Origin: Ascidiella aspersa
Lineage: Eukaryota
Assembly: GCA_963924565.1 (NCBI GenBank)
Contig: OZ004610.1
Coordinates: 6,634,001 to 6,698,000, forward strand
DNA: 64,000 bases
Reading direction: 5' to 3'
Below, one piece after another: positions 1 through 64,000 of the stretch. The notes beneath the pieces are model-generated. The model was not told the origin of the DNA. It did no database searches and was given only the letters and a program-made list of their open reading frames with translations. Made by a program: the position numbers and the translations under genes. Every line of letters begins with the position of its first letter. Positions within the stretch are counted from its first letter, which is position 1.

Positions 1-48
1 ATAAACTGAATCAAGCAACAAACTTAATTCGGACAAACTTTTCAACAG

Positions 49-3000
49 GATCGGACAATTCCCAACGGTCGGAACCGTCGGGCCAACTTGGCCTGGTGAA
101 GGCCTCTTGGGACACGGTTTTGGCCTTCATGGAAGACGAGCGGGAACCTCTGGAAAACGTGAGTATGGCCTTAACCAAACGCCTGTGTTGGATCCAAATA
201 TATAGGATATTTTTTTGTTTGGCCTGCCTGATGCCTGATTTAGGAACGAGAGGCGTATTTTCAAATGTATTGCAAAATAACGAATGCAAACGAACTAATA
301 AAAATGCGTTTAATGATGGAAGCGGAAAGTATAACCACAACGATAGAAAAATGGTGCGAATGTCGAACGTAACTTATAATAAGGTGTGAACAGAAAACGT
401 GATGAGATAACAAACAAAGCGTGGAAGATCCGGTGCAAAATTCAAAAGAAGCGACGAAAAGTAGCGTTAGTGAAAAGGCAAGATTGAAAAATTGGTATAG
501 GGAAAAACAACACACCATTTTTACTTAAAACAAAAAAAAAACGTCAAAATAATTTTTGTTACAACTTTAATCCAATCAATGTTAACTTATAGTTGTGGTG
601 TTTTGTAGAATACTTGATTCAGCCAGTGAAGATCCGGTAAGAGCCCCATAGACTGCGAATGTTGTAGACCCTAATTAAAATAAATAGAAAATCAAGGATG
701 AAGCTAGCCATTACTTGAATTAAAACAAATCTGGCAATTGACTATTGCGATTGTAAGTCAAATCCTATATGTAAATTTGGACCATGTAATATCTCTTTTA
801 TGTTTTAATAGATTAATTTAAATTTCTCTCTACAAGCACCAACTCTCTGATGCAAGATTCCAATCAGTAATATGCCACCAACAAGCCACGAGAAAGACCG
901 ATTGTGTTAAAACCATCATGCTTTCATATTATAGCGTTTTGTTAAGGACGTTTATGCACAGCTTTATAAATTCGTCCACTTACCCAATACAGGGGCAATC
1001 CACGCATCTCTTCGAGTCAACCATCAGTCAGAGGCGAAAACAATTTCGTTCCAAGAAGCGAAACTGGATGAGGGACAGCGATTCTCTCATCCGACGCAAG
1101 CGCGACGACTTCAAAACGTCCAGTCTGAACGGACTGACCTCGAATGGACACGAGACGGCTTCGCGCGTCAACACGACCACGTCGTCGTCCAGCGGCGTTT
1201 CGTCTATCGATTCGCGACACCTGGGCGCGCCAGAGAGCGATTTTATTTCTACAAAGGAGTCGATTGCGAAGCTGACGGTAATGGAGAAAGTGAGTGGAAG
1301 TAATCTGGTCATCTTGTAATGTTAGTCGGTAATCGGAATGTTACAGTAAATGGTAATCGTAATGTTAGATGGTAAGTAAAACTCATAGTTAAAATCATGA
1401 GTAAAAATAGGATCCGACGTTTTGTTTAGAAGGAAAATATATTTCGCCAAGTGGCAACGTCAGTTCCTTTCGAATTAAGCAAACTGACGATGTCATTCGA
1501 ATTAAGGAACTGACGATGCCACTTGGCGAAATATATTTTCCTTCTAAACAAAACATCTGATCCTGTTTTTACTCATGTTTTCAACTATATGAGTTTTACT
1601 TGTTAATATACGCGTCAGCGGAGCAGTGATCGACTGGCTAAAACCTGTCGCCGATAGTTTTGCAATCTATAAAGATACACCCTAATGTTAGATGGTAAGT
1701 TTATGTGGGCCACCCTTGATGTTTAACGTGAAACGCAAAACCTTGAAGTTTAACGATAGACGAACTAAGTGGACTGCCACCTTGAGTGACTTAAACAAGA
1801 CTACGCAAACAGGCTTACTCTTGGCCTTTTGTTTAGATCCATAAAACCTTCGCTTCAGTGGTGTAAACAGTGCACTTCAGTGTATTATTTAATGACCTGA
1901 CATGATTTTAGTCATTTAGACAAATGAATGACTGTTTTTCAAATGAATAATATTTGACATGGTTTCATTTTTGGCTAATTATTGACACGCAAAACAGTTT
2001 TCCTAATTTATGTTTTGTTTTAATTTGTAACAAAATTATCGTAATGGAAGAAGTTCATATATGGGACTTATTTTCTTGTATACCAATGACTGCGATTTGA
2101 CTTGCTATTTGTTTATAAAGGGGTACTAAAATAGAAAATGACTTAACTTAGACTTACATCACTTTTAGGTTGCTGTTAGACACAATGTATCCTGATTGTA
2201 GCTCAACCTGTTGTTCCTAGCCTTTACTGTAGTAAAACAATTCATGGTTTTCACTACATTACATAAATTGTGCCCGCCAAAAACTCGCACCAATAATTTT
2301 TTTGCCGAATTTCTACTTCAATATTTTGCAGCATATACTACAAAAAGCCCTTTTTTCATTAATATAATTCACTAGGCCGGCGATATTTCACGCCACATAA
2401 CGTTACTAACGTGGTTTTGGGCAAGCGTGGAATGCCGAAAATCTTTCGCGGGAAGGTACTAGAATACAATCGGGTTTCACGGTTACGTCACATCAGTGCG
2501 CTAACAGTTACGTGATTCACATTTGTCTGACCACACCTCTGATGAAAACAGTGACGAATTGTGTTAAATTAAGGTTGTCGAGTGTAGCAACGTTCTTTAT
2601 ATAAAACAAAAGTAAATCTTCTGTTACATCCATGGGTTTTTTATGCTTTGTAACCGTTGGGCAGTGACCTGTTCAGTTATACTCACAATTTTTTTTTCAA
2701 GGCTTTTTAAGAACAACCAACCAGTTTATGATTTATTCATACACCTTTCTTATTAAAGAAAATAAATACAAAAAGTCTATTTGAAAGTGATAACAAGGCT
2801 TTTAAATTTCGGTTTACAATACAGTTGCATAGTTTTAAACATACAGCGTTTCACCTTCTGACTACTTCTGACCGGCTTAGACAAGCTTGGTTTAGGGTTT
2901 AAGGCAGACCTATAGTGGTCCTGATCTTCAACAGTTTCTTCAGATTCCCTTTAGTTAGTATCTAAAGATATTACACCCTATACAAAAATTAAATTTGAGG

Positions 3001-6000
3001 GCGGGAATATAAAAAATCATCAAAGTTAAAATCAAATGATATTGGGCGAATAGCACACAGAGTTTTTGTATGTCCTTTTTAACTGCAAGGTTTGTATTCC
3101 TACAGGGCAATTTACGACCCTACACGCCCGTGTTGATCAATATTCGAGATATCAAAGTTAAGAAAAGTTTATATGCCTTAGGTGCGCTTTCTGACGAGCA
3201 TTGGATTGGAGCACACTTCACTACAGGACGAAATCTACTGTCAGATCCTCAAGCAGCTTGTTTGCAACCCATCGGTGCGCAGTGGCGCCCTCGGCTGGAT
3301 ACTACTGTCCTTAGTTTGCGGCTGTTTCGCTCCTTCTGAAACGGTTAGTTTGTTATGTGGTTCATTTTTATTCTTGCAAGATTTTTACCAAAAAAATAAT
3401 TTTGCCATAGCTTCTTCCTCAATATCTATGAGCTAATCTTGTAGAACACTTTATACATCTTTCGTGGCATGGGGAATAAAATTATGAAAGCCAGAATATT
3501 CGATAAAATTCAATATTTTCCTGTAAAATTTAGGACTTAGGAAATAATTAGTCTCACCGTTTTATTTTTTGTCTAAAATAGTTAACTCGCCTTAGTTGAT
3601 CCAACTTTCATCCCCGTTCAATAACATAGCCCAGTGCTGCTTAAACTTTTCAGTTTTGTTCACCCCTAGCATCTATCTCCAGATTTCATTCATCCTTGTC
3701 TCATAATATGATAAAACTATCTCGTCTATATATAACAGCACAAAATGGCTTACACTCAGTGTCCCCAGTTTAAGAAAACGTCGTAGTGTATTAAGTTCCT
3801 GTCACTCGTAACCTCGAGTCACCCCCAGATCCGCCCTTACATCGAGAAGTTCCTAATCCACAACAACAACTCGTGGAGCAAGTTTTGTCTCCTGAAGCTC
3901 TCCAATTTCTCGGGGTGCGCTGATCGCATCATGCCTCCCTGTTCGCTTGAACTACAGGTATGTCCAATTCATATCTCGAGAATTAAAGAAGCTAAAGATA
4001 CGACACTATTCTCGAAAAACGCGCAACAATTTTATTAATAATAAAATCGAGAAAAAACGATGTTTTGGCATTGTTGGACTTACGACCGTTTTTGCTATTA
4101 GCGACGATTTGTTTTTTTGTGATTTATAGTTTTTATTCAGATTTACCGAAGACTTTTATCAAGACTTACAGCATACTTTAATAAAAAAATAAGGTCCAAG
4201 TTTATACAGTGTATTAATCGTAATCTTCACCGCGTTTACTGATTTTTGGACAAAGCGGTGTTTTTCCAGTAAGTTTGCCCAATTTAAATTCAGGCGGCAA
4301 AATCACGCCTTCCTATTCGTCTGCCAGTGATCTGCATGGACCACTCAGTGCGCACCATTTGGGCGCACTCGTGCACGACGGCCGGGGAAATGTGCCACGC
4401 GATGGCGTCAAAGAACAGATTGGGAGATTCGTTCGGATTTTCCCTTTTCCTTGCAATGGATGACAAGGTAAGAAGAGGATCTCTAAATACTAGGCCTAAT
4501 AAAAGCAAAGGCATCTAGATTCAAAAGTAATTGGTAAAACGTCATTTAGGAAATGTAAGATGAATAAACAAAACAAAACCTAGGTGACTATATGCTTTGA
4601 TCTCATTTAGAGGTATGTTTTTTTCCAATGCCGTTTAGCACGTTATACAGTCAGCGTCTGTGGTGTGTATATATCGCACTACTACATTATTACAATCGTA
4701 CAGCACACTGTAAATCGTGAAGTTGCCAAAAAGGTTAAAATATTTTACCTATTTATTTCCTATGCCATGCTTCTGATTCAACGGATGCCTTGCAATATTT
4801 TGACTTGCCCTGATGTTTAGCTTCCAAGTACTTTGCGAGACTGATTTGTAAAACTTTTCTTTAGCTTGTAACGCTTGGAAATGGACTGTTCTACGTGATG
4901 GACGCAATATCCCAAGCGGAGGAGTACAACCGGCAGAACGAAGTGCATGATGTTTGGAGAATTTACTATAGGTAACTATTTAACTGCCTATTTTAGGAGA
5001 GGCTTTCACATTTGCTCCTACCTGTATTTATGTACATTGTACAACCATGTTAGATCGAAAGCGAAAAGCAAAAGATAGTTAATTAAGTATAGTTTTTTTA
5101 AGGTAATTTTCATTGTGTGTTTGGTCGAAGATAGCACAGATGTTACTGTCACAGTCCAAACGGCAACTAATTATTTTTTTATCGTGGTCTATATGTTTCT
5201 TCCTTACTACAACACACACTGTAATGTCGATTTAGGATTTTACATTTAAGCTTTTTTACAGGAGGGAATTTTTCTCTCCATGGGACGCTTGTGGGATCCA
5301 GGAAAACCAGATGAAGGCCTGGTTAACCTATTCACAAATTTGTGGAGGCGTCCAGTCAGAAGAATATCAATGTCAAACTGTGAGCGTTGTAGGACTGTAC
5401 GAATATAGAATATTTACGTTTAGATAAAAACAACTAAAAGGCTAAAAGAAGGGAACGGAAATAAAACTTATTGTCAGAAAAACGTTTTGTAACTGGAAGC
5501 AACAGTAAATTCAGAGGTGAGCTTATGGACTAATATGTCTTGCGAAAAAGCCACAGCGTTAAGTTGAGTTAGGTCAATGACTTGACTTAAGTGGTTTCTA
5601 TTATTAAATGAATTAAAAATCACTTATTTTAATTTACTTGACTTGGCTCTAGTCGTTTGGAAAATAACTTGAGCTAACTTAGGTCTATTGGGCAAATGAC
5701 TTCACTTGAAAGCCAATGTGAAAAACTTTGATTCGATTGCAGGCATATAATTGTCTTTTAAGGGACATTAAACATATTTATTAAATTCCAGAGACAAATT
5801 TATGCCAAGGCTTTTTGGACAACTGAGTTTCGATCAAAACATTGAATGTATGGCCTACTAATATTGTGCCATTTTACCCGTTGTCTAATTTAAGGTCACT
5901 TTAAATCGGTCATGGCCCGTTTAGCACTCATCATTGAGATTTAAACGGGAAGCAATCCGCTATTTTAGTCACCACAAAACTTAAACTGCCCTTCGCATCC

Positions 6001-8684
6001 TTTCAAGTAACTTGTTCGTCAAATGTTCTTAAAGAAACGCATTTCTTTGTTTTTTGCACCCTAACGATCTTCCAATTCTCTTTCGGATTTCCAGGCCCAG
6101 GACCTTTCGCTGCTGATAGCTCACCAGTACTGCGTGAGACACGGCACCTACGCGGTCGACTCTAAGCGTGTACAGGCCGTTTGTGAGCAGAACCTGCCCA
6201 CCTTCGTTTTTAAGGAGGACCGCAAACGTTGGTGCCAGATGGTCACCACCACTCTCATCGCGCTTAAGGTAAACGTCGTCAGTGCTGTAATTTAACCTTT
6301 GCGATGCCGTCTGATGTGTAATACATTGAGAAATTTTGACAGAGTGTATTTTACTCCACGCCGAATTTGGCCTAAGCTAAGCCGTTTGAAGTAACGGATT
6401 GACTAAAAATTGGCTCTCGTAAAAAAATTTAAGGTCTTTTATTTATTTGCGGTTAAAATTCGGAATACTTTTTTCACATAGTTGCCACGCCAATACAATT
6501 ATAAGACCCGTTCGTAAGCAAACACAAATAAAAACTAAATGTTGTTGTTCAAAACTAAACATTGCTGATTCGGTATACTTGGCAAGCAAGCTGTGCTACA
6601 AATTTTTTTTTGCAAGATTTGATTAAATATAGGAATTAAAAATGCTTATCCGTAATGTGTTTTCAAGCGCCCTTTTTATGTCTAGGTCATTAGAGCGATT
6701 TGTAAAACCGGTAATTAAGTAAATGACACGGTAGCCCATGTTCATATTTGTCTCCTGTAATCCTGTGCATATTTTTGCATATAAAGCAACACGGAGAGCG
6801 ATTTTCTTTTAAAACAGCCATAACAGTGTGTTTTCGCCGCAGGACAAGGCGGACAGTTCCCAGCAAAAGGTCGACGTGTTCGATATCATGCAGCAGGTGA
6901 TCAGATTCGCCTCCAAGTCGTTCATTCGAAACTTCACCAAGACCTTTCTGTAAGTTCGCCAGCCTTGTAAACAAGTCATTTTAAAACGAATTAAGTACCA
7001 GTCAAGTCATTTGTAAAATAACTGTCCAAGTTTTTTGAAGAAATGGCACTTCAAATCCCAGTCCAAGTCATCAGTTGCCCAAATTAAGTCATATTTAAAG
7101 CAAGACAACTTCAAGTCGAATCCTTGTCATGAAACTAAACGTTAAACTATTAGAGTTGGTAAACTCGTACGATGAGCAATAACTGAACTAAAAATAAGAA
7201 AAGTGAAACCTATCGGAAACAAATTGGTTTATGTGCAAATATTAGTATAAATAGGTCAATTTTGTAAAAAAAAAAGCTTTATCAAAACATTACATTAACA
7301 CTCAAGTCATTTGTCAAAATGACTCAAGTCATGTCAAGCCATTGTCCGAAAGAGTCACGTCAAGCCAAGACTATGTAGAAAATGAATAAATAATTATTCG
7401 ATACGTTCAAAATGATAGGCCTACCTACTTCTGGATATTCTTATTACGTCTTACTACAACTTCCGTTATGCTGTCAGATAAGTTTGCCCAAAACACTTAA
7501 ATCAAGGCAAGTCATTTGAAAACAGTGCCTTGTTAATTGACTAAAAGTCGTTCAGCACTGAAGTTCGCCTCTATCAACTAACACAACCCCAGCCTATTTT
7601 ACGGTTTACCCTTACTTTCCTTCATTCGCTAAAGGGTGCGTCGCTATTTGGTTTATTTGCAAATTAAAACAATGTTATGTCAGAAAATTTATGTAGTTAA
7701 TTAGTCAAACTGCTTTTCTTACATCAGGTAACCTATGCAAAATTCGAAAAGCTTCGCAATCGTAAGAATCATGAAATATGCTCACTAGAATCTTATATCA
7801 TTTACTGGCACAACCTAAAACTCATTTAGTACAGTATTTTGTCTAGATGTGAGCTGTCATATTTCGTACACTCTAACTACTATTAATATGAAACAGAGAT
7901 ACGGCAAATAAGATACTATTAAATATATACTATAAGTCAAATAAACTATATAGAATTGGCTACATCCTTTGAGTTTACGCCTTTCGGTTGTCACTTATAC
8001 GTGTGAAATCTGCTACGCCACAAAGTTGATTATTATTTATTTAGGCCTTTATATATTTGTATTTAATATTTCGGACAAATTTTCAGAAACCATTTAATTA
8101 AAATCGACGATAGCTGTACTCTTATGTTCCAGATTTAATGAACTTTTACACTGGTGTTAATTTTGAGCGTTAAACACCAATTGGTAACACTGCATTGTCT
8201 AATTAAATTATGCGAATATTTTCTTCAGATTGTCGTCATTCGAACCACTCGATTCAAACGGCGGACAAATTAATGATCGAAAACTGTTGTTGCGCGTAAA
8301 CCACGAGCGATTTTCAGTGGTCCGTGAAGAAATCACTCGGCCGGAAAGCGATTCTAACAAGTTGTTCGAAGTCGATGTAACGAAACTGACCAAGTCCGAG
8401 TTGATTTCCAGGCAAGTTTACTCAGTATTATTTAACAGATTTACGATTGGTGTAAGGTTTTTAATTGTGCCAGTAAGCAATGTTAAATTCCCACTTTCTA
8501 GCGTTGTTTTTAATGCGGCTTTCCTAATTGTAGCTCAAATTCCGACACATCTAAAGTTAAGTTGGTCCTGGAAGGGGGAAACACCTATTACGCAACTTCG
8601 CCCCAGGCGAACGACATACGAAACGTCTTCGAGCGGTTTCTGGACGAAATTCGGAGTGCCCAGAGGAACGAATCCGAAGCCTGA
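49..8684 (+). CDS. Myosin-VII-like MyTH4-FERM protein, 3' part (5' end outside window). Exons: 49-158, 993-1289, 3182-3343, 3829-3957, 4294-4467, 4865-4971, 5262-5379, 6095-6268, 6843-6949, 8229-8411, 8534-8684 (TGA)
   Basis: The spliced exons stay in frame. MyTH4 motifs: ASWDTVLAFMED; LQDEIYCQILKQLVCNPS..GWILLSLVCGCFAPSE; PPCSLELQA. FERM motifs: FGFSLFLAMDDK; VMDAISQAEEY; WRIYYRREFFSPW; YYATSPQANDIRNVFERFLDEIR. These track the first MyTH4-FERM module of myosin VIIA as I recall it. All introns are GT-AG except 8412-8533 (GC-AG). Confidence 0.85.
1360..1700. mobile_element. Fold-back insertion with hammerhead motif (Penelope-like/retrozyme-like), flanked by an 18-bp direct repeat
   Basis: Inverted arms 1374-1468 and 1504-1601. 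Direct repeat TAATGTTAGATGGTAAGT at 1360-1377 and 1683-1700. Confidence 0.7.
1504..1543 (+). ncRNA. Minimal type-I hammerhead ribozyme motif
   Basis: AAGGAA-CTGACGA-T-GCC(ACTT)GGC-GAAA-TATA-TT-TTCCTT: 6-bp stem I, intact core, stem II, palindromic mini stem III. Confidence 0.7.
8412..8533 (+). other. GC-AG intron in the myosin-like gene
   Basis: AG|GCAAGT donor and TAG acceptor. This join restores the FERM F3-lobe frame. The nearby GT donor at 8452 leads to a stop within a few codons. Confidence 0.75.
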
Positions 8685-9103
8685 AAAACCAAGCAAAAAA
8701 TGTTTTTCTTGGTACACCTTCTGGGTGTTTCCTAGCTTTTTCACTGTCTAGCAAAACCTGCTTTAATCCACATAGCCTACGGGCCTGTTGGTGTTTTAAA
8801 CTGAAGATTAGATGGCTCAGAAGTGGTACTGGTCAACGGATTCTTATGAAGAGTTAAACATTAGTTTTATTCTACAGGACTGGATATTTACTTCAAAGAT
8901 TCAGTGACATGCTGTTACTCAAAGCCTTGTCGGGTGGACTATTAATGTGTTTGCATGGACCCTATACTGAATTACCCGACCAAATAATTAAAACGAAAGA
9001 CGAATATGCGTTGGTTAGCGAGTTTTTAAGACTAACAAAGTCCAATCCGAAAATAAACTAGTTCTAGATAACGGACACACATGTATGCTTGGTTCACGTA
9101 AAG

Positions 9104-9358
9104 CAGTGCTTCCCAACCCTTTTCAGTTCGCGACTCACTTTTATTGCAAGTTTTATTGTGCGACCCACAATGATGTATGACCTAAAGAACGAAAAAACAA
9201 GTGAATGAGAAAGAAACAATGTATACATATGCAATTTACTATTAATGCAAAATTGAGCTTGTATATTGGATATTATCAGATCAAAAAAAATTCGCGACCC
9301 ACTTGAAGTAGCTTCGCGACCCACCAATGGGTCGCGATCCACTGGTTGGGAAGCACTG
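9104..9358. mobile_element. hAT-type MITE
   Basis: TIR CAGTGCTTCCCAACC / GGTTGGGAAGCACTG; perfect 8-bp TSD ACGTAAAG. Confidence 0.9.
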
Positions 9359-12300
9359 ACGTAAAGCATTTTTATTGATTTTTTTATTCATGAGATGCCT
9401 TCAAATTCAGTTTCCTAAAACTGTTGCGAAGTTGATGATCGTTAACATTTTACAGGTGGGCTAATACCACAGATGCCTGCAGTCTGGATTGTGCTTGCAC
9501 TGCGCCTTTGATTTTAGGCTAATAATCGTCTTAAATTAGTTGCAGGTTGTAACTGTTTTCTGAGTAGGCCTATAGGCTATTATGCGACACGCCATATACA
9601 ATAAAATAAATTTGAAATATATTTTTTTAAGTATCGCTGAAATCAACTGTAAACAATTTCCTGTTTTAAGCGCACTGCCTAATTATTTACTTATTCTTTT
9701 TGCAAATATTTTATTTCGGTGTGATGCCAAACACAATATGGTGTGCATATAAATAAGGCGTTAGAAACATTTATTACGTCACGGCAGTTGTACAGCAAAT
9801 GCCTCACTCAGCTTTCTTTTTTGCGCAATTTAACCCTTTTTCGGTGTTCCCCTGTTGTATGGCCTTATCCGTTATCTTTAAACATGTTCTTTTTTGTTTA
9901 CTATTCTATTTTAAACTTATCATACAGCTTCATTATATTGTTTTATGCAAAATAATTATTCCTTTATACCTTCAAGCGTTTTATTTTATTTTTTTTCAAA
10001 TTTCCTTTCCATTGACTTTAACAAAACCGTTTTCTTTTTAACTAATTGGTGTTTATGTCCTGTATTATTGCCTTCGCTGACTGATTGATTATTTTGCAAT
10101 TCGCTGAATAGCCTTTTTGCTTTGTAAATTTGCGAGGAATTTTTATGATTTTCTGCTATGTTTTGAATGGTGCTTCGTCACCGATAAAAGGTGCGTCCTA
10201 ATGAAGATGAATTTTAAAAAGAAATACAACTGTCTTCAACGGATTTCACAAAAAGTATTGTGGGCTAGCGTGTTTATTTTCAATGCAATTTTCGACGTGT
10301 TGTAAAGTGTTGTAAACAAGTCATTTTGAAATAACTTGAGTCCAAAGTCTCAGGTTGCCAATTAATCCATGTCCTAGTCAATTAATCCATGCTAGTCAGG
10401 TTGCCAATTAATCCATGCCCCCCCCCCCCCCACCTTGCCATTTGAAGTCAAGTCTCAGTCAAGTTATTTATTAGAGGAACAACAAGTCATTTCATTGATT
10501 CAAAAATAAAACGTTAAAGTATTAAAATGGATAAACTCGTACGGTTTTGAGCAATACCTTGGCTGAAAAAATAACAAAATTCCAACATCCCCATTTTGAG
10601 ATGAACACTGAATTAATAAAAAAAATGTTATATGAAAACACTTAGGTCCAATTCAGTCAAAATACCGATTTAGGTGCACGTAAGTCAAGCCATTGACTTA
10701 AATTATCAGAAAACTGTCCGTTTCATATGTGTGACTCCCTTTTAACCAAAATTTTCCACCCTATATAAAAACATTGACTTTTGCTCAAAGATGGCGTTCA
10801 AAGGTATAACCTTATGGTGGATCATCGCAGAAAGTTTGGTTCCTCAGAAATTTGATATTTGATCTGAGTTTGCAAGCTTACTACGTCTACAGGCGCTTTG
10901 TTTTTTGGACTCCATTATAACACCGAAATTAAAACGACATTAAAAAAAAAAAAATTAAAACGACATTAGCGTCGTATTGAAAAACGGGTTGAAATATCAA
11001 AATAAGACTAAGACGTAATACCCCAAATTGTTTTAGTATACCTAAATAGCCAGAACAAGTCAAGGCTTGGACAGCCTTTTACATTACCCCACCCCTAACT
11101 TTACCACTAACTCCCATATTAATTTCAACCCTAATCCCAAACAGGGGCAAACAATCCGAAAACATCAGCGTCCCAGTCTGCTTTCTCCAATGTAGAAAGT
11201 ATGGCAATTGCACCCCTCGATTTTTTCAGCCTTCCAAAAGTGCACCCGAAAAAAAACTGAGGTGCCCAAAATATGTAAAACACTCGTGCACCCTTATTTA
11301 TTGCATCGGCATATGTTTACATGCAATGTATGCAATAGGCCTACCATGTGCATCAACAAATCATAAATTTCACTGGAAATTTGAAAGTGCAACTAAGGCT
11401 TTGTTGCACTCGGTCACCGGGATTTTTTTTGCCGTGCACCTGAGACATCTGCCAGACTGGTGCAATCATTGGCAGGTACCAGATTGGAAACTTTGGATTT
11501 TGCAGCTTCAAATTGCGCGGCTGAAATAACATTTCCGCCCAAATTTGCGCGTCTGTAATAACGTTATTTGCAAAATTTGCACAGCTGAAAATGGAGTGCT
11601 ACACTAAAAACCGTTAGCGCGACGAACGTTTTGCGCAGGCCTTTCCAACCTGGGGCAGGTACACATCATTTTTTCAAGACAATCATGTGTGCACACTTGA
11701 ATTAGTAACTGGCACGACTAAATTCAAGAAAGGTTTAGTTTTTCTAAATTCTGACACCTGTGATTTGCATAAAACAACCCGGACAACAAAGTAGTTCTTC
11801 AAATCGACATATTATGATTACTAATGGGAAGCATAAAAGGGCTAAAATTCAGTATGACTAATATTAAAAATGTTTACAGCTTATAGGTTTGCATTTTTTT
11901 GTATGCAATATTTCTGGTAAACTTTTAACTTTTGCTTTTCTTATGTTTAAAACTTTGTTAAAACCTACGATAACTTTTATTGCAATAGTCATAAATTGAA
12001 AATTTAGTTTTAAAACCAACTCAGCTACCAGGTTATTAGCATCCAAACTGTACAGCAATGGTTTCCCATTATTGTATAGAAGTCTTAGTGGCAAACTCTT
12101 ATTACTTAATAAGAAACATTAATAGTCCAAATACTATGTTTGATTGAGTTATATTCGCACAATGTCATTTTGTCTTTAATATTACCTGCGCCTATATCCT
12201 AAGAGAGCAAGACAACTCCCACGACCTTGAGCAGCTTGTTTAAGGACTTTAACGCCTAAAATTAGACTTAAATAAGTGAATATAAATACTTCAAATTTTT

Positions 12301-12793
12301 GCTCCTTCATAACCTGTTCCGGCATACATTGATGTATTAAAGCAGGGGTCTGGAACCTTTTTAGCTAAGGGAGCCCTATAAGCCTAATATTCTTGGGCAT
12401 GAGAGCCTTATATTACTATTTTAACTTCTAGTTATAGGTTGGTTGAAATAGTAAATTAAGAAGGGCCGTTTTATTTTTTTCACATTTGATGGACAGAACA
12501 TGCTATGCACCAAAAATGAATTATCTAAGCTTGCGCAAAATTGATTGCGGAGTTCCGTTGAAGGAATAGGGCCTTTTGGATATTGGAATATTCTTAAAAG
12601 GGAATAACAGTCTCAAAACAAATAGGTTTCGTCCAAAGCACTGAAGTTTGCTATTACGAGTGTTAAAAAAGGAAAAATAAAGTTAAAAATGCGGTTGTGG
12701 TGCATGTTGTTTTATTTGAGATCATGCTAAGAAATGATAGCATAGATTTTTCTGCAAAGAAGATTCTTTCATCACAAGAGCTACTGCTTCTGT

Positions 12794-12983
12794 GGCGCTG
12801 GTCTAGAATCCTACCATAACTTTGAAACCATTATTAAAGGAAGGAACAATATTTGGGTTAGGCTGTCGGTTAGTGTTTGGGTGAGGGTAGGTCAAGTATT
12901 ATTATTTTCTTTATTCAATAGTAACACTTGACCCATCCTAACCCAAATAATGCTTTGTTATTGTAGTATTTTAGACCAGCGCC
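12794..12983. mobile_element. MITE with GGCGC termini and 8-bp TSD (Merlin-like)
   Basis: GGCGCTGGTCTA...TAGACCAGCGCC; flanks GCTTCTGT/GATTCTGT. Same family at 24841-25052 and 61574-61882. Confidence 0.75.
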
Positions 12984-13101
12984 GATTCTGTTTCTATTTT
13001 ATTTAAAAAAGTTTAACACAAGTTATTTTTCTTTCTTATTAAAGTTAAATAGTAGATACCAGATTTTTCTTCATCTGTTGACTCATAAATGAGCATTTAC
13101 C

Positions 13102-16100
13102 ATGGAGCAGGTAAACATATATAACTTTTGTTGAAGATATATTATATAGATTAGTTAACAACCAACATACCATGCAGATATGTTTGTGGTAAGTATGCGA
13201 CTTCAAGCCAAGTATTTAATTACCTATCAAACAAAAGATACAGAAATGTGTGGTAATAGATATCACTTATTTTGTTACCTATTGACAATATTTTATGTGA
13301 CGACCAGATTAAAGTAAGTAAGTAAGTAATGTTTATTTTTCCGTTAGCGCTTAAATTAAAATACTCAAGAAAGCTATAACAAAAAACAAATTCACGCGCG
13401 ATACGGCCGGAGCAGCGAAGGGTCTAAAACTTTATTTATTTTACACAAGATGTTTATGCAGCCTAAAGTATGTGGGTCTCATCAAGTTTATGCTAAAGTT
13501 TGCCCAGCTAAAAAGCATTTAATTAAGTACAACTTGTGCCAGTAAATAAATTACTGCTAAAAGCCATCTGTACGACAGAACTTTGTTTGATCGACTAAAG
13601 GCTTTTAACGGTGTCTGCAGCTGAGAGTGCAACTGCAGGCCAAACTTTCCATCTTATTTAAAAATGTAAAAAAATTGTAATATACGAGTAGAGCTGCCAG
13701 TTTAATGAATATGTTGGCACTTAATATATGGTGCAATGGGAGCAGTTTGTAAATAGTATTTTTGTTTTTATTTATATTTAACTCAAATTGCTGTAAAGAT
13801 AAAATAAATTGTTTTGATATTACAATAGAATATTTAATAATAGTTCTTTGTAAAATGTGTCCTTGAAAATTGGCGCTGAAGCATGGCATTCTGTCCATTA
13901 TAAAATAACATTTTTTTCTGATATTCTTTTTTCTGGTGTAGAAAAACATCTGGTATTTTTCAGGAAATTTTGAAGCTGGAGCAGGTTTGTGTTGCAATGT
14001 ACGAAACGACCGATGCAAACATTCGACAACAAGCTGAGAAAGTTCTTGTTGATTTTGTAAACGACCCGCATGTTCTTGACAAGTGCCAGCTGCTTTTACA
14101 TAGAGCTGCTGTAAGTTCTTAAATTTGCCAGTCAGCAATTATAAGTTATACATTTTCTCTATTTTTTATTAAAGTGACTATTTAATTTTGTTTATTGTAG
14201 ACTCAAAGCATCAGTCAAAATACTTAACATGACAATTAATTTTACTCGTTGCCAACCTTAAATGAATTTTCATTAAATATTTTCAATACTGTTAATTTAG
14301 AGCGAGCTAAATTTGTTTCTTGAGATAAATAACAATAGCTGGAGAAGCCACCGCACCGCATATAAATTTATATGGCGAAATGCATATTTCTATTAAAAGT
14401 TTTAGACTTTGCTGACTGATTGTTGTTCGAAGCGTTGCGTCAAGCTTTTATTAAATTTCTGAACATTTATCGTCGGCATTATGTATTTTGTTAAAGGGCA
14501 AGAATCTGTTGTTGAAACACGTACTTAGCTTGAGATAAATAATGATAAATAAAATCCCTTTTTTAATGTTTGTATGTAAGTTTTCTAATTTTAATCTACC
14601 TGCAAAGTTTGGCATTTCTCTTAAAAGTGTTTCGTTAAAACCCTATCACGCTACAGCAGTAGAAACTATTATTGCTGTTGGGTAATTAGATTTAATGTGA
14701 CAATAAATACTTTACTAGTTTGCAACCTTAATTGAATTTTTATTGATTATTTTCAATAAGGAAAATTTCGAGCTAAAAATAAATCTCTTTTTTTAAATAT
14801 TTGTATGTATAGGCCATTGTGATGTTTTGTATAAGTTTTCTAATTTTAATCTACCTGCAAAGTTTGTCATTACTCTGAAAGTGTTTTGTTTAAATCCTGT
14901 CATGCCACAGTATAAATAAAAAACATTTGTGCTTTTGTGACATTTCTGTGTTTGTTTTGCTTACCAGTCGCCCTACACAATTCTGATTGCTGCCTCAACC
15001 CTAACAAAGCGAGTCACAAAGCAAGGTTCACCCCTTCCATTGCCACAGCGGCTCGACATAAGTGGGTTTTTTTAAAGATTTTATATAAAAAGTTCTGCTT
15101 CGTGAAAATTCATAGGAATTCAATTTAGTTCCCACAGTGTATACGAGTTAAAACAGTTTTATTTTTATTAAATTATAATTTTGTGCATATATGTATTCCC
15201 TAAACTTATTTTATATAGCATCACAACAAAGTGCTAATTAAGCTTACTTATTATTCTAAATTTGAGCCCACAGTCAAGTAAAACTGTTTCATACATGTCT
15301 TAATTTGACCTGGGGTATTTTTCTATATGTAAACTTAATTATAAATAGAAAAAAAATAAATTAATTATTTAGGTTTGCATGATATCACTTAGTTTTTTGA
15401 CAGGAAACACCAACTCATAAATTTGTTGATTGGGCAACACCAAAACTGAAGCGTTAACCTATTTCTATTTCATATTACATTCATAAGGAAATTACATCTT
15501 GAACTACTTGTACACTGTGACAAAGCAAGTGTCGTTTGTTGAGGAATCCCTTTCACTTCTTTACGCTCGCATCACAAAGATCGCGTGGTTCGATACATTC
15601 AAGGAGGAACTCTGCTTCCGAAGTGTAATAACAGATGTTGGCAAGTTTTTACAGGTATGCTCTGTAATGTTTAAAACACAACTTTATAACTGCTATTATC
15701 ATTGTGTGACTGAAGTCTATTAAGAACTGTAGAAGTCTAAAGGCATATTTGTAAAAAACAACAACAAGATGTTGTTTGTGTTGAAATGCCTTTTCCCTAA
15801 AACTTTTTTTAATACTTTAAATTAAATGAAATATTAATCGACTTTTAATGCAATGTATTTACAGTAATTAAGCATGCAAGTGCCAACATATAAATAAAAA
15901 GTATTTTCCAGTTATTTAAATAGCTTAGTAATTGGAAACTTACAGTGGATGCATTGCAATCTAGGCATAAACGTTATAACTTGTACATAAAACTTTTTAA
16001 TAATGTCAATATTTGTGAAACTCTTGATGTGCAGGGAAACACCTCTCAGTGCATAGTTGGTGTGCAACTTCTCACTGAGCTAGTGGCCGACATAAATCGT

Positions 16101-19100
16101 TCTGACAACATCAAACCGCTGACGAGGCATCGCAAAATTGCCGCATCATTCAGGGACTCGACTCTTTTTGAAATATTTCAGCTTGCATGTAACATGCTGA
16201 GTCAAACTATAGTTTCTGGAAAGCAAATTCAAGATAACGAGAGGGTATGAAATTTGAAAACTGGGAAATACAAAGATATATTACTTTACATTTACAATTA
16301 AATAGTATATTTATTTATTTATTTATCGTCAAAAATATTTTCTGTATTATTTAACCACTGTTTTTAATGCACTGTTCAAACTTTTTGTTTGTATATACTT
16401 ATATTCACCTAATATAACTTTATTTTGAAACTCAATTCAAATATTAGATTCTACAGTATTTCTCTATTTTTCTAATTAAAACTTGCAATACCTTATTTTA
16501 ACAATTCTAGAAGAAAACATTTTTAGTTTTATACATGAAACCAAACTAATTATTTATGTTTTTTATGTGAATATTTTGTTGATATTGATTATGATATTTT
16601 TCAACATGTTTTCAGTGTGCCCTTCTGTCGTCTGTTCTTAATCTCACCCTGAACTGTTTGTCGTTTGACTTCATCGGAACTTCGTATGACGACTCCGGCG
16701 ACGATCTCACAACAGTGCAGATCCCCACCGGGTGGCGTTCCACGTTCGTCAACCTCAGCACTTCACAACTTTTCTTAAACTTATACAATGTGTGAGTAGG
16801 ATGTTATATTTCTCGATATCCTCACCTTATAGAATAGCTTAGTCTTACAACTTGGGATGTTATTTAGGCACACTATGCATGGAGCTTGATAACGAACTAA
16901 AAGTTAAAAATGTCGAGTAGATTGTTAAAATACTGTTTTCCAAAATCTTTCTCACAAAGTTTTTTAAAAGTAGATAAAGCTAAGTTAGGTAGTGAACCAT
17001 GACTATTGTGCATTATTTCACTTGGTATTGGTTCGGCACCACCCTAGTGTCACACAAGTACCTACTCCTACTTGATATCCGGGTATTGGCCCCAATTTGA
17101 TATTATCGGACATTTATGCTTACAACAAAAAATGATGTTTAAGCAAATTTTAAAAATCATACAGAGTGTAGTGTACCAATTTTTTCAAAACTAGTTGCCA
17201 GATAAAAAGTTTTCATGGCCAGTCTTCTTTTTTCACTATTTTAGAGTATACCATTTTTTTCCAAAAATTGATGCTAGATAACAAAATATTTTTTTTCTGT
17301 TCTTCCTATTTTACTGTGTTAGAGTGTACCAATTTTTCAAAAGTACGTTGCAAGATAAAAAAATATTTTTTGCCAGTCTTCCCATTTTACTTTGTCAGAG
17401 TATAGCATTTTTTTCTCCAAAATATATTGCTGGATAAAACACTTTTTTTGCCAGTCTTCCTATTTCACTACGGCAGAGTATACCATTTTTTTAAAAATTT
17501 GTTGCTAGATAACAAAATATTTTTTCCTCATTTTACTGTGAGAGTGTACCAATTTTTCAAAAAAATTAGATAAAAACACTTTTTTTTCAGTCTTCCAATT
17601 TCACTGTGCCCCACCGTAATGTCGTGCCTTGTACAAATCGTGTCCGTGCGAAGATCGCTTTTCAACAACACAGAAAGGACAAAGTTCCTCGCCGACATCT
17701 TGAAAGGAATCAAGGGCATCCTCGAAAATTCACAGGTGAGGCAATTGTGATTCTCTGTTTCTAGTAGTGACAAGCGTGTAAAACTGCGCACCACGTTAAC
17801 AGCAAAAACAGACAAAAAAGACAAAATTTTCTTCCGGTCAAATTGCACATTTTACCATTTTTGACCTTGTAGGTATAGATCAGTGTTTCTTAACCTTTTT
17901 TACTTGGGGGCGCACCTAGAGACATATGAAAACGTGGCGGCGCACCTTACGAGCGAAGCGAGCGCGAAATTTTTGTTTATATTTGTCTTAAATGGCCTGC
18001 ATTTTTTATTATATGGGTTTTATAGTTGCATATCTTTACAGGGACTTCCAGCCTTTGAGACTAAAACCGTTATTTTGTCCATTAAAGTCTTATTCCGATT
18101 AGTTTTGGACTTATTTTGACATGGTTTTCCTTTTTCTCGCGGCGCACCTAGCAGCCTCCCCTTAGCAGCCGGTTGAGAAACGCTGGTATAGATATACAAC
18201 ACAGTTAAGAGTTTTGCCATTGCCATGTCTTTATCTTAGTTGTTGTATTGCGCAGTAGAAGGAAATGATTCTTATGAAATAGCGCTATTGCCAGAGAAAG
18301 TACGACTTAACTCAAAATTTGTGCAGCCCCGAGGCCAAGCTTGGTGGTATTCTATGTTGACGTCAACTTGAAATTGCGGTTTTGTATCAATCTACACATT
18401 CTAATTAAAATATTATGCAAAGTTTATTTTTTTTTTGTTTCAATTTTGTAGGACGCAACAACCTGGTTTACAAGGCCGCGCTAACATATTGGAGCAGAAG
18501 TTGTAGTAATGCACGTAGTAGAAGTTAAATTGTCTCAGCATATATAATATACACACCTCTATTTGTTTTCACCATTTAAAAGTTACTTAAAAAATGTATA
18601 ATTGTACTACGAGCGTGCGGTGTCATTTACCCTGAAGAAGGCGATTTGCATAGGTTGCCGAAACGTTGGTTAACAATTTACAATTATCAGAGGAGCTGTT
18701 TTTGGTTGATATTACTTTGTCTGGTGACGACAGTTTATATATGATATTGTGGTAGAACAGTTGGGGAATAAATCCGGTGCGTTTCATTTAGTTATTAGCC
18801 CCACGAAAAAAAACAAACATTTTTTTAGTAGAAACGCGATTTGACTGAAATACCCTCCTTTCCTTCCCAAACGTGAAAAATATTGGCTTACCACCTTCTT
18901 AGAAAATACAAACCCCGGTTGACATATATTTGAACTTTCTAACTTTAAATTGTTATTATGGCCCTGCAGTAAATCAACTGTGTCATGCTTTTTGCTATGG
19001 TTTCATTAAAATACTAATTTGCCTGTTTACACGCTTGACGCTTCCGGCAAACTATCAGAGCCGATAAATCTCTTGCGTTTTGTTAATGATGTGTATCGCG

Positions 19101-22100
19101 AACTCATTGACTCTGTATGTCACTATTGTTCGTTTTTAAACTGCGCCGAACACATGATTTCGGTTTGTTTACATGATATGAACAAATCATCATTTAACAG
19201 ACTCCCTAATATTTAATCAAAACCCTTTTTAATATCGAGACTGATTTAAGATTGAAAAACTTACCAACTAATAACTCGAACTAAATTCGCACGGTTTAAC
19301 ATTTCATCGAAATTTAGTTTGGAATTACAAATTTAGTAGTTTGGAATTGCAAATTGAGTAGTTTGGAATTTGCCAATTTAGTAGTTTGGTATTGCAAATT
19401 GAGTAGTTTGGAATTTGCCAATTTACGGTTCTAAAGGCCTGCCTATACCCCTTAATAAAACCCTTTATTGCACAGGAACTAACACACGATACGACTTTCC
19501 ATGGAAACTTGGGAAAACGTTTTTTTACTAATCGTTAAAATAAACATCTTGTGGTAAAGGAATATTCCTTCTGATGAAGCACTGGGTCAAAAAAAGTAAA
19601 AAAAAAAAATTTTTAGCAGCGAGTGTACAAATTTGAGTCAAAATATGAGAAGGTCAACTTTATGGATTGAGTGATTTTACATGAAATCACTCGCTCGGCT
19701 AATTTATGCCGCGTAAACACTTTTTTTTGTTTCGAGTGGCTTCGTCGGTTTTCCAGCTGTTAAACATTAAGCACAATATATTTCGTCCAAACTCGGGCGC
19801 GTTTTTTCACCAAGCTGAGGTCTTTTGCTATTTTCACTTCACATACGTTATAGTTACCTTTAGGTGTTTTAAAGTATCTTTGCCCTCATCAGCTTATTTT
19901 GGCTCAAATTTTCACGTCTTTCAATTTTACGCCGTATTCAACTTCTATTTGTAAAATACTCATAGTATTTATTTGCCGAATTGGGCCCTTGAACCTGAAC
20001 TTGTTCTGATCGCGTAAATACAACATAGAGTGAGATATTGTTTCCCGGCAAACTTTCTTGTATCTAATCACTCAAACTAAATCTTTAATAGCGCCTTGTT
20101 TGTTCCCCCAAGGGAAACACGAATTTCAGTTTTAGAAATGACGTCATAAATTGACGTCACGTTACAACTGGATGTCAAATCTGCAGTTACTGGTCAAAAC
20201 ATTGTGAAAGTGAAAGAAAACGTTTTTTTTAAATTAAACTTTTTTCATTAAAAAATTGAATACTTTCCACAAATATCATACTAGGTCTTCGTGGCCCCCT
20301 AAAACTAGTTCACGTACACCCCAGGGGTCCATGGACGCCGGTTTAAGAACCCTACCCTAAACCCTTTATTGCAACTCAGAAACTGACGGACGAAACGACC
20401 TTCCACGAGTTTTGCCGCATGCTGGCGCGCCTCAAGGCCAACTACCAGCTGGGCGAGCTGGTCAAGGTGCCCTGCTACGCCGACACCCTTCAGCTAATCG
20501 CCGACTTCACAGTCACCTCGCTGCGAATGTGGCGCTTCTCGCCCAATTCAATTCACTACTTGCTCAGCCTCTGGCAGGTCAGTCGTTTTTTTGTGTGCGT
20601 TGTACGGGCTACGGGGTCTTATTCGCCTTGGCCTGTCTGGTGCCCAAGCTGTTTTTTATAGCTTGAGACTTGGTTATCGATCCTGTGTGTTGGATATGTT
20701 ATAATTCTGAAAAATAGAAAATGCTGTGGTACACTATGCACGAATCTGTTAAGTAGCTTGATGATGAATCTCAAAGCGAAAAGGTCGAGTAGATCGACAT
20801 CACCTTAATAAAGACGTTTCGATACGAGCTTGTATCATCTTCAGTTAAAAACTTTCATTACCTGACGATGATAAAGGCGTGTCCCAAAATGTGTCGATTC
20901 GCTCACCTTTTTTGAATTCATTTTAAATTATGTTTTTGTAACACTTATATCACAACGCATTTCGGCCAATGACTTCATCCCGTCAAATGGCGATATATTT
21001 TTTTAATATTTACGATTTTTTTTTAATTTGGCCGTTTTGTTTTTTAAGAAAACGCCTCCTATTGTTTTGGGGGGCGTTTTTTTGCAAGTTGTAGGCCATG
21101 TCTACAGAAATGGAAGCTGACAGTGGTTTTATGACAAAATAGATTGACAAGCAGATCTATTCAAAGTAGGAGACAGTTAGTCTTCTCTAATCCTACGGGA
21201 CTTTGGTGCTTTAGGGATGTGGTTAGTTATATTTTACTTGGACAGCATCGTGCAATTACCTGCAGAGTACAGTTGCGCGTCTTGTCCTCATTAACTGTGG
21301 ACTTATTTTGTCAAAAAAGCCAGTTGAACGATTTTTTACCACACTGCATAATGACCTCTCTCCAAACAAGAAAGTTTTCTTTTGGCTTTAAAATGCCGTT
21401 GGTCGTAATACTATGGTCTGCTTTAGGTTGTTGTTGTTGCAGTTTAGGTATTTGTGTGTGCCCATACTAGAGCCCCAGAAGATTGTATCGCAGCTCCAAA
21501 GACTAATTTCGATTTGTTGCACGTCGACAGCGAATGGCGGCCAGCGTTCCTTACGTCAAGGCGCCCGAACCTCACCGCCTGGAGAACTACATGCCGCAAG
21601 TGTTCAAGGCCTACACCGAGTCAAGGCTCGAGTCGGTTGCCGTGATTTTGCGCGACGGCCTCGAATCTCCCCTCGACGACATGTCGTTCATCAAGCAGCA
21701 GCTCGAGCAGATTTCAACCATAGCGCGTTGCGAGTACAACGCCACTTGTACAGTAAGTGTATAGTGCAGGGGTCAGCAAACCGGGTTAGTTAATCCGGCC
21801 CGCGCTGCATATTTCCTTGATGAAGATAAAGTTTTTAATTGCATATAGTTAAAATGCAAGTTGAATTAAAAAAAGGTATTGCGATACCGAGTGCACTAAC
21901 TAATACAGTTCTTAAGTTTAATGGTGAAAATAACGGCCCAAATAGACGTTAAAAGCGACATGCTTTATTTTCAAACGTTTCGGCAATTAGAATTTCGTTT
22001 TCGGCAAATAAAGCATGTCGCTTTTAACGTCTATTTGGGCCGTTATTTTCACCATTAAACTTATGAACAGATCCGTATATAGTGTTCCATAATACAGTTC

Positions 22101-25100
22101 TATTCTACTATGAAACCATACACATACCATTGATGGAAACATCATTTAATGTAAGACTTTCTATATTGAACTAATAAGGTTCTCTTGACTAAACATGTTG
22201 TCACGGCGGCTATCTCAAAATACGCGAAACAAGCATTTAGGGTTTTAACCGGGAAACCACACCTTGATTATTAAGCCATGCGTTCTATCGATCGTTGTTT
22301 CCATTATTTTTTGAAAAAGGATGACAAAGCTATTAAGAAAATTACAAATATTGTTGACAACGCTGATCATTTTTACGAACGGGGGTGTAAACTAGTATTT
22401 TGTTTTAAACCTTTTCCGCTTATTTACACACAAGGGATTTAAGCTAGGCTTGGTAAATGCCGAGTTAAACGTGTTTAAAGATAAAAGTTGAATCTATAAA
22501 GAAATGTTGGAATGTTGTCAGATGCAGATCAAAACTAACTTTTTTGAAATTTCTAACTGTACGACAATTTACCAAGGTTCTACGGCTTTAACTACTTATT
22601 TACTTATATTCCTTTGTATAACGATAATCGATTCAATAAGTTTGACATAAAATGTAATCTCTTAACCTAAGTTTTCTCTCCGGCCCGGGATGGTTTAAGC
22701 TTAGTTATCCGGCCCCGTTTGAAATAAAAATCGGTGACCGCTGGTATTTGTATTCTCGAATGCTATTATTTTGCAGAAAATTTTTTACACGAGGATTTAC
22801 GGTCGCTAAGAAAAGACTGTAATAAAGACTTTTTGAGAAGGGCCATCATTTTTAATGGTATTCATGTAATTTGAAAAAGGAATGTATCTACTCTCGATGT
22901 TATGACGCATTTAAAGACGCAATATATTCGTGAAAAGCTTGGTATAATATGTTATATTTGGACTGGTATAAGTAGTTTGATTGTTGATAACGTGAACGCA
23001 TGTAACATGCCTTTATTGAGAAAACTCATTTAAAACACCGTCCAACAACGCCAAAAAAAAAACTGCGCAATTACCGTACCATAGTTGTTTGCTATCTACG
23101 TTGCCTAAAAAGCCCGATAGCTTATCATTCGACCTGCATTTTTTCTCTTTAGCTGCTTGTTCAAACGTTCGACGAAACCGCCGCCCAACTCGAGGAATTA
23201 CTGCGAAGCAACGTGGACGGCCAGAGACTTCTAGTTCCGCTTGGTAGGCTTATCATATTTTTACGGACCATAGGCCTATTTTACCCGTTTTAAATATTCG
23301 ATTTGCAATCATTTCAGAATGCAAAAATAAATCAATTGCCTGCCGTTAACGACTTAATATAGAATAATGGCGAATTATTAATAATTTTGCTTTGAATCAT
23401 TGTGAAAGGCATTGTCACTTTCCTATAAATTGTTAGCCTTTGGTAACTATTAAATGAAAAACCCTGCATGTGGTTTCTTAACCTTTTTTACCATGTGTCC
23501 TAATAACATATCGACCCCCACCTTGAGCTCCTACAAGAAGTGCTATTTTTGTTTATTAATTTTAACTTTATTTACATTTTTATATCGTTGTGAAGTTTCA
23601 TTTTGGGTAGCTTTTGGTCAAATTACCACTATTAGTCGATTAGATTGTTAGAATATTGATTCAGTGTGTAAATAAATCTACGGACTCTTTAAAAACAGGT
23701 AGCATTTTCCATAAAGTGAATTTATTTATAAATTCTTCTTAAAAAAAATAATCCCAATCTAATTTAAAAAAATTCAATTCTCTCGTTTTAATTCCGAACT
23801 GCTGAAAAAGGTTATTTTTTTGAGCCCATGAAAAACAAGTAGCATTTTCCATAAAGTAAATCTATATGCAGAAATTTTTCCTAAAAAAATCATCCTCATC
23901 TTATTTGCAAAATGAAATGCTCTCGTTTTAATTCTAGTCAAATTTGGAAGAACGGAAATGTTCTTATTTTAATTGTAATCTAATTAAAAAAATCCAATGC
24001 TCTAATAAGGTTTAATCTTACTGAAATATAAACAGAAAAGCTATAATAATAAGGCTAATTTAATTTTAAAAAGCTAAAACAAATCAAATGTCCAATTGCT
24101 GTATGCGTTGCAGGCAAACTTACTTGGATCATCCACTTGGTGGGGTCAGTGATCGGAGGTCGTGTGTCGTTTGCCGCCACCGACGAACATGACGCAATGG
24201 ACGGGGAGCTGGTAATCAGGGTGCTGCAACTTATGACCGTCACCGACAGGTTGGGCGTCTGTAACCTAAACAAACGGAGTATAATAGTCATTTTCCCTTA
24301 CCCCTTCTCGCCAAACATAGCGCGGGTAAAAAATCATGGGTTCAAATCTAAGTCCAAATTAACGTTAAGTTATATTTACTCGATTGAAATACAGTTTCAG
24401 ACTTGTGGTAAAAGAATATATATTTCGCCTTAAAAAGCCATTTTCAGTCCTTGTACAGTGAAATATATACAAAGCAAAGTTAATATAAACAAAGAAAAAA
24501 TTCAGCATTTTATTTTGCATTTAAAGTATACTTGGCTTTCTCATTTGTAAAATCTATTTGCAGTCTAAAAATAAAGTAGCGCTGCCAATCGATAAATTGA
24601 AATATAATGTTCGCAAGCATTCGCACAATCGTGCTTTATCAGAACATAGTTGTTGCGGATACAAATATGTTTGTAGTTCGTGGCCGACCATTTTCTAATA
24701 CTAAATCATAATTTATTAAAAATGCATCATATTTACTGCCAGTATAGCAACAGGCTAAACCAGTGGTTCCTAATCGCCCCCCAAGGGGGTCGCAAGGTGT
24801 TGTCTGGAGGGTCGCCGTGTGCTATTTCATAAAGAAAAACGGCGCTGGTCTAGAATCCTACCACAACGAACATTATTTGGGTTAGGGTGCCGGTTAGCGT
24901 TTGGGTTTGCGTAGTTTAAGCAATATAATTAATATTAAATATAAGCATACTTCACCCACGCTTACCCAACCACTTACCGGCACCCTAACCAAAACATTAT
25001 GCGTTTCTTTAAAAATTGTTATCATGCTGCGGTAGAATTCCAGACCAGCGTCAGAAAAACTTTTGTGCATTCTTAAATTGGTACTTTTTAGCCAAATTTT

Positions 25101-28100
25101 AATACAATCCATCTAGGCTTTTTCCCGACATGCATTTTGCCAATTTTAAAATGTGTGTTTTTTTAATAACTCTGGTTTAGGTATCATATAATTGAAGAAT
25201 CGCGAAAGTTATCGAAAACTTAAAAGGGGTCGCGAGAATAAAAAGGTTGGGAACCACTGGTCTTAACGGACTTGGCCGCAGTAACTTTAGTGTTTACTGT
25301 CTCTTAAATACAGACGCCTTCCATCGGGAAACGGCAACGCTACAATCGAACTTGCCTTCCTCTCATTTTTCGAGCAATTTCGGAAGATATACGTCGGCGA
25401 CCAAGTGCAAAAGAACTCGAACGTAGGTTTTCTGGACAAAACAAAAAAGTTTAGCGACTTGTTCCAAACTATTAGCTTGAGAATGCATTGTGCGTTAAAA
25501 AAAGTAGTTTTACCGTTCGAGAACTTTACCGTAAAATATATTCCTTTTTTTTAATTTAACCGTCACTTTAAATGTATGAGAATTCGATATGAGAAATTTA
25601 TGCCTGTTTTTACATGTTAGTCCGTTGTTAATTATTACAATTCATACCAAAAGTAAATTAGAATAATTACTAGTTTTAAAATTTTACCTAAAATGTTGAA
25701 GAATATTAATTAGGGGCGATACACAAAGCGAGTTAAAAGCACAGGATAGAAATCTTACTACTTTTACCGGGTTAAATTAAGTATATTACCGTGATTTATT
25801 TACCTGTTTAACATAAAGTTTAACCCGATTACTGGGGAAATTAAAATTAAGCATATAACAAACCAACGCTGTGTTTGTAACATACAGAAAACTGTTTTGA
25901 TCAAATAAAATACCTCTAGGATAATTTATAATGATCGTGCTTTCCATGGCTAAAAAAACATACTTAATTTGTTTCGCTGATGTTGCTGCTTATAAGTGAT
26001 TTACCGGAACGTCGCTTTTTTCCGAGCAGGTCTACAAGCGTCTGAGTGAAGTCCTTCAATTAACCGACGACTCCGCTGTTCTTAGTGTCTTCGTCGCAAA
26101 AATGTAAAGAACCTTGCTGCTTTTAGTTAATAAAATTAAATAAAACTATAATGTGAATTGTTTGTTTCATTTGGTAAATCGATTTACTAATCAATGACTT
26201 TTGTGCATTAAGCTGGTAAAATCTAATCATGTTTGTCATGTTTTGGCTCATTTAAAGCCGACGGTGAAAGTGTTTTCAAACTTTAATTTGTGATGACAAA
26301 CGTTTTGGGCAAACATCTTTTCAAATTATTTAGATTTTCTGTAAGTTTATGGTTCGCGATTCTTTCTAATTTCCTTTTTCCCCTAGACTACTCGATTATA
26401 CTATTTACCCAATCTGGTAGATAAAGATTTCTAAAAAAAATTCTATTGCTTTTGTAAATAAATGTCGAATAATGATAAAATTATTGGGTAATATTACCCA
26501 ACTGCCAATAATTTAACAATAATCTATTAGACCAGGGATGTCCAACATTTTATTATAGTGGGCCGCATTGACACTTGAAATAATTTACTGGGCCGCAGAA
26601 CCTATTACGTTTCAAGATTAAGTATTGCTCTTTAGAGTATAACGGACCTTTAGAGTTATATATATATTTTTTACCAATACTATACGATTAGTGCGCCCCT
26701 AAAAGCTGACTGGTACATTTAAATTAGGCTAATATTGAACATTTAAAATACTACTTGGGAGTCAAAATGACTAGCGGCCGCACCAAAATTTCAGACGGGC
26801 CGCAATGTGGCCCGCGGGCCGCACGTTGGACATCCCTGTATTAGACTAAGCGATAATCCACTTGGCCAAAACAAAGAAAAATTGCTTAGTCCACACTGCG
26901 GCGTTCGACGTTGTTAGACTTCCGTTTTTGTTGGTAACTCTACTGTTGTAAGCTTACTCGTTGTATTGCTTTATCGCACAACCCCAGAATCACAAACCTG
27001 AAGTACTGGAGCCACAGTGATGCGATAGTGGGCGGCACCCTCCATCTGTTGGGCGACCTCTCCATTGGATTCAGCTCTGTTAGGAAACTCGTCAAACTGG
27101 ACGCAGTTCGATTTCTACTCGAAAACGACCCTGTAAATCTAACCTTTTTTTTATACATTTTTTGTTCAAACATTTTTGTTTCTGTATAATTTTTTTACAA
27201 TCCGCTGCCAACGAATCCAGCTAACATTGTGTTTTTCTCTGGCTTTTCGCATTTAGGCCGACTTACGATAATAGCACATGTATCAGCAGTACGTCACTTA
27301 ACTTCTAAAGATGACAAAGTAATATCAGTATGCCTTCTACTTTAATTTTTGTTTGAACATTTGAGGCTTGGGAAAAAAAAACAAATCTGCCATATTGTTC
27401 GTTTCGAACACACAACCTCGAAACGACACTCTGCTGACTGAGCAACGCAGGTACAGTGGGTAAACAAGTCGGCAAACTATCGTGGAACCTTTTTCTTGCG
27501 TTTTGCCTTGCGATACTGTATAGTCCTGGTCGACCTTTTGAGCCAGTCAAAGATGTAATAAAAGGCTAATCGAGAAGTTTAACGTCAATATTTGTTTGTG
27601 TGATTTGTTATTTCCGAAGTCAAAAGGCGACGCTGCTCTTTCACAAATATTTTACGCGTTTTTTTTTCATTGTGTAATTCACACCCGAGTCGGAGCAGAA
27701 ACAAAGTCCCAGAAATATCGGATAGCATGTCTAGGGTCTCCCTTCCTTTTACACACTTCGAAACATATGCCGCAATGGCCAAAACAATAAAAACGACTCT
27801 TTCATACCTGCAAATATGACATTTTTTTTAAGTTTCATTTATCCTTTTGGCTTTTCCATACCGCAAGTGTGACGTTGTCATTTTGAGTAGTGACATTTCT
27901 CCTTTTTCAAACTCGCATTTTTTCCAGAGGTCTCACTTTCCCTTCCTGGGCGCGGACTCGAAGGTTACCGACCTGCGATGTCGCACAGTCTTCTACACGG
28001 CGCTCGGAAGACTGCTTATGGTCGATCTCGGTCAGTTGCATTTCCTCGCATGCACTTGCTTTACAAACTTGATTTGCGATTTTGTTTTCCATCCGTTTTA

Positions 28101-31100
28101 GCGAAGTCGAAAAAATGTCGCCACTTCTAGCGTTTCTTGTTTGCGTTACCGCTTTGCTTGGCATTCAGATTATGACACATGTATTTTAACATCATTTCAA
28201 GGCTTTTTTTAACTTATGGCAACCTTTTTATTTAAAATGTATGATGTTGAGTTAAAATTGAACTATTTATTAGTTTGAAGAATCCCCCCCCCAAAAAAAT
28301 AACACTAACTTGCACCAAATATCGAAATAAGCACAATGTCTCTGCATTGCTCAGCGTAACTGTATTATTGTTTCAACTTTGCGATTGTTTTTGTTTTGTT
28401 ACGTCACAAAGGCGAAGACGAGGACCGTTTCTTGAGATTCATGCAGCCGATGACGTCAACTTTCGAAGCGCTCAAACAAATGATACGAGGTGCCTCCAGT
28501 AACAACGGGTAAGTCAATTTAAGATTGTGAGTTGTGTCGACGGCAAATTGAAGATTTTTTTTATATAAACTATAAAAGCGTAGGGAAAGCTATTTGTGTT
28601 TGATGTTATTTTGGACTCCAACAACAAGACTGAAATTAGAGGCAAGTTAACATAATAATAGGAGCAAATAGGACTAATACCTATATAGATGGAATGGCGT
28701 CTAAATCGGAATAAGACCCAAACCTGTCGGAATAAGACTCAAATAGCCAGAATAAGGTTCATACAAGATTTTAACCAACCATAAACCCCGCCCCAAACTT
28801 CATCACTAACTCCCCTAAAAATTTCAACCCTAGCCCAAATTCTAACCCCATCCATTCCCTACCAAAAAAAAACAATCAGGATCCTTTACCAGGTCATTCT
28901 AATCGTAATGTGATGTTTTCAGGTAGGCCATTTCATAGAACACCTAAAAAACGCACCGCATATATAAATTGGTTATCCCGTCGCCATCTAGTACCATAGA
29001 GCAGTGTTTCTTAAAGTGGTGAATGGTTCACCCCAGGGTGAATAAAATTTTTGCAGGGGTGAACCAACCAAAAGGGGTGCATACGGGTTAACGAAAGTTC
29101 AGGAGCATCCTATAGTCACTAGTAAACAACTTTCTGAAGTAAATCGACTAAAACCTGTTGTTTTTTGGTGTTTTTTGGTTATTGTAATAGTTAAGTTGGT
29201 TTGCACTAAGTGTATGAGTTAGGCAGGCCTACCATATGTCTCCTTTTAGAAGGATTTGTTCCCTTTTCTTAAGAAAACTGAATGGTCCTCCGAGGACGCT
29301 CAAAAATACCCAAATGTCCTGTTTTTTCGCATTTCGAGTTAGTTGCTTATACTTTTAACAAGACTTTTAGACGAAAGGTTATATTTATTTCCAAAAATAC
29401 TTAAGCCATGAAAGATGCTGAACTGCTGGTTTAAAAAGGGTTTCTAGGGGGGCTCCAAGCAATTCGTAGGGGGGAGGCGAGCTCTAAGTTAATATTTAAA
29501 TTTTTTGCTATGATTCTAATGGTATCGTTTTCGTTTTGGTTGTACACCACTCCTACAGCGCTGTACAAACTCTGTTTTTGCCAACTTCAACATTAAAACT
29601 GCCAAAACAAATTTGCGAATTTACTGTTATCTAATTTTGTTTACTTTGTTGAGCACAAAGTCTCTTTGAGTGCCATTCCATGTTTTCATATCATCGAAGG
29701 TATAACAGCCCTATTTAATTATAATTTTTTTTTTACTTATATAGATAAACGATAAAAGTCATCCACCGTTCGAACTATTTTTTATCCATGTTTTATTTAA
29801 TTGGATAACAGGCTATCAACAGGGGGACGAAATGTTTTGCGAAAAGCCTCCTGATTTTACAGTTTAGCGCCAAATCCAATTTTTTTCGCGCTTCGCGCGA
29901 CCGACAACAAACTACACTATTTTTTTAAAGTTGTCTCAGTGATATTTAATTAAAAATTCTTTATTTCGTAGGGGTGCAAGTTATAGGAAAATTACAAAGG
30001 GTGCCGCTGCTAGTTGTGGATATGGAACGTATTTCTCAAACGTAACAATTCTATTTTCGTTTTACTGGCAGGCAAAAAAATATCCTCTTTTTGGGTGCTA
30101 AAAATATGGTAGCCCTAGTATAAGTACAACAATTTGGTAACTTTGTTTTGTGCTTTTTTAGCTTTATATTGCTGGACTCGAGAAATTGTACATTTACAAT
30201 GGTAAAACTTAGCTTGAGTTGATTTTAACAAAAATCGAAACAACCTAAGTCATTTTGTGCTGTTATATATAGACGAGATTATTTTATCATATCATGAGAC
30301 AAGGGTGAATGAAATCTAGAGATAGATGCTAGCGGTGTACGAAACTAAAAAAGTTTAAGAAGCACTGTCATAGAGTATCGATACCCCTTGTAATCGGGTA
30401 TCCAAATTTTTTCCCATGGTACTTATGATTGAGACCTCTGACCGCTTAAAATTGCTTTTATATTTCTGCGGCCACGCCGTTATCCTGAACAGTGTTCCAC
30501 CATTGCGCCTATTAAGGTTTTTTCTTTTCGTTTTCCCTTTCCTTTTACTATCCTATTTTTAATTGGCAGCGTTCTTAACCAAACAGCGATCCGAACGCTG
30601 ATCGGCGTGGCGCGTGACGTCAGAGGTCTGACGTACGCCTTCAACAGCAAGAACCAGTACAACATGCTCTTCCAACTTGTGTATCCTTCGCAATTCGTCT
30701 TATATAATGTCGTATGTCCTTCTATGCTAAACATTTTCAGATTCAAAAGCGAAACATTAGGTTAGACCAGTGGTTCTCAACCAGGGTGCTAGTGCTAGTG
30801 TTAAGGGTGCCGATAGGTATTTGGGAATTTTTTTAGAGTCTGATTTTTGCTCAGTTGGTGAACTTCTTGATACATCTATTTGTGCACGATTAGAGACCAT
30901 TGTATCACGTGACATTTACCTACATGTTTTAAAGTTTCATTTTATAGTGACATTTCAGTAAAATTCCGGAGTGCCGAAAATCTATTTATTATTTTTAAGG
31001 GGTGCCGTAAGCCATAAAAGGTTGAGAATCACTTGAAGGCATTTCGCTTTACCAAGCAACGCTGATATGGTACGAGTGTTATTCTTGATCCTGGTGGATA

Positions 31101-34100
31101 TACAGGGAATCAAATATATTTAATATATACCAGTCAACTTCGTAAAACACTCTAGAATATATTTTTATTTAGGACTTTGAAATTACTTAAGTGCTTATTA
31201 GGTTTGAATATAGTTGTTCTTCGTAGAAGTTTAAAGCTTGTAGTATTTGGAAAGTAATGACTGGAAGCTGTAGTTAGACGTAAAAGAAGTCAATTCTAAA
31301 GTAGGTATCATTTTGTACATGTTTCAAATAGTTTTTTTTTCATTTCTAATTGTGTAAGATGAATTAAAAACAATTCGAAACGCTACGAAATGTAACCTGC
31401 AATGTTATATACTTTCGTTCAATTCAGGTCATGGTATGATAAGTTTGGATTATCGATGCTTGTCAAGAACGAAGAAGCACCCGGCAAATGAAGTTTGGAT
31501 GATGTAACAAGCATAATATTAACCTTATACTAAATAGTTTGTAAAGAAAACTTGTTTTTTTCCTTTACCATTTTCCTGCACAGCTATCCAACTTTTATCG
31601 ACATAGTACAAACTGCGATGGAGATTTGGTACCATGACCCTGCACTTACAACGCCCTTGCTTAAAGTGAGTATACTGGTGCTAGTCGTTACTACGACTAT
31701 CTAATTTTTTATACATTACGTTAACGCTAATTTGTACTTCGGACTGCCGCGACCTGAACTGATAAGATATAGAAAAATACAAAAATAATTAGCTTGTTTT
31801 TGGAAGGCGTTGATTCTCAATAAACTAATAAAAAAAAGGAAATGTAAGAGTAACAAGCTTAAAAAGAAAATATTTAAAGCACTTTTGCGTCATCTTTTGT
31901 TGCTGTTTTCAAGCAAAAAATGTTAGTGTTATACTTGTTTCATGTTACATTACATGTCAATATACACCGACTCCAGTGCCTTTATAAAAACCTAAATAAG
32001 AAAACGCTTCCAACCATACGGTAATAACCAAAAAATTAGTATGATGTCAGTTTGCCCCAGTAGCGAAAGCCGCCTTGTGTGTAACCAAATACTTTTTTTA
32101 TCCTATTATATTTTTTACGTAGGAAAAAAAGTAAAACCAATTTATTTACTGCTAAGTCAGCCTTAAGATACCTAGGCTTGTTTTAAAAAATACGGTCAGC
32201 ATTAGATTTCAACCGCTTGTATAAGGTGTTAGTATTTCTCCAGTGACCAACTCAAAACGTTCGCATTTTCCCTCTCTTTTGCAGATGTTTGGTGAGCTGG
32301 TATTGAACAGAGGCCAGCGAATGAACTTCGACGTCTCCTCACCAAACGGCATTCTGCTCTTCAAGGAAGCGAGCAAACTTATGTGCGCCTATGGTGGGTT
32401 CGCTTTACGTGACACATATGGAATATTTCAAACAACATTGCGTTTTTCATACAGTTTAGTTCAAAAAAATTTAAAACGGCGAACGTTTAAACTTTACTTG
32501 CGCGCCATTGTTTTGTTAAGGCAGGGGTTCTTAAACTGGGGTCCATGGACCCCTTGGGGTTCCGCGAACTAGTTTTAAGGGGTCCGTGAAGGCCTACTTA
32601 AAATATTAATGTATATTTAAGAAGTAATTTTTTTTTTAAAGAAAACCGTTTGATTAAAAATAAAAAATAAAACGGTTTTGCACTGAATCCTATTTAGACT
32701 CCATTTCACCTTCACATGTTTGAACCAAAATCAGCAGATTTATAAAGTCTCTTTGTACTGTGACGTCAATTTATGATGTCATTTTGGATTTATTTTGCCG
32801 ACCGTGGTCCACGCTAGGTTAAAAAAAAATTTAGGGGTAAAAAAAGTTTAAAAACCCCTGTGTTAGGGCCTTTCTTTAAAAGATATGATACAATGTGTAT
32901 TGTGTATTTGGACATAACTTATTTGGTTGAAAAAAGAGGTACTTTAGCAGGGTTCACACGAAGTCTTCAAATCTTTAAAAGTCATTGATTGTCTTTAAAT
33001 TGATTTGCATATGGAAAAATCTTTGGAAAAACCTATGTTTTGTTTCCAAAACGTGCCGTCAAAATATTTTTTTTCAATTGTCTTGACCATGGCATTTAAC
33101 AGTTTGGTTTTCGAATTATTTAAAAAAACAACGTCGGTTGCGATAAATGCAAAATTTAATCTTTCGCGTCCTTTTTTTGGCATTGGAATTTTATTTGTCA
33201 GACCTTACATTAACGTCAAATTAAATTTTCCATTTTTTGTTCATATTTTCATTATATTTTTTCCTTTATTCTAGGTTAACTTTGACAAACTCTTTATGAA
33301 AAAAATTGGTGACCCCTGCTATATTAGAACTAATCGCGCTTTAAGAGTATTTTTTAGAGTTGGTGGCATTTTGGTGCTAATTAATTTAAAAGTTAGTGTT
33401 AGGTCCAAGCAATTCCGTGCGTTTTAAAAGCAACCCTTAATAATTATATCTGATAATGACTGTATCAATACGCTACAGAAAAAACTTTAACATACAGCTT
33501 AAGCTTATTGTATCTTAATATTAACAAGACTGACAAGATATACATTAAAAATTAAAAAAAACGCCTTAGGTTCTCGCACCCTTTCGATGTCCCCGCCACA
33601 AGAAGACCAGCTTTACTCTCACCGACTCAAGGGAATCTCGCTCTGCTTTGCGCTGCTCAAGAACGCGCTGTCCGGAGGTTACGTCAACTTCGGCGTATTC
33701 CGTCTCTACAACGACCCGACACTCGATGACGCTCTCAATGTCTTCGTCGAGCTCGTCACGTCAATGCAGACCAATCACCTGCTGGTACGTCATCAAGATC
33801 GATTTTGAAAAATCTTAATTTAAAAAAAATTAACCAATAACCTTGGATAATAATGGTTCGAGGTTGTAGTAAGACGTTATAAGAATATCAAAGCCCATAC
33901 AGAAGTTGTAGAATTTCGAAAAATCAATAAAGAGTTATTTGAAATGTTCGAAATAATACCTAATTACTATACCTAATTGCAAAAACCTTTAATTACCTAA
34001 GTTTTAACGATTTTGCACAGAAACTAACTCGCCCGGCTGTAAACCTTAAAAATACTTAAGAAAACGTGTTTTGTTGGTAGTGGAAATTTTACGTTGCATA

Positions 34101-37100
34101 AAAACAAATTCACAAAAACAGTTTAGGTTTCTAATAATTTCGCTCAAAAAAATCTAGTTGTGAGACATCATTTTCAATTATCTCACTGATTTGTAATTCA
34201 ATCAATAAAAAATCATATTTTGGTATATGTCAAAATTGCTATTTATTTAACGTACACTGTTCGGTAGGATATAAAGATCTCTATTAAATTTACAGTATAG
34301 AATAACATAAGGGGAAATGTTAAGAACCACTCTTTTACAGGAATACACGAAGCTTAGTAGCAGCTACCACTCATTACTGGAGCTGGTTTGTCAGGACCAC
34401 ATGAGATTTGTGTGTGGTTTACCACCGTCGGTCATCTACCATCTGGTCGGCACAATAACTGCGGGGCTAACTGCACTCGGTAAGGAAGAAATAATTTCGA
34501 ATTATATGGGCAGAAAATTTATTTAAGAAGTTTATGAATCTGTACCCATAGGGGCCTTCGATTGTGTGACAAAAACCTAAAATATTGTGTCATTGTTTTA
34601 GCTCTATGAAGCTATCGACTTCCATCTAGTTAATTAATATGAGTAATGTATTCGGATTTCTCTTACTGTTCTCGCAATTTTTTTGAGCAATCTTGCTGAT
34701 AACCAATTTAAACAAATCTACCTATGTGAACTACATCGTTTGGCGACCCAAACCAAGTTAAGCGGCGGCCCAGTTTGGGGTGGCAGCCCGCAGGTTGAGA
34801 AACACTAATTTGTAAAATATTAAAAAAATGGGAGATCGCCTTGTCGTGCCAAGTTGTAAAAGGCAGATCGGATCCGTAGGTTCCCCATGCCATACGAAAT
34901 TTCAACCCGTACGCCTTTTCTTACTAAAAACTAAGTGGATCCGATGGGATACTGAAGTCTTTATCAAGTGGATTCATACATTATTCAAATAGAATACAAA
35001 ACATTGTCATTGAAACAGAAACAGCATCGGTGTAAGTTAAACATTATCGCCAAACACTTACAAGTAACTCACAATATTATTTCCTACGGCGACAAGGTAG
35101 TGACACCAACTGCCGTAAGGACAACTAGAATATCAAGACACCATGTGCTCAGTGACCTTTGCCCGTTTGACCGCAAGTAATAGAATGCTCACACATTTAA
35201 ATAGGTCATAAAGCACTTACATGAAAATGCGCTTTAGCAATCTCACTGTTAAGCTCAACACTTACCCTCCTCAGACACAGCTGTATGCACCTGCTGTTGC
35301 ACGGCCCTCGACCATGTGGCCACCTACCTCTACCGCATCGGTTCCCGTTCGCCCTCCCTCACCAACGGTGACGTAGGCGGTGTGACGTCATCGTCGTCGT
35401 CATCATCGGACAAGCTACGTCACGGCCAGGTCGACCGGCAGCGCGAACGTCACTTCTTGCGCGCGATGATGGAGCGACCCGACATTCTGCAATCGGTGAG
35501 GCGTGACGATATTGTCCATTATTTAATTATTAAAATCAGGAAAAAGAAAATTAAAAAATTACAGTTAGTAATGACACGTTTATCGCGATGTTTTCTAATA
35601 GGTTATAGTTTGCTTTTGCGTTTAACAATATGCCCGATACGAGTGGCGAGTAGTGTCACCTGATTGCATAAGTACATCCGTTCGATCAAATGTTGAATAT
35701 TACATAAGTAAAATCAAACAAATAGAATAAGAAAATCGAGGCATGTTTATGATATAAAAAAATAATATGTAAGGATTCATCTGGCACATATTGTTAAGCA
35801 CACACGTTTCGATTAGCTATTCGGGTAATCCTTTTCAAGACAAAAAATTTCAAGTGGACAGTAAGGTCTACGCTTAATCTTAAATAATTTTGCTGTCGAA
35901 TCGTTGGCACTTACTAAAAAATGCTATGTCAGAAAAATCGTTTATAATAAGAACAATGACCCCTGAAATAAAACGTGTATCAAACCGAATTAATTCATAT
36001 TTTCAGCTTTTATTAGAAAAAATAATGAGCTACTAGGCTGCAACTACGGCAGTTTTGTCAGTGCTGTCTACTTGTGATTTCGGAAATACCTTTTCCTACA
36101 ATTCCAATGACTCCTTTCTCGTACGGATCGGCTCAGTTAATTAACAGCCTTAATTCAAAATCAGCTGTTAAACATAACATCTCAGTCAATAGGCGTGGCA
36201 AAAGTCTGTTACACCTTACAAGATAAGTGTAATTGTTGCAAAACAATTCTTTATCATATTCATAACAACGTGACAGTGAAACAAGTAAAACACTTTATGA
36301 ATGAAGATTGTTTTACATTTGAAGCTTTCCATTCAAGTTCAACTGCATTAGTGTAGCGGTGTAGCCTATGGTTATGGGTTACATCACACTTCAAACAGGA
36401 AACTAAAAGAGCAAAAGTCCCAACATGGTGCACACTTATAGCCTTATTTAGGGGAAAAAAGCTAGAAGAAGGTGAAGGGGCACACAAAATGGAAAATACC
36501 CCTGATTTATCACATATACCAGCCACTTTTGAGCATCCGTTCCAGAATGCAATTTCTTAAATTTCAACTCCCATACGAAATTATCGTACACCTTTTATCG
36601 AAATCCATTTTTTGCACAGGCCCTTTCCACGGTTCTGCACACCATTATGTTCGAGGACTGTCGCAACCAGTGGAGCATGTCGCGTCCTCTTCTCGGCCTT
36701 ATTCTGCTCAACGAAGAGGTAGACCTACGGTTTTTTACTTGCCCACGTTTTAGGATAAAGTTTTACGTAACTGGGTAACTAGGGATGCCCGATAATATCG
36801 GATCGGAACCGATACCCGATGCCAACTTGTAATCGGTATCTTCCGATACTCGGGTGGTGTCGGTGCCGATTTGAAAACAAAATAATATGAGTTATTTTGC
36901 TATGACTAGTTTTTGAACGTAATTTATCAAAGTATAGTAGGCTAACAATTGGCGGTATTTTACCTCCTTAACGCTAAATCAATTTTTGCAGTAATAAACT
37001 GGAAAAAAAAACTTTTATTTTTTTTTGCACACTTAAGCTTTGCAATGACTGCACACGAAAAATAGAAAAGAACCGATTTTTAGTAACTACATTACTTTCG

Positions 37101-40100
37101 CAATGCAAACACACTTATGAAAATTCGCCCTCCTAAAACCTATTTAACAAATTCGCAAATAATTCCTAGTATTGGCTCGAGCTCGAATATGATATTTTTG
37201 GCAAGATAATAATTACGGCTTGTAGCAACATAAGTACGCTAAGATGACGTCGTTTGGTATCGTTTCGGATCGCGATACTTTTTGTCCAAAATATCGTGTG
37301 TCGGTATCGGAACAAGATTTCAGGTATTGTACTCCCCTATGCGTAACATTATGATTTAAGTTATAAGAAATTTGGTCACGGAAATTGCCACATGATTTCG
37401 TATTTCTTTCGCTCGTGTAAAGTCCCTCTATAGGAATCTCTTGTCAAAAGGTTTTATATCTAGCATTGAAATCTGTTGTGTTGTTGTCAGTTAGCTTTTA
37501 ATTCAAGTAACTTTACTGGTTTCCTGAACATTTCCTAGAGAAGTGATGTCCGACGCATTGCGGTACGCCTAATGTTTTAAGTGCAGCCTAGTAACCATTT
37601 TCAATTCAATTAAAATACTTTTTTTACAATATCTTCCAACGTATAGAAAGCGCATATTACCCTGCAGCGAACTAGCATTGAAAAGTATTTAACGTCAGTT
37701 AATAGTTTTTCATGAGACTCTTCTCAAGTATATATGCCGCTTCTAAACAGCCACATTTCAATGTGCACCATGTTAAGCGTGAGATCTACATTATAGTTTC
37801 TACAATACTAAATAACATTCTAATTTTAGCCTTGCCTTGCTTGCACAATCTTTTTTTTTCTTTTTTCTTTTTTTGAACTTATTCGGTTGGCCTTCCTGAA
37901 GGTATTCATTTATGAGCGAAAAATTTTGTGAAAAAAGTTTTTCTGATAAATCAGCGCTTAAAGAACATGAAAAAATACACACTGGAGAAAAACAGTTTGC
38001 TTGCGAATATTGTGAAAAGGTTTTTCGTAGAAATGAACATGTTATGTCGCATGAAAGAATCCACACAAGATAAATGTATTCTCTTGCAAATATTGTTAAA
38101 AGAGTTTTAGTAGAAGTGATTGTGGCTGTGATAAATCGAAGTATGTATTGTACGTGTTGGTATACAACACATTTTGCCAAGATTCCAACTTGCATTATTG
38201 CACAAAACCTATTGTATCACAATAAACGCAAAGTTATAATATTCATTACAATAAAAACTTTGGGGAAAAATGTTTGCGCTGACTCCAGTTTTGACAAATC
38301 AATCCGTTACCAATGTAACTTTGTCCTGACCTCAATTAAAGTCAGCAGCTAAGTTTGTGTTTCTGTATTTTATTGTACTTTTGTCCTTGAAAATTATGTC
38401 ACCAACAAATATTTTTGGTTTCAAGCTAGTTTTGTTGTCACTGGCCACTTTCTCTGACACCAAAACTGCCGTATTAACAATTAAAATCTCACCCAAAACA
38501 AGGTAAAGCTAAGTTTAGCTATTATAAATTTGTGTGAAGTTAAGTTTTTGCTTCCGGGTTGCTTTTTAGGAGATTTCCTTGTATGCCGCTGGGTAAACTT
38601 CTGCTTTGAGTTTTATTTTTAACTTGGGTTCAAATCGTCAGAACATGACGTTATAAATTACATTTGGCGTCAATTAGGAGGTTCTAGCATATTTACGTAG
38701 CATTTAAGAAAAATACCACCACACTACACCGGCCTATATTTTATAAATATTAAAAAAGGTTACATTTAGCACGGATCTGTAATGTAGCGTGCTAATGAAT
38801 TGCAAAGCCAAAACGGTTGAGTGAATCGACATCATCTTGATTTGAGTTTGATTTGAGATTTGAGCTTGTATCATCTTCAGTTAATGTGACTGAGAAGTAA
38901 TTCAAGCATCACTTATCAAAGGCGAGCTACTCGACCTTTTTGGCTTTGTAATTCATTAGCAAGTTTAAAAAAAGAAAATAAAACAAAAATAATATATCAA
39001 ATTAACTATTTCAAATTGAAATCGCACGAAATTTTTACAGGTCACTAAGAAAATTAAAAAATACTTTAATATATAAAGAAAAAACAAACGTATTCAAGCC
39101 TGTTAGGTGATAAAGAAAAAAATGCCTTTGTTAGTTTAACCAAATCTTCGTATTCATTGTCTTTATATAAGGTTTTACAAGTCTAGGCGTTATAGTACTG
39201 CTATCGTGCTAAAGAGTGTGTTTGTTTTTCGCACCCACTTCTAGTTCAAAACACGTAAAGCAAAAAAGGTTCTTGGAGGTTTTTCTTTTTACAACTCTGC
39301 TCGCTGTTAATTAAATTCAGTATCAAGAAATTAAAGAGCAATTGATTCGATAAATGAGATCTAAGCTAGACTGGAATTGTGTTGTACTAGTATTTCAGTG
39401 ATACCTGTTATTTTAACTAATAGGAATCCACGATAAATGCGGGCTAGATCGTATTTTTTTACCAGGATTTTCGCATTGAAGATATCCACAAATACAATAA
39501 CCTACATTACGCCTATTTTTAGATGGCGTCAGAAAAAATTAAAGATAGCTAGTAGAATTTTCTTGTTTCATTCTTTAGTCAGTTAGACTGAAGCACTCCG
39601 GAAAAAATCGTTAAATTTTTACTTAAGTATAAATGCTACTATAGGTTATCGTCGATTTAAACTGGATGCCCATATTTGTTGCAACTAGTTAGCGTCGTTG
39701 GAAAAGTGTGGTCAAGGTCTACTTAGGGTTTCTCAACCGTGGCCCTCGGCCCCCTTGGGGGCCACGGGGCGGTCATTGGGGGGCCACTGGCATAACTCTG
39801 TATGTATAGGTATTACAAAACCAAAGCACCACTTCGTTCGTAATTTGCAAGTTTACTTAAATGTGTTATTTTAATTATGATTGTAAAACTTTCTTGTAAC
39901 GTTCGTAACAAATTTTTCTGACACGTTCTTTGACGCGTCTGTAGGCATGTTTAAAGTATAATATTGGATTCCTTCTATCACGAAAAGTTACGCTTATTCG
40001 AACGTTCGTCATTGGCAAGTTTGGATAAAGGCCGATCACTATGGCTAAACATTTACTTTGCAGCTTTATATGAAGTAGTGCGGAGCCAGCTTTTTTTCAT

Positions 40101-40424
40101 GCGGCCTGTTACTTTCTGATAACCTTCGCCTAATCATAAAGTGTGCGTCGAATGCTGTTGGACAAGCAACTAATGTGTAGCCCAGTGATCGGCAAACTGT
40201 GGGCCACAGAGTCATATTTGATGGGTCCAGAGTTACTTTTGAATTGCTTAGTGTTATTATGTTGTTGTGGGCCGTGCGGTAGCCCTACATTTGTTGCAAC
40301 GTATTTCAAAAGTTGGTGTGTCTAAGAATTTTTATATTGTCTCAGTGTGGTTTAGGCCCGCGTGCCAAATGTGTCTCTGAGAGTGCCGGTCAAGCTATAT
40401 TTTTTTCCAAGTTCTATGTGAACG

Positions 40425-40460
<36 letters not shown>

Positions 40461-43400
40461 TGTTTTCTTTGTTTTATGTTATCATTATGGCTTGCCGATG
40501 TTTTCGATATCAAGGCGCTTGTAAGTCGTGAGACTTATAACTGTACATTTCAATTTCTGTTAATTTATACTATAAATGATTTTTTCAAATCCTTTCATCT
40601 GCCATATGCGTCACGTATCCACTGTTTTCGTCGTGGTTTTATGTAGTGGGATTCTGCAAAGCGTATTTTAGGCCACGACAAAAATAATGTGCCGAACACT
40701 GGTGTAGAAAATTCGCAATTTTCTTGAAGGGCATTAATTTGCAAAAGTAACTCGTGAAATGCAAGTATGGTGCAGGGTTACTCAAAGTCAGTTTTAGACC
40801 ATTATTTAGCGAGGTTATGCACAGCGTATTTCTCGTAATAGTAACGCATTTATAAAACGAAAATTAAGAAATCATCTCGACGACAGTGACATTATTTTTT
40901 TTAATATTAAAAATTTGTTTATTTTGTCGTTTGGATACTAGAGTGGGATTTTGCATGTTGACTAACTTACAGTGTACAGTGTACACGCTATCGTTAACAG
41001 TCCTTACGATTTCCGAATGTTAGTGATCGTTAGTTGTTCGTTTTCGATAGAGTTTTCGTTTGCTCAAGGCAGTCCGTGCTGAATGAAGGCTAGTACAAAG
41101 TCGTTTCTGATATAGCTTGCGGCTAGCTTGTCTTTTCCCAACATAGCGTAACTAGTGACCGACTGACATTGGTTCTTATACAGTTTCGCTTTTATGTTTA
41201 GAAGGGTTGCTGAGCCATCCCACGTGAAGTTTTTAACACGTAAGGCCAAGGTCTATCTGCTCTTTGTTTTATGTTTTTTAATGTTCATAGCAGTGGAGCT
41301 CATAATGCTTCAAGTGCTACTTCGATGTTTGTACATAAATGAAAAACTAGAATAATCTGTCATGATTTTTATAAGCTGGTTTGACAATGTGTGTATCATT
41401 TATATAGTGTATCATCTATAAATCAGCATTTATATAACAGTTAATGACATTTGTTATGTTAGGATTACAAATTAAATTAAGATGACTTGTCTGTGATATC
41501 ACGCAACATTAAATACAATTTAAGGTAAAAGTATTATAAGTCTAATATGTGCAGTTGGCCACCGTCAGGCTCTACTTAAAACTGCAAAACGTTTTTTTAC
41601 ATAGACGTGACCTTTTTTTTCATATTTAAAGGTATAGTTCGGAAGCAAATTAGAAGTTACCTTTATTTAAAAAATTAAACAGTTGTGAGATACCAATTTT
41701 ATGGGTAATAAGTTTACCAAATTAAAATTATGTGATTTTAACTGAATGATAGTGGCCTGCATACCAATTTAACCGTAAAAGAAAAATATTTTTTAATAAA
41801 GTTGTGTTGCTTTTTTGTCTCTGCATTTTGTTTTATTGGTTCATGTTTTGTAATCATCTATCAATGTGTTTAATTTGTTATTTTAAATACTGGTTGTGCT
41901 ATTTATGAGTAAACATGTTTTTTTTAAACATATCTTATTTTTGATTTGGTTTGTTTAGTCTGAATATTATAATGGTTTTAGCGAATAATTTAAGTTTATA
42001 TAATTGTGCTTTTAACTTCAAAACAATTTGAAAACACTTGACAAGGTTCTTTCTTGCAAGCAATGCTTGTAAGCCCTTTCAAAGTCAATATTGATGCAAA
42101 ATTTGTCAACTTAACTGATTGACCCTGTATTTTAATATGAATTGAACTAAAAACAGAACTATGTTTGTGTTAAGGTGAAAGTAGGCATCTAGTTGCATAT
42201 ATAAATGGAGCCCATAAAAAAACAACACAATTGCAAATATTGTGAAAAGTGTTTTCGAGACCGTCATGCTCTTTCATGTCATGAAAGAACCCATACTGGA
42301 GAAAAGCCGTTCGCTTGTAAATACTGTTCAAAGTGTTTTAGTGACAAAGGATATGTCACCAAACATGAAAGAATACACACTGGAGAAAAACCATTCACCT
42401 GCAATTATTGTGAAAAGTCTTTTCGCACCAGTGGAATGCTTTTGTCTCATAAGAGAATTCATACTGAAGAAAAGAAATACACCTGCAGTTACTGTTCAAA
42501 GTGCTTTCGTAACAAAGGACACCTTACCAAGCACGAGCGATTACACACTGGAGAAAAACCCTACACTTGCAAATTTTGTGAAAAAACCTTTCCTCACAAA
42601 AGTTATCTCACCATACATGAACAAATACACATAGAAAATAAACCTCATACTTGTAAATATTGCGAAAAGTGCTTTCATACCAAACAAAGACTTACCAACC
42701 ATGAAAGGATTCACACTGGAGAAAAACCTTACAGCTGCCGTTACTGTTCCAAGTGTTTTCGAATAAAGGAAAAGCTTGGCGTCCATGAACGAATACATAC
42801 AGGGGAAAAGCCATACGCTTGTAAATTTTGCAAAAAGTCTTTTCGTCATACAGCAAGTCTCACAACACATGAAAGAATTCACACTGGAGATAAACCTTAC
42901 ACTTGTGATTATTGTGAAAAGAGTTTTAATGGCAGTGGAGATCTCAACAAACATAAACGAATCCACACTGGGGAAAAGCCGCATACTTGTAGTTATTGCT
43001 CAAAAAGTTTTAGGACAACAGGTAGTCTCGTCAACCATGAACGAACGCACACTGGAGAAAAACCTTTCACCTGCAATTATTGCGGAAAGTCTTTTTCTAA
43101 TACAAGCGCCCTCACCCAGCATGAGCGAATCCACACTGGAGAAAAACCTTTCACTTGTAAATATTGTTCCAAGTGTTTTGGTTTCAAAAACATTCTTATC
43201 AAACATGAAAGAATACATACCGGAGAGAAACCCTACACTTGCGATCATTGCAAAAAAAGTTTTACTACCAGTTGGGCATTTACAAGTCATAAAAAAACCC
43301 ATAGCGAAGAAAAACCTTACACTTGCGGTAATTGTTTCAAGTGTTTTCGTGAGAAAGGAAGCCTTACCAGCCATGAGCGAATACACACTGGAGAAAAACC

Positions 43401-46400
43401 TTTCACTTGCAAATATTGTGAAAAGAGTTTCCGTCATAAAAGCTCTCTTACTATTCATGAACGAATCCACACCGGAGAAAAACCTTACTCTTGCAAATTT
43501 TGTGAAAAAAGTTTTTCTGATAAATCAGCGCTTAAAGGACATGAAAAAATACACACTGGAGAAAAACAGTTTGCTTGCGAATATTGTGAAAAGGTTTTTC
43601 GTAGAAAAGAACATGTTAAGTCGCATGAAAGAATCCACACAAGATGAAAGTATTCTCTTGCAAATATTATTTAAAGAGTTTTAGTAAAAGTGATTATGGC
43701 TGTGATAAAATGAAATATGTATTGTATATGCTAGTATGGAACACTTTTTTGTTTCTCATTTGCATTATTGGACAAAACCTATTGTATCACAATAAACGCA
43801 AAGTTATAATATTAATTAAAATAAAAACTTGGGTGAAAACTGTTTGCGCTGATGTGATGAAAATAAGTTAGAGAGCGATACTCCAGTTTTGACAAATCAA
43901 TCCGTTACCAATGTAACTTTGTCCTGACCTCAATAAAAGTCAGCAGCTAAGTTTGTGTGTCTATATTTTATTGTGCTTTTGTCCTTAAAAATTATGTCAC
44001 CCACAAATATTTTTGTTTTCAAACTAGTTTTATCGCACTTGCCACTTTCTCTGACACCAAAGCTGCCGTTTTAACAATAAAAATCTCACCCAAAACAAGG
44101 TAAAGCTAAGTTTAGCTATTATAATTTGTGTGAAGTTCAGCAAGTTTTTGCTTCCGGGTTGCTTTTTAGGAGATTTTCTTGTATGCCGCTGGAGTTTTAT
44201 TTTTAACTGAACTTCAAGTCGTCAGAACGTGACTTCAGTTCCAAATTACATTTGATGTCAATTAGGAGGTTCTAGACCAGGGGGCAACCAACGACCAGCG
44301 GGAAGGAATTGACCCGCGACCTCGTTTTCGAACTAGGTATCAGGCAATGCACTAATTTTAATTTTTTTGGCTTTATACAGCCAAAAGAGTTTTTCGAACT
44401 TTACGCGAATCTTATTTGACTTATCGCTTTTTGGGGGGAATCGTTTCTTCATGTAAAAAGGTTATTACTTTGCGGATTTTATATATAACATTACATCGAA
44501 ATTATATCAGCGCCATTTCAATAAACACAAACACGTACTTAAACCTAAGTCATTTAAGTTCAAGTCAAGTCATTTGTCCAATGGTCTTAAGACAATGACT
44601 AAAGTGCACCAAAGTCATTGTAACACTGGTATGCAACGCAACACGCATTATGAAAACTGCTAAGCTAAAATGGATTGCAAAGAGAACACGCAGTGTCAAG
44701 AAAACTGGAGGTTAGGTTAGGAAAGCCAAACTAAATGATATCCCCAGTGACAACATAGTACGCTGATTAGCTTTTCTGCTGCAAGACTGCCCCCAAGCGG
44801 CAGGCGCCGATCCAGGATTTTTGTTTTGGGAGACCATGAGTATTTTTAGTAGATGACGTCACAAGTTACATTTAAACGTTAAGTCTTATGTAAGTAGCCT
44901 TGAGAACATCACACAGTTCGTATTTAGGTTGACGGGAAACGAATCCATCTACGTAATGTACCTTTTGTATACTTACATAACATAAGGTACATTACGTAGA
45001 TGTGTTCGTTTCGCGCAAATAAAAAATGTATATCGGAGACTACTTAGCTGCTTAGATTCACCGACCAAGGACTGGTTAACAAGAAAATCTCATCCAACAA
45101 TGTTAACGGCAAAATAAACTTTTTCAGGTAACATTTAAACAAAATTACCACTACACTACACCGGCCTATATTTTATAAATATTAAAAAAGGTTACAGTAA
45201 GCACGGATCTGTAATGTAGAGTGCTAATAAATTGCAAAGCCAAAACGGTTGAGTGAATCGACATCATCTTGATTATTAAGACGTTTCGATTTGAGCTTGT
45301 ATCATCTTCAGTTAATGTGACTGAGAAGTAATTCAAGCATCACTTATCAAAGGCGAGCTACTCGACCTTTTTGGCTTTGTAATTCATTAGCAAGTTTAAA
45401 AAAAGAAAATAAAACAAAAATAATATTTCAAATTAACCATTTCAAATTGAAATCGCACGAAATTTTTTACAGGTCACTAAGAAAATTAAAAAATACTTTA
45501 ATATATAAAGAAAAGACAAACGTATTCAAGCCTGTTAGGTGATAAAGAAAAAAATGCCTTTGTTATTTTAACCAAATCTTCGTATTCATTGTCTTTATAT
45601 AAGGTTTTACAAGTCTAGGCGTTATAGTACTGTTATCGTGCTAAAGAGTGTGTTTGTTTTTCGCACTCACTTCTAGTTCAAAACACGTAAAGCAAAAAAG
45701 GTTCTTGGAGGTTTTTCTTTTTACAACTCTGCTCGCTGTTAATTAAATTCAGTATCAAGAAATTAAAGAGCAATTGATTCGATAAATGAGATCTAAGCTA
45801 GACTGGAATTGTGTTGTACTAGTATTTCAGTGATACCTGTTATTTTAACTAATAGGAATCCACGATAAATGCGGGCTAGATCGTATTTTTTTTACCAGGA
45901 TTTTCGCATTGAAGATATCCACAAATACAATAACCTACATTACGCCTATTTTTAGATGGCGTCAGAAAAAATTAAAGATAGCTAGTAGAATTTTCGTGTT
46001 TCATTCTTTAGTCAGTTAGACTGAAGCGCTACGGAAAAAATCGTTAAATTTTTACAAGTATAAATACTACTATGGGTTATCGTCGATTTAAACTGGATGC
46101 CCATATTTGTTGCAACTAGTTAGCGTCGTTGGAAAACTGTGGTCTCGGCCCCCTTGGGGGCCACGGAGCGGTCATTGGGGGGGCCACTGGCATAACTCTG
46201 TAAGTATAGGTTTTACAAAACCAAAGCACCACTTCGTTCGTAATTTGCAAGTTTACTTAAATGTGTTATTTTAATTATGATTGTAAAACTTTCTTGTAAC
46301 GTTCGTAACAAATTTTTCTGACACGTTCTTTGACGCGTCTGTAGGCATGTTTAAAGTATAATATTGGATTCCTTCTATCACGAAAAGTTACGCTTATTCG

Positions 46401-49400
46401 AACGTTCGTCATTGGCAAGTTTGGATAAAGGCCGATCACTATGGCTAAACATTTACTTTGCAGCTTTATATGAAGTAGTGCGGAGCCAGCTTTTTTTCAT
46501 GCGGCCTGTTACTTTCTGATAACCTTCGCCTAATCATAAAGTGTGCGTCGAATGTTGTTGGACAAGCAACTAATGTGTAGCCCAGTGATCGGCAAACTGT
46601 GGGCCACAGAGTCATATTTGATGGGTCCAGAGTTACTGTTGAATTGCTTAGTGTTATTATGTTGTTGTGGGTCGTGTGATAGCCCTACATTTGTTGCAAC
46701 GTATTTCAAAAGTTGGTGTGTCTAAGAATTTTTATATTGTCTCAGTGTGGTTTAGGCCCGCGTGCCAAATGTGTCTCTGAGAGTGCCGGTCAAGCTATAT
46801 TTTTTTCCAAGTTCTATGTGAACGCAAAAATTTTGTCGCGCTTCGCGCGTTACCTGTTTTCTTTGTTTATGTTATCATTATGGCTTGCCGATGTTTTCGA
46901 TATCAAGGCGCTTGTAAGTCGTGAGACTTATAACTGTACATTTCAACTTCTGTTAATTTATACTATAAATGATTTTTTCGAATCATTTCATCTGCCATAT
47001 GCGTTACGTATCCACTGTTTTCGTAGTGGTTTTATGTAGTGGGATTCTGCAAAGCGTATTTTAGGCCACCACAAAAATAATGTGCCGAACACTGGTGTAG
47101 AAAATTCGCAATTTTCTTGAAGGGCATTAATTTGCAAAAGTAACTCGTGAAATGCAAGTATGGTGCAGAGTTACTCAAAGTCAGTTTAAGGCCATTATTT
47201 AGCGAGGTTATGCACAGCGTATTTCTCGTAATAGTAACGCATTTATAAAACGAAAATTAAGAAATCATCTCGACGACAGTGACAGTATTTTTTTTTAATA
47301 TTAAAAATTTGTTTATTTTGTCGTTTGGATACTAGAGTGGGATTTTGCATGTTGACTAACTTACAGTGTTCAGTGTACACGCTATCGTTAACAGTCCTTA
47401 CGATTTCCGAATGTTAGTGATCGTTAGTGGTTCGTTTTCGATAAGGGTTATCGTTAAGAGTTTACGATAGAGTTTTCGTTCGCTCAAGGCAGTCCGTGCT
47501 GAATGAAGGCTAGTACAAAGTCGTTTCTGATATAGCTTGCGGCTAGCTTGTCTTTTCCCAACAGAGCGTAACTAGTGACCGACTGACATTGGTTCTTATA
47601 CAGTTTCGCTTTTATGTTTAGAAGGGTTGCTGAACCATCCCACGTGAAGTTTTTAACACGTAAGGCCAAGGTCTATCTGCTCTTTGTTTTATGTTTTTTA
47701 ATGTTCATAGCAGTGGAGCTCATAATGCTTCAAATGCTACTTCGATGTTTGTACATAAATGAAAAACTAGAATAATCTGTCATGATTTTTATAAGCTGGT
47801 TTGACAATGTGTGTATCATTTATATAGTGTATCATCTATAAATCAGCATGTATATAACAGTTAATGACATTTGTTATGTTAGTATTACCAATTAAATTAA
47901 GATGACTTGTCTGTGATATCACGCAACATCAAATACAATTTAAGGTAAAAGTATTATAAGTCTTAAATGTGCAGTTGGCCACCGTCAGGCTCTACTTAAA
48001 ACTGCAAAACGTTTTTTTACATAGACGTGACCTTTTGTTTAATATTTAAAGGTATAGTTCGGAAGCAAATTAGAAGTTACCTTTATTAAAAAATTAAACA
48101 GTTGTGAGATATCAATTTTATGGGTAATAAGTTTACCAAATTAAAATTATGTGATTTTAACTGAATGATAGTGGCCTGCATACCAATTTAACCGTAAAAG
48201 AAAAATATTTTTTAATAAAGTTGTGTTGCTTTTTTGTCTCTGCATTTTGTTTTATTGGTTCATGTTTTGTAATCATCTATCAATGTGTTTAATTTGTTAT
48301 TTTAAATACTGGTTGTGCTATTTATGAGTAAACATGTTTTTTTTAAACATATCTTATTTTTGATTTGGTTTGTTTAGTCTGAATATTATAATGGTTTTAG
48401 CGAATAATTTAAGTTTATATAATTGTGCTTTTAACTTCAAAACAATTTGAAAACACTTGACAAGGTTCTTTCTTGCAAGCAATGCTTGTAAGCCCTTTCA
48501 AAGTCATTATTGATGCAAAATTTGTCAACTTAACTGATTGACCCTGTATTTTAACATGAATTGAACTAAAAACAGAACTATGTTTGTGTTAAGGTGAAAG
48601 TAGGCATCTAGTTGCATATATAAATGGAGCCCATAAAAAAACAACACAATTGCAAATATTGTGAAAAGTGTTTTCGAGACCGTCATGCTCTTTCATGTCA
48701 TGAAAGAACCCATACTGGAGAAAAGCCGTTCCCTTGTAAATACTGTTCAAAGTGTTTTAGTAAAAAAGGATCTGTCACTGAACATGAAAGAATACACACT
48801 GGAGAAAAACCATTCACCTGCAATTATTGTGAAAAGTCTTTTCGCACCAGTGGAATGCTTTTGTCCCATAAGAGAATTCATACTGAAGAAAAGAAATACA
48901 CCTGCAGTTACTGTTCAAAGTGCTTTCGTGACAAAGGATACCTTATCAAGCACGAGCGATTACACACTGGAGAAAAACCCTACACGTGCAAATTTTGTGA
49001 AAAAACCTTTCCTCACAAAAGTTATCTCACCAAACATGAAAGAATTCACACTGGAGATAAACCTTACACTTGTGATTACTGTGAAAAGAGTTTTAATGAC
49101 AGTGGGGATCTTAACAAACATAAACGAATCCACACTGGGGAAAAGCCACATACTTGTAGTTATTGCTCAAAAAGTTTTAGGACAACAGGTAGTCTCGTCA
49201 AACATAAACGAATCCACACTGGGGAAAAGCCACATACTTGTAGTTATTGCTCAAAAAGTTTTAGTACCACAGGAAACCTTGTCACTCATGAACAAACGCA
49301 CACTGGAGAAAAACCTTTTGCCTGCATTTATTGCAAAAAATATTTTCGTCAGAAAAGGGTTCTTGTCATGCATGAGCGAATCCACACTGGAGAAAAACCT

Positions 49401-52400
49401 TTCACTTGTAAATATTGTTCCAAGTGTTTTCGTTCCAAAACCAATCTTATCAAACATGAAAGAATACATACCGGAGAGAAACCCTACACTTGCGATCATT
49501 GCAAAAAAAGTTTTACTACCAGTTGGGCATTTACAAGTCATAAAAAAACCCATAGCGAAGAAAAACCTTACACTTGCAGTTATTGTTTCAAGTGTTTTCG
49601 TCAAAAGGGAAACCTTACCAACCATGAGCGAATACATACTGGAGAAAAACCTTTCACTTGCAAATATTGTGAAAAGAGTTTCCGTCATAAAATCTCTTTT
49701 ACTATTCATGAACGAATCCACACTGGAGAAAAACCTTACTCTTGCAAATTTTGTGAAAAAAAGTTTTCCAGTAACTCAGCGCTTAAACAACATGAAAAAA
49801 TACACACTGGAGAAAAACGTTTTGCTTGCAAATATTGTGAAAAGGTTTTTCGTAGAAGTGGCCATGTTAAATCGCATGAAAGAATCCACACCAGATAAAC
49901 TTCTCTCTTGCAAATATTGTTAAAATAGCTATAGGACAAGTGATTATGGCTATGATTAATCAAAATAAATATGTATTGCATATATTAGTATTGCACAATA
50001 GTTTGTAGTCAAGATTACAATTTGCATTATTATACAAAACCTATTGTATCACAATAACCGCCAACCATATATTATTCCTTACAATAAAAAATTTGGTGAA
50101 AACTGTTTTCTGCAGATGTGTTGAAGATTTGTTAGAGAACGATAGTTTACCGCTAACCAAATAAACAGCCTTTTTTGCTGTTTGGCTTGTTTAGGTTTGC
50201 AAACAAATTTAATAGTTTTTTTGTTATGGTCTGCGAGACCTTGCTGCGTTTGGTTCTGGCCCGCGGCCGGGAATACAGTGGGTGTCACGAACACAAATAA
50301 AATTCCTGCTATATCAGGTTGTACTTCGCTTTTCATTCAGGTTCTATTCAGAAGTGTTAACATAAAGTTTACATTTGAGTTGGTTTTATTTTAAGTTTTA
50401 CACGGGCACATGTTTTCCCTTGCAACTTTTCATGTTGAATGACCTACCTTATCTGCGTTTTTTTAAGAAATCAGAGCTACGTAATGTTTTTGAAACACAT
50501 GTACTGGGATGATTGTTTCAAAATTTTTGGGTTTAGTTTGAATTAAAGGTATAATTTTGATGCTTTAGTGCTACTAGACTTTGTTCGTATCTAAGCTTAG
50601 ATCGTCATTGCGATTGTCTTAAATAAATAACAATTCTCCGATTGAGTATAAATAAATATGTGTGCGTTTTGAAAGTTTAGACGTAGTCCGATATTATTAG
50701 GCTTGAACATCATTTACTTAAAGTGCATACGTCGTTTACTATAAATTACTTAACCCAGCCCTATTTGATACAAAGCATCGATAAGCCATTATAAGAGATT
50801 ATTCAAAACTTCAGCAGTTCGACATTTTTTAAACCATGAAAAAAACGTAAATTTTATTATTAATAAAATTACGAATAAAAAACTGAATGAAACGAAGTAT
50901 AAAACGACCATTTATATTTGTGTATCGGCATATTTTCTATTTTTAAAGCCGAATATCCCTCAGAAGTTCACACAGAAAGGTAACAATACCAAAAAGTGAA
51001 ACATAGTCGGGGCTTTTTCGTCATATTTACAATGATAGATGACATTGACATACCTTGCACGTAAAAGGACATAATTCACGAATGTTTAGCATGTTTCATC
51101 TTTGTGCACTCCGAAAAGCAACTACTGGGGGACAAACTACTCAATATTCGTGGTTTTATACTTCCAGTATAAACACGTCGGGACCTAGATAAAACAAGTG
51201 GTATACGGGTTCCGCTGCGATTTTGCAGAAAGCTCGATTCTGTTTTTATCAAACGAATGAAGGATTTATTCGTTACAATTGGGCCAAAGTTAAATTAAGC
51301 CAAAAGTTTCCGTTTGTTTTCGGATGTTAATTTGCACAGGTTACGCTAAATACTTTCCCATAGCAGACGTGCACACCCGCAACTTAAGGTCCATTCCGAT
51401 TCAGCTCTATAGGTGGTAAGAGAATTGTTGTTTGGATTTGCTCGTAAACCGGTTTGGTGGGGTTGTACTATAGAGAATAAATACTTTCAATATTTCGGTT
51501 CAAGACGATCGCGGCGTTGTTGTGCTACCGTAACGGCTTTCTTTATTTCGGTCATATATTTTGAAATCATATTCGTTTAGTAAGTAACATATAACCAAAG
51601 CCGCTGTGCGTTCTATATTCGGGTAAATATAATTACTATTCTGTCTTTAAGAGAATCAATTATTTCAAATTTACTAATCAAAACATATTGTGTTATATGT
51701 ATAAATGATCACTATTAATTATCACCAAACCAGAGGTTTCCATCGCTCTTCGGCATTACATGGCCACAGAACCTTTGTAGTAAGTCTTTTTGTGGTACAA
51801 ACTTCGAACTATTTACTCAGACCCAGCACTTCTACACTAAATTGTAACAAAAAATACGTTGGAACTAAATCCGTGAGAATTGTACTCCAATCACTGTATC
51901 TTCAAAAATCTTCTTCGAATATGTTATGGTGCCATTCTTTTTACTAAAAGAATATAACGTGGCCTTTTGTCACGAACACAAACAATGTGCCCTCTATTTT
52001 GGCACTACTTCGACGCTTTCCAGTCTAGATATCCAGAAATGCTTTCAGGAAATTAACTTTCAGTGAGCTTCTGAAGCACATAAAAGCACACGAGTTTTCA
52101 CTGCCACGTTTAATATAGAATGACCTGCTTTAACACACTAACACAGACAACACAGTAAACATCACGCCACGTTTAGGGCATTATGACGTAACACGAACGC
52201 CTATAGTCAAAGCAAAACAACAAGTTTAACGCCTAAGGAAAGAATGTTACATACAATCGTTAGAAACTAATTTGTGACACTTCTATATTATTTAATCACC
52301 TTTAACGGACTCCATCGCTCTTCGACAGTACCTGGCCTCGATTGAGAAGTCGTTGTGTGAACCGAGCGTCGACCACGGCACCCTCGACCCTTCCTCTGTG

Positions 52401-53439
52401 CGCACCTGCTTTAACCAGCTCATGAACGGCGTCGACAAGAACCTACACACAAAGACTCGCGACAGGTTGGTAGGGAAAACTGTGCGCCCTTGTGTTTGTC
52501 TTTGCCCACGGAAACGTAATTTTTTTGTTTCTGAATTTTTAAGCTATATTCAACTCTTAACAATATAAGAAATTTTGTGATAATACAGGAAATAAAAAAA
52601 ATCGGTAGCCACTTAAACAGACATTACAACCCAAAAATCGAAATATTTAATGCTTGTTTTTTTGTATAAGTTGCGAAACGCTAGTTTCTAAATACAAGCA
52701 AATTAAATATTGCCGTATCGATATTTTATCCTGCCAAGGCGCTAACTTATTTACAAGCGTTGTTTTTTTAGTTCTCACTGGTTCGTAAACGCCGGTCGAC
52801 GATAACATTTTAACGCCCCGTTTATATTTGATGAAACTCTAAATTCAAATTCTTACAAACTTGCAAAAAATTACAAGCTTTAATGATGTATTACTGTAAA
52901 AGGTTAATTTAATCTATAAAATTTAGCAAATTTAAAAGTGAATTTGGCCGCCCACCCAGAAAGGTTTAGTTGTGGCACCTCGATCTCGTATATTTGTCTT
53001 AAAGTGTCTAAAATGTAGACTAATCTTTTCAAATTAACTACAGTGACCCCGTAAAATAATATACTCCTATCCCATTTAGTGCTGTATAATGTAATGTGTT
53101 TTAATAAATGTATCCTAATGACTTGCCTAGTTGTTTAAAAAATATTTCCTTCCAAATTCGGGTTAGTAAAATAATTTTTGTATTTCTACCATTCCGCAAG
53201 TCTCAAAGGGTTAAAAACCACTGGTCCAAAAAAAATCCTGGCCTGACACAAAATGGCGCCCGATTAACTCTGCCTTCGCGTCGCCACCGTTTAGATTCAC
53301 GCAGAACCTTTCCATCTTCCGCCGCGACATTCTCGAACTGATGAAGTCGGAGACATCGACGAGCACCGCCCCCGCCGCCACACCGGGGGCCAACGTCATC
53401 GACCTGTCGGCGGGCAACTCCAACAACATGATGACGTAG
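13102..53439 (+). CDS. XPO7: Exportin-7 / RanBP16-RanBP17 family. 25 exons: 13102-13110, 13964-14110, 14968-15061, 15488-15654, 16035-16244, 16616-16791, 17591-17735, 20380-20577, 21531-21752, 23153-23243, 24114-24249, 25314-25422, 26030-26103, 26988-27132, 27928-28030, 28412-28508, 30570-30680, 31584-31665, 32285-32393, 33570-33784, 34341-34479, 35275-35495, 36620-36718, 52329-52465, 53295-53439 (TAG)
   Basis: Continuous in-frame splicing. Recognisable XPO7 peptides: [136 protein letters not shown], and a C-terminal NNMMT*. The 9-nt first exon (MEQ) is the least certain. Confidence 0.95.
17163..17608 (+). repeat. ~77-bp degenerate minisatellite (about 6 units) running into the XPO7 exon-7 acceptor
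   Basis: Repeats of AGAGT(G/A)TACCA(A)TTTTT..AGATAA..TTTTT(GC)CAGTCTTCC.ATTT.ACT. Confidence 0.85.
17881..18185. mobile_element. hAT-type MITE
   Basis: CAGTGTTTCTTAACC / GGTTGAGAAACGCTG; perfect TSD GTATAGAT. Confidence 0.88.
18626..18673 (+). ncRNA. Minimal hammerhead ribozyme motif (PLE 3'-end fragment)
   Basis: TTTACC-CTGAAGA-A-GGCGATTTG(CA)TAGGTTGCC-GAAAC-GTT-GGTTAA. Stem II pairs with G-U wobbles. Confidence 0.7.
19311..19425 (+). repeat. ~22-bp tandem repeat (AATTTAGTAGTTTGGAATTGCA), about 5 copies
   Basis: Directly visible periodicity. Confidence 0.85.
20808..20848 (-). ncRNA. Minimal hammerhead ribozyme motif within fold-back element ~20731-20915
   Basis: Minus strand: AA-CTGAAGA-T-GATAC(AAGCTC)GTATC-GAAAC-GTC-TT. 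A degenerate inverted copy CTGACGATGATA.. lies at 20862. Confidence 0.65.
21767..22743. mobile_element. hAT-type non-autonomous element hosting the 21901-22101 insertion
   Basis: CAGGGGTCAGCAA / TCGGTGACCGCTG termini, subterminal CCGGCCC motifs, degenerate TSD. Confidence 0.65.
21901..22101. mobile_element. Fold-back insertion (~60-bp near-perfect inverted arms) with a 12-bp flanking direct repeat and a half hammerhead; PLE-like
   Basis: Arms ~21908-21970 and 22007-22069. TAATACAGTTCT at 21901 and 22090. The minus strand reads GCCGAAACGTT...AATAAA. Confidence 0.65.
24761..25259. mobile_element. hAT-type MITE with nested Merlin-like MITE (24841-25052)
   Basis: Outer termini CAGTGGTTCCTAA / TTGGGAACCACTG. 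Inner element GGCGCTGGTCT...AGACCAGCGTC with perfect TSD AGAAAAAC. Confidence 0.85.
26533..26838. mobile_element. hAT-type MITE
   Basis: TIR CAGGGATGTCCAAC / GTTGGACATCCCTG; perfect TSD TATTAGAC; GGGCCGC subterminal repeats. Confidence 0.92.
28608..28860 (+). repeat. Unclassified dispersed repeat (also ~10900-11142; related ATAAGAC motifs at 60760-60900)
   Basis: Shared TTTTGGACTCCA, ATAAGAC, AAATAGCCAGAA and CACTAACTCCC...ATTTCAACCCTA blocks. Confidence 0.6.
29002..30367. mobile_element. hAT-type non-autonomous element (~1.37 kb); inverted deletion derivative at 3632-3780
   Basis: CAGTGTTTCTTAAA / TTTAAGAAGCACTG; TSD CCATAGAG/TCATAGAG. 30250-30367 is the reverse complement of 3632-3750. 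Confidence 0.8.
30681..31583 (+). other. U12-type (minor spliceosome) GT-AG intron of XPO7
   Basis: The 5' site GTATCCTT matches the U12 consensus. A branch-like TTCCTTTAC lies about 15 nt before CAG (31581-31583). A phase-2 join gives ..LFQLV/YPTFID.. Confidence 0.85.
30768..31034. mobile_element. hAT-type MITE inside the U12 intron
   Basis: CAGTGGTTCTCAACC / GGTTGAGAATCACT; GGGTGCC subterminal motifs. Confidence 0.75.
32522..32860. mobile_element. hAT-type MITE (related inverted fragment at ~20130-20353)
   Basis: CAGGGGTTCTTAAACT / AGTTTAAAAACCCCTG; TSD TGTTAAGG/TGTTAGGG. Confidence 0.85.
36780..37339. mobile_element. hAT (Ac-like TAGGGATG terminus) non-autonomous element
   Basis: TAGGGATG.. 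/ ..CTCCCCTA; CCGATA/TATCGG subterminal repeats; TSD TGGGTAAC/TGCGTAAC. Confidence 0.75.
37921..38073 (+). pseudogene. 5'-truncated third copy of the nested ZNF gene (last ~1.8 fingers plus stop, followed by the 3' flank)
   Basis: [16 protein letters not shown]...[25 protein letters not shown]. The segment 37921-38687 matches 43495-44275. Confidence 0.85.
40183..40701. mobile_element. hAT-type MITE, duplicated with the ZNF unit (second copy 46583-47094)
   Basis: CAGTGATCGGCA / TGCCGAACACTG; flanks GTGTAGCC/GTGTAGAA. Confidence 0.75.
42205..43647 (+). CDS. C2H2 zinc-finger protein, 17 tandem fingers, 480 aa, single coding exon, nested in XPO7 intron 23
   Basis: ORF of 28-aa CxxC..F..L..HxxxH repeats with TGEKP linkers. 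An in-frame TAA lies immediately before the ATG. Confidence 0.92.
   Translation: MEPIKKQHNCKYCEKCFRDRHALSCHERTHTGEKPFACKYCSKCFSDKGYVTKHERIHTGEKPFTCNYCEKSFRTSGMLLSHKRIHTEEKKYTCSYCSKCFRNKGHLTKHERLHTGEKPYTCKFCEKTFPHKSYLTIHEQIHIENKPHTCKYCEKCFHTKQRLTNHERIHTGEKPYSCRYCSKCFRIKEKLGVHERIHTGEKPYACKFCKKSFRHTASLTTHERIHTGDKPYTCDYCEKSFNGSGDLNKHKRIHTGEKPHTCSYCSKSFRTTGSLVNHERTHTGEKPFTCNYCGKSFSNTSALTQHERIHTGEKPFTCKYCSKCFGFKNILIKHERIHTGEKPYTCDHCKKSFTTSWAFTSHKKTHSEEKPYTCGNCFKCFREKGSLTSHERIHTGEKPFTCKYCEKSFRHKSSLTIHERIHTGEKPYSCKFCEKSFSDKSALKGHEKIHTGEKQFACEYCEKVFRRKEHVKSHERIHTR
45275..45316 (-). ncRNA. Minimal hammerhead ribozyme motif within fold-back element ~45201-45393 (same family as 20731-20915, 16869-16924 and 38770-38963)
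   Basis: Minus strand: ATTAA-CTGAAGA-T-GAT...ATC-GAAAC-GTC-TTAAT, with a perfect 5-bp stem I and a GUC cleavage triplet. Confidence 0.7.
48624..49898 (+). CDS. C2H2 zinc-finger protein, 15 tandem fingers, 424 aa; recent paralog of 42205-43647, nested in XPO7 intron 23
   Basis: Same N-terminus ([13 protein letters not shown]), near-identical upstream DNA, TGEKP-linked fingers. Confidence 0.92.
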   Translation: MEPIKKQHNCKYCEKCFRDRHALSCHERTHTGEKPFPCKYCSKCFSKKGSVTEHERIHTGEKPFTCNYCEKSFRTSGMLLSHKRIHTEEKKYTCSYCSKCFRDKGYLIKHERLHTGEKPYTCKFCEKTFPHKSYLTKHERIHTGDKPYTCDYCEKSFNDSGDLNKHKRIHTGEKPHTCSYCSKSFRTTGSLVKHKRIHTGEKPHTCSYCSKSFSTTGNLVTHEQTHTGEKPFACIYCKKYFRQKRVLVMHERIHTGEKPFTCKYCSKCFRSKTNLIKHERIHTGEKPYTCDHCKKSFTTSWAFTSHKKTHSEEKPYTCSYCFKCFRQKGNLTNHERIHTGEKPFTCKYCEKSFRHKISFTIHERIHTGEKPYSCKFCEKKFSSNSALKQHEKIHTGEKRFACKYCEKVFRRSGHVKSHERIHTR

Positions 53440-56400
53440 CGCGGATGACGTCACGTCGTCACGGTTCGACTGCGCTGCGCGTTGCCCAACCACTGCCACT
53501 GAAGCAGGTGGCGAGGGTTTCGAAACGGCTGAGAGACGAAAAGTTGGAAGCGAAAGCTTGTCTCGCAATTTAAGTTAATTGCAGCAGGAATGAGATTTTT
53601 CATGTTTGATACGCAATTTTTATCCAAAAGTTCTTTTTTTTTTGTTTGATTAAAACTTCATACAACTCGCCACCCAAACCCTGCATTTTTTAAATTGAAT
53701 TTCTCTTGAACAATCTGAGCCTATAATAGGCTTTGCAATGTCTGGGAAACGTACAAGTATAAAGACAACTTAACATTCGATTTCCTTTTAACTTTTGTTA
53801 AATTTTTGTCTTGCGTTAAATTTAAGCAAACAATATTCACCAAGTTGCACTCTTGTGGTTGTAACTCATGCTAAATAACAGTGTTTCTGGCCCATATCGA
53901 TTAATGGCATTAATCGACTACCTTAACAGTTTTTAATTCACAAATAATTAAGAGTAATTTTCTGAATAAAGTTTGATGAATTGGATTGGCAACTTGCTGT
54001 AATTTCCTATACTTCCTGAATTTCAGGCTATAAAGTTCCTTTATTAAAAAACGGCATATGCAATTGGGCGCGAGGTTTTTTTTCGCCCGCTAGGTTAGCA
54101 GAAACAGAACACATTCTATTATAAAACTTGTTATTAGATTTGGGTTGAAACATAATACACTTGCGTAAGAAAGACACATTGTCGATCGCGACCTAAAAAA
54201 ATTAAGTTTACATATTTTGTTTATCACGGCCACGTTTGTGGCGAAAAAGTCAACTCGAACTGTGCCTTGTCTCGTCGAAATTTCGTGTTCTTGTTCAACC
54301 CTTCGTCTCCTTTATGTCAGCTCTATATGCAATTACCCACTCTTGCAGGGATAATGTCGATCCGTTTTACAAGGCCCCCATTTTCGTCGATTTTTCGCGA
54401 CAACGTAAAATCCGGCCGAATGAAATTGTTCGAAGTATTGACCAGCGAGTCACTAAATATCAGCCCGCGGCAACATTCGACCCGCATGTTCAATTCTTTC
54501 AGCCCGCGGCGTATTTCCGTAATGATTCCGAAATACAGTGATTAAATGCGTAATAAGAATATCAATGCTCACACAGAAGTAGGTATCATTTTGAACGTGA
54601 TACTTTCTTCTGTATGGCCTTTGATATTCTTATTACGTCTTACAACAACCTCCAACCGTTATGCTCCAAACTAATCAAATACTTCATTAACTTTTGTCAG
54701 ATGCAAAACCAAACCTTATTTTGAAAAAACTTTAAACTAAACGACCATTTCATATAGCTCACTAAGCATTTTTCATTTTTTTGTTATAATGTTTCAGTTA
54801 TTTTAAAACCGTTCAATTTCAATTAGGGTTAATACAAAATTTGTACACAGCCCGCTATCGCCTTTTAAAGTTTCATGCAAAAAGTTTGGTGACCGTTGGC
54901 TTAGCGTAAGGCGTGTTCGTATACGGCAAATGCTTTGCCCAGTGTTCAACAATTCCATTAATCCTACTTTTAATATATCTTTACAACCGTTTTTTACACC
55001 CTTGTAATGTGTCTTCATTCAATCGCCATAAAACACATGTTTCAAAACTTTTTTTTTCTGTTGAGCTTTTAATCGTTTGACCATCTAACTAAAAAATTAC
55101 GTTTTTTTGTTTAGCAGACATCTGTATTACCTATAGCATTTAAGCAATCCTATAAAACCAAGCAAGCGAGAAGACATTATTAAACCAACATTTCGCTTTT
55201 TTGCGTTACTTGCAAGCAACGTTGTTTCTGTCAGCACAATTCCAATAAACCGGGCAAAAAAATTGCAGCACCTTTACAAATGCAGCATTGTACTTCGTTT
55301 CTTGAAAATGTAGCAGCTTGAAATCGCTATTAAAAATGTGTGTTCATACTAACCATATCTGGTTCGACTGACATTAGATTATGTTTTCTCTACATATAGT
55401 TGCGTGTTTGAGCTTATTTCTAGTGTTCACCTTAATAACGTACGGATTATTTTCCAACAATAAACCGTGTCGGGTACACTTGCATAGTACATAAAGGTCG
55501 AGGCGCTTTGTTATGCCGAGTTTTTTGTAATTCTTCGTTGCTTTGGCGTCAGTTCGCCCTCCTCTATGATCGTGTTTCTTTTGCGCGTTATTTCCATGCA
55601 ATAAAATACCGATTTTGTTCGCACTGTTGGGATCTTCACGCAGCACGAAAAAAGAAAAAAAAAACTCGGGTTAATAAAACGCTTGATGAAACACCGTCTA
55701 TTGACATTACACGACTGAATGACGAAATCGTACGTTAAGACATGTTGCTAATAGTTTCAAAAAGCCATGGTGAGGTTATTTTGCCTTGTTAGGTCGAAAA
55801 GGGTAAACAACTACGCCCTAAAGCAAAATAATCTATTTTTACGTAAACGGCAACAGCCAAAAGAGTCAAATGTCGAAAAGTCCAATATTTTAACGATGCA
55901 AAAAAGTTTTAATGAAAAGGCAAAGTTATGTTGCATTTTAGGGTTTTAGGAAAATAAACAAAAACTATTATAGGTCCGAATAGTTAGACTAAAGTTTCGA
56001 ATCCAGAAAGAATGCTTGAAAGGCTGAGCGACACGGATTTTGGCGACAACGTAATTTGGCTACATTTTTTAAGAAAAACGTGGCGTCTTTAGTTTGAAGA
56101 GTTTCCCGTAAACGCATATGTAAAAAAATAGATTCGTGAAACGGGAAATTTTTTGCCTTTACATATAGTTAAACAGCAGCTAAAAAATACGGGAAATGTG
56201 CTCGTGTCTATAGTTTTGGATATTCTACGACCCACCCACTAGTTTTAAATATGCTTCGACCCACTTAAAATGGTCTCGTGAGTAATTGTTGGTCTGCTGC
56301 CCAAAGTTTGAAAATGACAAGACCTAAATCGAGCTAAGCGTTTGCGACGAACGAGCGGGCGCCCATGCGTGGAGTACCCCTTGGTGGTACGAAGCACCAA

Positions 56401-56719
56401 GGCAGGGGGTACGACTACTATACGACATACAGTGTGAATTATGCGCTATTCACGCATATTTGTGAATAATGCGTATTTTACAAAAAGCCATAGTAAATTG
56501 ACTGATTTTTTGTGTGTTGTAACTGTAAGTATTGCTGAACTAACAAAACTGTATTTATTGCATGCATTCAACAAGTAAGTTATAAATACTTGGAGTTTAA
56601 TTCCTAATATTACAATTTTATTTACTTCCGTAGGCTGTTGTTGGCAGGGGGAACGAGAAAATTTCATGAAAGCCCAAAGGGTAGCCTACGAGCGATAAAA
56701 AAGTTTAAGGAACACTGGT

Positions 56720-56925
56720 CTAAAGCGTTTTCGTGAGCAAGGGCATAGTATCTCACCAAACGTGAACGAACAAACACAGAAAAAAAAAATTTCACTTGTA
56801 GATGCTGTTCAAGGTGTTTTCATTGCAAAGGACATATTAGGCCTACTAAACATGTAAGAAAACACACGGGAGAAAAACCCTATACACTAGCAAGTTTTGC
56901 GAACTATCTTTTCAGAGCAAAGACC
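56720..56925 (+). pseudogene. Degenerate C2H2 zinc-finger relic (~2-3 frameshifted fingers)
   Basis: agtatctcaccaaacgtgaacgaaca...ttcacttgtagatgctgttcaaggtgttttc...aaacatgtaagaaaacacacgggagaaaaaccctataca, i.e. FTCRCCSRCF and [13 protein letters not shown]. It resembles the nested ZNF family. Confidence 0.7.
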
Positions 56926-56967
56926 GGTAAATTGTGAATGGCAGTAATATTATACGCCACGTAATGG

Positions 56968-57270
56968 CAGTGTTGTAAACAAGTACCATTTGAGACATTT
57001 GTAAAAAAACTTATGTCCAAGTCAAGTCATTTTTGAAAAAAACTTAAGTACAAGTCAAGCCATTTTAAATAAATCATGAGTTAAGTCCCAGTCAAGCAAT
57101 AGTTAGAGCAAGTCAAGTCCTTGTCATAAAAATAAAATGTTAAACTATTACAATTGATAAACTCGTCCGAATATAAGCAATACCTCCACTTAAAAATAAC
57201 ATAAACCGCAAACTATAGCAAGCAATTTGTTTTATTTGCAAAACTTGGAGAAATACCCCAATTTTTTAAT
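56968..57270 (+). repeat. Dispersed CAAGTCAAGTC-rich DNA-element family (also ~5575-5740 inverted, 6964-7370, 10306-10700, 44545-44628)
   Basis: Shared start (CAG)TGTTGTAAACAAGT, CAAGTC(A) repeats, and an internal block GTTAAACTATTA...TAAACTCGT.CG...AGCAATA. Confidence 0.75.
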
Positions 57271-57323
57271 AAAAAATGCTAGCGGTCCTTGTCATAATGT
57301 AATTGATCCGTAGCGACCCTTGT

Positions 57324-57936
57324 AATTAATCACCCCATCTGTCAGAAATCAGTGCAGTTCTAAGCAAAAAGGTCTACGACAATCAGTGCATTCAAAGGAT
57401 CAAAAAGTCCGACTTTTAGACTTTGAGGTCTTGGACAATGCACTAATTTGCATTAGCAAATGTGCATAAGAAGATTAAGTTTAACAATACTTGACCCAAA
57501 CGCTAACCAGCGCCCTAACCCAAATAATGTGCGATAATTTAATAATTATAACGCTTCAGGCCCCAATACCTTAATTTGTGACGTAATAATCTTAAATACA
57601 ATGGACGAGAAACCATCCCAGTTTGGGCTTTTCTCCCCAGCATTTAAAGAATTATTAAAATAACGCACATTATTTGGGTTAGGATTCGGGTTAGCGTTAG
57701 GGTTTAGGTGGGTCAAGTGTTATTAATCCTATCTCTTATTTTTTGTCATCTTTTCTGAACTTTTAATGAATATTTTTAATTTATCTTCGCCGGGAGTTTA
57801 CCTACAGGTCCAAATCAGTGCATTGCCAGGACCTCAAGGTCTAAAAGTCTAGACTTTTCTGCTATTGGATGCCCTGATTGTCGTAGACCTTTTTGCTTAG
57901 AAATACACTGATTTCTAACGGATCGGGTGAATTAAT
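57324..57936. mobile_element. Fold-back MITE with ~125-bp imperfect terminal inverted repeats
   Basis: 57324-57451 is the reverse complement of ~57811-57936, e.g. CTAAGCAAAAAGGTCTACGACAATCAG / CTGATTGTCGTAGACCTTTTTGCTTAG. Confidence 0.8.
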
Positions 57937-58709
57937 CATGAATGTTATTTTGATTGATCCCAACAACCCTTTAGCGTCCTTGCGAAAATCCTATTCTTGA
58001 TGATTGATTCTGTGGGTTTTAGCACAATGATAGGATATTTATTGCAATTACACAAACGACAAACAGTACTTACAGGTACTTACGATACATACATACAATA
58101 ATTACCTCCGTATAACGTACGCGATCTGGACTCCACAATGAACAGTATGCAAGACTGTTATTTTTGGTATAAAATGAAATCCCTTTTATATAGCATTCCA
58201 GCTGGCGGTAATTAAATATCGTGACAATGCGGTTCGGCGACGCATCGAAAAAGAGGAAACTCGGACAATCGACGAAAACACGATCAGGCAACAAACTGTC
58301 AATTTGATGAATTCACAGAGGCTGGTGTGACGACGTCACAACCGGCCAGCCTGCTTCATTTGGTTGGCCGGGGTTTCAAGCCGGTAACAATATGGAGCGC
58401 AAACGCTACAATTCTATCGCACTTTTTGAATGATCGCACCGATCCTGGTTAAATTCCACTAATCCTGGCGATGGATTCTACCGATCCTTGTCATTCTAAA
58501 TATTTTTAAAATGGACCATTGCACCACTTTGCCACCCAAATACATTTTGGGGATTCCCCTAACCAAAATACACTGTTTTGAATTCGTAATGGGTGATAAT
58601 GTCTTTGTCCTGATTTTTTGTTTGTCAATTAACCATTTATCCAGTTGACACTTTTCAGTACTGGACAACCTAAATTAATGACACTGCTTTTGTTTGAAAT
58701 GAATTGATA

Positions 58710-59567
58710 ATGGAGAAGGGGTCATCAACTAAAAAACAAGACTCTATCAGCCCCTTTAGTTATGACAAGAAGCCTGAACCACCAAAGGCCTTACCTAACC
58801 AAGACAACGAAAAAGAGTTCAGATGTGGTATTTGTGAGAAGTGCTTTAAAACTAGAAAGACTCTTACAAACCACATTTCTCAAGTACACAGTAAAAAGCA
58901 TAGTTGCAAAGAGTGTCCAAAATCATTTGGACTCCTGAGTTTGCTAGAAAGACATGTTCGCCTTCACTCTGGTGAAAGACCATTTCCATGTAAGGATTGT
59001 GGAAAGTCTTATGTAACAGCTGGTCGACTGAACAGACACATGAAAACACACACTGGAAAGAATTTGTGTCGATGCAGCATATGTGAAAAATCATTTACAT
59101 GTGCGACCTATTTAAAAAAACACATTGATTTGGTGCATCACAAACTTAAGTCTTTTAAATGCGAACATTGTGACAAGTGTTTTGGCGATGCTGGGTCTGT
59201 CACTGCCCACCTAAGAACCCACACCGGTGAAAAACCATTCAGTTGCAAATATTGTGGAAAGTGTTTTGCTGGTAGAGGAAATCTCCATACACATGAACGG
59301 ACTCATGCTGGAGAAAAACCTCACGTCTGCAAGTTTTGTGGCAAGTGCTTTGGTCTTGCAGGGTCACTAACTGTCCACCAGAAAATTCACACAGGGGAAA
59401 AGCCGCATATTTGCGAAATCTGTGGCCAGGGTTTTGGAAGAAAAGGAAATCTTTTATCTCACATGAAAATTCACACTGGAGAAAAGCCATACCAGTGTTC
59501 AATTTGCCAAAAGAAATTCACTGTAAAAAGTAGTTTAAAATCTCATATATCTCATATTCATAAATAA
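58710..59567 (+). CDS. C2H2 zinc-finger protein, 9 fingers, short low-complexity N-terminus
   Basis: ORF 58704-59567, first ATG at 58710. Nine CxxC/HxxxH or HxxxxH fingers with TGEKP-type linkers. More divergent than the nested pair. Confidence 0.9.
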   Translation: MEKGSSTKKQDSISPFSYDKKPEPPKALPNQDNEKEFRCGICEKCFKTRKTLTNHISQVHSKKHSCKECPKSFGLLSLLERHVRLHSGERPFPCKDCGKSYVTAGRLNRHMKTHTGKNLCRCSICEKSFTCATYLKKHIDLVHHKLKSFKCEHCDKCFGDAGSVTAHLRTHTGEKPFSCKYCGKCFAGRGNLHTHERTHAGEKPHVCKFCGKCFGLAGSLTVHQKIHTGEKPHICEICGQGFGRKGNLLSHMKIHTGEKPYQCSICQKKFTVKSSLKSHISHIHK

Positions 59568-61460
59568 ACTTTATAAAAATAAATATCTTATTAGGATTTA
59601 TTAACTACCACATCTAGTTTAGTTTGTACCACTACCTATAATTGTCACTACTTTTTGCTATAAATTCATAAAAGGTCACAGACCAACACTGTGCTATGTG
59701 CAATATATTGCATATTAAGGTGCAATAATAAAATTATTTAAAATTAACACTGTTACCTATCTTTTAATTGAAATTAATAGATTTAAATATTTAACCAACA
59801 ACATATAAAAAAACAATAGAAGATTGAAAATGATTGTATCAGAGGGTAGATATGTAGTCGGGCTGTCATTTTAACAATACAAGATTCTTGCTAATTTATG
59901 TTCCTTCTTATTTCTAAATTCTATTTGAAAAACATTATGTTCAAAAAATCTCAGATTTCAATAACCCACTTGTTTTTTTGCCTGTTCACTGTTTTATTTG
60001 ATTTGGTGTCCATCGTTCTGTTGTCACACTTTTTGCATTAACTCTTTTAGCCACTGAATTATATGTTGTCAATGTTTTCTTGTTTGTTGGTTTTAAATGT
60101 TTTCATTTTTAGAAGTACCAAAGTGTTATATGTTATTTTGGCAACTCCAGTTAAAAAGGGCAAAATTATACATTTGAAAGTATTTTCTAGCCCTTGCTAT
60201 GTGTGTAAAACAATACCACTTTTCCAGTTGTTATTTTGTTGCATCTTTGTAGCATAAAAGACGTGTGAATTTGTTTTATTGGGAAACACCATAGCTCACT
60301 TGCACGCATTGTTTGGTAATAAAAGTTGCAATTTCGTTCCTAGAAAATATTTTGTCTTAATAATTACGATATATCTATTTTATATCAACGAAACTGAATT
60401 GTAATATTTTATTTCTGGTGTCCACAAATCGCGGATGGCCAACGAGTCAGAGGACAAGAGTAACGTTTCTCACTTGGTTAACTGTGAAGAGTCGCACCTA
60501 GCAAAAGGACAGAACTGAAAATCATCCGTTTCTTTCTCACTCACACACATAGGCAACGTTTTGCTTAATTAGATGGGTTGCACACAGACAATATTGCATA
60601 GACTATATTTAGTACATTTTTTACACTGTAGGAATTCATAAAAAAGCCATCCTACTGTCCAAGCTTCGAAAGACTTTTTGGAGGGGCATTATAGAAACGT
60701 GGCAGCATAAAAAGTCTCGTGCGCAAATATACAATGAGAATGTAGCATAAATGAAGTCAAGGATAAGACGACAAAAGTATATTCCGACATATTTTGGTCT
60801 TATTCCGACGATTTAACGTATTCTTATGTCGTGGTTATTAATATGAATTCGGCTTTATTAGGTCGTTGGTCTTAATGCTATGGTATTATAATTTATTCTG
60901 ATTTAGATATTGTTGCTTTGTAGATATTTTTGCGTTTTCCCGTACGAAAACGTCGCCTCGCTTTTATCGTGTTAGACAGCAATTACCAGTATTTTGTGAT
61001 GCATCTGCTTTAGTGTTAATTTTATTGTGAAACGTAATTTAAAAAAAATTGCAGCAACATCGACAAAAAATGTCTCCTTATACCTTTAGTCATAAAATCC
61101 TTATGAGTTGTTATCATAGGATTCGCTTGAATAAGTTCGCGCGAAAACAAACACATTGCAAGAGTGGTATTACGTTGAGTATTAAAGTAGGTTGAGTTTG
61201 ACGTTACTTTATTAAAAATTGTTTACTTATATATAATAAAATATAAAAAAAATTAAAACTTATTAATATATATTAAAGATCTAAATTGTAGCTAACTATA
61301 CTTGGTAAAAAGGAGTTCAACTGCTAACCATCCATTAAATTGCGACGTACCAACGAATTTTTTCTCAGTATCTCCGACTCCGTTTTTAATTTTAATGCAG
61401 CACGTTTTATTTATGTTGTGATTTGATTCCAGCACTAGCCTAAGTAAACGTTTAACAATC

Positions 61461-63993
61461 ATGAAGTGGTCCTATTTGTTTGCACTTTTGTTCGTCTTGG
61501 TAGCTGTTGGTTCAGCGGAGGCTAATGAGAACACAGGTAACACTCGTGTTTTTCTTCGTTTAAATGTCAAACGGGTACTGGTCTAAAATCCTATCACAGC
61601 GTTCTAACAAAATTATTAAATAAACACACACTATTTGGGTTAAGGTTTCGGTTAGTATTTGGTTGTAGGTGGGTCAAATAATATTATGCTTAAATCTCCC
61701 AAACGATAACATGCACCCTAACCAAATTTTCCAAATATTCTTGGATTCTAGACCAGCACTGTATCTTTTGCTATGATAGGCTAATTAGGGTTAGTGTTTG
61801 GGTTTATTCTTCCTTACAATTTCACTTTTACAACTTCCTTTCCTTACTGTAAAAAATAGTGGGAGGATTCTAGACCAGCGCCAAAGTTTTCAGTCCAGTG
61901 CCAAACAGTTAGAAGCTAAACACTTTAAGTTAATTTAAAAACCTTTTAACTTAATCTATTTCAGAAAACAAGGAAGAGAAGTCGTGTTGTTCTGGATCGG
62001 ATCGACAGCTCACAGAAGATGATGAAAGTTTTGTTACCGTTGAAGATGAACCTGACATGGTCAAGAGATCTTTGTCAGATCAAGAAGCATTTGCTGAGAA
62101 AGTAGTAAAGCCAAAGGCTGAAGATCCACTCTCTTTTATTTCGGAACTTAACGACCCAAAGGCGAAGCGCTACAATGGCATGCAACATATTCCAGCGGGG
62201 ACCTTCACAATGGGTACCGACCAATTGATTACGAAAGATGGAGAGGGACCAGCAAGGCAGTAAGTTCAATGTTAAAATTTAACTTTTACAATGATTTTTT
62301 TCTCTTCTCTCTTTGGAACGATGATTATATCTATCTTATTGGAAGTAAATCCTAATTTATAATAATGGTGAGTATTTTAATCTCTACCAGAGTAACCTTG
62401 GATGAATACTACATCGACATGCATGAAGTGAGCAACATCGACTTTGCCCACTTTGTAAAAGACACCCAATATGTCACTGAAGCGGAGAAGTTTAAAAACT
62501 CATTTGTACTTGAAATGCTAATCAGCGAGAAAGTTCTGTCGAAAATAACCCAAGCAGTAGCTTCATCTCCTTGGTGGCTTCCTGTTGATGGGGCTGACTG
62601 GCTTCATCCAGCTGGGCCAGATACTGACATTAAAGACAGGTTGGTTTCATAGTGCCAACATATATATATATTGAATTGAGATGTGTTATTAGTACTAGTT
62701 TATTGTGATATATACACTATATTTTGGACAAAAAGTAATCGCAATCTAGCAGATACTAAAACAAGCAAAACAGGAGACGTTTAAATGCTTTTTGTCAAAG
62801 TTATAAGGCCAAAAATAAAAAGTTTAGTTAACTACAGTTCTTACGATTCTTGTTTTAATACATTTATTTTTTAAGATTGAATCCCTAGTATCAGACAAGT
62901 ATTGATAGTACTAATTGGCATTTAGTATGGGCTTTAATGCAATATTTTTCACATCTCAAAGTGCATATGGCTTTATTTAAAAGTTGTTGGTGAAAGGGCA
63001 TTTATAATAAAATAATTTTTAGAAATGAATTAAAACCTTTTATTCCATCAGTATTCAGCTTTACTTATTTTCTTTTATACGTAGCATTATGCTTAGGCGT
63101 GTCACTAATTACAATCTACGTGGATTGTTCAGTTTGGTATCCCAAACAACTAGGTATGACATTGCGTCTGCTCTGCCTTAATATCTTTTTAGCTGAGTTA
63201 TGTCCAGTCACGGCTTATTTGCACGCAATGACACATTTTACTGAACACTGTACTAAATTCCACAACTTAAGTTAATGATTTATTTCATTGTTTTGTAATT
63301 TAAATTAATGACCCTAGCCTAAACAGAGTTGTACCCCACATTTTAGACTTAACCACCCGGTTCTTCATGTGTCTTGGAACGATGCAGTGGAGTATTGTAA
63401 GTGGGCAGAAAAACGTTTGCCAACGGAAGCTGAGTGGGAAAGGGCAGCCAGAGGAGGTTTGGAAAATCGACTGTTTCCGTGGGGAAATAAACCCTATCCG
63501 AACAACAAGCACATGTATGTCAGTTCGGTAGTGATTTCGGTAATATTTTGAATCGTGATATTTGGCATGCTACAGGAAAATGTTGATTTTTAGTTATTTT
63601 GTAGTTTATAGTTCACGTTATTTAACTTGACAGTTAGTTTGAAAGAATAGTTTTCTTTAACATGTGTTTTTTTATTAGATTTGTTTTTATGCTTTAGCCA
63701 AGAATTGCGTTTTCCAAGCATCTAAGCTTAATTTGTGTAACAATATGGATTTCAAGCTTCTTCTAAACTAAACAACCGCCGCTTTTATTAAAGTGTTGTA
63801 ACACTTCAGGGTAAATATATGGCAAGGGAAGTTTCCGAAAGAGAACACGGCAGAGGACGGTTATGCCACAACTGCTCCTGTCGACTCATTTCCCCCTAAC
63901 AAGTTTGGCTTGTACAACACCATGGGAAATGTTTGGGAGTGGGTCCACGACTGGCACACTCTCAGACATTCACCGAAACCAGCTAAGAACCCT
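61461..63993 (+). CDS. SUMF1: Formylglycine-generating enzyme (sulfatase-modifying factor 1), 5' part. Exons: 61461-61536, 61965-62259, 62391-62639, 63347-63514, 63810-63993; continues beyond the window
   Basis: Signal peptide [21 protein letters not shown] and an N-terminal Cys pair. FGE motifs: [85 protein letters not shown]. Confidence 0.93.
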
Positions 63994-64000
63994 GTAAGTT

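Follow-up and report, generated by a model that had tools for sequence, protein, structure and literature searches.

The fold-back insert and its host intron

The window, namely the whole 64,000-bp stretch of the Ascidiella aspersa genome analysed here and numbered from its first base, contains an intron of a MyTH4-domain gene at positions 1290–3181 (GT..AG, phase 0), the flanking exons of which join in frame; the host gene is on the + strand. The intron carries a hairpin-forming insert of 340 nt which begins 70 nt past the donor. The initial annotation had placed this element in sense within a myosin intron; the + sense and the intronic location stand, while the name myosin is only a reasonable inference. 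Elsewhere in the window, exons of an exportin-7-like gene are found at about 15900–28000, with a PF25795 match at 21507–21761.

The insert is flanked by an exact 18-bp direct repeat (1360–1377 and 1683–1700) and possesses two inverted arms (1385–1469 and 1504–1588) which are 93% complementary, with pairing that goes on at 1374–1387/1588–1601. The direct repeat, the arms of about 95 bp, the tail of about 80 bp on the right arm and the 4-nt overlap of the left arm with the repeat had all been described before and are indeed present. The 18 bp should be regarded as an upper bound on the target duplication, because the final 4 nt of the left duplicate (1374–1377) are common to the inverted arm and the first 6 nt of the right duplicate (TAATGT) match the element's own end in other copies. 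The target itself sits in a degenerate 19-bp tandem (1316–1375). The long hairpin proposed earlier is well defined, with a folding energy of −161 kcal/mol (z = −20) that was equalled by none of 100 shuffles.

On the minus strand, the short tail-less arm (1374–1469) starts at site 2, the inner end that is fixed in the family, reaches back as far as a leader AAG, and contains a hammerhead with an A9U core change at base 1457. The spacer between the arms, formerly described as scrambled, is composed of recognizable parts on the + strand: positions 1493–1506 correspond to nucleotides 3–16 of a spliced-leader-like 16-mer (SL-A), standing in place of the splice acceptor of ORF-bearing copies, and positions 1470–1492 are a partial repeat of the leader/exon junction, consisting of the last 10 nt of SL-A and about 12 nt of the exon start, which likely arose by slippage at the RNA 5′ end. 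The third CTGACGATG noticed in the spacer is real. The right arm, also on the + strand, includes the pLTR body between the splice point and site 2 (1507–1604) and the tail from site 2 to site 1, the fixed outer end (1605–1688), and is followed by the right target duplicate (1683–1700).

The hammerhead

A minimal type I hammerhead (1504–1543, + strand), the stem I of which takes its outer half from the leader AAG, reads AAGGAA / CTGACGA / T / GCC-ACTT-GGC / GAAA / TATAT / T / TTCCTT and combines the CUGANGA and GAAA core elements with stems I and II, the palindrome ATATAT at stem III and an AUU cleavage triplet. As had been claimed, the core of the right arm is intact and that of the left arm is mutated, the latter (CTGACGT) by a single change; a pattern search of the window gave 2 matches against 0 expected. 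The Rfam search of the insert returned no hammerhead models and just miRNA-hairpin models below the gathering score, the latter mirroring the hairpin shape only. The proposed check for covariation in the stems gave a positive result, as stem I changes in a compensatory manner across the three main families (GAA/TTC, AGA/TCT and ATATA/TATAT, 129 contexts), with 6–8 bp of pairing within a family and 1–2 bp across them.

A U at position 17 makes a slow cleavage site. The predicted pairing probability of the hammerhead stems is 0 both in the whole insert and in the transcript prefix, and 0.54/0.98 in the isolated arm. According to these folding predictions the long hairpin would abolish the hammerhead fold of the window copy, leaving it buried and inactive, and it is unlikely to be active in the host pre-mRNA. 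For the host, this one intronic insertion is probably neutral. The idea that the leader improves stem I was considered weak, as just one A-U pair is added in a T-rich context. An ATG in stem II opens a 15-codon frame (1516–1560), equally long in the two main length variants, a possible upstream ORF.

The parent Penelope-like element

The genome-wide search for copies that had been recommended as a check was performed (974 candidates, 40 scored, 98 matches). The copies have a common fixed outer end and a variable other end, often with an inverted arm whose outer end is fixed as well. Longer copies, L037 among them, possess an ORF coding for a reverse transcriptase (RT; PF00078, E = 7.5e-7) and a GIY-YIG endonuclease (PF01541, E = 2.5e-5) upstream of the same pLTR sequence. 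The suspected relation to Penelope-like elements (PLEs) was borne out, since the sequence of the insert is that of the 3′ pLTR of these copies. There are at least 77 ORF matches, many of them 97–100% alike, and the full-length relatives have 930–974 aa; a PDB search with the RT gave nothing useful. The window copy itself contains no ORF. It belongs to subfamily 1 and is about 95% like L307, an acceptor-bearing copy with the same haplotype.

The closest named proteins come from the ascidian Phallusia mammillata (47–48%) and also have the CxxCxxC linker between the RT and the endonuclease that is conserved in all six aligned proteins. A Cys-rich linker in this place is a feature of the Neptune/Nematis clades (PMC8557442), of which the element is a candidate member. 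The pLTR with a hammerhead, the partial tandem and the inverted 5′ copy are present in L068 and others, with L068 showing the order inverted arm, partial tandem, ORF, pLTR, tail and duplicated target. Target duplications of at least 12 nt flank 24 of 43 copies as compared with 7 of 400 control pairs, and those of at least 10 nt flank 34 of 43 (control 8%); the family median is 12.5, against the 8–10 bp reported for Adineta PLEs.

Beyond the tail, other copies run about 25 nt further to the ORF start, a conserved ACCATG found in two subfamilies; the continuity of acceptor, tail and ORF start was pieced together from L037, L304 and L077, none of the loci covering it in one piece. The tail was rejected as the ORF N-terminus, as stops precede it and the conserved ACCATG comes after. 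At the right end of L007 and L014 there are several head-to-tail repeats of the final 22 nt of the tail, which suggests reiterative copying at the start site.

Long inverted arms together with a flanking direct repeat could also belong to a fold-back DNA transposon or MITE with a hammerhead-like motif arisen by chance, a reading that deserves practically no credence: the arms are neither terminal nor equal, many copies are one-armed, the ends correspond to a retroelement pLTR, covariation of stem I is seen between families, and the linkage to RT + GIY-YIG ORFs refutes it. On structural grounds, as far as sequence can tell, the insert is a terminal piece of a recently active RT + GIY-YIG PLE and not a retrozyme.

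Two arrays of candidate spliced-leader genes

The spacer holds 14 of the 16 nt of a leader that matches tandem genes with a splice donor. The SL-A 16-mer followed by GT has 2301 exact matches in the genome (control 0), and 77 of the first 100 matches listed lie in an array of 429-bp units (G000:C7, about 14.76–14.82 Mb) with a GTAAG donor, a small hairpin and a U-rich Sm-like stretch. A second 16-mer, SL-B, has 623 matches (control 1), 28 of the first 100 listed being in an array of 584-bp units of the same design, likewise with a GTAAG donor (G000:C3, about 5.22–5.29 Mb). Neither array has a match in Rfam, and the Ciona Sm motif is in neither unit. Being multicopy and tandem, with the leader followed by a donor, a hairpin and a U-rich site, the SL-A units have the gene structure of SL RNAs and are regarded as candidate genes.

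SL-B is identical to the leader of Ciona (PMC7986045), a genus described as having one major leader (PMC1488885). The Ciona system resembles the present one in the 16-nt length of the leader, the repetitive gene family and the very short SL RNA (PMC1488885, PMC7986045), and differs from it in that a second, more numerous candidate leader is found here.

SL-A also heads diverse dispersed genomic copies, some directly before ORFs. Dispersed SL-headed ORFs coding for coiled-coil proteins were seen near position 1500 of L090, L093–L095, L109 and L111, the last of which matches PF25298, and in some of them a second, relic leader adjoins the first on one side or the other; these are probably LINE 5′ ends recycled via trans-splicing. 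In addition, a sequence headed by SL-B occurs in a unit repeated about every 10.6 kb (L098–L103, G000:C1, 3.28–3.34 Mb). Both SL arrays are interrupted by two-ORF LINEs of about 7.4–7.6 kb (L314, G000:C7:14790300-14798500, and L315, G000:C3:5284700-5293100) with a zinc-knuckle ORF1 and an ORF2 coding for an APE endonuclease and an RT, both frames being open. The two LINEs are inserted at the same point, about 30 nt from the start of the SL RNA gene, have little DNA similarity to each other, and are presumably SL-gene-targeting elements of the Tx1/L1 type.

Leader and acceptor at the same base

In ORF-bearing copies, the base before GAACTGA closes a pyrimidine-rich, unpaired splice acceptor located directly before hammerhead stem I. 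The window copy and many short copies have the 16-mer leader at exactly that base instead. Exact junctions were counted 97 times for SL-A, 38 times for SL-B and 140 times for the acceptor (controls 0), the counts being of arms and those for the leaders taking in a sister subfamily; the leader end followed by CTGANGA has 435 matches (control 1). Among 30 hammerhead cores picked without regard to the upstream sequence, 22 had the acceptor, 6 had SL-A and 2 had something else, namely an acceptor variant and a core cut at CAG. There was no cis-exon class among these 30 cores, and cis-splicing to an upstream PLE exon was discarded on that account. Loci were mostly taken from contigs C1–C4 by pattern searches.

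All 16 leader nucleotides are present in 21 of 42 SL copies and at most one mismatch is found in 30 of 42; none of these 30 near-complete copies reads through into the DNA upstream of the SL genes. The short copies end at the first base of the leader. Two further families, AGA and ATATA, are each SL-headed in 11 of 30 cases and have acceptors of their own and upstream RT/endonuclease matches of 40–53%. Six metagenome hits, representing three distinct loci of another organism, have SL-B before other hammerheads, with one full fold-back; L308/L310 and L311 share an insertion site and differ in having a full or a shortened inverted arm, which is likely an allelic deletion within the hairpin.

These data point to a PLE terminal repeat and tail with a spliced leader joined at the acceptor, and it is quite probable that the insert was reverse-transcribed from element RNA to which the leader had been trans-spliced. 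A leader could also be placed there with no splicing at all if the reverse transcriptase changed templates to SL RNA or an SL-capped mRNA, and it is true that both leader and acceptor end in AG and that junction slippage and template jumps are common in the PLE family of the window copy. That explanation is nevertheless very improbable, as the join runs exactly from donor to acceptor in three families, the intron part of the SL RNA is never included, and a class with variable positions is absent from the 30 unbiased cores.

It was also considered that the SL-headed copies constitute a non-autonomous PLE-derived family, SINE- or retrozyme-like, in which a master copy with a DNA-encoded leader is amplified in trans. 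The short copies are many, animal retrozymes are described as deriving from PLE pLTRs (bioRxiv 10.64898/2026.07.22.740005), and the relic second leader in some other SL-headed elements indicates that re-copying occurs in this genome. Exact SL junctions are concentrated in the older stem II variant, with 13 among 43 there and 0 among 57 in the youngest, an imbalance compatible with the re-amplification of SL-headed masters; elsewhere, in L003 and L005, the youngest variant does have SL copies. Such a family is all the same improbable. The swap takes place at one and the same base for two leader types, in two subfamilies and in three families, and the acceptor and the upstream pLTR are lost from the short copies. 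SL and acceptor copies have haplotypes in common. In a tree of 47 copies (52 rows less 5 unclassified), which is poorly resolved and has no strongly supported branch, the SL copies do not cluster, SL-A requiring 12 changes against a shuffled mean of 11.7. No head-to-tail hammerhead tandem units were found in the window at 1000–3300 or among the loci examined, and no RNA back-joints indicative of circular RNA were seen among the matches listed for one RNA run of low depth. The independent non-autonomous family or retrozyme suggested in the initial annotation is not supported, as its sequence is that of the 3′ pLTR of ORF-bearing copies and the inner junctions differ in every copy.

In two mappings of RNA run X6, from a species not established as this one, the leader at the acceptor was absent among the loose ends listed; sense-type depth climbs after the acceptor, with embedded stubs confounding depth.

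Arms, ends and start sites

The ends of 43 SL copies lie near pLTR position 96 or 179, two fixed sites about 80 nt apart that bound the tail. All 24 two-armed copies among them (23 independent) consist of one long and one short arm, with the tail on one arm only in 24/24. In 10 of these copies it is the long arm that has the leader, in 14 the short one. At least 5 of the 24 have arms that do not overlap. Of 33 head-to-head pairs, 22 are acceptor/acceptor, 7 are SL-A/SL-A (2 of which, L089 and L302, may be separate neighbouring inserts), 1 is SL-B with an AAG remnant and 3 are unclassifiable, with no mixed SL/acceptor pair among the 33. Taken alone, the agreement of SL type between arms is weak evidence.

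With a trans-spliced template granted, the second arm could be a product of the first cDNA folding back, copying itself and then being cut at site 2. This would account for the splice state and the variants common to both arms and for the palindromic junctions, and Craig et al. ascribe the tail to endonuclease resolution of an intermediate (PMC8557442). The scheme is unlikely, as self-copying cannot produce the non-overlapping arms of at least 5 of 24 copies, the leader stands on the short arm 14 times and on the long arm 10 times, and the protein of the anole element Poseidon was described to extend both strands from two internal starts in vitro (PMC11167929).

Proposed mechanism

In the mechanism proposed here, the spliceosome would add a spliced leader at the element acceptor by hammerhead stem I. 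The capped product, probably the mRNA, would have about 220 nt ahead of its ORF. As the ORF begins about 25 nt past the tail, the spliced form would serve as mRNA, and the stub would have been copied from the 5′ untranslated region of that molecule. The element protein would make cuts about 12 nt apart in the two DNA strands, and each free target end would serve as primer for reverse transcription from one of the two internal sites, in the way described for anole Poseidon in vitro. Both primers would likely act on the same RNA, resulting in twin priming with displacement where the arms overlap. On spliced RNA the copies would reach the cap after 100–190 nt and join head to head into a non-coding stub, and unspliced RNA would give long copies that keep the acceptor.

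Three propositions are put forward jointly, and for the three together the chances appear about even: that trans-splicing at the hammerhead divides the RNA of the PLE into two pools, the SL-capped mRNA leading to short dead ends and the unspliced template to full copies; that the leader serves as a tag of the individual molecule, both mirror ends being derived from one RNA by twin internal priming; and that SL-A is a second major ascidian spliced leader. The division into two pools would explain why PLEs appear to keep introns.

Comparison with known systems

The inverted pLTR, the tail and the hammerhead are known PLE features (PMC8557442; Arkhipova et al. 2013, PMC3846280). Like canonical EN+ PLEs as described, the element has the RT followed by GIY-YIG in one ORF, 5′ truncation, a partial tandem, an inverted 5′ copy, a tail on one arm, a target duplication and a hammerhead in the pLTR; it differs in the tail of about 80 nt, compared with 30–40 nt in print, and in that many copies are SL-headed.

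In Penelope of D. virilis a cis-spliced intron ends where hammerhead helix I begins (Cervera and De la Pena 2014, PMC4209133). The acceptor is likewise at the 5′ end of helix I here, which gives spliced and unspliced RNA different helices (6 versus 5 bp, or 8 versus 7, in the present element); in contrast to Penelope, the acceptor is joined to a leader supplied in trans, and the genome has retained the spliced form as cDNA.

For anole Poseidon (PAc), two internal starts that bound the tail were described in vitro, with both strands cut and extended (Frangieh et al. 2024, PMC11167929). These traits, as well as the AT-rich targets and an ATG at hammerhead stem II, are common to PAc and the present element, although the stem II ATG opens only 15 codons here and the ORF starts after the tail. 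PAc is a member of the Penelope/Poseidon clade; the present protein has a Cys-rich linker. The rule of one site per arm and the common splice state are not among the points made in the accessible text of that paper.

Trans-spliced RNA is copied back into DNA in dinoflagellates as well, where retrogenes carry SL relics (PMC5585692, PMC6050394), and transposon RNAs of Hydra take the host leader, about 30% of TE long reads being SL-bearing (PMC12220107). As described, neither case concerns PLEs with internal initiation, whereas the leader here completes a ribozyme stem and caps a product of 100–190 nt. Non-LTR retrozymes (bioRxiv 10.64898/2026.07.22.740005) have in common with the insert a type I hammerhead, an origin from a PLE pLTR and the non-coding nature; they are head-to-tail tandems with one hammerhead per unit, and the present insert is a single head-to-head insertion. 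No report of SL-trans-spliced or SL-headed PLEs was found among the papers listed in a search that covered openly available main texts; Repbase or Dfam might already record such elements.

The new part of this work is the proposed trans-splicing at the ribozyme together with what the copies record about priming; the fold-back arms, the tail, the target duplication and the minimal hammerhead are known for PLEs. The origin of the inverted ends and tails of PLEs and their retention of introns were posed as questions in PMC8557442 and PMC11167929. Hundreds of genomic copies record the splice state of the copied RNA and the start of each arm, which makes both questions countable. If derived from trans-spliced RNA, the SL-headed copies would be a natural record of where PLE copying starts and how the mirror ends are built, and they suggest that host trans-splicing could supply the element mRNA and at the same time turn its copying towards stubs. 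For the annotation of ascidian mRNA 5′ ends, a second 16-nt leader would be of importance as well.

Follow-up and report, generated by a model that had tools for sequence, protein, structure and literature searches.

Two intact zinc-finger (ZNF) reading frames and one truncated stub lie wholly within a single intron of the ascidian XPO7 gene and on the same strand as their host. This was found in a 64,000-nucleotide stretch of Ascidiella aspersa DNA (hereafter the window); the two reading frames encode intact products of their own (480 and 424 amino acids) and share no coding exon with XPO7. We consider it probable that the reading frames and the stub arose by local tandem duplication, that the former are independent nested genes with their own promoters, and that XPO7, as predicted, splices across them. 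The host exons and the parts of the array are as follows.

36620..36718, + strand: XPO7 exon before the long intron ("exon 23"); donor GT at 36719, on the weak side among 23 donors (leave-one-out score 3.6)
36719..52328, + strand: XPO7 long intron; ZNF array of 12.2 kb with repeat-rich flanks of 1.2 kb and 2.2 kb
37921..38073, + strand: ZNF stub, 5'-truncated; most of the last two fingers and the stop
38074..38686, + strand: stub 3' flank; AATAAA at 38221 and 38250; 8.6% different from the ZNF-A 3' flank
38697..42204, + strand: ZNF-A upstream region; 62 mismatches in 3,452 aligned bases (1.8%) against the copy ahead of ZNF-B
39705..40880, no strand assigned: dispersed repeat of ~1.1 kb, with most of 72 matches; second copy at 46135–47276; borders of this copy approximate
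42205..43647, + strand: ZNF-A; one coding exon, 480 aa, 17 C2H2 fingers, 9-aa leader, in-frame TAA immediately 5' of the ATG, no effector domain
43648..44274, + strand: ZNF-A 3' flank; AATAAA at 43791, 43820, 43932 and 44076; CpG observed/expected (o/e) 0.62
44275..45127, no strand assigned: spacer of 853 bp, present between the two units only and spanned by a DNA contig of run X1
45128..48623, + strand: ZNF-B upstream region, copy of 38697–42204
48624..49898, + strand: ZNF-B; 424 aa, 15 fingers, in-frame TAA 5' of the ATG
49899..50144, + strand: ZNF-B 3' flank; AATAAA at 49964 and 50083; 17–18% different from the stub and ZNF-A flanks
52329..52465, + strand: XPO7 exon after the long intron ("exon 24"), from the XPO7 model, single-copy match
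53295..53439, + strand: final coding exon of the XPO7 model

The XPO7 model comprised 24 coding exons separated by GT-AG introns throughout and encoded 1123 amino acids with a single terminal stop. Its best protein matches came from Phallusia (83%) and Ciona (79–80%), as expected for the tunicate source suspected in the original prediction, and 901 of 1126 alignment columns were identical between Phallusia XPO7 and the model. The long intron measured 15,610 bp (36719–52328, GT-AG, phase 0): the upstream exon ends ...AACGAAGAG at 36718 and is followed by GTAGAC, and the intron closes with GCTCTTCGACAG at 52328, followed by TAC. The in-frame junction of exons 23 and 24 that had been proposed across 15.6 kb, LLNEE/YLASIEK (Phallusia counterpart LLNQD-YLQSLEK), was confirmed on homology and splice signals, and exon 24 had a single match in the genome (one of one candidate). 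The remaining 22 introns ranged from 371 to 2,644 bp (median 857), in line with the earlier estimate of about 0.4–2.6 kb. With splice matrices built from 23 introns only, the exon-24 acceptor scored 8.2, a value reached by only 6 of 811 intronic AGs, and the ZNF acceptor scored 3.3. Since the exon with the first ~3 codons was not located, the numbers 23 and 24 hold only with one further upstream exon.

The intron content was likewise as first described, namely two intact ZNF genes (reading frames of 17 and 15 fingers) and a two-finger remnant, all in sense orientation. Pfam assigned zf-C2H2 and zf-H2C2_2 to ZNF-A and ZNF-B, which form TGEKP-linked finger arrays, and detected no KRAB, SCAN, ZAD, BTB or SET domain in either; the 9-aa leader follows an in-frame stop. 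A protein search with ZNF-A returned no orthologue in the best 120 of 7,904 scored matches, which were generic vertebrate and other ZNFs at 34–55% identity. The acidic leader of the family occurs at 124 places in the genome. ZNF-A and ZNF-B are without it, tblastn found no trace of it upstream of either, and an atlas search with this leader gave weak matches only (0.78).

Comparative analysis of the copies revealed changes in both finger number and finger sequence. ZNF-B lacks three fingers of ZNF-A (B5 is an A5/A8 hybrid) and has gained one finger by internal duplication (B7 is an A10/A9 hybrid). The stub differs from the end of ZNF-A at 4 of 153 bases, three of which are amino-acid changes, all three in the recognition helix. 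Between ZNF-A and ZNF-B, base-contact residues were changed at 14 of 43 positions versus 7 of 274 elsewhere (p = 5e-9), showing that changes concentrate on the contacts and that the framework is conserved. Purifying selection on the finger framework was shown by a pN of 0.011 versus a synonymous divergence (pS) of 0.061 (Fisher p = 2e-4). Positive selection at the contact residues is borderline: in a comparison of two sequences only, contact pN was 0.144 versus a pS of 0.061, with p = 0.03 after removal of recombinant segments and p = 0.11 before. Synonymous changes likewise cluster in helices, and with all 15 finger pairs kept, contact pN was 0.204 and contact pS 0.239. The curated count omits A6, A7, the 3' part of A5, the 5' part of A8 and the 3' part of B7, as well as the 5' parts of B8 and A11/B9, and A16-17/B14-15.

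The upstream 3.5 kb differ by 1.8%, less than the 6.1% at synonymous sites (p = 8e-4), and thus look homogenised; the 3' flanks differ by 8.6%. The ~1.1-kb repeat in these regions was inserted before the duplication. The cluster had been described as expanding. The tandem array is real, but loss is apparent as well: it once held three or more copies, of which one survives as a stub, fingers have been both gained and lost, and the upstream regions look homogenised. Tandem paralogs, finger gain and loss, and dead copies are all present, as in birth-and-death evolution, and the sequence comparisons show a history of birth, loss and homogenisation more than plain expansion. One copy would have given rise to at least three, one of which then lost its 5' part; unequal exchange would have taken out and added fingers; and recent gene conversion would have made the upstream 3.5 kb uniform, the recognition helices meanwhile diverging. 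With shared upstream regions and diverged helices, the two proteins would be under similar regulation but bind different DNA targets, for which transposons are plausible candidates by analogy with other ZNF families.

Splice signals and CpG content pointed to a putative leader exon and intron ahead of each reading frame, given here for ZNF-A.

40980..41239, + strand: putative non-coding 5' exon of ZNF-A, proposed from CpG-richness and splice signals
41240..42174, + strand: putative 5'-UTR intron of ZNF-A; CpG o/e 0.45; weak acceptor before 42175

The predicted exon is preceded by a branch-like GACTAAC at 40960 and acceptors at 40980 and 41001 and ends at the donor CAC/GTAAGG at 41240; its ZNF-B copy lies at 47374/47395–47659. 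The predicted leader holds three upstream ATGs. At each copy a CpG-poor zone begins at the donor, ~965 bp upstream of the ATG, and CpG o/e is 1.28 directly upstream of that donor. Host introns had a CpG o/e of 1.08 (17,661 bp), and none of 335 overlapping 954-bp windows reached 0.45 or less. The non-coding flanks of ZNF-A had a CpG o/e of 0.53 (18 CpGs where 36.7 were expected, P = 5e-4). XPO7 introns 2–5 (0.28–0.43) and the flanks of ZNF-C (0.48), a ZNF gene outside XPO7, showed the same fall downstream of a gene 5' end. Across 20 ZNF genes the reading frames were on average depleted (0.62), whereas upstream bins were not (0.90–1.15). According to passages of PMC3827831, methylation in Ciona covers the gene bodies of broadly expressed genes rather than promoters and is not set by the promoter, and PMC2975444, in the part available, treats CpG loss as a proxy for methylation. 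A CpG-poor zone starting from the donor at each copy thus suggests separate ZNF transcription units, to be read with borders that were drawn after inspection, a zone of 28% GC and two copies that are not independent; the footprint may be historical.

Each ZNF would then start at least 1 kb upstream of its own ATG. Splicing would link the predicted non-coding exon (donor 41240 or 47660) with a weak acceptor that lies 30 bases 5' of the ATG, and the transcript would end at an AATAAA 150–190 bases past the stop. The ZNF's own transcript may also receive a spliced leader (SL) at the 40980/41001 acceptor, as happens in about half of Ciona genes. Polymerase transcribing XPO7 would run past the ZNF poly(A) sites under U1 protection, just as it does past the AATAAAs of its other introns. 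The original prediction had drawn attention to AATAAA motifs after each ZNF and to a risk of premature polyadenylation of the host from sense nesting. The motifs are indeed present (e.g., 38221 and 43791), but at no more than chance frequency: the long intron holds 26 in 15.6 kb (1.67 per kb), the other XPO7 introns 33 in 20,494 bp (1.61 per kb), with at least one in 17 of 22. With the density at background, the AATAAA argument fails, and the motif was ruled out as a special signal.

An origin compatible with independent nested genes, though unlikely, is that the ZNFs never moved in, and that an old duplication of the last XPO7 exons together with a downstream ZNF was followed by deletion, after which XPO7 came to splice across them. 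Three features bear on this.

51713..51807, + strand: decayed exon-24 acceptor and exon start; 69% identical to 52286–52372; acceptor AG lost
56722..56913, + strand: decayed ZNF relic 3' of XPO7; apart from itself, its 11 best blastn matches (window and fetched loci) all fall on ZNF-A or ZNF-B
58710..59567, + strand: ZNF-C; 9 fingers, outside XPO7, distant relative of ZNF-A and ZNF-B

The relic lies on the same strand 3.3 kb past the XPO7 stop and is closest to ZNF-A and ZNF-B, and the decayed exon start precedes the real one by 570 bp; each is ~70% identical to its partner. The decayed exon copy scored 62, whereas the best of 418 control windows reached 35 (blastn E 0.005). It sits after the array, however, not before it, and no homology was found between the 5' part of the intron and the DNA around exons 24–25. 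Nor was there any above shuffled sequences among the upstream regions of ZNF-A, the relic and ZNF-C. A further match, 50283–50451 with 51968–52132, was discarded as a host duplication: it is a dispersed repeat matched by all 40 scored candidates.

That both reading frames are silent or nearly so, in an array decaying like the stub and the relic, is an unlikely reading. These two copies are already dead, ZNF-A and ZNF-B are without the acidic leader, and RNA depth stays under 1 across the initial 370 coding bases of ZNF-B. Yet both frames are open over 1.3–1.4 kb, all 32 fingers are intact at ~6% synonymous divergence, and framework pN is far below pS. The RNA evidence carries little weight, coming from a single thin sample with unannounced read filtering (run X3; 6% of one run, no XPO7 baseline). 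Of its 7,793,684 reads, 59 were placed, 48 of them only partly; they revealed neither joints nor peaks at starts or ends, the coverage being too thin to show splicing, starts or SL. Depth was 0 in two bins over most of the predicted 5' exon of ZNF-B. The few non-repeat reads fall also in the predicted ZNF intron and past the AATAAAs of ZNF-A, so host pre-mRNA fits equally.

We assign only a small probability to the ZNFs having no promoter of their own, their mRNAs being cut from XPO7 pre-mRNA, operon-like, by SL trans-splicing at 40980/41001 and 47374/47395 together with poly(A) cleavage. The animal is a tunicate, and about half of Ciona genes are trans-spliced and operons resolved in this way (PMC4691747, in part); both copies of the predicted exon are preceded by a branch-like motif and two good acceptors (7.3 and 6.6); and the sparse RNA reads all point the same way and extend across the region. 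Separate units nevertheless account more easily for a fresh CpG-poor domain at each copy in an otherwise undepleted host region, and XPO7 splicing would have to survive two cleavages within the intron. No SL-like end occurred among the six loose ends listed for X3 (a search of low power, with depth near zero at the candidate acceptors), and an SL alone would not prove host origin. The fuller version appears slighter still: an intron operon whose ZNF mRNAs are excised by SL trans-splicing and intronic polyadenylation with exons 23 and 24 still joined, its directing cassette kept identical by gene conversion and its fingers diversifying under selection.

Equally doubtful is a regulatory effect on XPO7, in which some host transcripts would either join exon 23 to the ZNF 5' exon, acting as a poison exon, or end at a ZNF poly(A) site and so truncate XPO7. 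The acceptor of the predicted ZNF exon is fair and its donor of typical strength, joining this exon to exon 23 would lead to a stop within 5–15 codons, the exon-23 donor is weak (3.6), and missplicing is a suggested reason for selection against same-strand nesting (passages of PMC3814207). On the other side stand the background AATAAA density, an exon-24 acceptor that beats 805 of 811 intronic AGs, and the lack of joints among the 59 placed reads.

Also improbable is a false join, in which the assembler placed two alleles in tandem as ZNF-A and ZNF-B and the ZNF-A end and flank are the other haplotype's stub. The upstream difference of 1.8% is close to the 1.2% between the window and the spacer allele of DNA run X2, the X1 depth ratio fits a false join as well as it fits a true duplication, and among the contigs listed none spans the finger 15–16 part of ZNF-A or the whole stretch. 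An X1 contig, however, crosses the spacer into the second unit with zero differences; the depth of the duplicated part roughly tracks 1 + the shared 31-mer fraction in 7 of 7 contigs (ratios 1.2–2.0). X2 yielded a different spacer allele (8 of 648 bases different) and a half-depth piece within the spacer, and its depths of 44, 81 and 149–162 read best as two spacer alleles and four upstream copies, with the caveat of a hairpin in the 44-fold piece. Moreover, the window has no N, the stub and ZNF-B have only ~16 bases in common at the would-be join, and the amino-acid changes between stub and ZNF-A all lie in the helix, as in genes and unlike pseudogene alleles. True duplication is thus favoured. 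An in-frame XPO7-ZNF fusion was rejected, early stops following at all nine acceptors tried.

Independent nested genes, the preferred reading, would have close parallels. Nested genes are more often antisense, as the original prediction held: same-strand cases make up ~29% in Drosophila (PMC3814207; PMC4394429) and about one third in human, and are mostly single-exon, according to the passages available. As in the Drosophila same-strand set (Lee and Chang 2013, PMC3814207; PMC4394429, in part), the ZNFs are wholly intronic young duplicates with a single coding exon, unrelated to the host protein; they differ in their ascidian host, in a predicted 5'-UTR intron, a type that the accessible part of PMC3814207 gives as under-represented, and in being known here from sequence. 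In the passages available, human MOB2 likewise holds tandem paralogs (KRTAP5-1 to -6, PMC4394429) and Amphidinium hosts hold up to 28 nested genes (PMC12584245); XPO7, unlike these, holds two intact genes and a stub, and its other introns are under 2.7 kb.

Literature searches found no XPO7-nested zinc-finger gene and no description of an ascidian C2H2 cluster or ZNF expansion, and the words tunicate and Ciona are absent from the main text of PMC10547256. The KRAB-ZNF and zebrafish FiNZ-ZNF genes treated there (Wells et al. 2023, PMC10547256, in part) share with ZNF-A and ZNF-B the long TGEKP-linked arrays, clustered tandem paralogs, finger gain and loss, and contact-residue change. In contrast to KRAB-ZNF, FiNZ-ZNF and ZAD-ZNF proteins, ZNF-A and ZNF-B are without an N-terminal effector domain, and transposon binding or repression is suggested by analogy only. 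The SL operons of Ciona (Yokomori et al. 2016, PMC4691747, in part) come from the same animal group and recall the acceptors ahead of the predicted first exon, but consist of genes in a row rather than in an intron. SL-mediated mRNA release from a host intron was not found in the literature, and the dinoflagellate genome passages describe none; ZNF mRNA release by trans-splicing would, if true, be of much greater importance. Same-strand nested genes and diversifying ZNF clusters are both already known, and a new mechanism is likely not involved here. The likeliest reading is a small example that unites same-strand nesting with a fast-evolving ZNF cluster, in a chordate group for which we found no such description. 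With its two genes, it lends itself to testing whether conversion preserves common regulation as DNA specificity diverges, and also how a compact ascidian gene tolerates an intron 18 times the median.

We located XPO7 exons by tblastn with three ascidian XPO7 proteins as queries, borders being placed at GT/GC-AG sites that preserved the frame. The model comprised 24 coding exons (1123 aa), every intron being GT-AG, and was identical to Phallusia XPO7 in 901 of 1126 columns; in a search with an XPO7 exon, the sole four matches among 41 candidates were exportin-7 of Phallusia (83%) and Ciona (79–80%), which places the source among the ascidians. Exon 24 occurred once in the assembly (308.6 Mb, 75 contigs; window 36% GC, no N) and no better copy of exons 23–25 was found within the window, so that, by homology, exon 23 would join exon 24 across 15,610 bp; the remaining 22 introns measured 371–2,644 bp. 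The frame-keeping model and the ORFs inside the intron confirmed the predicted array of sense ZNF units:

36719–52328, + strand: long XPO7 intron, 15,610 bp, phase 0, GT-AG
37921–38073, sense to XPO7: stub, most of the last two fingers plus 3′ flank
42205–43647, sense to XPO7: ZNF-A, 17 fingers, single coding exon
48624–49898, sense to XPO7: ZNF-B, 15 fingers, single coding exon
58710–59567: ZNF-C, outside XPO7 and its intronic array, intact, 9 fingers, strongly CpG-poor (0.36)

The acceptor and first bases of exon 24 recur in decayed form at 51713–51807, 570 bp upstream of the true ones. An exon at 3182–3433 presumably resembles a myosin MyTH4 domain.

ZNF-A and ZNF-B each carried a 9-aa leader, with an in-frame TAA immediately ahead of the ATG. 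They belong to a repeated unit (38697–43511 versus 45128–49928, 90.6% match), and an 853-bp spacer occurs solely between its two copies; much of the remaining intron consisted of dispersed repeats. The spacer begins with TCTAGA followed by CCAGGGGG and contains a 36-bp inverted repeat (89%) at 44933–45015, which together we take to resemble a small DNA-transposon insertion. A short repeat of very high copy (45200–45440, also 38761–38884 and 20730–20848) reached a summed contig depth of 61,000–92,000.

The tandem arrangement might instead be a false assembly join of two alleles, and reads mapped on 43660–48990 bear on this. A contig of DNA run X1 (1,036 bases, depth 56) was identical to 44147–45182, leading from the ZNF-A flank through the spacer into the ZNF-B unit; X1 is possibly the assembly's own source and does not count as independent. 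Duplicated DNA was covered at 1.2–2.0 times the depth of the spacer, close to 1 plus the fraction of 31-mers that A and B share; a duplication carried by both haplotypes would give this, and so would alleles whose spacer is hemizygous. The balance was tipped by a second DNA run, X2, with another spacer allele (8 differences in 648, depth 81), a piece within the spacer at depth 44 and unique duplicated DNA at 149–162, best read as four copies. The false join is therefore disfavoured.

Under the tandem duplication, differences between the copies were layered. The 3′ flank of ZNF-B differed by 17–18% from both others, those of stub and ZNF-A by 8.6% from each other; synonymous sites of ZNF-A and ZNF-B differed by 6.1% (11 in 180), and the upstream 3.5-kb region by 1.8% (62 in 3,452; p 8e-4 versus synonymous). 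Read most simply, two duplications would be older, one gene would have lost its 5′ part, and the upstream region would have been converted recently. Within the ORFs, three fingers were lost where B5 is an A5/A8 hybrid, and one was gained with the A10/A9 hybrid B7. The array, originally described as expanding, has thus both grown, by duplication and the finger gained, and shrunk, through the fingers lost and a stub without its 5′ part.

Selection was assessed over 317 one-to-one codons of ZNF-A and ZNF-B with recombinant segments removed, taking positions −1, 2, 3 and 6 as base-contact residues. These had changed in 14 of 43 cases, other residues in 7 of 274 (p 5e-9). Framework pN (0.011) was below pS (0.061; p 2e-4), firmly indicating purifying selection on the finger framework. 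Contact-residue pN (0.144) exceeded pS (p 0.03); since p was 0.11 with recombinant segments kept and synonymous changes clustered in helices as well, positive selection there is only suggested. All three coding differences between stub and ZNF-A were helix changes. A similar pattern of change is described for KRAB and FiNZ families (PMC10547256), whose effector domain is absent from ZNF-A/B. We rejected membership in KRAB, FiNZ or ZAD, as Pfam matched zinc-finger families only, plus weak spurious metal-binding matches.

Host introns 6–21 and 23 (17,661 bp) had a CpG o/e of 1.08, and the remainder of the long intron one of 1.22. Along ZNF-A the ratio stood at 1.28 immediately before a donor at 41240, fell to 0.45 between that donor and the ATG, and was 0.72 within the ORF and 0.62 over the 3′ flank; ZNF-B repeated this pattern. 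Ciona methylation lies on gene bodies of broadly expressed genes, sparing promoters (PMC3827831), and CpG loss tracks methylation (PMC2975444). We read the profile as pointing to a predicted start of each ZNF gene some 1 kb ahead of its ATG, with a non-coding first exon, noting that borders were chosen after looking, the zone is AT-rich and the footprint may be historical. Averaged over 20 ZNF genes, the family showed no such upstream depletion. Within XPO7 itself, introns 2–5 (14111–17590) were CpG-poor (0.28–0.43 versus about 1.1 in 17736–36619) and GC3 climbed from 0.51 to 0.70 in the same comparison; methylation seems to cover just the first 4–5 kb of this long gene.

From RNA run X3 (6% read, no XPO7 baseline), 59 of 7,793,684 reads were placed on 43660–48990, 48 of them only in part and mostly over repeats. 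Outside repeats, depth was at most 1.5, with the first mate on the minus strand. Among these 59 reads no splice joints, start peaks or end peaks were seen; the six loose ends listed each lay at a repeat, and most of ZNF-B's predicted first exon had no reads in this thin run.

The AATAAA motifs behind the ZNFs, initially considered a special hazard to XPO7, do exist, but AATAAA density in the long intron matched that of the other introns (1.67 versus 1.61 per kb). At least one occurred in 17 of those 22, so XPO7 already passes such motifs throughout and they show nothing special. A more specific hazard would be the predicted ZNF 5′ exon, whose inclusion would stop XPO7 within 5–15 codons; none of nine acceptors tried gave an in-frame XPO7–ZNF fusion. 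With matrices built from 23 introns, and hence rough, the exon-24 acceptor scored 8.2 (leave-one-out), a value reached by 6 of the 811 AGs that the intron contains, and the acceptor ahead of the ZNF ATG 3.3.

ZNF clusters are ordinary in this genome: of 1,071 candidates, 150 were scored and 98 of these matched, mainly in clusters on contigs C1 and C6. By finger framework, the nearest to ZNF-A after ZNF-B among 27 ZNF ORFs lay at about 1.31 Mb on C4, the contig of the window. A decayed relic downstream of XPO7 (56722–56913) was closest to ZNF-A and ZNF-B; in the span 56300–56913, this A/B-type remnant is preceded by CpG-rich DNA together with donor-like sites and an acceptor. ZNF-C lies between XPO7 and a gene starting near 61460 that we take to be SUMF1-like. 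In the C1 clusters, the majority of ZNF genes open with a shared acidic leader (DDGFSDDS...TDW..E type; e.g., C1:2182921–2183169), matched by 124 of 147 scored candidates, nearly all on C1, and without a Pfam match; the cluster on C6 is marked by another leader. ZNF-A and ZNF-B have neither. These leaders are possible ascidian equivalents of KRAB or FiNZ and are arguably more interesting than the nested pair. At C6:2.954–2.970 Mb, two ZNF pairs (494 and 630 aa) about 8.1 kb apart, with identical or near-identical leaders and finger patterns, reflect a duplication that is either very young or introduced by the assembly.

We found no literature on point for the XPO7–ZNF locus or ascidian ZNF clusters. 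According to two sources (PMC4394429, PMC3814207), about 10% of genes are nested in Drosophila and 1% in humans, at least two-thirds of them antisense, which bears out the premise that sense nesting is the rarer kind; same-strand ones are chiefly single-exon, and paralog clusters within a single host gene, like the array in XPO7, are already recorded. Release of ZNF mRNAs from the XPO7 transcript appears very improbable. As about half of Ciona genes undergo SL trans-splicing (PMC4691747), a spliced leader on ZNF mRNAs would be unsurprising and no proof of host origin. We infer that ZNF-A and ZNF-B are same-strand nested genes with separate transcription, and file them in a tandem C2H2 cluster that evolves by birth and death. 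The array adds a case to these known kinds, same-strand nested genes and birth-and-death C2H2 clusters.

What the first reader, a model, noticed from the sequence alone, without database searches (positions are those of the whole stretch)
42205..49898. Young zinc-finger paralogs whose differences fall on DNA-contacting residues (arms-race signature)
Seen: several kb of non-coding flank differ only by scattered substitutions, yet matched fingers differ repeatedly at helix positions -1/+2/+3/+6. Finger 2: [10 protein letters not shown]>[10 protein letters not shown] (-1,+3,+6). Finger 4: [10 protein letters not shown]>[10 protein letters not shown]. Finger 12/10: [10 protein letters not shown]>[10 protein letters not shown]. 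Finger 14/12: [10 protein letters not shown]>[10 protein letters not shown] (-1,+3,+6). Finger 16/14: [10 protein letters not shown]>[10 protein letters not shown]. The stub copy carries a third state ([15 protein letters not shown]). Linkers and Cys/His scaffolds are almost unchanged. Established: this pattern typifies PRDM9 and TE-repressing KRAB-ZNFs. Inference: a fast-evolving sequence-recognition system, possibly directed against transposons, in an invertebrate whose introns are full of MITEs.
Basis: partly seen in the sequence, partly recalled or inferred. Interest (0 to 1): 0.8.

Follow-up and report, generated by a model that had tools for sequence, protein, structure and literature searches.

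The report
Tandem zinc-finger genes diverging at DNA-reading residues
Two neighbouring many-fingered zinc-finger genes and a leftover fragment in a sea-squirt genome differ mainly at the residues that read DNA bases, a pattern already known from vertebrate, fish and insect zinc-finger families, so this is a new example rather than a new kind of system.

Summary
Gene A (42205-43647, 17 C2H2 fingers), gene B (48624-49898, 15 fingers) and a 3' stub (37921-38073) form a same-strand tandem cluster. Every quoted finger difference is present, and all Cys/His ligands are intact.

Over 13 matched fingers, NG86 gives dN/dS 1.56 at positions -1/+2/+3/+6 and 0.25 elsewhere. A pairwise ML codon model gives 2.04 versus 0.25 (equal rates rejected, p=1e-9; contact rate = 1 rejected only at p=0.04).

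"Young paralogs" is only half right. The 3.4-kb 5' flank and fingers 1-4 differ by about 2%. The 3' fingers have dS 0.14, and the 3' flanks differ by 21% and then stop aligning. The array also lost three fingers and gained one through in-register recombination.

I found no donor for the variant helices in the genome. The same signature appears in eight independent paralog pairs elsewhere in this genome.

A and B have no effector domain, so they are neither KRAB-ZNF nor PRDM9 members.

Verdict: a real selection-type signature in a new member of a known kind. The scan had already noted this same stretch (s1-806536). It also noted a similar hypervariability reading on other DNA of this assembly (s1-805283), which I did not check.

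The parts
37921..38073 (+). Stub of a third gene copy: the end of finger 16, finger 17 and a TAA stop. There is no homology to A or B upstream of 37921.
   Evidence: It differs from gene A's 3' end at 3 of 150 nt. All three differences are nonsynonymous and lie in helix positions.
38074..38687 (+). 3' flank of the stub (F'), homologous to gene A's 3' flank. It carries AATAAA signals about 150-180 nt after the stop.
   Evidence: Mismatch with F1 is 13% in the proximal part and 6.4% in the distal part.
38697..42204 (+). Upstream region U1 of gene A. It is non-coding and 97.9% identical to U2. It contains a ~1.16-kb dispersed repeat at 39725-40883.
42205..43647 (+). Gene A: a single ORF of 480 aa with 17 C2H2 fingers, a 7-residue N-terminus, a TGA stop, and a TAA codon directly before the ATG.
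43648..44275 (+). 3' flank of gene A (F1).
44276..45120 (.). An ~845-bp insertion in the A-B spacer that is absent from the stub-A spacer. It holds MITE-like pieces and a 36-nt inverted repeat. It marks the left edge of the high-identity tract.
45128..48623 (+). Upstream region U2 of gene B, the partner of U1.
48624..49898 (+). Gene B: a single ORF of 424 aa with 15 C2H2 fingers. B5 is A5 head joined to A8 tail. B7 is A10 head joined to A9 tail. B8 pairs with A10, and B9 pairs with A11 but carries a replaced helix.
49899..50150 (+). 3' flank of gene B (F2). It is alignable to F1 and F' for only about 250 bp, with 20-21% mismatch, and includes AATAAA signals. The repeat array ends here.

Best explanation
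A and B are real tandem paralogs, with a truncated third copy. They are single-exon genes made only of zinc fingers and lie on the + strand downstream of the Pfam-verified exons of the genome's only XPO7-like gene, probably inside one of its last introns.

The cluster evolves in three ways:
1. Non-allelic recombination within and between units. This removed three fingers and added one, in register, and recently homogenised about 3.9 kb (the upstream region plus fingers 1-4).
2. Strong purifying selection on the zinc-binding scaffold and linkers.
3. Amino-acid replacement at or above the neutral rate at the base-contacting helix positions.

The two proteins therefore most likely bind different DNA sequences. 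The divergence of specificity is selection-driven, either as positive selection for new targets or as selection keeping the two specificities apart against gene conversion.

Shown here: the anatomy, the mosaic ages, the rate contrast, and the absence of donors. Inferred: that the proteins are expressed and bind DNA. The nature of the targets, whether transposons or anything else, is unknown.
For: - Structure and coordinates.
- Scaffold constraint: non-contact dN/dS is 0.25 (p=1e-5 against synonymous sites). All 128 zinc ligands are intact. About 6% of random point changes would create a stop, yet both ORFs are open at dS 0.14.
- Contact sites: NG86 dN/dS is 1.56. ML gives omega 2.04, with LRT p=0.042 against omega=1 and p=1e-9 against omega equal to the scaffold's.
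- In the ~2% tract, 8 of 10 nucleotide differences lie in helix codons (binomial p=2.6e-4). Contact replacements exceed the flank rate (Fisher p=2e-4).
- The helices of A2, B2, A11 and B9 have no match with 3 or fewer mismatches in 30 nt anywhere in the 308-Mb assembly. No other finger in the window or in 27 other loci is closer than the orthologous finger.
- Recombinant fingers: B5 tail versus A8 tail, 0 differences; B7 is A10 head (1 difference) joined to A9 tail (1 difference).
- The same signature appears in eight independent paralog pairs of other ZNF loci in this genome: pS 0.092, pN contact 0.135, pN elsewhere 0.031, Fisher p=0.004. Entropy peaks at -1, +3 and +6.
- Published precedent for this signature in metazoan ZNFs: PMC10547256.
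Against: - Omega above 1 rests on about 21 contact replacements in one gene pair and is only nominally significant.
- The flank-based test assumes that the flank and the fingers share one history, and patchy gene conversion could break that assumption.
- There is no outgroup. No protein above 55% identity exists in a 5.8-billion-sequence database, and B itself is not on record. Changes therefore cannot be polarised.
- There is no evidence of transcription.
- No effector domain is present, so how binding would translate into a function is unknown.
- Copy number was not checked with reads.
Confidence: 0.6

Rival explanations
1. Relaxed constraint only. The contact residues are simply unconstrained (omega about 1) after duplication, while the fold is kept. 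Nothing adaptive is happening and there is no arms race.
For: - In the older 3' part, contact Nd against Sd is not significantly above 1 (Fisher p=0.20).
- The ML test against omega=1 gives only p=0.042.
- Contact positions are the least constrained positions of any C2H2 finger, as the entropy profile shows.
Against: - In the ~2% tract, contact replacements occur at about 7 times the flank rate (p=2e-4).
- Five of the 18 differing contact codons carry two nucleotide changes.
- Two helix codons, +6 of finger 16 and +1 of finger 17, show three states across the stub, A and B.
- Pooled independent pairs in the family give pN contact above pS (p=0.004).
Confidence: 0.25
2. Assembly artefact. Part of the two units is one locus seen as two haplotypes and joined in tandem. 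The 2% difference between U1 and U2 is within the heterozygosity range that I recall for sea squirts.
For: - U1/U2 divergence is 2.1%, and no read-depth check was possible.
- The heterozygosity range is from my own knowledge, not from a tool.
Against: - The window has no N gap.
- The units differ in finger number. Their 3' coding halves have dS 0.14, and their 3' flanks are 21% different and then unrelated.
- The gene-end to flank to upstream-region junction occurs twice with different sequence and an 845-bp insertion.
- A third, truncated copy precedes U1.
- No alternative-haplotype contig of this region exists in the assembly.
Confidence: 0.07
3. The helix differences were imported by short gene conversions from other fingers or from distant paralogs, without selection on A or B themselves.
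For: - Gene conversion and unequal recombination clearly act here.
- Differences are clustered within helices, and several codons have two changes.
Against: - The four helix 30-mers searched genome-wide (A2, B2, A11, B9) each have no second match with 3 or fewer mismatches in the genome.
- All other fingers are 6-14 differences away, against 1-6 for the ortholog.
- The nearest other ZNF loci are only 65-69% identical in DNA over long alignments.
Confidence: 0.05
4. A and B are unexpressed relics that lost the family's N-terminal leader. The pattern was inherited from functional ancestors, and the ORFs are open only because the loss was recent.
For: - A and B lack the acidic leader that nearly all other poly-ZNF genes sampled in this genome carry.
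- No RNA evidence exists.
- B is absent from public protein sets.
Against: - Scaffold omega of 0.25 over dS 0.14 applies to the A-B comparison itself.
- Both ORFs are intact, all ligands are present, and AATAAA signals are conserved in all three copies.
- The leaderless start (MEPIKKQ, preceded by a stop) is shared by both genes, so the loss predates their divergence.
Confidence: 0.1

Closest known systems
KRAB zinc-finger genes of tetrapods (tandem clusters, contact-residue positive selection, TE repression through TRIM28)
   Same: - Tandem cluster.
- Long arrays of canonical C2H2 fingers with TGEKP linkers.
- Finger gain and loss by in-register recombination.
- Replacements concentrated at -1/+2/+3/+6 over a conserved scaffold.
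   Different: - No KRAB domain and no room for one. Only 7 residues precede finger 1, and there are stops in all frames upstream.
- Single-exon genes.
- TE binding and repression are untested.
- The host is a tunicate.
FiNZ-ZNFs of cyprinid fish and other lineage-specific metazoan poly-ZNF expansions (Wells et al. 2023, PMC10547256)
   Same: A lineage-specific family of recently duplicated paralogs in which base-contacting residues are the most variable positions and show dN/dS above 1.
   Different: - A and B lack any N-terminal family domain.
- The family here is small (two genes and a stub), with no close relatives elsewhere in the genome.
- There are no expression or knock-down data.
PRDM9
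   Same: Rapid change at the DNA-contact residues of a C2H2 array.
   Different: - No PR/SET, KRAB-like or SSXRD domains.
- Fingers within an array are only 49-81% identical in DNA, so the array is not a minisatellite evolving by concerted turnover.
This genome's own leader-bearing poly-ZNF family (clusters on contig C1)
   Same: - Single-ORF poly-C2H2 genes in tandem clusters with the same contact-site signature.
- About 65-69% DNA identity to A over long alignments.
   Different: Those genes carry a conserved acidic N-terminal leader of 60-100 residues and an H-x4-H first finger. A and B have neither.

Membership tests
C2H2 poly-zinc-finger proteins (Pfam PF00096 / PF13465) | Tandem C-x2-C-x12-H-x3-H fingers joined by TGEKP-type linkers | tested here: met
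   Pfam E-values of 1e-64 to 1e-119. A has 17 canonical fingers and B has 15, with all ligands present.
KRAB-ZNF | N-terminal KRAB domain (PF01352) | tested here: not met
   No KRAB hit. Only 7 residues precede finger 1. A TAA codon directly precedes the ATG, and all three frames upstream contain stops.
KRAB-ZNF | Binding and silencing of transposable elements | not testable with these tools
   No motif prediction, ChIP data or expression data were available.
PRDM9 | PR/SET methyltransferase domain upstream of the finger array | tested here: not met
   Pfam finds only zinc-finger families.
PRDM9 | Minisatellite-like array of near-identical finger repeats | tested here: not met
   Within-array finger DNA identity is 49-81%.
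ZAD-ZNF (insects) | N-terminal ZAD domain (PF07776) | tested here: not met
   No hit, and there is no N-terminal region to hold one.
Leader-bearing poly-ZNF family of this genome | Conserved acidic N-terminal leader (motif DDGFSDDS.ATITDWSS) within the same ORF | tested here: not met
   The full leader is present in 20 of 27 other sampled arrays, and a weaker form of it in 2 more. It is absent from A and B in all frames upstream.
ZNFs under positive selection at contact residues (signature of Emerson & Thomas 2009, as cited in PMC10547256) | dN/dS above 1 at -1/+2/+3/+6 with purifying selection elsewhere | tested here: met
   NG86 gives 1.56 against 0.25. ML gives 2.04 against 0.25, with p=0.042 for omega=1 and p=1e-9 for equality. 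The young tract against the flank gives p=2e-4. This is one gene pair, so support is marginal.
Gene nested in an XPO7 intron | XPO7 exons on the same strand on both sides of the cluster | tested here: inconclusive
   Pfam TPR_XPO7 exons lie at window 21636-27132 on the + strand and are the only such gene in the genome. The candidate last exons at 52296-52565 and 53215-53436 (+) had no Pfam hit, and the first had no PDB hit. I assigned them only from my recollection of the XPO7 C-terminus.

The most novel reading that the evidence does not exclude
Sea squirts run their own fast-evolving zinc-finger recognition system, independent of KRAB, ZAD and FiNZ. It would comprise a large family with a lineage-specific acidic leader that has no database homolog, together with leaderless derivatives such as A and B. 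A and B sit on the same strand as an essential host gene and probably inside one of its introns. They are driven to new DNA specificities by positive selection, possibly against the MITEs and other repeats that fill this genome's introns.
Probability: 0.2. Interest if true: 0.55.

Novelty: new member of a known kind. Interest (0 to 1): 0.3.

Why it matters
If it holds, the contact-residue diversification known from vertebrate, fish and insect zinc-finger families extends to tunicates, the sister group of vertebrates. It would do so in genes that have no recognisable effector domain. That raises the question of how a protein made only of fingers would act: by occupancy alone, by competing with leader-bearing relatives, or through an unknown partner.

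The locus is also a compact example of how recombination reshapes a finger array while selection works on single helix residues. It shows finger loss, finger gain and a conversion tract. It does not reveal a new principle.

Tried and rejected
Steps that could not be completed:
I worked beside them, using gene B and other parts of gene A.
- The protein-atlas search could not read new sequence.

Searches that came back empty:
- Relatives to polarise the changes. The word search with B returned only generic poly-ZNFs at 55% identity or less, and B is not in the collection.
- XPO7 identity of the flanking exons. IBN_N (PF03810) has no match near the window. PDB holds no similar chain. Only the TPR_XPO7 domain confirmed the upstream exons.
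- Homologs of the family leader. There is no Pfam hit. Only two weak matches (E 1.8e-6 and 1.1e-4) appeared among 1.8 billion representatives; the one inspected is an unrelated repetitive protein.

Ideas considered and rejected:
- A single unequal crossover (X-hybrid-Y) as the whole history. It predicts equal divergence for the stub flank and for U, but these are 8.8% and 2.1%.
- The ZNF unit as a mobile element. There are no other copies in the genome.
- A fusion with XPO7 by splicing. An in-frame TAA directly precedes the ATG.

Full report
**What is there**

The window is G000:C4:6634001-6698000 of a 308.6-Mb assembly in 75 contigs. Earlier notes of this scan call the organism a sea squirt; I did not verify that. 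Run names were coded, and a marine metagenome holds a small share of the region's words.

On the + strand lie:
- Gene A, 42205-43647, 480 aa, 17 canonical C2H2 fingers.
- Gene B, 48624-49898, 424 aa, 15 fingers.
- A stub, 37921-38073, holding the end of finger 16, finger 17 and a stop.

Pfam finds only zinc-finger families. Each ORF has 7 residues (MEPIKKQ) before finger 1 and two residues (TR) after the last zinc-binding His. A TAA codon directly precedes the ATG, and all three upstream frames are full of stops. The products are therefore proteins made only of fingers. AATAAA signals 66-185 nt after the stop occur in all three copies.

**Repeat anatomy**

Self-comparison gives this order:

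stub - F' (38074-38687) - U1 (38697-42204) - A - F1 (43648-44275) - an 845-bp insertion (44276-45120) - U2 (45128-48623) - B - F2 (about 250 bp). Beyond F2 the sequence is unrelated.

U contains a 1.16-kb dispersed repeat with at least 40 copies in the genome. The insertion holds MITE-like pieces and a 36-nt inverted repeat. The 580 bp before the stub are unique in the genome. No other copy of A or B exists. The next best loci are 65-69% identical in DNA over long alignments and are generic members of large ZNF clusters, mainly on contig C1.

**The units are a mosaic, not uniformly young**

| Comparison | Divergence |
|---|---|
| U1 vs U2 | 73 of 3441 aligned sites (2.1%; about 1.5% without two small clusters) |
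| Fingers 1-4, A vs B | 10 of 357 nt |
| From finger 5 onward, A vs B | Identity falls to 72-95% per 200-nt block |
| Fingers A9-17 vs B6-15 | dS 0.137 |
| F1 vs F2 | 21% mismatch, then no alignment |
| Stub vs A, coding | 2% |
| F' vs F1 | 13% proximal, 6.4% distal |

There is thus an older tandem family (roughly 9-20% diverged) on which a recent tract of about 3.9 kb has been homogenised. That tract runs from the right edge of the 845-bp insertion to about finger 5. A single unequal crossover does not fit, because it predicts equal divergence for F'/F1 and U1/U2.

**Finger-level events**

By DNA identity, A1-5 pair with B1-5, A9 with B6, A10 with B7, and A12-17 with B10-15.
- B5 is A5 head (2 differences) joined to A8 tail (0 differences). 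This is an in-register loss of three fingers in B, or a gain in A.
- B7 is A10 head (1 difference) joined to A9 tail (1 difference), followed by B8 with the A10 tail. This is an in-register one-finger duplication.
- A11 and B9 are positional partners. Outside the helix pS is 0.17. Inside the helix (-2 to +6), 7 of 8 residues differ and pN is 0.60.

**Test of the observation**

Over 13 matched fingers (361 codons), NG86 gives:

| Partition | Nd / N | Sd / S | dN/dS |
|---|---|---|---|
| Contact (-1, +2, +3, +6) | 21.5 / 125.5 | 3.5 / 30.5 | 1.56 |
| All other codons | 20.5 / 755.3 | 17.5 / 171.7 | 0.25 |

The ratio is about the same in the young part (1.60) and the older part (1.57).

Fisher tests:
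- Contact versus non-contact replacements: p=2e-9.
- Non-contact replacements versus synonymous changes: p=1e-5, showing purifying selection.
- Contact replacements versus all synonymous changes: p=0.048.

I also wrote a pairwise GY94-type ML model with shared kappa and separate times for the young and old parts. It gives omega 2.04 at contact sites and 0.25 elsewhere. The likelihood-ratio test rejects equality at p=1e-9 and rejects omega=1 at contact sites at p=0.042.

In the young tract, the non-coding flank serves as a neutral yardstick:
- 8 of 10 nucleotide differences lie in the 84 helix nucleotides out of 357 (binomial p=2.6e-4).
- Contact-codon replacements number 6 in about 39 sites, against 73 in 3441 flank sites (odds ratio 8.4, p=2e-4).

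All 128 zinc ligands are intact. Linkers change only where fingers recombined, plus one Q>R.

The stub adds three differences from A. All three are nonsynonymous and in helix positions. At +6 of finger 16 and at +1 of finger 17, the three copies show three states linked by single steps.

**Rivals tested**

*Gene conversion from other fingers or paralogs.* For nine variant helix pairs, the orthologous finger is the nearest sequence (1-6 differences in 30 nt). All other fingers of A and B are 6-14 differences away. None of 27 other ZNF loci comes within 6. Genome-wide pattern searches for the helices of A2, B2, B9 and A11, allowing 3 mismatches in 30, found only the query itself.

*Haplotype misassembly.* This could not be tested with reads. 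Against it:
- The window has no N.
- The two genes differ in finger number.
- The 3' halves and 3' flanks are far more diverged than the heterozygosity I recall for sea squirts, which is my own knowledge, not a tool result.
- The flank-to-upstream junction occurs twice in different versions.
- There is a third, truncated copy.

The 2% difference between U1 and U2 is within sea-squirt heterozygosity as I recall it, so I keep a small probability for this rival.

*Old differences shielded from conversion.* If fingers 2 and 4 were unconverted old patches, about 5 synonymous differences would be expected at dS 0.137, and 1 is seen. This count is my own arithmetic. That reading still requires selection on the contact residues.

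**Family context**

Twenty-seven other poly-ZNF arrays were fetched. Nearly all are intact single ORFs.

Of 36 informative paralog pairs, 31 have contact pN/pS above 1. The usual range is about 1.3-2.9, against 0.2-0.75 for the rest of the finger.

Eight non-overlapping pairs pooled give pS 0.092, pN contact 0.135 and pN elsewhere 0.031 (contact versus synonymous p=0.004). Positional entropy over 304 fingers peaks at -1, +3 and +6.

The signature is therefore a property of this genome's poly-ZNF genes in general, not of A and B alone.

Most of those genes carry a conserved acidic N-terminal leader that A and B lack. That leader has no Pfam match and no convincing homolog among 1.8 billion representative proteins.

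**Host-gene context**

Pfam TPR_XPO7 matches four + strand exons at window 21636-27132. These are the only such matches in the genome. Further exportin-like ORFs continue on the + strand to about 36.7 kb. ORFs at 52296-52565 and 53215-53436 (+) look to me like the last XPO7 exons, but that rests on my recollection. They had no Pfam hit, and the first had no PDB hit.

This is not proven.

**Comparison with what is known**

Contact-residue diversification over a conserved scaffold in tandemly duplicated poly-ZNF genes is established for tetrapod KRAB-ZNFs. It was shown for zebrafish FiNZ-ZNFs, and entropy profiles suggest it in several other animals (PMC10547256). C2H2 gene numbers are known to vary most among transcription-factor families in tunicates (PMC8122590). 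That paper does not analyse contact-site evolution.

A and B work like these families in evolutionary pattern. They fail the membership tests for KRAB-ZNF, PRDM9, ZAD-ZNF and the genome's own leader family, because they have no domain other than fingers.

**Most likely mechanism**

- Shown: tandem paralogs reshaped by in-register recombination and gene conversion, with strong constraint on the fold and replacement at or above the neutral rate at the base-reading positions.
- Inferred: both are expressed DNA-binding proteins whose specificities have been driven or kept apart by selection.
- Speculative: the targets are transposons. Expression could come from their own promoters or from the host pre-mRNA. 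There are AG sites after a pyrimidine-rich run 15-30 nt before the ATG, which could serve spliced-leader trans-splicing, a process I know of in tunicates (my own knowledge).

**Limits**

- No outgroup exists in the searched collections.

**Verdict**

This is a new member of a known kind and of moderate to low interest. The leaderless architecture and the lineage-specific leader family are the more unusual side points.

Noticed in passing
Loci L004-L029 (G000:C1 0.64-2.70 Mb and 5.28-5.37 Mb; also C6:24.47 Mb and C4:1.25-1.31 Mb): The genome's large poly-ZNF family consists of single-ORF genes. Each has a conserved acidic N-terminal leader of 60-100 residues (motif ...ESDDGFSDDSVATITDWSSQEHQPVSE...) followed by an H-x4-H first finger. 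The leader has no Pfam match. Among 1.8 billion representative proteins it gives only two weak matches; the one inspected is an unrelated repetitive protein. It may be a lineage-specific ZNF-associated domain.
   Followed up: partly
window 39725-40883 and its partner in U2: A ~1.16-kb dispersed repeat with at least 40 copies at 73-91% identity across the chromosomes. It lies inside the duplicated upstream region of both genes, so it was inserted before the homogenisation.
   Followed up: partly
window 44276-45120: An 845-bp insertion present only in the A-B spacer. It has a 36-nt inverted repeat at 44933-45015 and short pieces repeated genome-wide (MITE-like). Its right end coincides with the left edge of the 98%-identity tract.
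   Followed up: partly
window 58710-59564 (+): A third, unrelated 9-finger ZNF ORF downstream of the presumed XPO7 end. Its first finger is of the H-x4-H type typical of the C1 family, but it has no acidic leader.
   Followed up: no
window 56749-56934 (+): An isolated degenerate finger-like ORF (…CRCCSRCFHCKGHIRPTKHVRKHTGEKPY…). It may be a relic of another ZNF copy.
   Followed up: no
window 13922-36775 and 52296-53436 (+): The genome's only XPO7-like gene. Its TPR_XPO7 exons at 21636-27132 are verified by Pfam. The intron that would hold the ZNF cluster is about 15.6 kb, much longer than the others, and contains same-strand AATAAA signals of the nested genes.
   Followed up: partly
window 43645-43647, 38071-38073, 49896-49898: The three copies use different stop codons: A has TGA, while the stub and B have TAA.
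   Followed up: no
window 61955-63999 (+): ORFs that look like exons of a formylglycine-generating-enzyme or sulfatase-modifying-factor type gene (…[15 protein letters not shown]…). I recognised them from memory only and did not test them.
   Followed up: no
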